This document shows, in pieces, positions 1 to 38,724 of a stretch of DNA of 38,724 nt (positions are counted from its first letter, which is position 1; the number at the start of each line of letters is the position of its first letter). The notes below the pieces were generated by a model that was given only the letters and a program-made list of their open reading frames with translations, did not search any database and had not been told where the DNA came from. The DNA is taken from positions 1-38,724 of the IMG/VR virus record IMGVR_UViG_3300025277_000055. One strand, 5' to 3'. This stretch comes from a virus. Its lineage: Duplodnaviria; Caudoviricetes. The position numbers were made by a program, and so were the translations under genes.

Positions 1-972
1 GTATGTAGCAAGGTTTGTGACCTGTTCTTCTGACAGTTCATCCTTGAAGCACTCGTTTGCCTGCATTTTCTCTACGAGCGCAGAGTGATCATTGATCCCA
101 AAATCCTTGACCAGCTTGTGCTTTCCTTTGTCAAGAATGTCCTCGGGAGTGACAACTTTGGCGTAGTTCTCAACGTAATCGTTGAAAGCAACTGCCGCCT
201 CAAAGCCAACGAATCCAGAGGACAGGTTGAACAGTGTAGCACTAGCACCGTCATCGAGCAGTTTAGTGCGGCTCAACACGGTACTAAGCCGGTCCCAGGA
301 ACGACGGGAAGGATATACCTTATTGGGCTCAAAGTCGGTTGTATGTTCAAGATGATTGCGATTGTTGTTCACAAAATCCCATACTGTAACAGCAACACGG
401 TCCTTTGCCCAATCAAGCCAATCTTCTACAGTGGGTTCTACATCATAGACAGTCCAGCGATCAATCTCTGCCGGGTCCATTTCGCCAACCTGATACTGTT
501 CGCCATGCTCACCACCATTGATAGCAGCGCACACAACTGTGCCAGAGTGAAGGCGATTCCCATTGAGAGTACGACTGTCAGTAAGCTGGAAGATGCCCTG
601 GCGGACCTCTGGCGTAGCACGGTCAACTTCGTCGAGGAACAGGACGCAGGGGTTATCACATGCAAACTGAAACCAATCAGGAGGACAGAAGGAAGTAACA
701 TCGCCGTCTGTCTTAGGCAGGCCGATCAGATCGCCCTCTGTCATTTGAGAGGCGCGGCGCTCGATTACCCGATAACCAGGCAGATCGGTCTTGTCGTCGC
801 GCACTACGATACGTTTGCCATCCCAAGCCAGCTTCTCAGCAGTCTGATACACTACCTGTGACTTGCCAATGCCGTGCCTTCCGCGCAGCATAATGGGATA
901 GATTTTACTGTCTTGTTCCCCCGTGATAACGTGGGGAGCAACTGTTGAAAATGTTTTGAAATCAATCGCCAT
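1..972 (-). CDS. MoxR-like AAA+ ATPase, runs off the left edge
   Basis: Not in ORF track; translated by hand from ATG 972: MAIDFKTF..., Walker A GRHGIGKS, Walker B VLFLDEVDR, AAIN sensor, PSRRSW motif; open frame to position 1. Confidence 0.85.
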   Translation of the reverse strand, partial: MAIDFKTFSTVAPHVITGEQDSKIYPIMLRGRHGIGKSQVVYQTAEKLAWDGKRIVVRDDKTDLPGYRVIERRASQMTEGDLIGLPKTDGDVTSFCPPDWFQFACDNPCVLFLDEVDRATPEVRQGIFQLTDSRTLNGNRLHSGTVVCAAINGGEHGEQYQVGEMDPAEIDRWTVYDVEPTVEDWLDWAKDRVAVTVWDFVNNNRNHLEHTTDFEPNKVYPSRRSWDRLSTVLSRTKLLDDGASATLFNLSSGFVGFEAAVAFNDYVENYAKVVTPEDILDKGKHKLVKDFGINDHSALVEKMQANECFKDELSEEQVTNLATY

Positions 973-1005
973 TTAGTTTTCCTCTTTCTCGATTGTTGTG
1001 CTACC

Positions 1006-1034
1006 AGTATAGCAAATGTTTTTGTGATTGTCAA
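1006..1034 (-). promoter_or_regulatory. sigma70-type promoter TTGACA-17-TATACT, extended -10
   Basis: tgtcaa 1029-1034 and agtata 1006-1011 on +, 17-nt spacer, upstream of the ATPase. Confidence 0.8.
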
Positions 1035-1130
1035 GTATTTTCTTTCTCAATGATTTCAATGACTTGCGGTTCCTTCTATTATAAGTAGTTGATTTCACTG
1101 GATAAAAAACTTTCGGTTGATAAAATGTTA

Positions 1131-1877
1131 CTAGGCTGCTACCTGTTCTTCTGCTTCTAAGAGAGCCTTTGCTTCCTCAAGACGACGCTCGACATAGTAG
1201 TGACCTTCCTCTTTCAAGTTATTGCGAAAACGCCTTATCATGTCTTTGCCTGGTTCATCAAACCAACCATCAGGAGGCTCCACTGTATCTGAGGATACAG
1301 CAATATCATACTCATACCTCATTTGTTCATTGTAAGATAAATCGGGGTGATAGGGCATGGGGATCTCCAAGTTGGTATACCCATAGCGATCTTTGACCTG
1401 CATTTTTACAACAAAACAGTTGGTGCCGTAATAGTTCTTTTTGTTCTGGTGATCAATCCTGTCCCATGCAATATGAGTTATGACCCCCGCGGCTGGAACA
1501 ACATTATAGTTTTCATCATAGTATTCGGGAATATGAATGAGAGCACCGATTCCAAGTCCAGACGCCTTGATGTGTTCATACGCGATGGCGCGGTATACAA
1601 TGGAAAGATCAATCTCACTTTCGAGATGTCCTTTTATTGCTTCACAGGTTGTGACATTGTGACCTTCTGTGCCACAGTAGCTACAGGAGCGCGTTTTCTT
1701 TCTCTTTTGTTCTTCGTCATAACGTTTGACGTTATAGCTATCGGGATCATCTGCGCGTTGTTTTTCAATGTTCCCTGCTCTGTCAGGGCATTTGGTTCTA
1801 TTGTGCCCTCTTGTCCAACAATAGCTGCAAGTTACGGTACGAACGTAGTTCCCCTCTTCATCTCTATACCATGTCAT
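1131..1877 (-). CDS. Protein with two CCHC zinc knuckles and an SH3-like C-terminal half
   Basis: CSYCWTRGHNRTKC and CSYCGTEGHNVTTC; LGIGALI...GVI resembles the array motif. Confidence 0.7.
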   Translation of the reverse strand: MTWYRDEEGNYVRTVTCSYCWTRGHNRTKCPDRAGNIEKQRADDPDSYNVKRYDEEQKRKKTRSCSYCGTEGHNVTTCEAIKGHLESEIDLSIVYRAIAYEHIKASGLGIGALIHIPEYYDENYNVVPAAGVITHIAWDRIDHQNKKNYYGTNCFVVKMQVKDRYGYTNLEIPMPYHPDLSYNEQMRYEYDIAVSSDTVEPPDGWFDEPGKDMIRRFRNNLKEEGHYYVERRLEEAKALLEAEEQVAA

Positions 1878-1914
1878 TTAGATCCTCTCTCTCTCATTTT
1901 TTGAACGTGCTCCC

Positions 1915-1943
1915 ATTATAGCACGGTCGGTTGCGATTGTCAA
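1915..1943 (-). promoter_or_regulatory. sigma70-type promoter TTGACA-17-TATAAT, extended -10
   Basis: Perfect consensus hexamers, 17-nt spacer, TGc before -10. Confidence 0.85.
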
Positions 1944-1956
1944 GAAAAATATTTCC

Positions 1957-2187
1957 TCAATGATTTCCGGTACTTACCACGCTGATGTTCGGTGGAGCAT
2001 CCGGGTTGCAAGGAAATGTTTTGTGTTCTCCGTCTGTTGTGATTATGGTAATGTATTCTGCTTTGTCATATTGTCTAGCGAACTTGTCTATAACGATGCC
2101 ACAAAAGTCTTTTCTAAAGAGATCAAGAAACTCAACACTGAGTTTGTATCCCTTGTAATCTATCTTTACAAGATCACCGACCTTCAT
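1957..2187 (-). CDS. Small KOW/SH3-like array protein
   Basis: MKVGDLV start, GIV motif. Confidence 0.75.
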   Translation of the reverse strand: MKVGDLVKIDYKGYKLSVEFLDLFRKDFCGIVIDKFARQYDKAEYITIITTDGEHKTFPCNPDAPPNISVVSTGNH

Positions 2188-2395
2188 TTATGATCTCGGG
2201 ACTATCTTCTTCTGAGATCCAGGCATATTCACCATCAGTCCACATTGTCCAATACCTGATTACGTCCTGCTCTGGCGCGCCCCGCACATACACCTTCTCA
2301 ATCTTACAAATAATCCCTACACTTGATGGTCCTCCGCACTCCCCAGGACGCGTCCGCGCGTAATCCAAGATCTGTATTAGATCACCGACTTTCAC
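2174..2395 (-). CDS. Small KOW/SH3-like array protein
   Basis: MKVGDLI...GII...W...EIINEGR. Confidence 0.75.
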   Translation of the reverse strand: MKVGDLIQILDYARTRPGECGGPSSVGIICKIEKVYVRGAPEQDVIRYWTMWTDGEYAWISEEDSPEIINEGR

Positions 2396-2606
2396 TTATA
2401 ATCTCCAAGCTCCATGCACCCCACCACATTTCGTCATTTTCAGGGAGATGATACGGATTATTATCTTTGGACAGCCACCTGACCAGGCACTCATATCTCA
2501 AATCTGGATGGCATTTTTCTGCGCGGGTAGACTTTACTTTTTGTAGTATGATGCCAACCCAATCTTTTCTTCGATTCTTCTTTGATACTAAATCACCGAC
2601 TTTCAT
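2382..2606 (-). CDS. Small KOW/SH3-like array protein
   Basis: MKVGDLV...GII...VRW...LEIISESR. Confidence 0.75.
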   Translation of the reverse strand: MKVGDLVSKKNRRKDWVGIILQKVKSTRAEKCHPDLRYECLVRWLSKDNNPYHLPENDEMWWGAWSLEIISESR

Positions 2607-2766
2607 TGATAACTTCCAAATATTCTACGCTAATCCAACGGGGGTTGCCACGGGCTTCTTCGGGCCTCAGAAAGTGAACCCGAATCGTGCATTCACCTCC
2701 CTCAACCACAAGACCGATATTTTGGTCTGCCAGCATTGTACATTTTACCAAGTCACCGACTTTCAT
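2593..2766 (-). CDS. Small KOW/SH3-like array protein, 57 aa, not in ORF track
   Basis: Hand translation MKVGDLVKCTMLADQNIGLVV...LEVINESR. Confidence 0.75.
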   Translation of the reverse strand: MKVGDLVKCTMLADQNIGLVVEGGECTIRVHFLRPEEARGNPRWISVEYLEVINESR

Positions 2767-2947
2767 TTATGACCTCCAACTTCCAATGCCATGCTGGAAG
2801 CCCTATCACGCCTTTGTTGGACAAAAGAGTGTAATGGATCAAATCATCACCCTCGTCGATGCTGCCAAGATATACACACAGCCCAATCTTCGTGCCTGGA
2901 TCTATCATCCTGCCAGCCACCGGGTTTACTAGATCACCGACTTGCAC
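2753..2947 (-). CDS. Small KOW/SH3-like array protein
   Basis: MQVGDLV...LEVINESR. Confidence 0.75.
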   Translation of the reverse strand: MQVGDLVNPVAGRMIDPGTKIGLCVYLGSIDEGDDLIHYTLLSNKGVIGLPAWHWKLEVINESR

Positions 2948-3128
2948 TTACGACCTCCAGACAGTCGCCACCCAAACGATGATACGCCACAGGATTTTCA
3001 TACCTTACGACTATATCACCAAGATGGTCAAACTTCACAACCATGCCTAGTTTTCCACGCAGGACTGCGCCAATGTAGGTGTTGACCACCAGATCTCCAA
3101 TCTTGAAGTTTTTCTTAGGAACCTTCAC
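2934..3128 (-). CDS. Small KOW/SH3-like array protein
   Basis: FKIGDLV...GMVV...LEVVSASR. Confidence 0.75.
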   Translation of the reverse strand: MKVPKKNFKIGDLVVNTYIGAVLRGKLGMVVKFDHLGDIVVRYENPVAYHRLGGDCLEVVSASR

Positions 3129-3408
3129 TTATAACCTCCAACGATCCGCAACCTTCCCATGAGGGCTTGTCGTTGCCATTCCACAAAACGTGGGTGTCGC
3201 CCCATGCTGGCTCGAATGCAGGCCCAACAGTGTCAATGGTTGCGACTACCAACCCTTGTATCTTGTTTCCCTCTGCTGACAGAGCTTCTACCATATCGCC
3301 AACGCGAACCTTGTCGAAGTATGACATCTTTGTCCAGTTGTGTGCCTCACGCCTCTTCTGATATTCGAGCCACTTCTCACGTGACCTTTTCATTGCTCCG
3401 CTTGGCAT
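3115..3408 (-). CDS. KOW/SH3-like array protein with basic N-terminal extension
   Basis: Start moved to ATG 3408, downstream of the promoter; VRVGDMV...GLVV...VLW...LEVISEGS. Confidence 0.7.
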   Translation of the reverse strand: MPSGAMKRSREKWLEYQKRREAHNWTKMSYFDKVRVGDMVEALSAEGNKIQGLVVATIDTVGPAFEPAWGDTHVLWNGNDKPSWEGCGSLEVISEGS

Positions 3409-3439
3409 TTTCTCTCTCTTTCTCGATTGTTGTGTTCCC

Positions 3440-3468
3440 ATTATATCAAATATATTCGCGGTTGTCAA
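3440..3468 (-). promoter_or_regulatory. sigma70-type promoter TTGACA-17-TATAAT
   Basis: Perfect consensus; TGA stop of the upstream gene lies inside TTGACA. Confidence 0.85.
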
Positions 3469-3713
3469 GTATTTTTTTTGCGCTCGTTATGTTCCCGTAA
3501 TCGTTGAACATTTTTGATTGTCGCCTGCACGACATGATCTTTGATCGTAGCCAACGAAGGAGAATCAGTACAGATATTGCTCCAGTTGATAAAATAGTAG
3601 TGAGGGTTCTCGTCTAGGATAATGCCCAGGCCAAAATCTTCACACCTCACAATCTCTCCAGTCATCCCGCCTACGCTGGCAGGATTATAAACAACTAAAT
3701 CACCGATTTTCAC
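3465..3713 (-). CDS. Small KOW/SH3-like array protein
   Basis: MKIGDLV...GII...INW. Confidence 0.75.
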   Translation of the reverse strand: MKIGDLVVYNPASVGGMTGEIVRCEDFGLGIILDENPHYYFINWSNICTDSPSLATIKDHVVQATIKNVQRLREHNERKKNT

Positions 3714-3900
3714 TTATGACCTCCAATCTGTGAGTTGGAACGATTCTTTTCTTCGCCCCTCCATCAAATACGTGTGTCCAGCCGATTTCGGGCTGGAGAG
3801 CCCAAACCAGGAGGAGTGTGCGTTCGCGCCAGAGCTTCACCATTTGACTATTGTCGCCCGTTGTGGTGTTTTTGACTCTTACTAAATCACCGACTTTCAC
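3700..3900 (-). CDS. Small KOW/SH3-like array protein
   Basis: Start moved to GTG 3900 (MKVGDLV) with GGAGG RBS; ends LEVISENR. Confidence 0.75.
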   Translation of the reverse strand: MKVGDLVRVKNTTTGDNSQMVKLWRERTLLLVWALQPEIGWTHVFDGGAKKRIVPTHRLEVISENR

Positions 3901-4072
3901 TGATGACCTCCAGCGAACCAGCAGAAACAACAAGGCGAGTGTTGTCTGTGACAATGCGATGTTGGGGTTCTGCGGAGCCCGCTATCACATCTGTTTCTAG
4001 GACTACGCCTAGCACTCTCTCTGGACAAGAGCGAGCGCCATAAACCCAATAAACCAAATCACCGACTTGCAC
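3887..4072 (-). CDS. Small KOW/SH3-like array protein
   Basis: MQVGDLV...GVV...LEVISESR. Confidence 0.75.
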   Translation of the reverse strand: MQVGDLVYWVYGARSCPERVLGVVLETDVIAGSAEPQHRIVTDNTRLVVSAGSLEVISESR

Positions 4073-4220
4073 TTATGACCTCCACTCTTCTGGTTCGCCA
4101 TATTATCTTGCCCCACGATACCGCAACTTCAACCATACGTGGGTCGCCATGAGGCTTATCGCATAATATAATACCACAGTGCCCGTTGTCTCTGTGTCTT
4201 ACTAAATCACCGACTTTCAC
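4059..4220 (-). CDS. Small KOW/SH3-like array protein
   Basis: Start moved to GTG 4220; MKVGDLV...GII...VEVISASR. Confidence 0.75.
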   Translation of the reverse strand: MKVGDLVRHRDNGHCGIILCDKPHGDPRMVEVAVSWGKIIWRTRRVEVISASR

Positions 4221-4362
4221 TGACAACCTCGCAATCAGAAGCAACTAGCCAACAGATGTTCCCGTTGTCGTTGACAGCTTTTACAGTCCCGCCAGCATCA
4301 TTGATATGTAAAACCACACTAATACAACCCGTCACATACTTTACCAAATCACCGACTTTCAC
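4207..4362 (-). CDS. Small KOW/SH3-like array protein, 51 aa, not in ORF track
   Basis: Hand translation MKVGDLVKYVTGCISVV...CEVVSESR. Confidence 0.7.
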   Translation of the reverse strand: MKVGDLVKYVTGCISVVLHINDAGGTVKAVNDNGNICWLVASDCEVVSESR

Positions 4363-4528
4363 TTAGCAACTCCAACTGGCTACAGGGCAAAGAGGTAGGT
4401 TGACCATCCCAAAAAACTTCAGCGCGTCTAAGAGACTCATGAATACTGTTGTCAGTGATTCTCAAGAATATTCCAACGTCGTCGTCATCGACGTACCATT
4501 TTATCTTTACGAGATCACCGCGTTTCAT
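4349..4528 (-). CDS. Small KOW/SH3-like array protein
   Basis: Start moved to ATG 4528; MKRGDLV...GIF...VFW...LELLSESR. Confidence 0.75.
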   Translation of the reverse strand: MKRGDLVKIKWYVDDDDVGIFLRITDNSIHESLRRAEVFWDGQPTSLPCSQLELLSESR

Positions 4529-4555
4529 TTTCTCTCTCATTTTGAATACGTCCCC

Positions 4556-4584
4556 ATTATAGCACGCTGGATGTCGGTTGTCAA
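4556..4584 (-). promoter_or_regulatory. sigma70-type promoter TTGACA-17-TATAAT, extended -10
   Basis: Perfect consensus followed by leader ttcaaaatgagagagaaaATG. Confidence 0.85.
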
Positions 4585-4610
4585 GAAAAAAATTTCATCA
4601 ATGATTTCAA

Positions 4611-4802
4611 TTACTTGGCGAGTTTGATGTCTCTGATTCGCATGAAAAATGGCGTTTGATCGCCTACCCACAATACTTTATAGCCCATGTTGCCTGCTCC
4701 GGTCACCGCTGTTTCAAGAACTATGCCAACTCTGCATCTAAACCGCGCAAAACACTTGAGTTTGTTTCCATAGGGTGATAGTTGTACTAACTTACCTTTC
4801 AT
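4611..4802 (-). CDS. Small KOW/SH3-like array protein
   Basis: MKGKLVQLSPYG...GIV...VLW; similar to 8237..8503. Confidence 0.7.
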   Translation of the reverse strand: MKGKLVQLSPYGNKLKCFARFRCRVGIVLETAVTGAGNMGYKVLWVGDQTPFFMRIRDIKLAK

Positions 4803-4986
4803 TTATTTTATCCAGTTGATCTATCGACTCCCAACTTGGACCAGCTTTAGACCAGTTGACGCAACAATAGTCCTGTTTGCTATCAGACTCCACAACAATT
4901 CCGACTCCCCATTCGTCACCATGCAAAGCAATCTGTTCGGCAGTCCAACCATCGAAGTTCATCGCCACTAAATCACCTACTCGCAC
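4792..4986 (-). CDS. Small KOW/SH3-like array protein
   Basis: MRVGDLV...GIVV...VNW. Confidence 0.75.
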   Translation of the reverse strand: MRVGDLVAMNFDGWTAEQIALHGDEWGVGIVVESDSKQDYCCVNWSKAGPSWESIDQLDKINER

Positions 4987-5161
4987 TTAGAACCTCCCAA
5001 TAATCAACCAAGCCACACTTTTTCTCACCAGAGTTTAGCATAACTTTTATAGCATTATAATGTATACTCAGCACTATTCCTGTCTCGAAGGTATAATCTT
5101 TGCGGTCTTGTAGTCTCCACCACATAACATCCTTCATCTTTACTAGATCACCGGCTTTCAC
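4973..5161 (-). CDS. Small KOW/SH3-like array protein
   Basis: Start moved to GTG 5161; MKAGDLV...GIV...WEVLSASR. Confidence 0.75.
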   Translation of the reverse strand: MKAGDLVKMKDVMWWRLQDRKDYTFETGIVLSIHYNAIKVMLNSGEKKCGLVDYWEVLSASR

Positions 5162-5315
5162 TAACAACCTCCAGTTCGCCGTGATAGATCTCCACATCTT
5201 CGATTGCTCCCCATTTATCAAGCCATTTCACTAGAACTTCTCCACAATCTTTCACTTGTATAATCAAACCCAAATCACCTGAAGGGGTATGTTCCATCAA
5301 ATCACCGACTCTCAT
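5148..5315 (-). CDS. Small KOW/SH3-like array protein, 55 aa, not in ORF track
   Basis: Hand translation MRVGDLMEHTPSGDLGLII...VKW...LEVVSESR. Confidence 0.75.
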   Translation of the reverse strand: MRVGDLMEHTPSGDLGLIIQVKDCGEVLVKWLDKWGAIEDVEIYHGELEVVSESR

Positions 5316-5529
5316 TTTTTCCTTCCCATTCGTCTAAGATACCTACCTGCAATTCCCAGGCTTCTTCAATTTTGCCCTTTCCTGCGCGTAGTATCTCCAC
5401 AGTGCTACCTGATTTACCGTTTACACCCATTTTTTTGAAAGAAATGAGTAGTGCTGGTCCGTCATATTCACAGTGGTGCCCACAGTTATAACCTGCTGAC
5501 TGGTACCAAACTAGATCACCGGCTTTCAT
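5302..5529 (-). CDS. Small KOW/SH3-like array protein
   Basis: MKAGDLV...NESR. Confidence 0.7.
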   Translation of the reverse strand: MKAGDLVWYQSAGYNCGHHCEYDGPALLISFKKMGVNGKSGSTVEILRAGKGKIEEAWELQVGILDEWEGKNESR

Positions 5530-5767
5530 TTATAACCTCCACATCGCCTTCGTCTATATCTGACTGGTAAATATCCCACGGGCCTACATCAAAAATCACT
5601 TCCCAATAGGGAAGATTAATATTCTTCGAGGGCACAATCTTTTCAGACGTAACCAATCCGACACGACTACTATTCTGTGAACAAAGGAAACAACCGCATT
5701 TTTTGATTGGTTTGTTGCCAGTAATGGTTAGACACTCCCTGATCTTTATTAGATCACCTACTTTCAC
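5516..5767 (-). CDS. KOW/SH3-like array protein with Cys-rich insert
   Basis: MKVGDLI...CGCFLC...GLV...VEVINESR. Confidence 0.75.
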   Translation of the reverse strand: MKVGDLIKIRECLTITGNKPIKKCGCFLCSQNSSRVGLVTSEKIVPSKNINLPYWEVIFDVGPWDIYQSDIDEGDVEVINESR

Positions 5768-5963
5768 TTACAATCTCCAGACTCCAATCTACCCACCAGG
5801 CAGGGCCTTTCGGCTCGCACGCCCACTGAACCAAACAGTCCATCCCCGATGTGTGAGCGCCAAACTTCTGTTCCTCTGCCTCTCTTTGCTCTATTACCAA
5901 CCCAACCCAACCTGTGCGCCTGCCGCGTTTTGGACTTACCAAATCACCTATCCTTACTTTCAC
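5754..5963 (-). CDS. Small KOW/SH3-like array protein
   Basis: RIGDLVS...WVGLVI...CLVQW...WW..WSLEIVSESR; close paralog of 2382..2606. Confidence 0.75.
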   Translation of the reverse strand: MKVRIGDLVSPKRGRRTGWVGLVIEQREAEEQKFGAHTSGMDCLVQWACEPKGPAWWVDWSLEIVSESR

Positions 5964-6153
5964 TTATAATCTCCAACTCTTGCCAACGACAAGTTATATA
6001 CGTTGATCGGGGAAACTTTATAACCGCTGTTCCCATAGCTACATCTGGCGTAGGTTGTGTTAGTTTTGTTACAATGCCAACTACACCTTTTTCCACATAT
6101 CCCTGATTATCATCGAGATCAATGCGAGCCCTAACTAAATCACCGACTTTCAT
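5944..6153 (-). CDS. Small KOW/SH3-like array protein
   Basis: MKVGDLV...GIV...LEIISESKDR. Confidence 0.75.
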   Translation of the reverse strand: MKVGDLVRARIDLDDNQGYVEKGVVGIVTKLTQPTPDVAMGTAVIKFPRSTYITCRWQELEIISESKDR

Positions 6154-6178
6154 TTTCTCTCATTTTGAATGTGCGCCT

Positions 6179-6207
6179 ATTATAGCACGATCCAACGCGG
6201 TTGTCAA
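6179..6207 (-). promoter_or_regulatory. sigma70-type promoter TTGACA-17-TATAAT, extended -10
   Basis: Perfect consensus; upstream gene stop lies inside TTGACA. Confidence 0.85.
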
Positions 6208-6404
6208 GTATTTTTTTTCGCGGAGGTGCTTAGTACCTCAATGTCGTGAGCATAATATGGTTTTGCATCATTTTTACCAAAAAAGAAAACGATAGGATCA
6301 TCTTCAGGATCAAACCCTACTACAATGCCATTGCTCAAGGGTGTTTCATCTTCCCACGTTCTGATCGGGGCGTCTGGATAGTGTACTAAATCACCGACTT
6401 TCAC
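6204..6404 (-). CDS. Small KOW/SH3-like array protein
   Basis: MKVGDLV...GIVV...IEVLS. Confidence 0.75.
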   Translation of the reverse strand: MKVGDLVHYPDAPIRTWEDETPLSNGIVVGFDPEDDPIVFFFGKNDAKPYYAHDIEVLSTSAKKNT

Positions 6405-6567
6405 TTACAACCTCCAACTGCCTTTTGTTCGTTATAAACGATTCTGCGCCGGGACGACTGGCCCATTTGACAAACGCGTACATTGGATTTGTTCTGACGA
6501 TAATTCCAACCCCGTGACTCTCGCGATATTCCTTCCCGCGATACACTACCAAATCGCCAGCTTTCAT
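6391..6567 (-). CDS. Small KOW/SH3-like array protein, 58 aa, not in ORF track
   Basis: Hand translation MKAGDLVVYRG...GII...VKW...LEVVSESR. Confidence 0.75.
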   Translation of the reverse strand: MKAGDLVVYRGKEYRESHGVGIIVRTNPMYAFVKWASRPGAESFITNKRQLEVVSESR

Positions 6568-6568
6568 T

Positions 6569-6763
6569 TTACTCTTCCTCGATTACTACCAAAACAGAAC
6601 ACTCTTGACAGCGAGCAGTAGCCAGGTCGGACTCAATCGGACAGCCATCCGCTTCCATCGCGGTAACGCAGTCTCCATACTCGTCTAAAATCCAAGTCTC
6701 GTAGACCATAGCAGTCATGACAAACTCTTTATGATCGGGATTGTTAGGACATCGCAGTTTCAT
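6569..6763 (-). CDS. Small zinc-ribbon-like protein
   Basis: Start moved to ATG 6763; CPNNPDH and CQEC. Confidence 0.6.
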   Translation of the reverse strand: MKLRCPNNPDHKEFVMTAMVYETWILDEYGDCVTAMEADGCPIESDLATARCQECSVLVVIEEE

Positions 6764-6790
6764 TCTCTCTCTCATTTTGAATACGCCCCT

Positions 6791-6819
6791 ATTGTAGCAC
6801 GTTCACTGGCGGTTGTCAA
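6791..6819 (-). promoter_or_regulatory. sigma70-type promoter TTGACA-17-TACAAT, extended -10
   Basis: Same cassette as 4556 and 6179. Confidence 0.8.
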
Positions 6820-6828
6820 GTATTTTTT

Positions 6829-7350
6829 TCACACGATCTGATATTCTTTGTCGCCTCGGTACTTTCGGAACCAATCCGGCACCTTATCTGCTGGATAGCG
6901 TACTCTTGGTTTACTGGCATAGAATCTGCGATAAGATTCAATAATATTATCAGACCTAAACTCAGGTGGCATAGCCAATGGCAAGGTAGTTGGCTGATCG
7001 GTTGGGAACAAAGAGGAATCATACAACTCTAAACAATTGTCCAACACTGTCATGCACTTGTGAACCTTGCCAAAGCGTGAATGATATTCTTCTATCATTG
7101 ACATAGTGTGCTCGATGAGCGACTCGAAGTTCGCAGAAGAAGCTCTGACCCATTTGGTTGACGGGTGACTTTTATGTGTCGAACGATATGGCGCAACTTG
7201 CTCTCCGTGTTGCTCATTGAGAGTGGTGCACAACATCTGACAAGACTCTAGTATCATCTTGACGACTCGGTAGTTGTCTTGAGATTTCGCAGATTCTATC
7301 CAGTCGATCTCTCCCGTGTCAGTATTCCCTTCGATAGCAAATATATTCAT
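6829..7350 (-). CDS. Phage protein of the pyrimidine-dimer DNA glycosylase-like family
   Basis: MNIF...VVKMILESCQML...H..HP.TKW...LAMP...YR.FY pattern recognised from phage proteins with this annotation. Confidence 0.55.
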   Translation of the reverse strand: MNIFAIEGNTDTGEIDWIESAKSQDNYRVVKMILESCQMLCTTLNEQHGEQVAPYRSTHKSHPSTKWVRASSANFESLIEHTMSMIEEYHSRFGKVHKCMTVLDNCLELYDSSLFPTDQPTTLPLAMPPEFRSDNIIESYRRFYASKPRVRYPADKVPDWFRKYRGDKEYQIV

Positions 7351-7356
7351 GAGGAC

Positions 7357-7385
7357 ATATTATCACATTTATTGTCGGATGTCAA
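7357..7385 (-). promoter_or_regulatory. sigma70-type promoter TTGACA-17-TAATAT, probably leaderless transcript
   Basis: -10 ends 6 nt before ATG 7350; no RBS visible. Confidence 0.55.
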
Positions 7386-7678
7386 CTTTTTTTTCGGAGC
7401 TTTTCAGCAAATGGAATAAAAAGCATCACTGTGACACAGCCAAGCACAATACCATAAACCATACCCTGCATTGATGGATCTACTGCTGCTGCAATACCAT
7501 CAGAAAAGGCATTAGACCCTGTTGCTCCCACTACTGCCCCCAAGAATGGATTTGATTCTTTGCCTAGTTTCTCGGCTAACCACCCTTCAAAGTCTACGCC
7601 GAAGTACATCCCGAAGAGCACGATGCCATTATCCAACAGGCCAAACATCATACCATCTGGAATATAATCAAATATCAT
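7382..7678 (-). CDS. Small membrane protein, TMEM65-like
   Basis: Three Gly-rich hydrophobic segments; FGLLDN and N..SD motifs. Confidence 0.5.
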   Translation of the reverse strand: MIFDYIPDGMMFGLLDNGIVLFGMYFGVDFEGWLAEKLGKESNPFLGAVVGATGSNAFSDGIAAAVDPSMQGMVYGIVLGCVTVMLFIPFAEKLRKKS

Positions 7679-7854
7679 TTTCCCTCACTTATGATTTTAA
7701 GTTGATGACCCAAGAAAAGGAAAGCAGTCCTTTTGCCATGCAACAATATCCAGTATCTCTCTTGATAACTCTGCGTAATTGAAGTCCTGTCGATCTTCAT
7801 AATCAATCCATGTGAACCAACTGTTATACACTTTACAAGATCACCGACTTTCAC
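7675..7854 (-). CDS. Small KOW/SH3-like array protein, 59 aa, not in ORF track
   Basis: Hand translation MKVGDLVKCITVGSHGLI...LKIISEGK; ATGA overlap with next gene. Confidence 0.75.
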   Translation of the reverse strand: MKVGDLVKCITVGSHGLIMKIDRTSITQSYQERYWILLHGKRTAFLFLGHQLKIISEGK

Positions 7855-8056
7855 TTAGTACCTCGAACTCAGCCACTTCAAATCCTACTCTGACGAAACC
7901 AGTGTTGTGCCACATAACGTCACAAAGTTTCGCAGGTTTTTTGCTGCCTTCAGGAATCCCGCGATACACCTTGAGTACCAAAGCAATATCTTTCTCCGAA
8001 TCCAGCAACTTCCAATCACTAAATCTTACCAAGTCACCTTTCTTAACCCTCTTCAC
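7841..8056 (-). CDS. Small KOW/SH3-like array protein
   Basis: KKGDLV...VMW...FEVLSESR. Confidence 0.75.
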   Translation of the reverse strand: MKRVKKGDLVRFSDWKLLDSEKDIALVLKVYRGIPEGSKKPAKLCDVMWHNTGFVRVGFEVAEFEVLSESR

Positions 8057-8240
8057 TTATCACCTCGAAAGCAAAGGATGCCTCTTCCGATATATACGAA
8101 TACCCTCTGCAAACCCAAAGTATGTCATACCTGCGTATATCTTCACCGGGCGAGTATGAATGAGGCCTATCAGTTATCTTTGTAATCAATCCGTGTTTTC
8201 CCTTTGTCCAGCCGTGCTTTACTAAATCACCGACTTTCAT
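8043..8240 (-). CDS. Small KOW/SH3-like array protein
   Basis: MKVGDLV...GLI...ILW...FEVISEEG. Confidence 0.75.
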   Translation of the reverse strand: MKVGDLVKHGWTKGKHGLITKITDRPHSYSPGEDIRRYDILWVCRGYSYISEEASFAFEVISEEG

Positions 8241-8503
8241 TTCTTTTTTGGAGCCCTGTACATTTTGAGATCACTTCTCTTGAAATGTCCTGATTTGCTC
8301 CACATCATTCTTTTTAAGCCTTTATACTTAGGATTGATCCATTGAACAATATAATAAGTTGTTTGATCCCAGTGGCTATCACTCTTGTATACCTCCGTAA
8401 GAAGTCCAACTAGTTTACCGTCTTGCCAATCCCTGTGATGTCGCCACATATTCTCAAGATTAGAACCGTACTGTGATAGTGTTACTAAATCTCCTACTTT
8501 CAT
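8237..8503 (-). CDS. Small KOW/SH3-like array protein
   Basis: MKVGDLVTLSQYG...GLL...VQW. Confidence 0.75.
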   Translation of the reverse strand: MKVGDLVTLSQYGSNLENMWRHHRDWQDGKLVGLLTEVYKSDSHWDQTTYYIVQWINPKYKGLKRMMWSKSGHFKRSDLKMYRAPKKK

Positions 8504-8736
8504 TTTACCTCCGATACTATTATCAAATTTTCTGGTTGTTCGTTGCAGATACCCTTCATATCAAACCATTTCACTGGATATACTTCGCCCGCTAACTCAG
8601 TCTTGCGATAATAATCTTCTATATCCTCCTCATCAACGACATCTGCTAGAAGCCTACCACTTCCAGTAACAACGCCCAGACATTGCTCGTCTGGTGAGTC
8701 ATTTTTGTACAAAACCAATGTTCCGATTTTCAACAT
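8500..8736 (-). CDS. Small KOW/SH3-like array protein
   Basis: Start moved to ATG 8736; MLKIGTLV...GVV...VKW...LIIVSE. Confidence 0.7.
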   Translation of the reverse strand: MLKIGTLVLYKNDSPDEQCLGVVTGSGRLLADVVDEEDIEDYYRKTELAGEVYPVKWFDMKGICNEQPENLIIVSEVK

Positions 8737-8742
8737 GTTCCC

Positions 8743-8771
8743 ATTATAGCAAAAACCAATGTGATTGTCAA
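8743..8771 (-). promoter_or_regulatory. sigma70-type promoter TTGACA-17-TATAAT, probably leaderless transcript
   Basis: Perfect consensus; -10 ends 6 nt before ATG 8736. Confidence 0.8.
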
Positions 8772-8783
8772 GAAAAAAATTGT

Positions 8784-8999
8784 TCAACAATTTCCAGGAC
8801 TTATAATTTCCAGTCCGTCGATGGCGACCAAACGCGACCACCCTGACGGACTAACAACGCGAACATGAGTGTGCGAAAACATAGGATCTCCATCATGATA
8901 AGGCTCTTGTCTTTCTAGATCGATGACTATGAAAAGGTTATCGTCTGGATAACCCTTCATCATGTCATCTTTCCAATAAACTAAGTCGCCTACTTTCAT
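8784..8999 (-). CDS. Small KOW/SH3-like array protein
   Basis: Start moved to ATG 8999; MKVGDLV...LEIIS. Confidence 0.75.
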   Translation of the reverse strand: MKVGDLVYWKDDMMKGYPDDNLFIVIDLERQEPYHDGDPMFSHTHVRVVSPSGWSRLVAIDGLEIISPGNC

Positions 9000-9009
9000 T
9001 CTTGTCTTA

Positions 9010-9153
9010 CTAACAAGGAGTAGGTCCGCCCCAAATCTTATCCTTGCCGTACATGGCTTCAAGCATTTCCTTGGCTGCAAAGAAGTTAGGGGCTTGGACA
9101 TAGACTTCGATATGCCCAGAATCAAGTTTTAGTTTCGCTCTCCAGTTTTGCAT
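9010..9153 (-). CDS. Hypothetical 47-aa protein, not in ORF track
   Basis: MQNWRAKLKLDSGHIEVYVQAPNFFAAKEMLEAMYGKDKIWGGPTPC; GAGGAG RBS; directly after a promoter. Confidence 0.7.
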   Translation of the reverse strand: MQNWRAKLKLDSGHIEVYVQAPNFFAAKEMLEAMYGKDKIWGGPTPC

Positions 9154-9180
9154 CGTTTTCTCCTCGATTGTTGTATTACC

Positions 9181-9209
9181 ATTATAACAAAGAAAAGAAC
9201 AGTTGTCAA
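9181..9209 (-). promoter_or_regulatory. sigma70-type promoter TTGACA-17-TATAAT, extended -10
   Basis: Perfect consensus followed by acaacaatcgag leader. Confidence 0.85.
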
Positions 9210-9222
9210 GAAAAAAATTTCT

Positions 9223-9408
9223 TTAATGATCTCGGGAGCTTACAAGATACAATTCCTCTTCAGAGGCCCAAACTGACCACCCTGTTGACGGATTAATAAC
9301 GCGAACGTCATAATTAAGTCTTGCTAGCTCAACAATCACCATTGGTTTTCCATCTAAAAGTCCGTACATAAGCTCTGATGTCCAACAAACCAGATCACCA
9401 ACCTTCAC
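9223..9408 (-). CDS. Small KOW/SH3-like array protein
   Basis: MKVGDLV...LYLVS; resembles 8784..8999. Confidence 0.75.
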   Translation of the reverse strand: MKVGDLVCWTSELMYGLLDGKPMVIVELARLNYDVRVINPSTGWSVWASEEELYLVSSRDH

Positions 9409-9616
9409 TAATCACCTCAAATGCTGATTCCACAAGGGGGTGCGCGTAATTAAACTTTGGGAAGAAGATAAAATAAGATCCTTGCACAGGATTTCGTACA
9501 CTCTGTACAATTCCTAGTTCTCCTTTAATTTCGTGTTCCATTAACACTGCACAGTTATTTTCAATACGAGCGATTTCAGGTTGCCATACGCAACGAACTA
9601 AGTCACCTACTTTCAT
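9395..9616 (-). CDS. Small KOW/SH3-like array protein
   Basis: Start moved to ATG 9616; MKVGDLV...GIV...FEVISEGW. Confidence 0.75.
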   Translation of the reverse strand: MKVGDLVRCVWQPEIARIENNCAVLMEHEIKGELGIVQSVRNPVQGSYFIFFPKFNYAHPLVESAFEVISEGW

Positions 9617-9896
9617 TATCTTTCTCGTCGTTTGCAACTCCAAGCATGGCATAACCACAAATGTCTCTCCAAGGGCTTTCGCCAAAAGCATCTTTCTTTG
9701 TGGCTAGTCTAAACAACTTATCAATGACTCGCGTAATTGCTAACGCATCTCTGTACTGTTCAGGTTTTATCCCATCAGGATAAAGAACTTTAAGAATCTC
9801 GCATGATTGTCCGAAGGAGTTGCCATAGGCTTCGTTCTTTTCTTGAACAAGCTTTCCAATTTCTAATCCAATATCTTTATAATTATAATCTTTCAT
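9603..9896 (-). CDS. DUF1599 / nucleotide-modification-associated-domain-like helical protein
   Basis: KNEAYGNSF...R.IDKL.RL...D..GYA.L pattern. Confidence 0.55.
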   Translation of the reverse strand: MKDYNYKDIGLEIGKLVQEKNEAYGNSFGQSCEILKVLYPDGIKPEQYRDALAITRVIDKLFRLATKKDAFGESPWRDICGYAMLGVANDEKDNESR

Positions 9897-9898
9897 TT

Positions 9899-10141
9899 TT
9901 AGCTTTCTGTTTTTGCAAGCACTTCTAGTTCATCATGAAATAGTGTTGCTTTAGTTCCATCAAGAAAAATAATTTTAATCCAACGATCTTCTACTCCAAA
10001 CTGATCATACTTCTTAGAAATACCCTCTATAGCAACGTCAACAACAACGCCAGTTATATTTTTGTTTTCAGTCTCTCCTGGATAGTGAGAAGTTTCTTTC
10101 ATTTTAACCAAATCACCAATTTGTATTTGTTTACTCTTCAT
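9899..10141 (-). CDS. Small KOW/SH3-like array protein
   Basis: IQIGDLV...GVVV...ELEVL. Confidence 0.75.
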   Translation of the reverse strand: MKSKQIQIGDLVKMKETSHYPGETENKNITGVVVDVAIEGISKKYDQFGVEDRWIKIIFLDGTKATLFHDELEVLAKTES

Positions 10142-10370
10142 TCTCTACTGGCATAAGCCAGGCTTTCGATAGCGTTATTTTTTTCCCGTTTCTAAACAAA
10201 ACTGTGAAAAGTTCCTCAGCGGGAAGTTCTGGAAAATCTAAAAAATCTTCCTTCGATTCTACTAATATGCCGGTGCAATCTCCAAGTGTTTTTATATACC
10301 TATCATCAAAAGCGTATGAGTGTTTTGCCACCCTCTCTTTATTCAACTTTACCAAATCACCGACCTTCAC
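10131..10370 (-). CDS. Small KOW/SH3-like array protein
   Basis: MKVGDLV...GIL...VLF. Confidence 0.75.
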   Translation of the reverse strand: MKVGDLVKLNKERVAKHSYAFDDRYIKTLGDCTGILVESKEDFLDFPELPAEELFTVLFRNGKKITLSKAWLMPVENEE

Positions 10371-10548
10371 TAATCGGTCCTTTTTTAATCAGCCCTTTTT
10401 CAATCAGCCGTGTCGCTATGCGCCCATAAAAACCTTGCAAGGACCATGCCAATCCCGTGTCTACCAAATGTTGAAAGAGTTCGATTGTCTCCTCGTCAGA
10501 AAGATGTCCCTCTTCGTAGGCAATAAGTTTAGAAGTCAAATCATCCAT
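10357..10548 (-). CDS. Conserved small helical phage protein
   Basis: LFQHLVDTGLAWSLQGFYGR motif; GGAG RBS; first gene after a promoter. Confidence 0.65.
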   Translation of the reverse strand: MDDLTSKLIAYEEGHLSDEETIELFQHLVDTGLAWSLQGFYGRIATRLIEKGLIKKGPISEGR

Positions 10549-10577
10549 TTTTTCTCTCCGATTTTGAATGTGTCCCC

Positions 10578-10606
10578 ATCATAACACGAATCGAGTCGGT
10601 TGTCAA
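10578..10606 (-). promoter_or_regulatory. sigma70-type promoter TTGACA-17-TATGAT, extended -10
   Basis: Same cassette as 4556; marks the start of the early array. Confidence 0.8.
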
Positions 10607-10609
10607 GCA

Positions 10610-12010
10610 TTATTTCAAAAATTTAGCAAAATATTCTTGCAAAGGTGAAGGAGCAGCTGGTTCCAGATGTCTGGACTCCCAACCCGGGTCAGACCATTTT
10701 CTTCTTTCCAACTCCTCCGCTGTCTGTTTTCTCTGGGCGTGGGATTTGGCGTTTTTTGCGAGATATTCCAGAACGTCAATTGGTGTAGCAGGATTTTTAG
10801 TAAGACTGTAAGCAATTGCCGAAATATCTTCGAATTCTTTAGTAGCCAACAGGCGTAGAACTTCTGTTTTCACTTTGGGGCCGGTCCCAAAGTGCTTGGT
10901 TGCGAGCGGCTTAAGCCAATGCTCCCTTCTCTCTTTGGGTATGGAAGCTATCGCAGTTTTTATTTCATCGAGAGAAGCATCTGAACCAATCCTTACCATT
11001 TTATTCAGATCGTACCTTTTAAGTATCTGATATTTTTCATATGCCTCTGTCTTTATAAGCTGGCCATGAAGCGCTTCAAAAGTTTCCTTGGACACCGGAC
11101 TATCATACCGATCCATAAATTGCTCTGTGCCATAATGAAACTGAAATTTTGCAAGAAGAGAGAGATCTTCGAAGTCTCTCCGCTCAAAAATAAACAAAGG
11201 ATTATCCTCTTGATAATACTCTTCAAAATAATCCAAGCCAGGGATAGCAGTACACCAATCTGCTGTTCCGTGGAAACAAGAAGCTGCCTTGTTATGGATA
11301 CCCATTATAACCCATCCACCTTTTCCTGGTACTGTTTCAGGATTGTCTAAGTCAATTTCTCCCCCCGCATTTTTCTTCCACTCTCCTCTAAGAAATTCTG
11401 TACCTTCCACAATCAGATTGGGATTCTTAATCTTTTTTTGTCGACTTTTTTCAATCTCTGGGCGGGCCTCTTCCACAACGGAATAAAGTTCTTCTAGTGA
11501 ACCAATTTGCATTATTTGATTTTTTGACATCAAATGCTTATGATGGAAATACGTCTCTAGAGCATGTGCTATCGGTCGCGAGATGCCGTCTGGGACGGGG
11601 CCGCCAACCAATTCCTTCATAAGGCTGTCGAATGACGCTGTATCTTCTTCGCTTTTTAGTATTTTTAACAACCACAGTATTGCCTCGCCTTTTTGACCAT
11701 CTGTTATATCACCTGGTATTAAATCTCCTTTATGTGGATGAAGGTTTAATGCCAGGCCGGACAAGATCCTTCTAAATCTGTCATGTTTAAATTCCTGTGT
11801 TTGTGTGCGGCCGTACCACGGATCATCTGGCTCGGCCCATTCGTGTTCGTGCTGTTCCATATATCTTAGTATCAAATCTCTAATGGCGTTGGGTACCTTG
11901 GGCTCTAGAGGCGTCGGCCAGTCGAGTTGCGTCTTCATGACGCCTTTTTCACCTTCCCATTGAATTTCTGTTAGAAGATATTTGCGCCAATTTTCAAATA
12001 ATAGTTTCAC
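10610..12010 (-). CDS. MKLLFENW-leader protein, 466 aa, with ASC..G...WCT domain and LRV-like helical end
   Basis: Leader MKLLFENWRKYLLTE; AASCFHGTADWCTA...KFQFH...FMD; NPATPIDVLEYLA. Confidence 0.7.
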   Translation of the reverse strand: MKLLFENWRKYLLTEIQWEGEKGVMKTQLDWPTPLEPKVPNAIRDLILRYMEQHEHEWAEPDDPWYGRTQTQEFKHDRFRRILSGLALNLHPHKGDLIPGDITDGQKGEAILWLLKILKSEEDTASFDSLMKELVGGPVPDGISRPIAHALETYFHHKHLMSKNQIMQIGSLEELYSVVEEARPEIEKSRQKKIKNPNLIVEGTEFLRGEWKKNAGGEIDLDNPETVPGKGGWVIMGIHNKAASCFHGTADWCTAIPGLDYFEEYYQEDNPLFIFERRDFEDLSLLAKFQFHYGTEQFMDRYDSPVSKETFEALHGQLIKTEAYEKYQILKRYDLNKMVRIGSDASLDEIKTAIASIPKERREHWLKPLATKHFGTGPKVKTEVLRLLATKEFEDISAIAYSLTKNPATPIDVLEYLAKNAKSHAQRKQTAEELERRKWSDPGWESRHLEPAAPSPLQEYFAKFLK

Positions 12011-12696
12011 TACTCATATTCCTTTAGCATACTCAAAATGTGAGCATCGCGTTTCTTGGCAGACTTTGTGCCTCCATATGTGCCATACTGTATATTACTA
12101 AATATATCTATAGCCTCTTTTCTTTCATTCGGGGTAAGCATTTTAATAACATCTTCCAGATGGCTGGTCGATCTTAGCCCATCTAAATATTTCTTTTTAA
12201 GTCGTGTGTCGCTAAACCTTTCCCATTCTTCATCCGAAAACCAACCAGGTTTTTTGGTGGAGCCTCTGCGGCGCGACGGAAGCCAACCTGAATATTCTAC
12301 TTCGCGGCGTAGGGCGTCTGCTGACATTTTTTTACCAAGAAACTCAATCTCGTCTCCAGCTTTCTTCCAAGTCTCCCCTGAAATATATATTTCAGTGCCC
12401 GAATCAAAGCGGTGAATTCCCTTTTCCTTCTTGATTACCCAATGGGGAACTTTATAAACATACACATTGCCGCTTACACCATGAAATTTCGAAATATCTA
12501 TGTAGTTTGGCGACATAAACACACCGGTATCAGGCATCGGAGCACGATGGCTGCGGCCCCAAACATAAGTCTCAGGGGCTGTTGGCTCTGGTTTCGCCGG
12601 AGTTGGGCCAATGTGATACAAAATAACTTTGTCTTTCTGGACACGCAGCGTGACTTCAGCAAGATATTGGCGCCAATTTTCAAATAGGAGTTTCAT
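12010..12696 (-). CDS. MKLLFENW-leader protein, putative ADP-ribosyltransferase-like fold
   Basis: Leader MKLLFENWRQYLAE; LYHIG, GVFMSP and TEIYI in ART-like order. Confidence 0.5.
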   Translation of the reverse strand: MKLLFENWRQYLAEVTLRVQKDKVILYHIGPTPAKPEPTAPETYVWGRSHRAPMPDTGVFMSPNYIDISKFHGVSGNVYVYKVPHWVIKKEKGIHRFDSGTEIYISGETWKKAGDEIEFLGKKMSADALRREVEYSGWLPSRRRGSTKKPGWFSDEEWERFSDTRLKKKYLDGLRSTSHLEDVIKMLTPNERKEAIDIFSNIQYGTYGGTKSAKKRDAHILSMLKEYE

Positions 12697-13343
12697 GGTC
12701 CTTTTCCCCTTTCCAAAAAACTTTGCAGAGTATCTTCTGGGCGAAATTCGCTAAAGATGATTTCTTCTGGCTGCAATTGTTTAATTATCCTCACATCCCT
12801 CAGAAGTGGTTCGCCATCTGCGCCGACGTCATAAGTCCACTCCATTGAGTATTTTACTTTTTCTATTTCCTTGTTTAGTCGCGTAGCTTCTTTCTCGTAC
12901 TCTGCCGGAGAGAGATCCTCTTCCTCCAATTCCTCCAGTTCGTATTTCAATTCCTCCAGTTCGGCCCGGGCGCGGTGATACGCATCTTCGTCGGTGAGGT
13001 TTGTGCGAATTAGATCTCCCTCTACCAGGAAGATATTATCTACGTCCAACGCCTTTGTTAGCATGTGTCCCCAGTAATTTTCTCCCAAACCGTAGCGCGC
13101 TCTGCTTTCTTCCGGGTCGATCAGGATGTACTTGCCCTTCATTGGGTACGTGAAATATACTGAGACGCCCGCCTCAACTCCCGTACTTCCTATGTCGGCC
13201 AGAAAATCTGAGTCCAGTCCCATCCTGGAGGACTTACCGAACTTTCCAAATCTAATAAAGCTCCTATTATGAGGATCTTCGAATTTTTCTTGTGGATATT
13301 CCTTTAATAAGAATTTGCGCCAATTTTCAAGTAATAGTTTCAT
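12693..13343 (-). CDS. MKLLFENW-leader protein, possible R-S-E ART-like domain with coiled-coil insert
   Basis: Leader MKLLLENWRKFLLKE; FIRFG, GVSVY, GADGEPLL. Confidence 0.45.
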   Translation of the reverse strand: MKLLLENWRKFLLKEYPQEKFEDPHNRSFIRFGKFGKSSRMGLDSDFLADIGSTGVEAGVSVYFTYPMKGKYILIDPEESRARYGLGENYWGHMLTKALDVDNIFLVEGDLIRTNLTDEDAYHRARAELEELKYELEELEEEDLSPAEYEKEATRLNKEIEKVKYSMEWTYDVGADGEPLLRDVRIIKQLQPEEIIFSEFRPEDTLQSFLERGKGP

Positions 13344-13350
13344 AATGACC

Positions 13351-14085
13351 TCAAGCTAATTTTCTCATTATCACATCAGGCCTACCGTACTTATAGCTAT
13401 TAAACTTTAAATTTGGATTAATTGCAATATTAAAATTATCTTCCGCAACAACTTCTGTCTTTTCGTTTGGCAGAGTGTCAGGATCTTCAAAGATTAATCC
13501 ATCAAGAGCTTCTGCATATACGCTGGTTGAAGGATTCAGGATGTTTATTGAATCATAGTTCCATTTTTCAGGTTTATATTGTTCGTCCCATTGATAAACT
13601 TCATAAACATCAGTGAATCCGTGCTTTCTGTACAGACCGCTCAAGAACCCATCAAAATGATCTAATCGCGCACCTCCAACTTCTTTTGCCTTCCTCATAA
13701 ACTCACTACCCAACCCCCTCAATTCAGAATTATTATGAACGCTAACTATATCATCTCCACTCTTTATGGCAAATCCAGCATTGTGATTTTCTAACAGATG
13801 TAGGTCCATTTTTACCAACTCTTCAAAAGAATAATAAGATAGAAATCCAGCTCTTTTACCTTGATATAAAGATTCATGAAACTTTTTAACAACTTCTAGA
13901 TCTGGATTTTCAGCTCTACTAGAAATATATTGAAGCTGTGTAATTTCTGCTTCAGTTATATTTCCCTCATCTCTAAACACAGATGCAGCAAACATAGAAT
14001 TGTAAGCTACTTCTGAGAATCTGGCGTCTACTTTGGAATTCCCTTCCTTAAGATATCTACGCCAATTTTCAAATAATAGTTTCAT
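13351..14085 (-). CDS. MKLLFENW-leader protein, GNAT-like
   Basis: Start moved to ATG 14085; IVSVHN...RGLGSEFM..A...GG..LD.FD..L..LY.KHGF. Confidence 0.55.
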   Translation of the reverse strand: MKLLFENWRRYLKEGNSKVDARFSEVAYNSMFAASVFRDEGNITEAEITQLQYISSRAENPDLEVVKKFHESLYQGKRAGFLSYYSFEELVKMDLHLLENHNAGFAIKSGDDIVSVHNNSELRGLGSEFMRKAKEVGGARLDHFDGFLSGLYRKHGFTDVYEVYQWDEQYKPEKWNYDSINILNPSTSVYAEALDGLIFEDPDTLPNEKTEVVAEDNFNIAINPNLKFNSYKYGRPDVIMRKLA

Positions 14086-14089
14086 AACT

Positions 14090-14098
14090 ATAAATAGT
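14090..14098 (-). promoter_or_regulatory. Putative phage late-promoter motif ACTATTTAT
   Basis: ACTAWTTAN recurs at 16416, 17425, 18055, 23624, 27131, 30250 and 32374, always just upstream of a gene. Confidence 0.55.
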
Positions 14099-14101
14099 TG
14101 C

Positions 14102-14263
14102 TCACTGCGAAGAAAGGTTTTTTTCTCTCTTAAGCCAGTCTTTTTCTTCATCGTAAGTTATAAGGCGAAGTCTGAGATCAAACTTTTTATGATCTTCTTT
14201 TTTGATCTCTTCCGCTTCTTTTTCTGTTAGCCATTTGCCCTCAACTATATCGTAAATTTTCAT
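14102..14263 (-). CDS. Hypothetical 53-aa protein
   Basis: Start moved to ATG 14263 with GGAG RBS. Confidence 0.55.
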   Translation of the reverse strand: MKIYDIVEGKWLTEKEAEEIKKEDHKKFDLRLRLITYDEEKDWLKREKNLSSQ

Positions 14264-14486
14264 AATTTGGATCTCCGTGTTTACTAATGATTGTGCACCT
14301 TCTTTTATATACCCAGCAAGAGCCGTCGTCCGTCGTTTCAAGTGGAATCGGCGTTGTGCCAACCCAATAAATTTTAATCATCAAATCAAAATCTCCCGTA
14401 ACTATTGCAAAGCCAGCCAGATAATGCTTGTGAAAATCTATTCTGGACCATCTGATTAAATCACCTATTGTAGGCTCAAGTATCAC
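14241..14486 (-). CDS. KOW/SH3-like small protein
   Basis: PTIGDLI...IV...IYW...IIS. Confidence 0.6.
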   Translation of the reverse strand: MILEPTIGDLIRWSRIDFHKHYLAGFAIVTGDFDLMIKIYWVGTTPIPLETTDDGSCWVYKRRCTIISKHGDPNYENLRYS

Positions 14487-14501
14487 ATAGTAAATATGAT
14501 G

Positions 14502-14633
14502 CTAGCGTCGCCTTCTTCCTTGTCCTCTTGATTTTTTCCCTTTTTTATGGTATTTAGAATTTTTGTGAGTGGAACGGTAAGTATGTTTTCCATCCCCTTG
14601 TCTTGTTTTCTTTGCTTTTTTTCTTTGTGCCAT
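14502..14633 (-). CDS. Highly basic 43-aa peptide, not in ORF track
   Basis: MAQRKKAKKTRQGDGKHTYRSTHKNSKYHKKGKKSRGQGRRRR; GGAG RBS. Confidence 0.65.
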   Translation of the reverse strand: MAQRKKAKKTRQGDGKHTYRSTHKNSKYHKKGKKSRGQGRRRR

Positions 14634-14707
14634 TTAACTTCTCCATGCTATTACACATAATACGATAGTAATTGTCCAACAAAAGGCCAGTAGCATTAGA
14701 GACGGAC

Positions 14708-15253
14708 TCATCTACTACACCAATGTTCCCTGCAACGCGCCTGGTAATGTTCTCCTGCTCCGACAAGCACTTGATCTGTATTGTCTTCTGTCAATCTATA
14801 AGTGTGGGTTGCTGACTCTCCGCACGCTTCACAAACAGCAGTGAGCTTTAAAACTTCTTCCGCTACTGCCATGAACTTGGGCATAGGACCAAAAGGTTCT
14901 CCGCGTGAGTCCATATCCAGTCCAGCAATTACTACTCTCTTTCCCATATCTGCCAAACTTGAAACTGTTTCTAACAATAAAAAGTCAAAAAATTGTGCTT
15001 CATCGAAAGCAACGATTTCAGTATCCTCTTCTAACATGCTCATTAGTTCATGTGAATTTTTTAGAACATGGCACTTCAACCTTTTCCCGGAATGAGAAAC
15101 AACTTCTGATTCCGAGTATCTATCGTCCAAAGCTGGTTTAAATAATTGATATTTTTTTTTCGCTATTTCCGCTCTTTTAAGCCTTCTCAGCAATTCCTCT
15201 GATTTGCCGGAGAACATTGGACCGCATACAACTTCAATTCTTCCTGCCTTCAT
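14708..15253 (-). CDS. tdk: Thymidine kinase
   Basis: GPMFSGKS P-loop, DEAQFF, AGLD, CEAC and C..H zinc site. Confidence 0.95.
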   Translation of the reverse strand: MKAGRIEVVCGPMFSGKSEELLRRLKRAEIAKKKYQLFKPALDDRYSESEVVSHSGKRLKCHVLKNSHELMSMLEEDTEIVAFDEAQFFDFLLLETVSSLADMGKRVVIAGLDMDSRGEPFGPMPKFMAVAEEVLKLTAVCEACGESATHTYRLTEDNTDQVLVGAGEHYQARCREHWCSR

Positions 15254-15268
15254 TTAACTCCTCTAGCA

Positions 15269-15538
15269 TTATTCTTTTTCTCCCTCTATGACCTGAAACT
15301 TTGACCTTCTCATTTCAGCTACTTTTTCATGATATTCTTCCTGCATCGTATTCACAAACCCTCCAAATTCTTTAATCCAATCTTCTTTTTCAACTGCATA
15401 AAGAATAAAAGCTAGCGTAAATCTAATATTGTCACATGTCTCACTAACTCCAATTGGTGCATAAATTTCCGGAGGAGCATCGTCGCGAAGAACAATTGCT
15501 CCTTCTTTTTCTGTTAAATTAATTTTTTCTTCGTCCAT
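15269..15538 (-). CDS. Hypothetical protein
   Basis: Intact ORF; TTGACA-17-TATAAA promoter at 15557-15585. Confidence 0.65.
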   Translation of the reverse strand: MDEEKINLTEKEGAIVLRDDAPPEIYAPIGVSETCDNIRFTLAFILYAVEKEDWIKEFGGFVNTMQEEYHEKVAEMRRSKFQVIEGEKE

Positions 15539-15581
15539 TTTTTTCCGCGTATCTCCTTTATACCATTTTCTTTTTCATTTG

Positions 15582-15869
15582 TCAACTATTTTTTTTTGAA
15601 ACAATTTTTAAATTACCAGCCTCCATCAGTAAACCAGCCGCAATCCAACCATTTTTTCTCATTGGAGGGTACGACGACGGGGATATATCTGTTTCATTTC
15701 TATCTATACACCAATATATTTTAACCATGTCTCCTTGTTCGGTTAACTTTGGCGCTGTCTTTGTCTCTGTTATAATCCCGCATATGTTTCTGCCACTTGA
15801 ATTTTCGTAACAAACTAAGTCGCCGACTTCAAATTTACTTTTTTGCTCTTGATAAGATTTTGAGTTCAT
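15582..15869 (-). CDS. KOW/SH3-like small protein
   Basis: FEVGDLV...GII...IYW...LKIVS. Confidence 0.65.
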   Translation of the reverse strand: MNSKSYQEQKSKFEVGDLVCYENSSGRNICGIITETKTAPKLTEQGDMVKIYWCIDRNETDISPSSYPPMRKNGWIAAGLLMEAGNLKIVSKKNS

Positions 15870-16074
15870 CTAGCGTGGCAATCCACCTTTCTTGTCCATC
15901 AACGTACACCTTGTAACATGTATCGCTTCTATTATAACTATTAGAATAAACTGTAATTTCGAATTCTCCTAAATATACAGCTTGTTTTGGTAAATTTTGC
16001 GCCCACTTAAAGTATGATGTCGCGTCTGAAATATTAATAATTTCTACGAGGTCGCCAATTTGCGGTGCTAACAA
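15835..16074 (-). CDS. KOW/SH3-like small protein
   Basis: PQIGDLV...ELKILS; AGGAG RBS. Confidence 0.65.
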   Translation of the reverse strand: MLAPQIGDLVEIINISDATSYFKWAQNLPKQAVYLGEFEITVYSNSYNRSDTCYKVYVDGQERWIATLDELKILSRAKK

Positions 16075-16117
16075 TATAGTCTCCTAATAATAACTAGGAA
16101 CTATAACTTTCTACAGC

Positions 16118-16393
16118 CTATTTAAAAATTGGCATCCTGGCGGCGTCGAAAAGCTTTTTTGTGAAAGATTTTTTAAGTCTCAAAAGTCTTTTAAATTTTG
16201 CCGCTTGTCTAACATCTGTATAAAGTGCTGACGGTCTTCTTACTTGGCCATCGATAAGCTGTTCAGAAAAATCATAAAACTTCGCTTTGACTGGTGATTT
16301 TGCCATGGCACACCTTGAAGACATGACTCCAAGAAAAAATAAGAACAAAAGCGCTATTAGTTTAGCTAAAAATCTTTCATCAAGTCTGTTCAA
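16118..16393 (-). CDS. Secreted CglF/GltF-like (myxobacterial gliding motility) protein
   Basis: Signal peptide, then YDFSEQLIDGQVRRP..LY...R..AKF..LL.L..SF. Confidence 0.55.
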   Translation of the reverse strand: MNRLDERFLAKLIALLFLFFLGVMSSRCAMAKSPVKAKFYDFSEQLIDGQVRRPSALYTDVRQAAKFKRLLRLKKSFTKKLFDAARMPIFK

Positions 16394-16419
16394 TCCATAG
16401 GCACTCCTGCTTATTATAA

Positions 16420-16689
16420 TTAGTTAGGAGTTGCCACTACTTCTATTTTTTTATCTGCGATCATCTCTTCAAGCCATAAAGCTGTTTGTGGAATCTTCTT
16501 CCCGCTATCTCCCAAATACATTAAATTGTACATCCAATATTTATCTTTAATAACGGAACCTCCATACAATTCAGATTTTTCTATTCTTAGAAAATAATCG
16601 ATAATCATTATCTGTTCTCGACCTGGCCAAGCATCTTTAAGTTTCAGCAGCGTCCCTATTTTGTATCTCGGCTTCTTCCTCGAAAACAA
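16420..16689 (-). CDS. KOW/SH3-like small protein
   Basis: Likely TTG start at 16689 after GGGAG; YKIGTLL...IEVV. Confidence 0.5.
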   Translation of the reverse strand: MFSRKKPRYKIGTLLKLKDAWPGREQIMIIDYFLRIEKSELYGGSVIKDKYWMYNLMYLGDSGKKIPQTALWLEEMIADKKIEVVATPN

Positions 16690-16864
16690 TAAATTCTCCC
16701 TTGCGATTATATGTTCCGTATTTTTTATGATATACTTTTCTAACCAACTTGTCAAGCTTTTCTATGTCGAGATCGTTCTTTTTTTCCTTCTTTTCTTCTT
16801 CCATTCCTGCCCACTTATAATGTGAAGGAGGGATGTAGGTTTGCAATATTTTATTGACTTTCAT
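16637..16864 (-). CDS. Hypothetical protein
   Basis: ATG 16864 in a 14-nt overlap with the upstream gene. Confidence 0.5.
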   Translation of the reverse strand: MKVNKILQTYIPPSHYKWAGMEEEKKEKKNDLDIEKLDKLVRKVYHKKYGTYNRKGEFIVFEEEAEIQNRDAAET

Positions 16865-17420
16865 TTTCTTTCTTTTTCTTAAAAGCAAAAGTTGTTCCAC
16901 GAACTTTAGACCAAAAATCACCGTCATCTGGAATTTGTTGTATAGTTGACCAGTCGCCATAATCTGTTTCGGATCCATCTTGGTTATATGCATTTATATA
17001 CATTTCATTGGTGTCTTCGCCAGGTTCTCCAAAGACAAAAGCTCTTTGTTCATACTTCTTACAGAGTATTTTAGCTAATTCTTTTAGCTCTACGCCGGTT
17101 CGCTCGACATCTCCCCTTTCCTCATCATAAATGATAATAGATTTTAAAACTGTTTTCTCAACTGCTCCATCCCCTTCTTCACTTTTTACAGGCCACGAAC
17201 CCAATAATTTAGCAAATGGAAAACCTGCAGCTTTAACCGCTTGCTGCATTTCACTGTACCTCATATCATTTTGACCGCGAGAATACTCAGGCCGATCAGC
17301 CGTTACAATCGCAAAGGGGACTTTTAGGTCTTCAATTTTTTGTAGTACTCTTCTGTAGGTTGTTTCGCTTATCTGATCAACAGTACTTCTCCAGCTTTTC
17401 ATTATTTCTTTCATAAGCAT
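16851..17420 (-). CDS. DUF3293-like phage protein with divergent leader MKEIMKSWR
   Basis: AIVTADR...N...G.W...S.II...KY.Q.AF pattern. Confidence 0.5.
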   Translation of the reverse strand: MLMKEIMKSWRSTVDQISETTYRRVLQKIEDLKVPFAIVTADRPEYSRGQNDMRYSEMQQAVKAAGFPFAKLLGSWPVKSEEGDGAVEKTVLKSIIIYDEERGDVERTGVELKELAKILCKKYEQRAFVFGEPGEDTNEMYINAYNQDGSETDYGDWSTIQQIPDDGDFWSKVRGTTFAFKKKKENESQ

Positions 17421-17424
17421 GCTT

Positions 17425-18051
17425 CTAATTAGTTTCTTTCAACTTGGAAATCACGCTTTCGTAAGAAACGTTCTTAACAATTTCAGAGAGTTGTTGAGTG
17501 TATATATCAGTCATATCACCACGATTTCTTTTTGTAGTATTTTGTATATTGTTATATAATATTATAACACACTTTTCGGCATTAATAAAATGTTCCACTG
17601 CCGCTAAAACAACTTTTGCTGAAACGACATTAATTGAATTGGCGCTTTCTCTGAACATCAAAAGCTCACAGTTGTTGTCAACCTCCAGTGTTGCCTCAAC
17701 TGCAGCATCTGCTTTAGAAGATCTTAAATGCTTTTCTATATCCGCTTCAATTGAAAATCTAGTAAAATGTAAATTTTTTAAGGAACAGTATTCATCTGAC
17801 AAATTATCAACTAGAGCACCGAACAAAGCATCTACAGGCCCTTTCCCCGAGCCTTTTATTGTTAACTTTTTCTTTCCAAATAGTAATTTGCAGATTATAT
17901 CTGTACTTTCTTCGATAACATTTTCTTTTATTGACAGCTCGCTAAGTTTTAAATTTGTATAATTTTTTTTTAATATATTTTTAATGATCTCGATCACCTT
18001 TTCTCTTTGTTCTTCCGAGTGAGTTCTTAGTTTTAAAACAGGTGGCGTCAT
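17425..18051 (-). CDS. Protein resembling the LeuA allosteric/dimerisation domain
   Basis: GSGKGPVDALF.AL...F.I...A.VE..L...SI..VS.K.VL.AV; start probably ATG 18051. Confidence 0.45.
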   Translation of the reverse strand: MTPPVLKLRTHSEEQREKVIEIIKNILKKNYTNLKLSELSIKENVIEESTDIICKLLFGKKKLTIKGSGKGPVDALFGALVDNLSDEYCSLKNLHFTRFSIEADIEKHLRSSKADAAVEATLEVDNNCELLMFRESANSINVVSAKVVLAAVEHFINAEKCVIILYNNIQNTTKRNRGDMTDIYTQQLSEIVKNVSYESVISKLKETN

Positions 18052-18239
18052 ATAGTAAATAGTTCCCACACGGGATCAGTATCTTTTGTTTTGATCTGTG
18101 CTTCAACAAACTTCTTTCTCTTTTTTCCAGTTGCGCAGTCACAATATTTTCTTTTAACATGCGGAGCCTCGTAAACCATTGTGTGTCCCATACCGCCGCA
18201 TTTTCTACACACTTTTTTTGGAGATTCTTCGCTTTGCAT
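18048..18239 (-). CDS. Small zinc-finger protein
   Basis: CRKCGGMG and CDC. Confidence 0.6.
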   Translation of the reverse strand: MQSEESPKKVCRKCGGMGHTMVYEAPHVKRKYCDCATGKKRKKFVEAQIKTKDTDPVWELFTI

Positions 18240-18423
18240 GGTCGCTCCATCCGTTTAGTTTATCACGAGTGTCCTCAAGGTTCAATTCCTTCGGGACGTC
18301 ATAGACGGGAAACAAACCATGCCAAACAAATATAACACCTCTAAAGATTAGTGTTAAGCCGACTGTTCCTGCAAATTTGAGGTGGCTGAGATATGTTTCA
18401 TTATTTTGTTCAAGGTGTCTCAC
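18205..18423 (-). CDS. DUF6356-like small membrane protein
   Basis: HL...ETY..H..FA...G......HG.FP; likely GTG start at 18423. Confidence 0.55.
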   Translation of the reverse strand: MRHLEQNNETYLSHLKFAGTVGLTLIFRGVIFVWHGLFPVYDVPKELNLEDTRDKLNGWSDHAKRRISKKSV

Positions 18424-18808
18424 CTTCAGGCTCCTCAAGTTTGTACTCGTGCTCCGGATCTAAAAGCGTAGCGAGTTCTTCTTTTATTTTTTGCATGGGC
18501 TCGGCCAGTTCTCTTTTTATTACTTCTTTAGTGCGCAATTCCAACTGCTCATATTTGTCTATAGGTATATCCGTGGGAGATAATCCAAAAACATCTTCGA
18601 GAGCAGACCCTATTATTTCCTCAATTTGAAGAACGAGATCGTCAATATCAGGCTGAACGGGATTCGGTGTTCGGGGCAGCGGGAGGCGACCGACAGGTAG
18701 TTCGCCAACTGGTCCTTCTGGTTCGGATGTCCTCTTTTTGCCAGTAAAATCAACAGGAATGACACCCTCCTTCAAGTATCTTTTCCAGTTTTCAAATATA
18801 AGTTTCAT
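18410..18808 (-). CDS. MKLLFENW-leader acidic protein
   Basis: MKLIFENWKRYLKEGVIPVDF; paralog of the neighbouring gene. Confidence 0.7.
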   Translation of the reverse strand: MKLIFENWKRYLKEGVIPVDFTGKKRTSEPEGPVGELPVGRLPLPRTPNPVQPDIDDLVLQIEEIIGSALEDVFGLSPTDIPIDKYEQLELRTKEVIKRELAEPMQKIKEELATLLDPEHEYKLEEPEGETP

Positions 18809-19135
18809 CTTGTGACCAACTCCTCAACAGTGAAAAGTTTGACAAGTTTATCGAATAACTCGTGGTCGTCAAGTATTTTCATAATTTCTTCTATGTCCTC
18901 ATATTTTTCTCCGGGTGCTTTGCCATGGCGAGCATTGAAACCAGCTTCAAGTTCTTCTCCTATCGCATATTCTAATCGATTAACAAAACTTATGGCCCTT
19001 TCCTTCGCTTCTTCTCTCTCGGGTACCGGTTCGGACGTCCTCTTTTTGCTAAAATCGACAGGAATAACATCGCCTTCCTTCAAATATCTTTTCCAGTTTT
19101 CAAATAGGAGTTTCATCTTGTAACCAACTCCTCAA
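18720..19135 (+). repeat. Imperfect direct repeat of about 108 bp, 18720-18827 and 19028-19135
   Basis: Both copies cover EELVTR-stop, GAGGAG RBS, the leader and VIPVDF..KKRTSEP. Confidence 0.85.
18805..19116 (-). CDS. MKLLFENW-leader acidic protein
   Basis: MKLLFENWKRYLKEGDVIPVDF. Confidence 0.7.
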   Translation of the reverse strand: MKLLFENWKRYLKEGDVIPVDFSKKRTSEPVPEREEAKERAISFVNRLEYAIGEELEAGFNARHGKAPGEKYEDIEEIMKILDDHELFDKLVKLFTVEELVTR

Positions 19136-19376
19136 TTCTTGATAGTGAAGCTCTAATGTGTTCTATATCTTTTTCGACTCCAATGAGAGCGCGAGCATTC
19201 TTTTCATATTCTTCAGCATCTTTTTCAATGTTGGCTACCTTTACTTCAAGATCTCCGAGATCATTACTTACTTCGGCAACATCCAAATTCGTTTGCCAAA
19301 CCCAACCAGCCAGCGGCATTATAAGTATGCCGAGAACAAGAGTAAAGATTTTCCATAGATCTACGTTGACTTTCAT
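19113..19376 (-). CDS. Membrane-anchored coiled-coil protein
   Basis: N-terminal TM segment followed by heptads. Confidence 0.65.
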   Translation of the reverse strand: MKVNVDLWKIFTLVLGILIMPLAGWVWQTNLDVAEVSNDLGDLEVKVANIEKDAEEYEKNARALIGVEKDIEHIRASLSRIEELVTR

Positions 19377-19597
19377 TCTTTACAGTCCTCCGGTAAATAT
19401 GATTTTGGTTCTTTCTTATAAGTAGCAAGTGGGGGCTGCTTCCAGTCAATTTCTGGGCAATATTCTTTATGATCTTTCTTATCTTGTAAATAGAAAGCCA
19501 ATGCCTTTGTGTCTCTTTCTATGTCTCCGATATCTTTTTTGGGATCTCCCATTGGAATTAAGGCAGTCATTAGAAATATTGCTATTGAGAGTTTCAT
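19373..19597 (-). CDS. Small protein with signal-peptide-like N-terminus
   Basis: ATG 19597 in an ATGA overlap; MKLSIAIFLMTALI. Confidence 0.6.
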   Translation of the reverse strand: MKLSIAIFLMTALIPMGDPKKDIGDIERDTKALAFYLQDKKDHKEYCPEIDWKQPPLATYKKEPKSYLPEDCKE

Positions 19598-20277
19598 TTT
19601 TTCTTTTGCCAATATGCGAAGGGAGCAGGATGTATCTGCTCCACTATTTTCTTCACTTCTTCCATAGAGGGTGGATCAATTATTTCAAATTTAACAGTTG
19701 CTGTGTAATCAGAATGATATGGTTGTCTGATTGTAGTTGCCACAGGTATATTATTATCCCACTTTACTTCGAACTCTCTTCTACCTCTATAAGCGGGAAT
19801 GTCAACTATGGTTCCCTCTTCGTTTTCATGATTTTTCGTTTCTGGGCGTCCATGGATTTCGAAAGTGTCTATTTTTATTCTACTGCCGACGATCATACCC
19901 TTTAAATCTTCATACAATTTTCTTTTTATGTCTTCAGCTATGTCATCTATTTCGTCCCAGTCGGCATCTTCGGGAATGGGAAAATAAGTACCAAGTTTTC
20001 CTCTCTCTTTTAAACCAAGCAGGCCTCGGGCCGTCAACAGACCAAGACGATAGTCATAAAGGGTTTCTATTATTTCTAACGCTTCTAAAACACTTGACCA
20101 TGTGCTTTTTGTTGGAGGCAGGCCGCCCCACTTTTTACTTTTATAAGGTCTAAAATATTTAACATACATGCTGTGTTTTGCTGCTTTTCGAACAGAATCT
20201 TCAAGCCCTTCCGAGGGTATCTCCGATTCCGAATCCTCGCTTACAAACTTTCTCCAGTTTTCAAGTAGGAGTTTCAT
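19594..20277 (-). CDS. MKLLFENW-leader protein with SH3-like C-terminal part
   Basis: MKLLLENWRKFVSE; IVGSRIK...GTIV...EVKWD. Confidence 0.65.
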   Translation of the reverse strand: MKLLLENWRKFVSEDSESEIPSEGLEDSVRKAAKHSMYVKYFRPYKSKKWGGLPPTKSTWSSVLEALEIIETLYDYRLGLLTARGLLGLKERGKLGTYFPIPEDADWDEIDDIAEDIKRKLYEDLKGMIVGSRIKIDTFEIHGRPETKNHENEEGTIVDIPAYRGRREFEVKWDNNIPVATTIRQPYHSDYTATVKFEIIDPPSMEEVKKIVEQIHPAPFAYWQKKK

Positions 20278-22020
20278 CTATCCACCCTTATGCTTGAAGT
20301 ACTGAACTTGTTTTTCTCTCTTCTCCGCACCTTTTCTTGATGAATAGCAACCCAAATTTTTGCTCTTGCCAGTTTTGGGATTCTTCTTTTTGGAACGAAG
20401 GCACCATTTTTTGCCTGATTTTTTGATGACTTCTTTTACTGAGCCTTCTTTAAAATATGTTTTGGTGCTCAACGCTTCCGGATCAAATCTGCCGGTAATG
20501 TATTCAACAGCTTTTTCGGTTGAAAACTCTGGATCCAAATAAAGAATGACAGAATCATATAAATTATTAAATTTGCCTGTTGGCATTTGGACTACATTGT
20601 TCATCACATAATATGTATTTAATTCTTTAAATTCTGGATCAGTATATTTTTTAACTGGCTTTGATCCGACAGCTGTTTTTTTCGTGGTGGTGATTTTTTT
20701 TGTAGGCTCTTTCCTCGTTTCTGGCTCTGGAAAGTATTTGAATGCTGTTCCCTTTTTGCCGCGAGCAGCAAGACTTCTTACGCCTTTTCCCTTTTCTAAA
20801 ACAATTCTTGCAGCCTCTGCGAATCCTTCGCTTTCAATTTTGTGTAAAATGGTGCCGAGCCAATCTTTTTCATCTAATTTTTTCAGTGTGTCTAAATCAT
20901 CACTAATTTGCGCCACATTTACAATTGCTTGCCTAATTTGATCGTAAGCAAATTGAGTCGTGACGCCCGAACCTGATTCGCCTGTCTGACGAATTTGTGA
21001 CGAAACCCAGATTAACGCTTGAAGTTCGTGAGGTAATAAATTTAATTTTTTAGCCTCTCGTGCAACAAGAGTCGCCATGTAACGATAAGAAACAATACCG
21101 GACATTAATTTGCCTTTGATCGCGTCCCATTCTTTTGCTGTTGAAGCCTTGCGAAGAGAAGGATAAAAAGCATCAATCATCCACGTATCAATTGTTGAGT
21201 TCCATTCATAAAGATCATTATAATCAATATTTCCAGATTCATCTCTTTCGCCTGCCAAAGAGGGATCTATAAGATTGAGTGCAAAATTTGGAACTTTATG
21301 AGCACCAGTAAATCCTCTAAACTCTCCTGGTTGTCTTTTTTCAGCGCCTGGAAAGGTTTCAAGATACCGTTTGAGGAGTTCCGGATTAGTGGCGGCATCT
21401 TGTTGTACTGCTTTATACATAAAGATTGCCTCCGTCAAGTTTAGAGAAAATTTAGCACGAGGCGAGTAAGTGGCAATTAATAAGCCCATCAAAGCTGAGT
21501 CTCTGTCACTTTCTGTTTCATTGTCTAAAAGTTCTCGAATATTATGATACCAGTCTCTAGCTTCTTCGTATAGCCCAGCAACATTCTTTGTGCTCTCAAC
21601 TAATGTTCGAAAATCTGTTAAAACTTCTTCCGGAACTTTTAAAACATAACCAGTTTCTTCAAACTCTTCAGCTGACATTCGGCCAAGACCTTTTTCTAAG
21701 CCTCTCACGGCTCGTGGCCCACGTTTTTTTAACTCTCCCTCTGGTCCGTGATATCTTTGACGCAAGGAAAATACATTTTCTTCACCCTCCACTTCTGCGA
21801 CCATTTTTAGGGGTATTGTCTCTTCTTGTGCCGGCTCTAAATCTTTTAAACTAATGTATGGAACTGATCCTTCAGCACCTAAAACTTTTTTTGCAGCAGA
21901 AACTATCTTTGCAATAGATTTATTTAGTCCCTGTAGCTCAAGCCTACTAAACGTAAAGGTCTTTCCTTCTGCGTCGGATTCATTCAAGTATTTGCGCCAA
22001 TTTTCAAATAAGAGTTTCAT
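20278..22020 (-). CDS. MKLLFENW-leader protein with HhH DNA-glycosylase-like domain and basic C-terminal module
   Basis: Start moved to ATG 22020; WY...A.YSP...KV.NF..NL...TIDTWM...Y...P.ELQALIW; tail KNLGCYSS...REKQVQYFKH. Confidence 0.55.
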   Translation of the reverse strand: MKLLFENWRKYLNESDAEGKTFTFSRLELQGLNKSIAKIVSAAKKVLGAEGSVPYISLKDLEPAQEETIPLKMVAEVEGEENVFSLRQRYHGPEGELKKRGPRAVRGLEKGLGRMSAEEFEETGYVLKVPEEVLTDFRTLVESTKNVAGLYEEARDWYHNIRELLDNETESDRDSALMGLLIATYSPRAKFSLNLTEAIFMYKAVQQDAATNPELLKRYLETFPGAEKRQPGEFRGFTGAHKVPNFALNLIDPSLAGERDESGNIDYNDLYEWNSTIDTWMIDAFYPSLRKASTAKEWDAIKGKLMSGIVSYRYMATLVAREAKKLNLLPHELQALIWVSSQIRQTGESGSGVTTQFAYDQIRQAIVNVAQISDDLDTLKKLDEKDWLGTILHKIESEGFAEAARIVLEKGKGVRSLAARGKKGTAFKYFPEPETRKEPTKKITTTKKTAVGSKPVKKYTDPEFKELNTYYVMNNVVQMPTGKFNNLYDSVILYLDPEFSTEKAVEYITGRFDPEALSTKTYFKEGSVKEVIKKSGKKWCLRSKKKNPKTGKSKNLGCYSSRKGAEKREKQVQYFKHKGG

Positions 22021-22021
22021 T

Positions 22022-22522
22022 TTATTCATGCCTTCCTACTATTATTACTGCTTCTGGAGGACTCACAAGTATTTCTCCAAGAGTAATGTAACTCTGAGGA
22101 TTCCAATATGATTCTGCCGTATCTTGTATTCTTTCTTCACTTGCACCGTTGTTATGTAGCTCACGAGCTTTTGTCCATATTTCCGAATTTGTTTTAAATA
22201 TTTTAGGATTCCCACGAAGCTTCACTTCATATGTTTTTATGGAGTTGCCGCCTATATCTTCTTTTTTATCTGTGCAATAACTTCCACCACCGAATCCTTC
22301 TAAGTTTTCACATAAAAAAACACAGTTTAAACGGCTTGGACGATCTGGAAACTTTATTTTCCGAATCTTCTCAAAGATATCTTCTACTATGGTTTCTCGC
22401 GGGATTGCTTTGGGAACAGAAACACCTAAACCGCCCTCCCACGTACCTTTGGCTTGCCAATAATAAATTGCATTTTCATTTTCATCCAAATACTGACGCC
22501 AATTTTCAAATAGGAGTTTCAT
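22022..22522 (-). CDS. MKLLFENW-leader protein, DUF2441-like
   Basis: Start moved to ATG 22522; E.IFE.IR...FP..PSRL.CVF...YW...EIL. Confidence 0.55.
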   Translation of the reverse strand: MKLLFENWRQYLDENENAIYYWQAKGTWEGGLGVSVPKAIPRETIVEDIFEKIRKIKFPDRPSRLNCVFLCENLEGFGGGSYCTDKKEDIGGNSIKTYEVKLRGNPKIFKTNSEIWTKARELHNNGASEERIQDTAESYWNPQSYITLGEILVSPPEAVIIVGRHE

Positions 22523-22683
22523 ACTGTTTGGACCTTTATGACCCACATTTCTGGTGCCTTGATAGAATCCAAAAGTTTTCTTATGTGATCATCGCAGGCA
22601 TATTCTTTTTGTCCTGCTTGCGGACCCCATTGAATGCCATATTTGGCGTCTTGCATACAATATTTACATCCGGCGCCATTCAT
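22519..22683 (-). CDS. 54-aa zinc-finger-like protein, not in ORF track
   Basis: MNGAGCKYC...YACDDH...; ATGA overlaps at both ends. Confidence 0.65.
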   Translation of the reverse strand: MNGAGCKYCMQDAKYGIQWGPQAGQKEYACDDHIRKLLDSIKAPEMWVIKVQTV

Positions 22684-22802
22684 TGTACAAGTCCCCACTT
22701 CAATAAATATATGCCATATCCGAGTGTGCCTGCGAATATAATAAATGTAATTTCAGGTAACCTATTCTCTATTATTTTACATAACTTGTAAAGACGCATC
22801 AT
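22680..22802 (-). CDS. 40-aa single-TM peptide, not in ORF track
   Basis: MMRLYKLCKIIENRLPEITFIIFAGTLGYGIYLLKWGLVQ; ATGA overlaps at both ends. Confidence 0.55.
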   Translation of the reverse strand: MMRLYKLCKIIENRLPEITFIIFAGTLGYGIYLLKWGLVQ

Positions 22803-23218
22803 TTTATCTTTTCCAGTGCCAATTTAACAGTATCTTTTAACTTTGGCGTTACATCATAATTGTCTATTTTATCATAAGCAACCCAAGCCCAATCCGTATG
22901 TTCAGAATCAAGTTTGACAGTTCCACTTTGAGAATTTGAGTAGTACATCATAACTTGTTCCTTTTCCTTCAGTTCGTAAACATTACTAATGTCTAAACTA
23001 GTTTCTTCTCTTGTCTCACGAATTGCAGCTTCTTTTGGAGACTCTCCTTTTTCTATATGGCCACCGGGTAAAGCCCACTTTTTAGGCATCCAATTGGAAC
23101 TTGTAGACCTTTTTAATAAAAGTACTTTTTTATCATCATTGAGGACGACAACCATTGCTGCTTTGAATTTCTTTTTCTCCTCCATAAAATTTCTCCAGTT
23201 TTCCATACAATTTTTCAT
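22799..23218 (-). CDS. Nudix hydrolase with divergent leader MKNCMENWRNFMEE
   Basis: Nudix box GGHIEKGESPKEAAIRETREET; ATG 23218 in an ATGA overlap. Confidence 0.9.
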   Translation of the reverse strand: MKNCMENWRNFMEEKKKFKAAMVVVLNDDKKVLLLKRSTSSNWMPKKWALPGGHIEKGESPKEAAIRETREETSLDISNVYELKEKEQVMMYYSNSQSGTVKLDSEHTDWAWVAYDKIDNYDVTPKLKDTVKLALEKIK

Positions 23219-23622
23219 TCTCTCCACTTTCTTTCAGCCTTGATTAGTGTGCCCGAAATAATAGAAATTCCTCTCACTCCTTTTATCTGAGCAATTAACT
23301 TCTTTAATCTTCTAAGTTCATATTCTGGAGGTCCATCAGTTGCAAATTTAATTCTTAATTTTGACATAAGTCGACCGCCCTCTTTCTTAGAAGCCCCTAT
23401 TCCATCAACGATAGTTACACCACATCTGACTCTAATCGAATTTCTGTAATCTTCAAGGCCCGGATCTTCATCCGACATGGGAACATCAACTGTCAGTATG
23501 GCTTTACACTGCCAGAGTTCAGTTGTCGGCCTAACCTCATCAAGTCTTTTCTTTTTCGCTTCTGTAATTTTGACTTTAATCTTTTTTTTCATGCATCGAT
23601 GCCCTTTGATACAGTATATCAT
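23215..23622 (-). CDS. Hypothetical protein
   Basis: Intact ORF after an ACTAATTAA motif; start may be 23592. Confidence 0.6.
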   Translation of the reverse strand: MIYCIKGHRCMKKKIKVKITEAKKKRLDEVRPTTELWQCKAILTVDVPMSDEDPGLEDYRNSIRVRCGVTIVDGIGASKKEGGRLMSKLRIKFATDGPPEYELRRLKKLIAQIKGVRGISIISGTLIKAERKWRE

Positions 23623-23655
23623 ATTAATTAGTTCTTTTATTAGTTAATAGAATAT

Positions 23656-23681
23656 AAAAAGGGGCGCAAAGCGCCCCTTTT
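23656..23681 (-). terminator. Rho-independent terminator, possibly bidirectional
   Basis: GGGGCGC-3 nt loop-GCGCCCC stem with T/A runs on both sides, downstream of Hsp20. Confidence 0.9.
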
Positions 23682-23702
23682 CAAGCATCGCGAAAGCAGG
23701 CA

Positions 23703-24137
23703 CTAGGTGATACTAATTTCTTGTGCTGGAATTACTTGTACCTCTGGTTTCTTTACTGTCACGACAAGAATACCATCTTTGTATTCAGCGTTGACATTTT
23801 CGGCAACTGTTCCTTCTGGCACAGTCCAGGAACGAGCGAACGAACTGAATGAATGCTTACGAGCATTTCCTTCTTCTTTTTTTTGTTCATTCGTATAAGA
23901 AAGCGTTAATGTCTTCTTCTCGAGAGATGCTTTAAGCTTGTCTCTGTCAAGTCCTGGCGCAGCAATTTCAATTACATGCGCATCATCGGTCTCGTACACT
24001 TCTACGGAAGGTGTTGACCTATTAAAAATTTGTGGATGAAAAAAATCTCTATCGAATGTGCTTTTGGTTGGCGCCAAAAAATCGTCAAACAATTTAGTAA
24101 AATCCGCAAGGGGTTCTGAAAAACGAACAAGTGTCAT
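23703..24137 (-). CDS. Small heat-shock protein (Hsp20/alpha-crystallin)
   Basis: VEVYET...APGL...F.RSW.VP...AEYKDGIL.V; AGGAGG RBS. Confidence 0.92.
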   Translation of the reverse strand: MTLVRFSEPLADFTKLFDDFLAPTKSTFDRDFFHPQIFNRSTPSVEVYETDDAHVIEIAAPGLDRDKLKASLEKKTLTLSYTNEQKKEEGNARKHSFSSFARSWTVPEGTVAENVNAEYKDGILVVTVKKPEVQVIPAQEISIT

Positions 24138-24203
24138 AGTTAATTCCTCCTTTGTCAGCTCTGTTCCATATACAAGATAAGCATCGTGAAAAGAAAGTCA
24201 ACC

Positions 24204-24563
24204 TCATTGAATAAATAAATATATTTTATGCGCGTATTTCAATTCCATTTCATCAACAAGCAGTAGTTTTGAATATGAAGCCAAAAGACTGTATTTTTTG
24301 AGGTCAATAGAGACTGATTCTTCTTCTGTTACTTCATCTACAAACGGAGGAGTAAGAATTAAATCATCCATAAGTTCAACATAACGACAGTTGATGGAGT
24401 AATATTCACACAACAGAGTCATCAAACCTGAATTCCATGCTTCCTCATCATTGATGTACTCTTGAATGCAAGATTTGGCAATTTTCCTGCTGCCCAAACA
24501 ACTACTTATTCTCTCCAAACAATCATTTATTGGAACAGAGTAGTATCCTTCTTCATCTTTCAT
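24204..24563 (-). CDS. Hypothetical protein
   Basis: Intact, translationally coupled ORF. Confidence 0.6.
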   Translation of the reverse strand: MKDEEGYYSVPINDCLERISSCLGSRKIAKSCIQEYINDEEAWNSGLMTLLCEYYSINCRYVELMDDLILTPPFVDEVTEEESVSIDLKKYSLLASYSKLLLVDEMELKYAHKIYLFIQ

Positions 24564-25012
24564 TTTGCTTTTAATTTAGATGGTAGCTTAACTCTTCCAT
24601 ATCTGATCCCCTCTCGCCAAAAATTCTTATTTTTTCGCTGGTCTGTTGCCAGTTCGGCTTCCATGTATTGTCCATTTTCATCTTTTTTAAACTTTGCTTT
24701 GTATAGCGTTAAATGCCCGTACAAAGGTTTTGGTTTCTTTTTGGCATACTTTTTGCGTGGAGGAGCTTGATTAAGAAATTCAATACACTGATGAAAGATT
24801 TCTTCTTTCGATAAGCCCTCACTTAAATATTGTTCATAGTCAACATCTATATGAACTATGATGGGCCACTTATCTCTTCCTAATCCTTTTATCGGCAGAA
24901 CAGTGTGAGAATAAAAGCCTTTTTTCTTTTTTTTACTCGTTAACTTAACTGTGTTTCCGTACTCATGAAATTCACGTAAACCGCATTCAATCATTTTTGT
25001 TATCATCCTCAA
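24560..25012 (-). CDS. Hypothetical basic protein
   Basis: Intact ORF; start uncertain. Confidence 0.6.
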   Translation of the reverse strand: MRMITKMIECGLREFHEYGNTVKLTSKKKKKGFYSHTVLPIKGLGRDKWPIIVHIDVDYEQYLSEGLSKEEIFHQCIEFLNQAPPRKKYAKKKPKPLYGHLTLYKAKFKKDENGQYMEAELATDQRKNKNFWREGIRYGRVKLPSKLKAK

Positions 25013-25274
25013 AAGTTTTTAGAAGTTCTGTGTATCCTCCGACAAAATTATTTTCCACAACAGCCGGCTGATCACCTTTCCAGTCCAAAGTTTGTTCCCA
25101 AATCATTGGAACAGTTTCCCAACTTGTTTGTTCCATTGTGACATCTAAAAGCCTTCGAGCATTGTCCATATCGGTGTAAGCGAATGAACATTCATTTTCT
25201 TTTAGCAGCTCCAAAGCTTTTTGACAGCTTGGGCAAGAATTTCTTGTAACTAACATGTAATGTTTTTCTATCAT
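24987..25274 (-). CDS. Glutaredoxin
   Basis: CPSC, TVP, FVGGYTEL. Confidence 0.9.
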   Translation of the reverse strand: MIEKHYMLVTRNSCPSCQKALELLKENECSFAYTDMDNARRLLDVTMEQTSWETVPMIWEQTLDWKGDQPAVVENNFVGGYTELLKTFEDDNKND

Positions 25275-25277
25275 TTT

Positions 25278-25592
25278 TTAACCTCTTAGTAATTGTTTTT
25301 GCGTTGCCAGACCTAATTTTTCTTGTACAGAGGAAGGTTCTCCAACGACTGTAAGCTCAATCCCGGCGTGGCCTCTGTTTAGATAGACTCTTGTAAAAGA
25401 TTGATTCTCATCTAAATCATCTATTAGCTCATCTTCTGATAAAAGTTTTTTGTATGCCTTATCTTCGCGAAGGCAAACAACGTGTGCCGGATTAACGAAG
25501 ACTTCTCTTAGAGCATAGTTTTCCTTTGACAGTGAACCATTTTCTAACATAAATTTACTTGTTTTTACTACTTCAATTAATTGTGTAACCAT
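25278..25592 (-). CDS. Hypothetical protein
   Basis: Intact, translationally coupled ORF. Confidence 0.65.
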   Translation of the reverse strand: MVTQLIEVVKTSKFMLENGSLSKENYALREVFVNPAHVVCLREDKAYKKLLSEDELIDDLDENQSFTRVYLNRGHAGIELTVVGEPSSVQEKLGLATQKQLLRG

Positions 25593-25834
25593 TAAAAATC
25601 CTCATATACATCTTCTTTATTGGCGAACCAATATTCACCATTATAATACACTTTGCAGTAATTGTCAAGTGAACCCATCAAAAGAACGCGATTTGGTTTA
25701 TTTGTGGTAATGTGATTGTTGACCAAAAGTTGCAACTCGGTTGCTGGGGAGTTCTCCTCATTTTGAAATTGAATTAATCTAACCTCAGATGGTATAAAAA
25801 CAAGGTCGCCTTTTTTAAACTTATTCGTTTTCAT
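25592..25834 (-). CDS. KOW/SH3-like small protein
   Basis: FKKGDLV...KVYY.GEYWF; likely start 25834. Confidence 0.6.
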   Translation of the reverse strand: MKTNKFKKGDLVFIPSEVRLIQFQNEENSPATELQLLVNNHITTNKPNRVLLMGSLDNYCKVYYNGEYWFANKEDVYEDF

Positions 25835-26177
25835 CAATGTTATCGTTTTTTGCTTCACCCTCGTCATTGTTTTCTACAGTGTCAACAATTGATTCTTGCT
25901 CTTCGTTGTTGCCAACTAAGTAAGTTCCATAAGAACCTACAATGTCAACACAATCAGCTAATTTTAGATCTGCATCTGTCAAATTTGTGCGAACTATGTG
26001 CAAATTTTCTAAACAATAATTTAAGTCACTTATTTCAGAAACGTTTCTTAACTTATAAATTATTTTGTTTATCTCTTCACCGTTCTCGTGCAGCTGCTGT
26101 TTAACGTCAGTCAGGAATTTTGCAACCTCATTTGGTACCTGATTATCATCAACAGTATAAGCTATTTTAACCTTCAT
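25821..26177 (-). CDS. Hypothetical coiled-coil protein
   Basis: GGAGG RBS, ATGA overlap. Confidence 0.65.
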   Translation of the reverse strand: MKVKIAYTVDDNQVPNEVAKFLTDVKQQLHENGEEINKIIYKLRNVSEISDLNYCLENLHIVRTNLTDADLKLADCVDIVGSYGTYLVGNNEEQESIVDTVENNDEGEAKNDNIDENE

Positions 26178-26836
26178 CTGACCTCCGATTTATTAATCTT
26201 TTTTAAATATCTCTCTTCACAAAAAATTGTATGTGTTTTACCAAAAGGCAACAATTCATACATTTTTGCGCCCTTTGCTGCACTCTGAACAGCTGTTGCG
26301 TTTATTTTAATGACTGAAAACAAACTGTCACGAATATTTATGGGAGCATTTTTTCTTCCCCTAATAACAGTCCCTACTGGATACTTGGCTTCAGCCTTTG
26401 TGGCCTCAATAACTTTTTTCGTAAATTTATTTTCGCACATTGATTTATATTGTTTCTCAGACGGAACAAAGTCTAATTCATTAAAAATTCTTTCAGCAAG
26501 TTGAGAAAAATAAGGTGGATTATTTTTATAATACAGAGCGCATATGCTAGCTATTTCTCTTTTTTCCTCGTCGTAGTTTGACACCCATTTGTTATAGCTC
26601 TCTGCAGTTTCTTGAGAGTTTTTTTCTTTAATTCTATTTATAGCATCAATTTGATTTTTTGTTAACTCTCCATGCTTTTCATACAACTCTTTTATAGAAA
26701 TTAAAAAATCTTTCGTTCCTCCGAACATCCACGGAAGCTCTAAAAGTTTATTAACCGTTTCAAAAACTTTATCGTCTTTGATCTTTGGTTTTGCAGCCAC
26801 TTTTTTATACTTGTTATAATATTTTTTAACAAACAT
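26174..26836 (-). CDS. Hypothetical protein with SH3-like C-terminus
   Basis: KYPVGTVI...EERYLK. Confidence 0.6.
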   Translation of the reverse strand: MFVKKYYNKYKKVAAKPKIKDDKVFETVNKLLELPWMFGGTKDFLISIKELYEKHGELTKNQIDAINRIKEKNSQETAESYNKWVSNYDEEKREIASICALYYKNNPPYFSQLAERIFNELDFVPSEKQYKSMCENKFTKKVIEATKAEAKYPVGTVIRGRKNAPINIRDSLFSVIKINATAVQSAAKGAKMYELLPFGKTHTIFCEERYLKKINKSEVR

Positions 26837-26839
26837 ACT

Positions 26840-27106
26840 CTACAACACGTTTAAAACTTGATGTATTCCTAAACCAATCAAAGCCGTCATAAGAATCCAC
26901 AAAACTTTTGACACTTGCCTCTTGAAGCTTTCAAGTTCACGAATGCGAGCATAAATTCCCTCATCCGGGTTGTAAACAGCCTCTTTAATTTTTACAATAT
27001 CTTCTGCCATTTCTTCTTGCTTGTCTTTAACTATTTCAATATTATCCATCACCCGTTCAAATTTTCCATTGAGTTCAATAAGAGCTGTTTCAGCCTTTGA
27101 ATCCAT
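26840..27106 (-). CDS. Coiled-coil protein with C-terminal TM segment (holin/hemolysin-like topology)
   Basis: Heptads then VLWILMTALIGLGI; ACTATTTAT upstream. Confidence 0.55.
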   Translation of the reverse strand: MDSKAETALIELNGKFERVMDNIEIVKDKQEEMAEDIVKIKEAVYNPDEGIYARIRELESFKRQVSKVLWILMTALIGLGIHQVLNVL

Positions 27107-27145
27107 TTCGTTTTCCCCTTTTCGGTATTAATAAATAGTCTAGCA

Positions 27146-28726
27146 TCAATGATCAGCCTCAACAACTGCATAATTTGTAGTGATTAATGTTGATGCTGCA
27201 GAAACAGCATTTTGTAAAGCAACTCTTGTAACTTTTGCGGGGTCGATAATTCCTGCTTCAAGCATATCAACTGTTTCGCCAAAGGCAAAATCCCAACCTT
27301 TATTGTTCTTTAGCTTCATTATTTTAGCTAGAATTAAATCAGAAGATTCTCCAGCGTTTTGAGCCATTTGTACAATAGGGGCTTTTGTTACTTCACAAAT
27401 AATTTTTCCTCCTATTTGCTGATCATCATTTTCATATTTAACATTTATTTTCTTTAAGGTTCGAACCAAAGCAACTCCGCCGCCGGGGACGATTCCCTCC
27501 TGTTGTGCTGAACGGACAGCTTCAAGAGCATCTTCAACTCTGTGTTTTTTTTCAATCATTTCAATTTCAGTTGCTCCACCAACTCTAATAATGGCAACAC
27601 CGCTAGCCAGTCTAGTAATCCTTTCCTGTATTTTTTCACACTCATAAAGAGAATCAGTCTGTTCTAATTCAACCTTCAAGTTCTCAATTCTCTGTTCCAC
27701 TTCTAGTGGATCCCCTTTACCACCAACGATTGTTGTAAAGTTCTTTATGATATCAATATTTTTTGCTGTACCCAAATTCACTAACTTGACATCTTGCAAT
27801 TGTATTCTGGATTCTCGTGAGACAAAAGTGGCACCAACAGACACCGCTAAATCTTTAAGAATGTTTCTTCTCTCTTCGCCATATCGCGGCGCTTTGATGG
27901 CAGCAACTTTCATTGTGCCACGAATAGCATTCATAATTAAAGCTGCCAGGGCTTGCCCTTCAATATTTTCACACACAACCACAAGAGGTCTATTTTCTCT
28001 CGCGACAACCTCAAGGAGTGGTAGTATTTCTTCAACAGTTGAAATTTCACAGTCAGTCACAAAAATGAGAGGTTCGTCATATTTCACCGCCCCTCTTCGC
28101 TCATTTGTAATGAATTGGGGAGAGACATATCCTGAATCAAAACGAAAGCCTTCTACAAGATCTAAGCTGGTCTCAACAGAACGAGCCTCCTCAACTGTGA
28201 TTGAACCATCTTTTCCAGCTGCCTCAACAGCAGAAGCAATGAGCTTGCCAATTGTCTTGTCCCCATTGGCTGAAATTGTTGCAACATGCTCAATGTCATC
28301 GACACTAGAAATAGGCTTTGTAAGGCCCTCTAGTTGCCCTACAATCGCCGTAACAGTTTTATCCATTCCTCTCTTTATCTCCACAGGAGAAGAACCCGCT
28401 ACGATGTATTTCTGTGCCTCTCGCAGCAATGCTCGTGCTAAAACAGTGGAAGTTGTTGTACCGTCACCACATTCGTCAGCAGTTCTTGCTGCGACTTGCT
28501 TGATAATTTGTGCTCCTGCATTTTCAAAAGGGTCGTCGAGATCGATGAACCTTGAAATGGTCACACCATCCTTTGTGATAATTGGATTGGATCCCTTTTT
28601 ATGCAAAATTACATTTCGGCCGCGTGGGCCAAGAGTTGATGCAACATTATCAGCAAGTATATCAACACCCTTCAGAATCTTCTCTTGTAAAGAAGAGCCC
28701 GAATCATATTTCTTGACCATGTTCAA
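27146..28726 (-). CDS. groEL: Chaperonin GroEL
   Basis: TLGPRGRNV, ITKDGVT, GDGTTT, GIVPGGG, GIIDPAKV; start may be ATG 28720. Confidence 0.97.
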   Translation of the reverse strand: MNMVKKYDSGSSLQEKILKGVDILADNVASTLGPRGRNVILHKKGSNPIITKDGVTISRFIDLDDPFENAGAQIIKQVAARTADECGDGTTTSTVLARALLREAQKYIVAGSSPVEIKRGMDKTVTAIVGQLEGLTKPISSVDDIEHVATISANGDKTIGKLIASAVEAAGKDGSITVEEARSVETSLDLVEGFRFDSGYVSPQFITNERRGAVKYDEPLIFVTDCEISTVEEILPLLEVVARENRPLVVVCENIEGQALAALIMNAIRGTMKVAAIKAPRYGEERRNILKDLAVSVGATFVSRESRIQLQDVKLVNLGTAKNIDIIKNFTTIVGGKGDPLEVEQRIENLKVELEQTDSLYECEKIQERITRLASGVAIIRVGGATEIEMIEKKHRVEDALEAVRSAQQEGIVPGGGVALVRTLKKINVKYENDDQQIGGKIICEVTKAPIVQMAQNAGESSDLILAKIMKLKNNKGWDFAFGETVDMLEAGIIDPAKVTRVALQNAVSAASTLITTNYAVVEADH

Positions 28727-28737
28727 CCTCTATATAC

Positions 28738-28766
28738 AGTATATGACATTATACAACAAATGTCAA
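28738..28766 (-). promoter_or_regulatory. sigma70-type promoter TTGACA-17-TATACT
   Basis: Upstream of groEL. Confidence 0.7.
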
Positions 28767-28784
28767 GTGTTTTTTAAATTATTT

Positions 28785-30245
28785 TTATTTTGTGTATCTC
28801 GGATCTTTCGCCATGACTTTGCGAATTTCTCTAGCGTCATTTTTCGCTATTTCAGCAGCTTCGTTCGCCTTGCTTCTTCTTTCTTCTCGAAAATACGATC
28901 CAATATTTTCAGCCAGACTCTTTGTCTTTTCAAGGAGGGCCATGACGCCGCCTTTAAGCTTCTCAACATAAATTTTTGCCACCTGATCTATTCTTGATTG
29001 AGACAAATCAATTAAACCATAAGAAGTGAGATTTATCACAGATTTTAAAGCATCAAGCTGGTCCCAACTGGCCAACCATTGTGTCGCACCCTCTGCTTCG
29101 AGAAGTAAACCTTCTTGTAATAATCTTTTCTCTCTTCCGTGAAAAGACTCATTGCGTATTTCGGCATTTCCGGTTTGCTCTTGCTCCTTAGATGTAGCAA
29201 TGGCGGCTTCTCTGCCCTTCTGCGCCTTCCGCGCTTCTTTCTCCCCTTCTTTCCTTTCTTTTTCTTCTTTGGCCTTTTTCTCTTCAGGGGACATAACTGA
29301 TTCTTCCTCTTCCGGTGTTAGTCCGCCGGTTTCTAAAAATCTGTGTAGATCTCCTGTTTTAGTGTATCCGGCTGTTTGTGCTAACAAGGCAGCCAAGGCA
29401 ACATGGTTATGTTTGTTAGAAGGATCTTGATTAAAGTTAGCTGCAAGCTGTTTAAGTTCTAACCTGTCAACGCCATGCAAAAGATGCGCGCCTTGACCAA
29501 CTCCCTCAATAAAGTCTACAAAATTACCTCTTGTAACTTCAAATTCCCAAAATTGTAGCTCCCCTACATTCTCGCCCTCCTTAGCTTTATATGCTACGAT
29601 ATATTTTATAATCGGTGTGTCCCCCACAAGAAGATAATCAACTATGTTAGTATAGCTTCCTTTGGTATTGCCACCTGCTTTCAAAAGCTTTAAACTAACA
29701 GGCACTCCGGAGTCGCCACCATAATCAGAAAATGCTACAAAATCCTCAATTGGCAGAGTCCCACCAACACGAGTCTTCACTTGGTGACCACCTGTTAACG
29801 CTGCCATAAATGCTTCGAAAACAAATCCTGCAGCGCTTTCATTGAAGTCATTCAAAGTTGCTTGAAGTGCTTCAATCACCATCATCATATTGATGATAAC
29901 GCCTGGTGAACGTTTTCCTCTCGCGACTGCAGGATCGAGAAACTTATTGATATTTTGAACTTTTTGTTTCATGTCTCGCCCACCACGAACAACAGAAAAA
30001 ACTTTCATTACATGATCTCTATCTTGCGATTCAGGATCGCCCCAAGCCTCTGTAGGAGAGAACGAGGGGAGAGGGATTGTCATACTAAACCTTCCGCCTT
30101 CCTTTTCTTCTTTTTCTGAAATTATTGAAGCACTCTCTTTTGTGCTTTCATAATCATCAAGAGCTTCTACAACTAACTTTAAAAGTTGGTAAGAATTGAT
30201 GTCCTTTTTATTAAAAAATATGTTGAGACTTTCTTCAATATTCAT
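28785..30245 (-). CDS. Hypothetical 486-aa protein, possible PD-(D/E)xK-like core
   Basis: GFVFEAF...IEDF...VSLKLL; ACTAATTAT 4 nt upstream. Confidence 0.5.
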   Translation of the reverse strand: MNIEESLNIFFNKKDINSYQLLKLVVEALDDYESTKESASIISEKEEKEGGRFSMTIPLPSFSPTEAWGDPESQDRDHVMKVFSVVRGGRDMKQKVQNINKFLDPAVARGKRSPGVIINMMMVIEALQATLNDFNESAAGFVFEAFMAALTGGHQVKTRVGGTLPIEDFVAFSDYGGDSGVPVSLKLLKAGGNTKGSYTNIVDYLLVGDTPIIKYIVAYKAKEGENVGELQFWEFEVTRGNFVDFIEGVGQGAHLLHGVDRLELKQLAANFNQDPSNKHNHVALAALLAQTAGYTKTGDLHRFLETGGLTPEEEESVMSPEEKKAKEEKERKEGEKEARKAQKGREAAIATSKEQEQTGNAEIRNESFHGREKRLLQEGLLLEAEGATQWLASWDQLDALKSVINLTSYGLIDLSQSRIDQVAKIYVEKLKGGVMALLEKTKSLAENIGSYFREERRSKANEAAEIAKNDAREIRKVMAKDPRYTK

Positions 30246-30263
30246 GTTTATAATTAGTACGAA

Positions 30264-30932
30264 CTAAACGATTTCGTCTGCTATTCCTAATTCTACAGCT
30301 TCATCAGCAGTAAGATAGACATTCATCCTTTTTGCTAAAAGTTTCTTGATATATCTTTTGGTCATTTTTGTTTCCTCCAATAGACACACAACCAATCTTT
30401 CTTGAATCCATTTGGCCTCGGCCATTTCGTTTTCAAGATCGGAGAGGTTTCCATGCTGACCAGAAGTAACACCGTGAAGCATAACTCTACAGTTCTTTCC
30501 AATGCGTCTTTGACCTTTTGTTCCGGCTGCCAGGAGTAGAACTCCTGCTGACATAACTTTTCCAAGGCCCAACGTTTTAATCTCGCAATCATCTCTTACC
30601 ATTCGCATTGTATCGTAAATTGAGAACATGTCAACAGCGCTCCCTCCCCAAGTTGACACAATAAAATTCATGGGCTCATATGTAGTTGTGGTTTCTGATT
30701 CAGAATCCTCTGGATCTGAAAGTTCTTCTTTCTTCCCCATTTCTTTTAAAGCCATCAAAGAATAAGTTGTCTCAGCAGCATTTCCCTCAGTGACTTCGCC
30801 GTACAAACCAATTAGTCTGAGCTTTGCTGGTTCAGCTGCAGTATCATTCAACAATAAAAATTGTGAAAGATCTGTTGGTGTTTCCTCTTCCGATTGTTCT
30901 TTTTGCGGTTCTTCAACTTCAAATTTACCCAA
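30264..30932 (-). CDS. clpP: ClpP-family protease subunit
   Basis: STWGGS, IYDTM, MSAG, VMLH, YLTADEAVELGIAD. Confidence 0.88.
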   Translation of the reverse strand: MGKFEVEEPQKEQSEEETPTDLSQFLLLNDTAAEPAKLRLIGLYGEVTEGNAAETTYSLMALKEMGKKEELSDPEDSESETTTTYEPMNFIVSTWGGSAVDMFSIYDTMRMVRDDCEIKTLGLGKVMSAGVLLLAAGTKGQRRIGKNCRVMLHGVTSGQHGNLSDLENEMAEAKWIQERLVVCLLEETKMTKRYIKKLLAKRMNVYLTADEAVELGIADEIV

Positions 30933-30941
30933 TTACTTCTC

Positions 30942-31235
30942 CTAATTAATTTTTTTTGCTTTACCATTTCTGTTGAGTTCTTGCAACTCAAACGGAAATT
31001 CTTTTGCCCAACCGATCCAAGAGTCTTTATCCTGGAATGCTCTAATGAATAAACGTAGCTCCGCTTTGCCGTTTTTGTGCCACCCATATCCAATTTCTTT
31101 CCAATCTTTTAATTCTGCTAAAATCTTCCTTCTTTCTCTCGCTGACATTTTTCCTTCAAGTTGAAGTTTATAAGTGACCTCTTTATCTTTGCCAGTGATT
31201 TGTTTCCAAGCAACAATTGTCATCTCGCTCTCCAT
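30942..31235 (-). CDS. Hypothetical protein
   Basis: Start moved to ATG 31235 after AGGAG. Confidence 0.65.
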   Translation of the reverse strand: MESEMTIVAWKQITGKDKEVTYKLQLEGKMSARERRKILAELKDWKEIGYGWHKNGKAELRLFIRAFQDKDSWIGWAKEFPFELQELNRNGKAKKIN

Positions 31236-31273
31236 ATCATGTTCTCCTATATTATAACAAAAAGAAAAAAAAG

Positions 31274-31657
31274 TCAACCATTTTTTTTATATTGATCTTC
31301 AAAATCTTTTTTCGCCTCTTTCCAGTTGTTAAACTTCAAGAGGTCTCTGTAATATTTAGGCCAATGAGTTTTCAAACGCGATATTATTACTTCTTTCCAT
31401 ATGCTTATTGCTTGTTTATCTTTTTCAATTTTTGCTTTTATATACTCTTCATCCGAATTTGCAGAGCGTACATGTTCATGTTTGAGTTCTAGTGCATGCT
31501 TCACATCTTCTTCTAAGATAGTTAGCAACTTAAGAATGTCTTCTTTCAAAGACTTCATAAAAGAATACATATGTCCATAGTTTAATATAGAAGAAATTAT
31601 CCTATAGGAAATAACTCCTGTAGCAAACCATAAAAACTGATCCATGCCATTTGGCAC
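31274..31657 (-). CDS. Hypothetical protein with N-terminal hydrophobic segment
   Basis: Intact ORF. Confidence 0.6.
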   Translation of the reverse strand: MPNGMDQFLWFATGVISYRIISSILNYGHMYSFMKSLKEDILKLLTILEEDVKHALELKHEHVRSANSDEEYIKAKIEKDKQAISIWKEVIISRLKTHWPKYYRDLLKFNNWKEAKKDFEDQYKKNG

Positions 31658-31666
31658 TACGCCCTC

Positions 31667-32335
31667 TTATTTTTCAATGGAAGTGAATATTTTTTCAACA
31701 ATCTTGTCAGTTAGTTGATTAATTTTTGTTTCTCTAAGCTCTTTAGCTGCAGTTGCGGACTCGTTGAGTTTTTGTGCCTGCGTTAAGCGAGCAGCAACTT
31801 TTTGAGTAATTTTTTCAAGAAGATCTTCTTCATTAAGTTCTTCTGGTTCAGGCTCATTAACTTCTTCAGTGCTTGTTTCCTCCAGCTCTTCCACTCCTTC
31901 CCCGCCTTCAACACCTTCAATATCTTCAATATCTTCAATATCTTCAACACCTTCAGGTTCTTCCCCCACTTCCAATTCGGCCTCTTCTCCACCTTCAACA
32001 TCTAGCGAAAGATCTACATCATACCTTTCAGCAACTTCGTCCACGACGCCCGCAATTCCTTGCATCATATCAGTGAGAGCATCGCCCAAAGGCTCTTCTC
32101 CGCCGGGCTCTTCCGGTTCAAGTTCACCTTCAAGTTCACCTCCAAGTTTTCCTCCAAGATCGCCTTCAAGATCATCTTCTCGGACGTAAGATACGCCAGC
32201 CTCCTCTAACTCTTCCTCTTTGGCTTCAGTTTCTTTAATTTTATCAACAAACGTTTCAGTCAAAGGATCGATTGAGGCCAGTTTCATAAAGCGGCGAATT
32301 GTGTTCTCATTAAGAAGTGGTTTTTTGTTGCTCAT
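31667..32335 (-). CDS. Very acidic protein, prohead core/scaffold-like
   Basis: Glu-rich low complexity, many [LIV]xE sites, RRFMKLA motif, AGGAG RBS, ACTATTTAC upstream. Confidence 0.55.
   Translation of the reverse strand: MSNKKPLLNENTIRRFMKLASIDPLTETFVDKIKETEAKEEELEEAGVSYVREDDLEGDLGGKLGGELEGELEPEEPGGEEPLGDALTDMMQGIAGVVDEVAERYDVDLSLDVEGGEEAELEVGEEPEGVEDIEDIEDIEGVEGGEGVEELEETSTEEVNEPEPEELNEEDLLEKITQKVAARLTQAQKLNESATAAKELRETKINQLTDKIVEKIFTSIEK
31906..31955 (+). repeat. 9-bp in-frame tandem repeat, about 5.5 copies (CTTCAAYAY)
   Basis: Encodes EGVEDIEDIEDIEGVE. Confidence 0.85.
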
Positions 32336-32412
32336 TGGTGTTCTCCTATAACGTTATAAGCTATTATTTCATAGTAAATAGTACGTTGATAAACAAAAAG
32401 TTCATTTAATAT

Positions 32413-32649
32413 TTAAATAATTTCTAATTCTTTTAACTGTAATTTTGATAACGCTCGGTCTTGAATTTGTTTCACTCTTACAAAGCTTATGTTTAATCTT
32501 TCTGCAACTTCTCGCAGAGTCATTGAGCCATTTTTTTCAACTGCAATTAATACACAATTTAAATCATCTTTATGGTCAATCCAATGTTTGCAGTCTTTAA
32601 TTGGGCAGTTGGTATTATTGACAACGCAACTGTTGCAACAACTTCTCAT
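32413..32649 (-). CDS. Stand-alone sigma70 region-4 HTH with Cys-rich N-terminus
   Basis: MTLREVAERLNISFVRVKQIQDRALSKL; several Cys in the N-terminal half. Confidence 0.75.
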   Translation of the reverse strand: MRSCCNSCVVNNTNCPIKDCKHWIDHKDDLNCVLIAVEKNGSMTLREVAERLNISFVRVKQIQDRALSKLQLKELEII

Positions 32650-32978
32650 ATTTCTAAATGCTCCTCTTCTATCAAATCAAATATATTCTCTAATTCATTA
32701 GGGTTTAAAGAAAATTGTTTTTCAAGCTCGCGCGCTTTTTCAATCAACTGCTTTGATTTTTTTCTGTTTACTTTACTTTGATTCCCTTTTTGTTCTTTAT
32801 ATCCATCAATAATTTTCATCATATTTTCGTCCTTGTTGATATATTTTCTCATCATCAATCTGAAGAATTCATTTTGCCGCATCCCATCATAATGTAGCCT
32901 AATTTTCAAATCAGCATGTTTTTTATCAAAATCTTCAAAACAAACTTGCTTCTCAGCTTTTCTAAATTTGTGAAACAT
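32646..32978 (-). CDS. Hypothetical protein
   Basis: Intact, translationally coupled ORF. Confidence 0.65.
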   Translation of the reverse strand: MFHKFRKAEKQVCFEDFDKKHADLKIRLHYDGMRQNEFFRLMMRKYINKDENMMKIIDGYKEQKGNQSKVNRKKSKQLIEKARELEKQFSLNPNELENIFDLIEEEHLEI

Positions 32979-33979
32979 TATCGCCTCAAAATATGAGTTG
33001 AACTCTCATACTGGCCAGCAGCTGTTTGAAGGAGAAATGTTGCGCTTGATTGAAACTCTTCTAAAGTACGAGCGCCGGTATAAGAAAACCCGCTCCTGAC
33101 GTTACCTCCAATATCCCGTAGGATATCAGCCGCCGAGCCTTTGTATGGAATTGTAGTTGATATTCCTTCAGGAGAAGATGACTGTCCTCTCCAATCCATC
33201 TGCGCAGACCTTGAAGCCATGCCCCTGTAAACTTTATATTTTTTATTTCCACTTGTAAATATTTCTCCTGGTGATTCATCAGTGCCCGCTAACATTGATC
33301 CAAGCATAACAAAATCTGCTCCTGCCGCTAACGCTTTTACAATATCTCCGCTATTTTTAATTCCGCCATCAGCAATTAATTTTGCATCTCTATTTGAATA
33401 TGAACAATCACGTATCGATTGAAAAGTTGGGATACCGTGACCAGTATTGATTCTTGTGCTGCAAATTGAACCGCCGCCAATTCCAACTCTTATGCTGTCT
33501 GCCCCCCAATCTGCCAAATCATTAAAGGCATCAAGAGTCGCGACGTTGCCAGCCATCAAATGAATTTCATTACCAAATACACCTCTCAACGTCTTAAGCG
33601 CATTTTTGGTTAACACATGATGTCCGTGAGCAACGTCCAAACAAAGTATGCGCACACCAGCATCCCACAAGGCACAAGCACGGGATTCATAATCACCCGT
33701 AACTCCAATGGCTGCTGCTATGTTAGCTTTCCTCTTCTTAGCGAGGACAACCTGTTCTTCAATTGTATTGTACCTATGAATTACACCCAATCCTCCTTCA
33801 TCGTACATAGTCCACGACATTTCATCTTCGGTAACTGTGTCCATTGGACTTGATATAACTGGTAAATCTAAATACGTCTTATCATCTAAAAAATTTCCAA
33901 TATCAACTTCATTTCTACTTTTAATCTCTGAGTATTTTGGCTCCAATAAAACATCATCAAAACTAAGACTGTTCTGCAT
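32978..33979 (-). CDS. IMP dehydrogenase / GMP reductase family enzyme, no CBS domains
   Basis: [35 protein letters not shown]. Confidence 0.92.
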
Positions 33980-34247
33980 TTATTTCCTCTTTCAATTTGT
34001 TTACTAAATCTGTTGCTTTTGCCCAACATTTGGGACAATAAAGATTAACTTTGTTTTGTTCTTTTCTTACAATAACATACCATGATTGTACCATATCTTT
34101 ATTTTGTTTGTCAAATGGTTTTTCACAGACAAGACAAAAATCTTCAAGCTGCGAAAACATACTGATTTTTTCTTTTAATTCTGCTTCTGCATGTTTCTTT
34201 TTTGCTTTTTTAATTCTTCTTTGTATTTTTTTTGCTGCTTTTGTCAT
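33963..34247 (-). CDS. Zinc-finger protein
   Basis: CLVC and CPKC; ATG 34247 in an ATGA overlap. Confidence 0.65.
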   Translation of the reverse strand: MTKAAKKIQRRIKKAKKKHAEAELKEKISMFSQLEDFCLVCEKPFDKQNKDMVQSWYVIVRKEQNKVNLYCPKCWAKATDLVNKLKEEINAEQS

Positions 34248-34750
34248 TTTATCTCTAATGTGGATATGCCAACAATTCCGGTAGCTCCGCCGCAACCATA
34301 AGTATTCTTAAAAATTACAACTGCGGAGGGGAACGGCGCAGAAGAAGAAACATCGGCACTGAACTTATTTTCAAATTTTAATCGGCCTTTTATAAAGTGT
34401 ATCTTCCACGCCTTCATACAATACTCATGCCAATATTTTGTATCTGTTCTCGATGGAATTAAGCACACAACTACTGTATTTGGCTTTTGTCCTTCCTCGT
34501 AAGCCTTCTTGACCCATTTTTTAATGTCTCGACCATACGGAGGGTTCATAAAAACCCTTTCGCCTTCCCAACTTTTACTGAGGCCGTCATCCTTTTTAGT
34601 AAAATATTTTTCGCATTTGGCACTTTCTGTGGTTGAACACGGATCAAGAGTAAATCTGTAATCAAGATTTAAATAATCATATAAGTCTTGTGGTGTTTCC
34701 CATTCTGCAGATTTAGAAGAAAACATTGTTTGTTGTGTTTCTTTATTCAT
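34244..34750 (-). CDS. Phage DNA N6-adenine methyltransferase (Dam family)
   Basis: W.TP, LDPC, DGL..W, NPPY, P.RTDT. Confidence 0.9.
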   Translation of the reverse strand: MNKETQQTMFSSKSAEWETPQDLYDYLNLDYRFTLDPCSTTESAKCEKYFTKKDDGLSKSWEGERVFMNPPYGRDIKKWVKKAYEEGQKPNTVVVCLIPSRTDTKYWHEYCMKAWKIHFIKGRLKFENKFSADVSSSAPFPSAVVIFKNTYGCGGATGIVGISTLEIK

Positions 34751-35226
34751 ATTAATCCCGTGCTTCCAAATCCTCCATCAGAACGATCAGTGTCTAAGTC
34801 TGATGGGTCATAATTAATTTCACCGGGTTCGCATACAACAATCGGAACCAACACAGCTTGTGCAATTTTTTGTCCCGGTTGAATGGTCCTTGTTGACCCT
34901 CCAATATTATGAAGATTAACAAAAACTTCGCCAGTGTAGCCCGGATCAACAACGCATGCGCCAACAATTAATTTTTGCTTGTGAGCAATACCAGATTTAT
35001 TTTTTATTTCTAGCATGTGGTTTTCCGGAACCACAACTTTTAGCCCTGTTGGAACCAAACAAGATTCTCCTGGCGGAATTCTGTACTCTCCTTCCGGCTG
35101 CCAATAACAGTCGGGCTCTTTAGAAGGATCTGGACAATAGAACAAATCTATCCCGGCATCAAGTGAATGAACCCTTATCGGTAATTTTGCTTTCGATCTA
35201 ATTTTGTAAAATTTAAGTTCCATCAT
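34747..35226 (-). CDS. dut: Trimeric dUTPase
   Basis: AGIDL, PTG, KSG, VVDPGYTGE, KIAQ, R..GGFGSTG. Confidence 0.95.
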   Translation of the reverse strand: MMELKFYKIRSKAKLPIRVHSLDAGIDLFYCPDPSKEPDCYWQPEGEYRIPPGESCLVPTGLKVVVPENHMLEIKNKSGIAHKQKLIVGACVVDPGYTGEVFVNLHNIGGSTRTIQPGQKIAQAVLVPIVVCEPGEINYDPSDLDTDRSDGGFGSTGLI

Positions 35227-35232
35227 AACTCC

Positions 35233-35261
35233 TTTATATCATTAAATTTTTTATATGTCAA
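35233..35261 (-). promoter_or_regulatory. sigma70-type promoter TTGACA-17-TATAAA
   Basis: Upstream of dut, extended -10. Confidence 0.65.
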
Positions 35262-35265
35262 GTCA

Positions 35266-35859
35266 TTATTTTATTTCGTTAAGGAGGACGTGTTCTTCGC
35301 CCCATAGTTTTATTGCTTTTTTATTATAAGCAAGGCCGGCGTCTTCTTCAACGGTAAAGAAACCCAAGTGAAAGGTCTTATCGACATGTCGGATCTGGGA
35401 CCCCCATTTCTTGAGTCTCTTACACCAATAAACCCCTTTGTATTTAGAAGAGGAGTTCTTATTGGATCGCCTATTGTGCATATTCTGTGATCGAGTTACT
35501 TCTCTTAGATTTTCTTTTTTATTGTCCAGTCCATTATGATTTATATGGTCAATAACCATTCCATTTTGGGGCTTGCCCATTATAACATGATGAAGGTAAA
35601 GTGAGGTCCTTCGTCTTTCTCTCTTTTCTTTTCCTTTGTAGGTACGATAATACCACCCTCCGTTTGGATGGTAAATCCCGGTATAAGCATAAGGGTAGGA
35701 TTTATTAGCATCGCCAAAGAGTATCCAATTATAATCCTTAACCTTATCCCAGTCTTCTGTATCTATAATGATTGTCCATTTTCCTGGAAATTTTTTGTTT
35801 TTACTTTTTATAAAGATGTGAGTTGTTCCGTCTTCATTGTGTATAAATTTATTTTTCAT
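35266..35859 (-). CDS. HNH endonuclease with AP2-like C-terminus (free-standing homing endonuclease)
   Basis: IDHINHNGLDNKKENLR; SKYKGV.W...LG.F...A..AYN..A. Confidence 0.9.
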   Translation of the reverse strand: MKNKFIHNEDGTTHIFIKSKNKKFPGKWTIIIDTEDWDKVKDYNWILFGDANKSYPYAYTGIYHPNGGWYYRTYKGKEKRERRRTSLYLHHVIMGKPQNGMVIDHINHNGLDNKKENLREVTRSQNMHNRRSNKNSSSKYKGVYWCKRLKKWGSQIRHVDKTFHLGFFTVEEDAGLAYNKKAIKLWGEEHVLLNEIK

Positions 35860-35865
35860 AGCCCT

Positions 35866-35894
35866 ATACTAACAAAGATTTAGTTAAATGTCAA
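35866..35894 (-). promoter_or_regulatory. sigma70-type promoter TTGACA-17-TAGTAT, probably leaderless transcript
   Basis: -10 ends 6 nt before ATG 35859. Confidence 0.55.
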
Positions 35895-35899
35895 ACATT

Positions 35900-38724
35900 T
35901 TATCCTAATAATTTCCAATTATGTCTTATTGATCTCGAAGAAAACCCCCACTGTTCATCATAATCAATTTTACACATGTAGGGACGATTAATGTGAATCA
36001 TGTCTCTTTCTTTAACTCCCCAACACCTAATTGAAGTTTGGTTACTTGTTGAGTCAATTACGTTTACAATCCAATATTCTTTTCCATTCTTTGTCCTTCT
36101 ACGAACAATTTCACGAGGGATAAACCAAACAATCTGAAGATCCGGATCATACTCAGCGATTGGGGGAACGAAGTGTTCTTCAAGTCTTCTGCGAACATGT
36201 TCATTCAACACAAGATCAATTGGAAACACTCCTGTCAAATCAGCCTTGTTGGCTATCTTTTCCTGAGCCGTAAAATCTCCTTCCGGCTCGTAGAGTTCAA
36301 TGTTTTCATTTAGCTGTTTTTCTTTTTTTGGCCGATCAACAACGGCGGCAGACCAAAAATGCTTCATTCCAGAAAATCTATCATCAATTAGATTATCCAC
36401 TGCACCACTGCGAACAAGAACATCCAATGCCTTCTTATTCAATTTTCCATAAATAACATCCGGATTAAATAATAATTCCTCAACGGTGTTAAATGGGCGG
36501 TGTTGAATAATTTGCTCAATTGCTTTGGCACCCAAACCTTTAATCGAAGTTAAAGGCTGAATAAGAGTTTTGCCGTCTTCAGAGATCTCCCAAACTATCC
36601 CTGACGAATTAATATTCAGAGGTTGAATATTAAATCCCATTGATTTAGCAATGTTAATTGCTTTTTCTTTTCTGCTCTCGGGCTCTTTATCAAGAAAAGC
36701 CGCTGTCCATTCAACAGAATAGTAGTTAAGCAGCCACGCACATTGATAACTCAAGATGCTATAGCTAACTGCATGAGATTTATTAAAGCCATACCCAGAA
36801 AAGTATTCAAAATTCTGCCAAAGTTGTTCTGTTTGCCCGTAAGACAATCCTTTTTCTATACAGCCATCAACAAACTTGTTATAAATCTTTTCCTTCTTTT
36901 TTGTCTCATCTCCAGTTCCTTTCTTCGTTAGATATTTTCGTAAAGCATTACCCTCGTCAAGAGAAATGTTTTTACCAAGCTTGTGAGCTAGTAAAGCAAT
37001 TTGCTCCTGGAAAATTAAGAAACCATAAGTTTCTTTTGTAACATCTCTTACAAGTTTGTGGATATAATTAACGCCATTAGGATCTTTTTTTGCTGCAATA
37101 TAAGACTTATCAACATCCGCTCCAAGTGGGCCCGGGCGATAAATTGATGTGACAGCTGAAATATCAATCAAACTCTTTGGCTTTGCTTTTTTACAAAAAT
37201 CTTGCGCTCCCTGTTCTGTAAATTGAAAGATGCCAGTCCATTTGCCCTTTTGGAAGATATTTTTGTATACATTTTGATCATTGAAATTAATAACATCCGG
37301 ATGGAGCTTTTCATTATAAAAGTTCTTCACATCTTCGAATGTTGGCTCTTCAACATTGTAGTGCCTTTTAAGAATGTGTCGAACTGCTCCTTCAATCATT
37401 CTCAAGGATGCCAATCCAAGAATATCAAATTTAATAAAGCCAAGAGGTTCAAGATGTCTAACATTTTGACCCTCCGACCACGGAGTTTGTCTTACACCTC
37501 CACTGTTCACGAGGGGCATCCATTTGTCCAAATCTTCACCAACCACAATGCCGCCGGCATGTCTTGACACGCTTCTAACTTGCCCAAGCAAAGCATCGAT
37601 GTGAGTTTTAACTTGGGGATATTTATCAAGAAACTTTTTCAGAGTTTCTGAATATTCCATTACTTCATCAAAAGTTGGCGCGTAAACACCTGATTTAATT
37701 CCATGTTTCTTTTTAGCAATTGGAGTTGCCTCAAAAATCATTTTGCCAGTCACATTATTGACCTCTACAAATGGAATATCATAAAACTTTGAAACATCTT
37801 TAACCAGAGAACGAAGCTGAAGTGTATTGTAATTTGAAATTGGAGCAACTGTGTTGTCTCCCCATTCTTCAATTAGCATTTCCTTTAGTTCCATAGGATC
37901 TGCAACATCATAATCGATATCAGGATAGTCAACGGCGTCGCGTCTCAAAAACCTTGAAAAAAGAAGCTCGTGTCTGATGGGGTCAACTTGAGTGATATCC
38001 AGAACATAAGCAACAAGTGATCCGGCAGCAGATCCTCTGCCGGGGCCGGTGAGTTGCACTGAACTTGCTTTATCAGCAATTGCTTTCATTGTTAAAAAAT
38101 ATTTAGCAAAGCCGCGATCTCTAATGACAAACAGTTCTTCTTTGAGGCGGTCTACATACTCTTGTTTATCGTTGAGAACTTTTTCTTTAAGACCCTCCAA
38201 ACAATCTTGTGTCAGCGCTTGAATATCTGTTTTCCCAGCCGGAACAACAAAACTCGGAAGTCTGACGTCATTATCCGGCATAAAATCTTCAATCAAATCA
38301 TAAGCAATATACTCTGTTCTTTTAATCGAGTCTAAAACAAGATCGTCATCGTAATCAAATCCTGTTTCTTTAGAATATTTGTGGTAAGACTCCCACATTT
38401 GTTCACCATTTTTTGGATATAACTCATATCCAATTTCTTCAACTCCAGAAGGAAGTTCAGCAGGCATATAGTCTGGTAAGCCTCCTTTTCCCAACCATCC
38501 GATCCGCTTATATAATTCCCTGTCCTTCCATGCGTCCGGATTAGGATAATGGCTGTCAGCAGTTGAGATAAGCTTTACGTCATATTCACGACAAACTTGA
38601 ACAATGTATTGATTAAGCTCGTGCTGCTCCGGAATACTGTTCCATTGAAGTTCTCCGTACCACTTATCTCCAAATATGCCTTTCATGCGCTCCGTTGTTT
38701 GACGCATTGCATTTAGAACAGCAG
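35900..38724 (-). CDS. dnaE: DNA polymerase III alpha subunit (family C), N-terminus beyond the window
   Basis: TADSHY (PHP), GPGRGSAAGSLVAY, PDIDYD, HAGG, KFDILGL, YGFNKSHA; frame open to the right edge. Confidence 0.96.
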   Translation of the reverse strand, partial: AVLNAMRQTTERMKGIFGDKWYGELQWNSIPEQHELNQYIVQVCREYDVKLISTADSHYPNPDAWKDRELYKRIGWLGKGGLPDYMPAELPSGVEEIGYELYPKNGEQMWESYHKYSKETGFDYDDDLVLDSIKRTEYIAYDLIEDFMPDNDVRLPSFVVPAGKTDIQALTQDCLEGLKEKVLNDKQEYVDRLKEELFVIRDRGFAKYFLTMKAIADKASSVQLTGPGRGSAAGSLVAYVLDITQVDPIRHELLFSRFLRRDAVDYPDIDYDVADPMELKEMLIEEWGDNTVAPISNYNTLQLRSLVKDVSKFYDIPFVEVNNVTGKMIFEATPIAKKKHGIKSGVYAPTFDEVMEYSETLKKFLDKYPQVKTHIDALLGQVRSVSRHAGGIVVGEDLDKWMPLVNSGGVRQTPWSEGQNVRHLEPLGFIKFDILGLASLRMIEGAVRHILKRHYNVEEPTFEDVKNFYNEKLHPDVINFNDQNVYKNIFQKGKWTGIFQFTEQGAQDFCKKAKPKSLIDISAVTSIYRPGPLGADVDKSYIAAKKDPNGVNYIHKLVRDVTKETYGFLIFQEQIALLAHKLGKNISLDEGNALRKYLTKKGTGDETKKKEKIYNKFVDGCIEKGLSYGQTEQLWQNFEYFSGYGFNKSHAVSYSILSYQCAWLLNYYSVEWTAAFLDKEPESRKEKAINIAKSMGFNIQPLNINSSGIVWEISEDGKTLIQPLTSIKGLGAKAIEQIIQHRPFNTVEELLFNPDVIYGKLNKKALDVLVRSGAVDNLIDDRFSGMKHFWSAAVVDRPKKEKQLNENIELYEPEGDFTAQEKIANKADLTGVFPIDLVLNEHVRRRLEEHFVPPIAEYDPDLQIVWFIPREIVRRRTKNGKEYWIVNVIDSTSNQTSIRCWGVKERDMIHINRPYMCKIDYDEQWGFSSRSIRHNWKLLG

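Follow-up and report, generated by a model that had tools for sequence, protein, structure and literature searches.

A repeated 14-nt gene overlap in a phage array of predicted SH3-like mini-genes: likely translational coupling and a likely short boundary for ordinary recombination

Results

The mini-gene array

The window, i.e., the whole stretch of DNA analyzed here (38,724 nucleotides), is a genome fragment of a large marine phage that has not been cultured. Gene models revealed on its minus strand, between positions 1957 and 10370, an array containing 33 paralogous genes of 51 to 97 amino acids (Table 1); the array had previously been set to begin at 2174, and this start is corrected here. 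Alignment A1 includes 32 members, which match the family profile by construction, and gene 15582–15869 was the sole profile match from outside the profile-building set. Gene 8500–8736 lies outside A1 and did not match the family profile; it has orthologues in the related contigs L252, L255, L256, and L001. The phrog_624 gene served as anchor for fetching relatives, and no zinc-ribbon family was matched by the gene labeled as such. Sigma-70-type consensus promoters divide the array into some nine transcription units. No stem-loop was found beside the array promoters, and the stretch was found in none of the RNA runs.

Table 1. Features of the array and its surroundings (positions in the window).
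Feature	Position	Strand	Details and basis
Whole array	1957..10370	-	33 predicted SH3-like mini-genes and 6 unrelated genes, about nine transcription units; gene models, alignment, profile
Promoter, sigma-70-type, just downstream of array	1915..1943	-	12/12
Family gene, last of array	1957..2187	-	14-nt overlap; gene models
Family gene	2174..2395	-	14-nt overlap; gene models
Family gene	2382..2606	-	14-nt overlap; gene models
Family gene	2593..2766	-	14-nt overlap; gene models
Family gene	2753..2947	-	14-nt overlap; gene models
Family gene, MKVPKKNFKIGDLV	2934..3128	-	14-nt overlap, TAA end; gene models
Family gene, long N-terminal extension	3115..3408	-	first after promoter; A1
Promoter, sigma-70-type	3440..3468	-	12/12
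Family gene, last in unit	3465..3713	-	14-nt overlap; gene models
Junction quoted earlier	3700..3732	-	SD GGAGGT, GTG start of 3465-3713, TGA stop of 3700-3900
Family gene	3700..3900	-	14-nt overlap; gene models
Family gene, folded member (pLDDT 92)	3887..4072	-	14-nt overlap; missing from L125
Family gene	4059..4220	-	14-nt overlap; gene models
Family gene	4207..4362	-	14-nt overlap; replaced in L125
Family gene, first after promoter	4349..4528	-	gene models, promoter scan
Promoter, sigma-70-type	4556..4584	-	12/12
Family gene, MKGKLVQL, last in unit	4611..4802	-	11-nt overlap; gene models
Family gene	4792..4986	-	14-nt overlap; missing from L252
Family gene	4973..5161	-	14-nt overlap; extra gene precedes in L252
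Family gene	5148..5315	-	14-nt overlap; gene models
Family gene	5302..5529	-	14-nt overlap; unrelated member in its place in L252
Family gene	5516..5767	-	14-nt overlap; gene models
Family gene, MKVRIGDLV	5754..5963	-	20-nt overlap = 14 + two inserted codons; gene models
Family gene, first after promoter	5944..6153	-	gene models, promoter scan
Promoter, sigma-70-type	6179..6207	-	12/12
Family gene, last in unit	6204..6404	-	14-nt overlap; gene models
Family gene	6391..6567	-	1-nt gap after Zn-ribbon gene; gene models
Unrelated Cys-rich gene, 64 aa, "Zn-ribbon gene"	6569..6763	-	label from Cys pattern
Promoter, sigma-70-type	6791..6819	-	11/12
Unrelated gene, phrog_624, annotated "DNA binding protein"	6829..7350	-	family search
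Promoter, sigma-70-type	7357..7385	-	10/12
Unrelated gene, hydrophobic, 98 aa	7382..7678	-	missing from L001, L256, L258, L259
Family gene	7675..7854	-	14-nt overlap; gene models
Family gene, MKRVKKGDLV	7841..8056	-	14-nt overlap, TAA end; variable slot; gene models, relatives
Family gene	8043..8240	-	4-nt ATGA overlap; gene models
Family gene	8237..8503	-	4-nt ATGA overlap; gene models
Probable family gene, MLKIGTLV...IIVSEVK	8500..8736	-	first after promoter; translation
Promoter, sigma-70-type	8743..8771	-	12/12
Family gene, last in unit	8784..8999	-	upstream gap 10 nt; tail LEIISPGNC; gene models
Unrelated gene, 47 aa	9010..9153	-	first after promoter
Promoter, sigma-70-type, extended -10	9181..9209	-	12/12
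Family gene, last in unit	9223..9408	-	14-nt overlap; tail LVSSRDH, without SD; gene models
Family gene	9395..9616	-	14-nt overlap with upstream phrog_1485 gene; gene models
Unrelated gene, phrog_1485	9603..9896	-	NESR end at 14-nt overlap
Family gene, N-terminal extension	9899..10141	-	11-nt overlap; gene models, A1
Family gene	10131..10370	-	14-nt overlap with upstream DUF7417 gene; gene models, A1
Unrelated gene, DUF7417 / phrog_3908	10357..10548	-	last residues SEGR read from next gene's start
Promoter, sigma-70-type	10578..10606	-	11/12
Outlying family member	15582..15869	-	profile match, E 2e-5

The mini-proteins matched no Pfam or PHROG family and are predicted to be five-stranded SH3-like barrels. 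The AF2 model of member 3887–4072 showed five strands with a short helix ahead of the last one, and its best Foldseek matches were KOW, Tudor, chromo-barrel, and SH3 domains (TMq 0.6–0.75). In hhalign, the Mind bomb SH3 repeat (Pfam PF18346, SH3_15) was recovered with a probability of 93% (E 2.4e-7), over the KVGD-V start, G-VG, V-W, W, and the (L/M)EV(I/V) end, both end motifs being aligned; none of the 39 array proteins (33 mini-genes included) matched PF18346 even at E = 1. The resemblance is distant and concerns both end motifs and the predicted barrel; the phage proteins are viral and single-domain, whereas PF18346 occurs as repeats in eukaryotic RING ligases. As had been proposed, the conserved end peptides correspond in the predicted fold to the first and last barrel strands (strands 1 and 5). 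They are part of the fold itself, since the Mind bomb repeat sits in a single long protein without overlapping genes. The mini-proteins may be early-expressed accessory binders.

Anatomy of the junction

The 33-mer quoted by the first-pass annotation was indeed present at 3700–3732, and the fixed 14-nt overlap announced in about 22 places was found at exactly 22 junctions of the gene models, with TGA as stop in 20 and TAA in 2. The other overlaps in the array are of 20 nt (n = 1), 11 nt (n = 2), and 4 nt (n = 3). The dual-frame reading held as well, the upstream frame giving (L)EV(I)S/N-E-S-R-stop and the downstream frame MKVGDLV. So did the placement of the ribosome binding site within the upstream codons, with GGAGGT at -11 to -6 in 16–23 of 26 starts; an A occupies -1 in all 26. 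Stop, ribosome binding site, and start are held in a fixed register within one 30-nt stretch. A 25-nt junction pattern with at most 3 mismatches gave 15 matches, all on the minus strand, and 0 in 100 shuffles, and the codon-level pattern M-[KRQ]-[VIA]-G-D-[LM] gave 26 starts on the minus strand only (plus strand, 0). The start codon is GTG at 16 of the 22 14-nt junctions vs. 1 of 18 other array genes; promoter-proximal genes start with ATG in 9/9 cases. In the fetched loci, 328 of 378 family-to-family junctions have the 14-nt register, and the exact motif occurs in about 300 IMG/VR stretches.

Two non-family genes also end in the junction, as noted previously: 10357–10548 (DUF7417) and 9603–9896 (phrog_1485), according to gene models and family searches. 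The 14-nt overlap behind unrelated genes is at the chance level: upstream ORFs without family-profile match show 14-nt, 4-nt, or neither overlap in 61, 32, and 33 cases. About half of these 61 ORFs look, judging by their tails, like undetected family members.

Conservation of the junction nucleotides

Codon usage at the 5′ ends of genes is biased toward A/T-rich codons. Such codons, together with dual coding and the Shine-Dalgarno (SD) site, explain most of the nucleotide conservation. GAG accounts for 19/21 strand-5 Glu codons at junctions vs. 44/110 Glu codons in gene bodies, and the codon before the strand-5 Glu ends in G in 15/22 junctions, the corresponding residue being varied (L, F, V, W, K, D, C, P). 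Also, GGAG or GAGG was present in 258 of 302 strand-5 stretches followed by a family start vs. 116 of 233 otherwise. This GAG bias, the G-ending codons, and the GGAG/GAGG excess indicate that the SD site is under selection at the nucleotide level.

In the synonymous-site check proposed earlier, free sites beside the overlap vary (0.08–0.18 bits at -5; 0.12–0.5 bits at +20). Val-3 is GTC in 43–44% of starts without the 14-nt overlap vs. 13% for Val codons across gene bodies of the window, a residual bias that dual coding does not explain. Leu-6 is likewise TTA in excess (11/26 vs. 10/114). Within the array, the codons of Leu-6, Val-7, and the strand-5 Val and Ile take 4–6 synonymous forms.

Gene gain, loss, and replacement in relatives

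Gene content was tabulated in six relatives, plus L125. The relatives are metagenome assemblies throughout, and chimeric joins may remain among the variants; gene-content variants recur across separate assemblies, and L253 confirmed the window's own order (99.9% over 17 kb). The related contigs show the same gene order, their differences consisting of single genes gained, lost, or replaced. Whole-gene exchange at the junction, claimed by the first-pass annotation, was thus observed as gain, loss, and replacement with both frames kept; the claimed reordering was not seen, gene order being kept in the six tabulated relatives and L125. The slot between 8043–8240 and 7675–7854 has five states in seven contigs with flanks 84–87% identical, gene 7841–8056 being absent in L001 and L258 and having a substitute in L255 and L252. 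Changes recurred many times at the same small set of slots, between flanks 84–97% identical. In events B and C the crossover lies inside the junction, in 13–20 nt of shared sequence; in event A, the sequence common to both parents is limited to a few bases at the start codon.

Breakpoint mapping revealed enrichment at junctions: of the 60 places where internal homology ends, 49 were no more than 25 nt away from a gene start, vs. 22% expected. The test is partly circular, because the junctions are all alike and alignments run into them, and its 60 ends are non-independent events. Seven of the remaining 11 ends are at the upstream edge of promoter cassettes. The first-pass annotation had counted against cassette exchange a full explanation of the nucleotides by dual-frame coding combined with breakpoints not enriched at junctions; nucleotide conservation is mostly dual coding plus SD, yet breakpoints are enriched. 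Among multi-member clusters, 32/36 have more than one downstream partner, and paralogues that are neighbors do not resemble each other more closely than distant ones do (permutation p = 0.13).

Recombination machinery and homology

For pairs of window junctions, the longest exact match in register is short (median 9 nt, maximum 27), and only 27 of 231 pairs have a run of at least 15 nt. In orthologous stretches, identity steps from 100% to 77–96% inside genes, which indicates from the alignments that exchange there is not site-bound. The suggested search for a recombinase or annealase was positive for a RecA/UvsX-type recombinase (RecA PF00154) in 4/4 complete relatives, but no tyrosine or serine recombinase was found there; RecT, ERF, integrase, and resolvase were found in 0/5 records (4 complete relatives and 1 partial), and Phage_integrase or Resolvase in none of the 69 window proteins scanned. 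Junction DNA showed neither hairpin nor inverted repeat, the single-stranded folding z ranging from -1.05 to +1.55 in 8/8 junctions.

Discussion

We consider it probable (about 0.7) that the 14-nt junction of the 33 paralogous predicted SH3-like genes couples their translation and also offers a short conserved boundary where ordinary recombination gains, loses, or swaps entire genes. A ribosome ending at TGA or TAA (+11 to +13) would restart at the RTG located 11 nt back, aided by GGAGGT 5–6 nt upstream of this RTG. The ESR tail would arise incidentally from the MKVGD codons of the next gene, and the conserved Ser (AGT) after strand 5 would push the next start to GTG. Phage recombination of the RecA/UvsX type, or microhomology-driven events, could cross over in the 5–27 nt of shared junction sequence, and selection would retain frame-preserving products only.

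Protein and translation constraints might suffice, the junction being conserved solely for encoding strand 1, strand 5, the SD, and the start, with random illegitimate recombination followed by selection for intact genes and junction homology playing no causal role. As junction homology is short and event A shares few bases, random breaks plus selection could mimic the pattern, since two overlapping neighbors both survive only when the break falls exactly at the junction. The variable free synonymous sites, the equal likeness of adjacent and distant paralogues, and the presence of both end motifs in the eukaryotic Mind bomb repeat without overlapping genes go in the same direction. We nevertheless find this explanation unlikely: events B and C share sequence at the crossover, change recurred at the same few slots between highly similar flanks, and random breaks would very rarely give precise junction-to-junction products, which makes guidance by homology or microhomology the more economical source.

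Concerted evolution, in which frequent junction-to-junction gene conversion homogenizes the junctions and their likeness owes more to recombination than to selection, would account for the GTC excess at Val-3 even without upstream overlap and for the TTA excess at Leu-6. It is very improbable, as the synonymous forms are diverse within a single array, the A/T-rich choices agree with 5′-end codon bias, and conversion tracts should homogenize the flanking codons too, which are unlike.

A dedicated integron-like system, as initially suggested, in which a specific recombinase or annealase would recognize the junction and cut out or insert mini-gene cassettes without attC, can hardly be maintained: the same motif bounds every cassette, the cassettes are promoterless behind strong promoters, and the exact motif recurs in IMG/VR, but neither Phage_integrase nor Resolvase was detected in the 4 complete relatives, the partial one, or the window proteins scanned, hairpins and inverted repeats are lacking at the site, coding and SD account for its conservation, breaks in orthologous stretches fall inside genes, and gene order is kept, not shuffled.

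Translationally coupled overlapping genes are known in bacteria and phages, where the usual overlaps are of 4 nt (ATGA) and 1 nt. The array shares with them a stop that overlaps the next start and an SD inside the upstream gene; it differs by its 14-nt register, repeated 22 times in one array. Like known conserved gene-border sequences, the junction provides portable homology between otherwise unrelated genes, but here it stands at nearly every gene boundary within the array, and its conservation has an independent cause, coding plus translation. Integron cassettes, too, are single-gene units without promoters of their own, lined up behind a promoter and gained and lost unit by unit; unlike them, the array has no integrase, attC-like folded site, or attI, its order is kept between relatives, and recombination elsewhere is general.

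The junction is not integron-like and rather resembles the shuffling at promoter-early stem-loop (PeSL) cassettes of T4-type phages. According to two reports, PeSL are short expression signals repeated throughout a hyperplastic region where the genes are small and non-essential; close relatives differ at these signals by insertions, deletions, and replacements, for which homologous recombination is the proposed agent (Arbiol et al., 2010, PMC2839356; Comeau et al., 2014, PMC4122927). As described there, PeSL consist of an intergenic promoter with a terminator, whereas the array's main repeat is a translational signal in sequence coding in two frames; the array promoters have no adjoining stem-loop, and the shared sequence is shorter than that of PeSL. 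The complete relatives are T4-like, with Gp23 and a gp21-type protease in 4/4. Both systems combine repeated expression signals and small genes with gain, loss, and replacement among close relatives, and the array also has, like PeSL, repeated strong sigma-70-type promoter cassettes, where 7 of the 60 homology ends lie.

Array Architecture and Proposed Translational Coupling

The 38.7-kb window encodes all its genes on the minus strand, and 33 of the 39 genes modelled in the array are small paralogues of 51-97 aa sharing the pattern MKVGDLV ... G(I/L)V ... V-W ... W ... LEV(I/V)S. Alignment A1 comprises 32 of them, the 33rd having been assigned by eye and via its orthologues. The 33-mer quoted in the first-pass annotation was located in the array, and the claimed recurrence of the motif was borne out: a 25-nt junction pattern, with at most 3 mismatches, gave 15 matches vs 0 in 100 shuffles. 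All 26 canonical family starts are on the minus strand. The 14-nt overlap, previously put at about 22 places, occurs at exactly 22 junctions (20 with TGA, 2 with TAA); the array also contains one overlap of 20 nt with two inserted codons, two of 11 nt and three of 4 nt. Also, two starts belong to N-terminally extended members without the GGTGA core; the upstream stop, here TAA, is still at +11 to +13, so that a different sequence holds the 14-nt register, which may reflect chance or selection on the register.

Features of the window and its relatives (window positions unless a contig handle is given)
Feature	Position	Strand	Remark
Mini-gene array	1957-10370	-
33-mer of the first-pass annotation	3700-3732
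Starts of N-terminally extended members	3128; 8056	-
33rd family member	8500-8736	-
Region with sigma-70-like promoters	1000-11000	-
Gene with terminator-like site	5516-5767	-
Segment of higher G+C, with the array	1-9000
Anchor gene	6829-7350	-	phrog_624
Segment compared with cultured phages	2000-10500
Slot, flanking genes	8043-8240; 7675-7854	-
Slot, gene of the window	7841-8056	-
Gene replaced in L252 type	5302-5529	-
Joint in public runs	5314 to 5509
Segment identical to L255	7350-4478
Segment identical to L001	upstream of 6629 to 5405
Cys-rich gene	6569-6763	-	identity step against L001
Genes with MKLLFENWR leader	10610-14151; 18410-22546	-	weaker at 22799-23227
S-adenosylmethionine lyase-like ORF	16851-17420	-
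96-aa gene of relatives	L001:3291-3569; L258:1234-1524; L259:1595-1885		absent from window

Sigma-70-like promoters were all found on the minus strand (six at 12/12, three at 11/12 and one at 10/12), the six at 12/12 being TTGACA-17-TATAAT with an extended -10. They are contained in a repeated cassette of about 95 nt, which ends in a GAGAGA-type leader, and they split the region into units of 1-8 genes. Behind each consensus promoter, runs of 1-8 apparently promoterless genes follow without intergenic space, as would be expected of integron cassettes. No stem-loop or terminator adjoins these promoters, and the sole minus-strand terminator-like site is inside a gene. At the junctions, as in overlapping genes, the stop lies at or after the next start and the Shine-Dalgarno sequence (SD) sits within the upstream gene at suitable spacing. 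From this layout we infer that the junction is primarily a translational device, which would couple neighbours. No RNA run was found among the public runs containing the stretch. The G+C content is 0.44-0.46 in the array, against 0.34-0.42 in the remainder of the window.

Both alternative frames of the MKVGD start contain a stop, and an upstream gene in either of them therefore ends inside it. Upstream open reading frames (ORFs) without a match to the family profile used the 14-nt overlap in 61 cases, the 4-nt overlap in 32 and neither in 33; roughly half of these 61 have tails that, read by eye, suggest family members missed by the profile, and although the set, fetched by the junction pattern, is biased towards the 14-nt form, the frames account for about one third each. 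Between family members the corresponding counts were 328, 33 and 17. Therefore, the fixed register belongs to the family and not to a mobile junction, and the special status given to the junction behind unrelated genes was rejected, the frames there being used about equally.

The Mini-Protein Family and Its Predicted Fold

The mini-proteins matched no family at threshold in Pfam or PHROG; their names in a collection of 5.8 billion proteins were absent or "hypothetical", and the ESM Atlas returned unnamed viral clusters and SH3-like leads only. AlphaFold2 run on A1 gave a model (pLDDT 92) with predicted strands at residues 6-11, 18-28, 37-41, 46-50 and 54-58 and a short helix ahead of the last strand, as expected of a five-stranded barrel. 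In this model strand 1 begins at the LV of MKVGDLV and strand 5 corresponds to LEVIS, in agreement with the earlier proposal that the two conserved peptides are the first and last strands. The best Foldseek matches were KOW, Tudor, chromo-barrel and SH3 domains (TMq 0.6-0.75, every E ≥ 0.03), together with many uncharacterised phage proteins of 60-80 aa.

An exhaustive profile search retrieved 2,326 representatives (50% identity) at E ≤ 0.001, nearly all of 51-83 aa. Its top row was a eukaryotic RING ligase containing Mind bomb SH3 repeats (PF18346), and hhalign of the family against one such repeat, in protein P0060, gave 93.4% probability (E 2.4e-7) with both end motifs aligned. Among the 39 array proteins PF18346 gave no row at E ≤ 1 and did not reach the Pfam gathering threshold, and the profile found only weak PWWP, KOW and MIB1 rows in the PDB (best E 0.0019). 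Because the matching Mind bomb repeat sits in a single long protein without overlapping genes, the "junction peptides" belong to the fold. Thus, the alternative already admitted by the first-pass annotation, a protein-level constraint, is supported for the end peptides themselves.

In two natural two-domain forms, P0061 (127 aa) and P0083 (143 aa), a former junction is read through in a single frame (LEVVKQVKVGDLV), linking two family units; neighbours are thus fused when the frame changes at the junction. The family is large and uncatalogued, without a Pfam or PHROG entry. Its members are likely early phage proteins with gene-by-gene turnover, the pattern expected of candidate host-takeover or counter-defence binders. 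No published description of the family or the junction was found in literature searches of main-article full texts; the available part of the pelagimyophage paper (PMC7029224) mentions hypervariable regions but not such arrays, with 0 occurrences of "tandem" and "small ORFs".

Constraints on the Junction Nucleotides

High information content was found at three places only, namely the SD (-11 to -6), position -1 (an A), and the start together with the codons in the overlap. The proposed check of synonymous sites was negative, as the free third positions next to these places show no conservation: the information at position -5 is 0.08 bits in the window and 0.18 bits across 389 junctions of other contigs, that at position +20 is 0.5 and 0.12 bits, respectively, and within the array six codons are used at Leu-6 and three at Val-7.

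The strand-5 Glu codon is GAG in 19/21 cases vs 44/110 in gene bodies. The residue preceding it varies (L, F, V, W, K, D, C, P), yet its codon ends in G in 15/22 junctions. GGAG or GAGG is kept in 258 of 302 strand-5 stretches followed by a family gene, vs 116 of 233 without one. The SD is an overlay at the nucleotide level. Further on, the E-S-R-stop tail is the AAA-GTC-GGT-GA of the next gene shifted by one base; a GTG start goes with Ser (AGT) ahead of this tail, an ATG start with Asn (AAT). GTG starts make up 16/22 in the 14-nt junctions vs 1/18 elsewhere, and promoter-proximal genes start with ATG in 9/9 cases. Because Ser is the commonest residue there even when no such start follows (110/233, including 18 AGC and 6 TCA codons), the Ser of the protein probably drives the following start towards GTG.

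Just downstream of the start, A/T-rich codons (TTA, GTA and GAT) are favoured, a choice that fits the known 5'-end codon bias. Val-3 (position +8) is GTC in 15/21 window cases vs 19/143 (13%) of the Val codons of gene bodies, and in other contigs GTC occupies this position in 43-44% of starts even without a 14-nt overlap upstream; this GTC excess is beyond what dual coding explains. Junction DNA is unstructured, with minimum free energies of -1.0 to -4.6 kcal/mol (z -1.05 to +1.55) in 8/8 junctions folded.

Gene Turnover Among Relatives

A megablast of the array region against 50,697 phage records gave no match, and in the search for close cultured relatives every match of GroEL, the anchor gene and DnaE was below 60% identity. 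The anchor gene fetched 80 IMG/VR and 78 metagenome loci. Contig L254 is the window itself, and L253 is the same phage (99.9% over 17 kb, four gaps). The contigs L252, L255, L256, L258, L259, L001 (one contig with L257) and L125 are collinear with the window and show gene-by-gene differences. One slot, with flanks at 84-87% identity, illustrates this: the gene held by the window is represented by an orthologue (57-58% nt) in L256 and L259, an unrelated member takes its place in L255, the same member plus another in L252, and the slot is empty in L001 and L258. Gene gain, loss and replacement are placed at the junction by these comparisons.

The earlier suggestion that whole genes are inserted, deleted or reordered held for insertion and deletion, with joins at the junction and both frames kept, and reordering was not seen in the inspected case, L125, which is collinear. 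The sequence shared at the joins read at nucleotide level was 13-20 nt in events B and C, about 8 nt in D and a few bases in A. Across the fetched loci, 982 distinct family proteins formed 713 clusters at 60% identity, and 32 of the 36 clusters with at least three proteins had more than one downstream partner; these counts used a relaxed start pattern, and some false members are likely.

Recent tandem duplication was rejected as the source of the array, as adjacent paralogues are no more alike than distant ones (p = 0.13). Single-cassette translocation was considered for 21 clusters in seemingly unrelated contexts, and the one examined (L125) proved collinear with many indels. Four of the public runs containing the stretch, all of which are assembled contigs, were compared with the window; the many joints and loose ends at junction positions, with sides of 20-30 nt, are repeat matches from other phages and allow no inference on circles or on their absence. 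One joint, with sides of 51-58 nt in three runs, fits an L252-type replacement.

A 96-aa gene with a hydrophobic N-terminal stretch, directly behind a promoter leader, is found in three relatives. It starts with M-N-E-S-R-R in L001, the residues of the junction tail frame, M-N-E-N-R-R in L258 and M-N-K-N-R-R in L259, and this start may derive from a decayed junction.

Origin of the Breakpoints

The junction would be a translational device overlaid on the two end strands of a barrel protein. Being common to all members, it is also the sole sequence in which neighbours that are otherwise unrelated resemble each other. Coding and translation provide a separate reason for its conservation. The predicted enrichment of breakpoints was recovered: 49 of 60 internal ends of collinear BLAST segments in 6 relatives lie ≤25 nt from a gene start vs 22% at random (binomial 3e-22), although these ends are not independent, alignments run into any of the junctions since all are alike, and gene-breaking products would be removed by selection. 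Seven of the remaining 11 ends are at the upstream edge of promoter cassettes. The breaks may be guided by homology or, in the main rival reading, merely filtered by selection. Exact homology between junctions of the window has a median of 9 nt (maximum 27), against 3 nt (maximum 7) at control places.

Identity also changes elsewhere. L255 is 100% identical to the window over one segment, after which identity falls to 96%, 89% and about 80%, the step lying within a membrane gene; L001 is 100% identical over another and 77% before it, with the step within the Cys-rich gene. Because these steps between orthologous stretches fall inside genes, recombination is general. Four complete relatives (185-205 kb), with anchor proteins 70-73% identical to that of the window, carry 11-16 clustered family members each, and RecA/UvsX, the T4 capsid protein Gp23 and a gp21-type protease were each found in 4/4. 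The search for a recombinase or annealase suggested by the first-pass annotation was run on the relatives: besides RecA/UvsX, no RecT, ERF, integrase or resolvase was detected in the four complete genomes. Tyrosine recombinase PF00589 was found in 0/5 related records (4 complete genomes) and in none of the 69 proteins scanned in the window, a 38.7-kb fragment.

Other Genes of the Window

At least nine otherwise unrelated proteins (103-583 aa) share the leader MKLLFENWR(K/Q/R)YL, followed within 2-3 residues by (L/V)-x-E; no Pfam family covers this leader. T4 internal proteins have a common N-terminal capsid-targeting leader cut at L/I-x-E, and, with a T4 gp21-type prohead protease encoded by 4/4 complete relatives, the proteins of the window may by analogy be packaged and injected. 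Also, one ORF scores above cut-off (E 9e-8) against the S-adenosylmethionine lyase family, a known type of phage anti-restriction enzyme. Thymidine kinase, NUDIX, Hsp20, glutaredoxin, GroEL, a Clp-type protease and a DnaE-type polymerase are encoded nearby.

Comparison with Known Systems

The array had been likened to an integron without attC sites. It shares with integrons promoterless cassettes that would be read from an upstream promoter, but no adjacent IntI was found in the window fragment or the five related records; an attC-like structure (a single-stranded hairpin of imperfect inverted repeats) was rejected, as none of the 8 junctions folded as DNA formed a hairpin. An integron-like machine is not supported.

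We take the junction as an instance of the short conserved boundary sequence model of phage mosaicism, as set out in PMC3029335. In this hyperplastic array nearly all gene borders carry a boundary sequence, and it is exactly at these borders that relatives differ. A bolder possibility is that the 14-nt junction is a shared interface standard, its register kept by SH3-like mini-genes that have diverged into the thousands in T4-like phages of marine and fresh waters because it makes any cassette exchangeable with any other via the phage's own recombination. We consider this unlikely; if true, early genes would form a plug-compatible, pan-viral pool, a market of the integron kind without integrase.

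Among worked examples, the PeSL shuffling of T4-type phages described in PMC2839356 and PMC4122927 comes closest. Mini-circles are reported to arise there via exchange between neighbouring motifs. The PeSL consists of a promoter and a terminator, whereas the junction described here is a coding and translational signal, and the stem-loop terminator joined to the promoter is absent from the array. Nevertheless, two features of PeSL shuffling are found here: a strong sigma-70-like early promoter repeated in a hyperplastic region, and indels and replacements between close relatives that are bounded by the motif.
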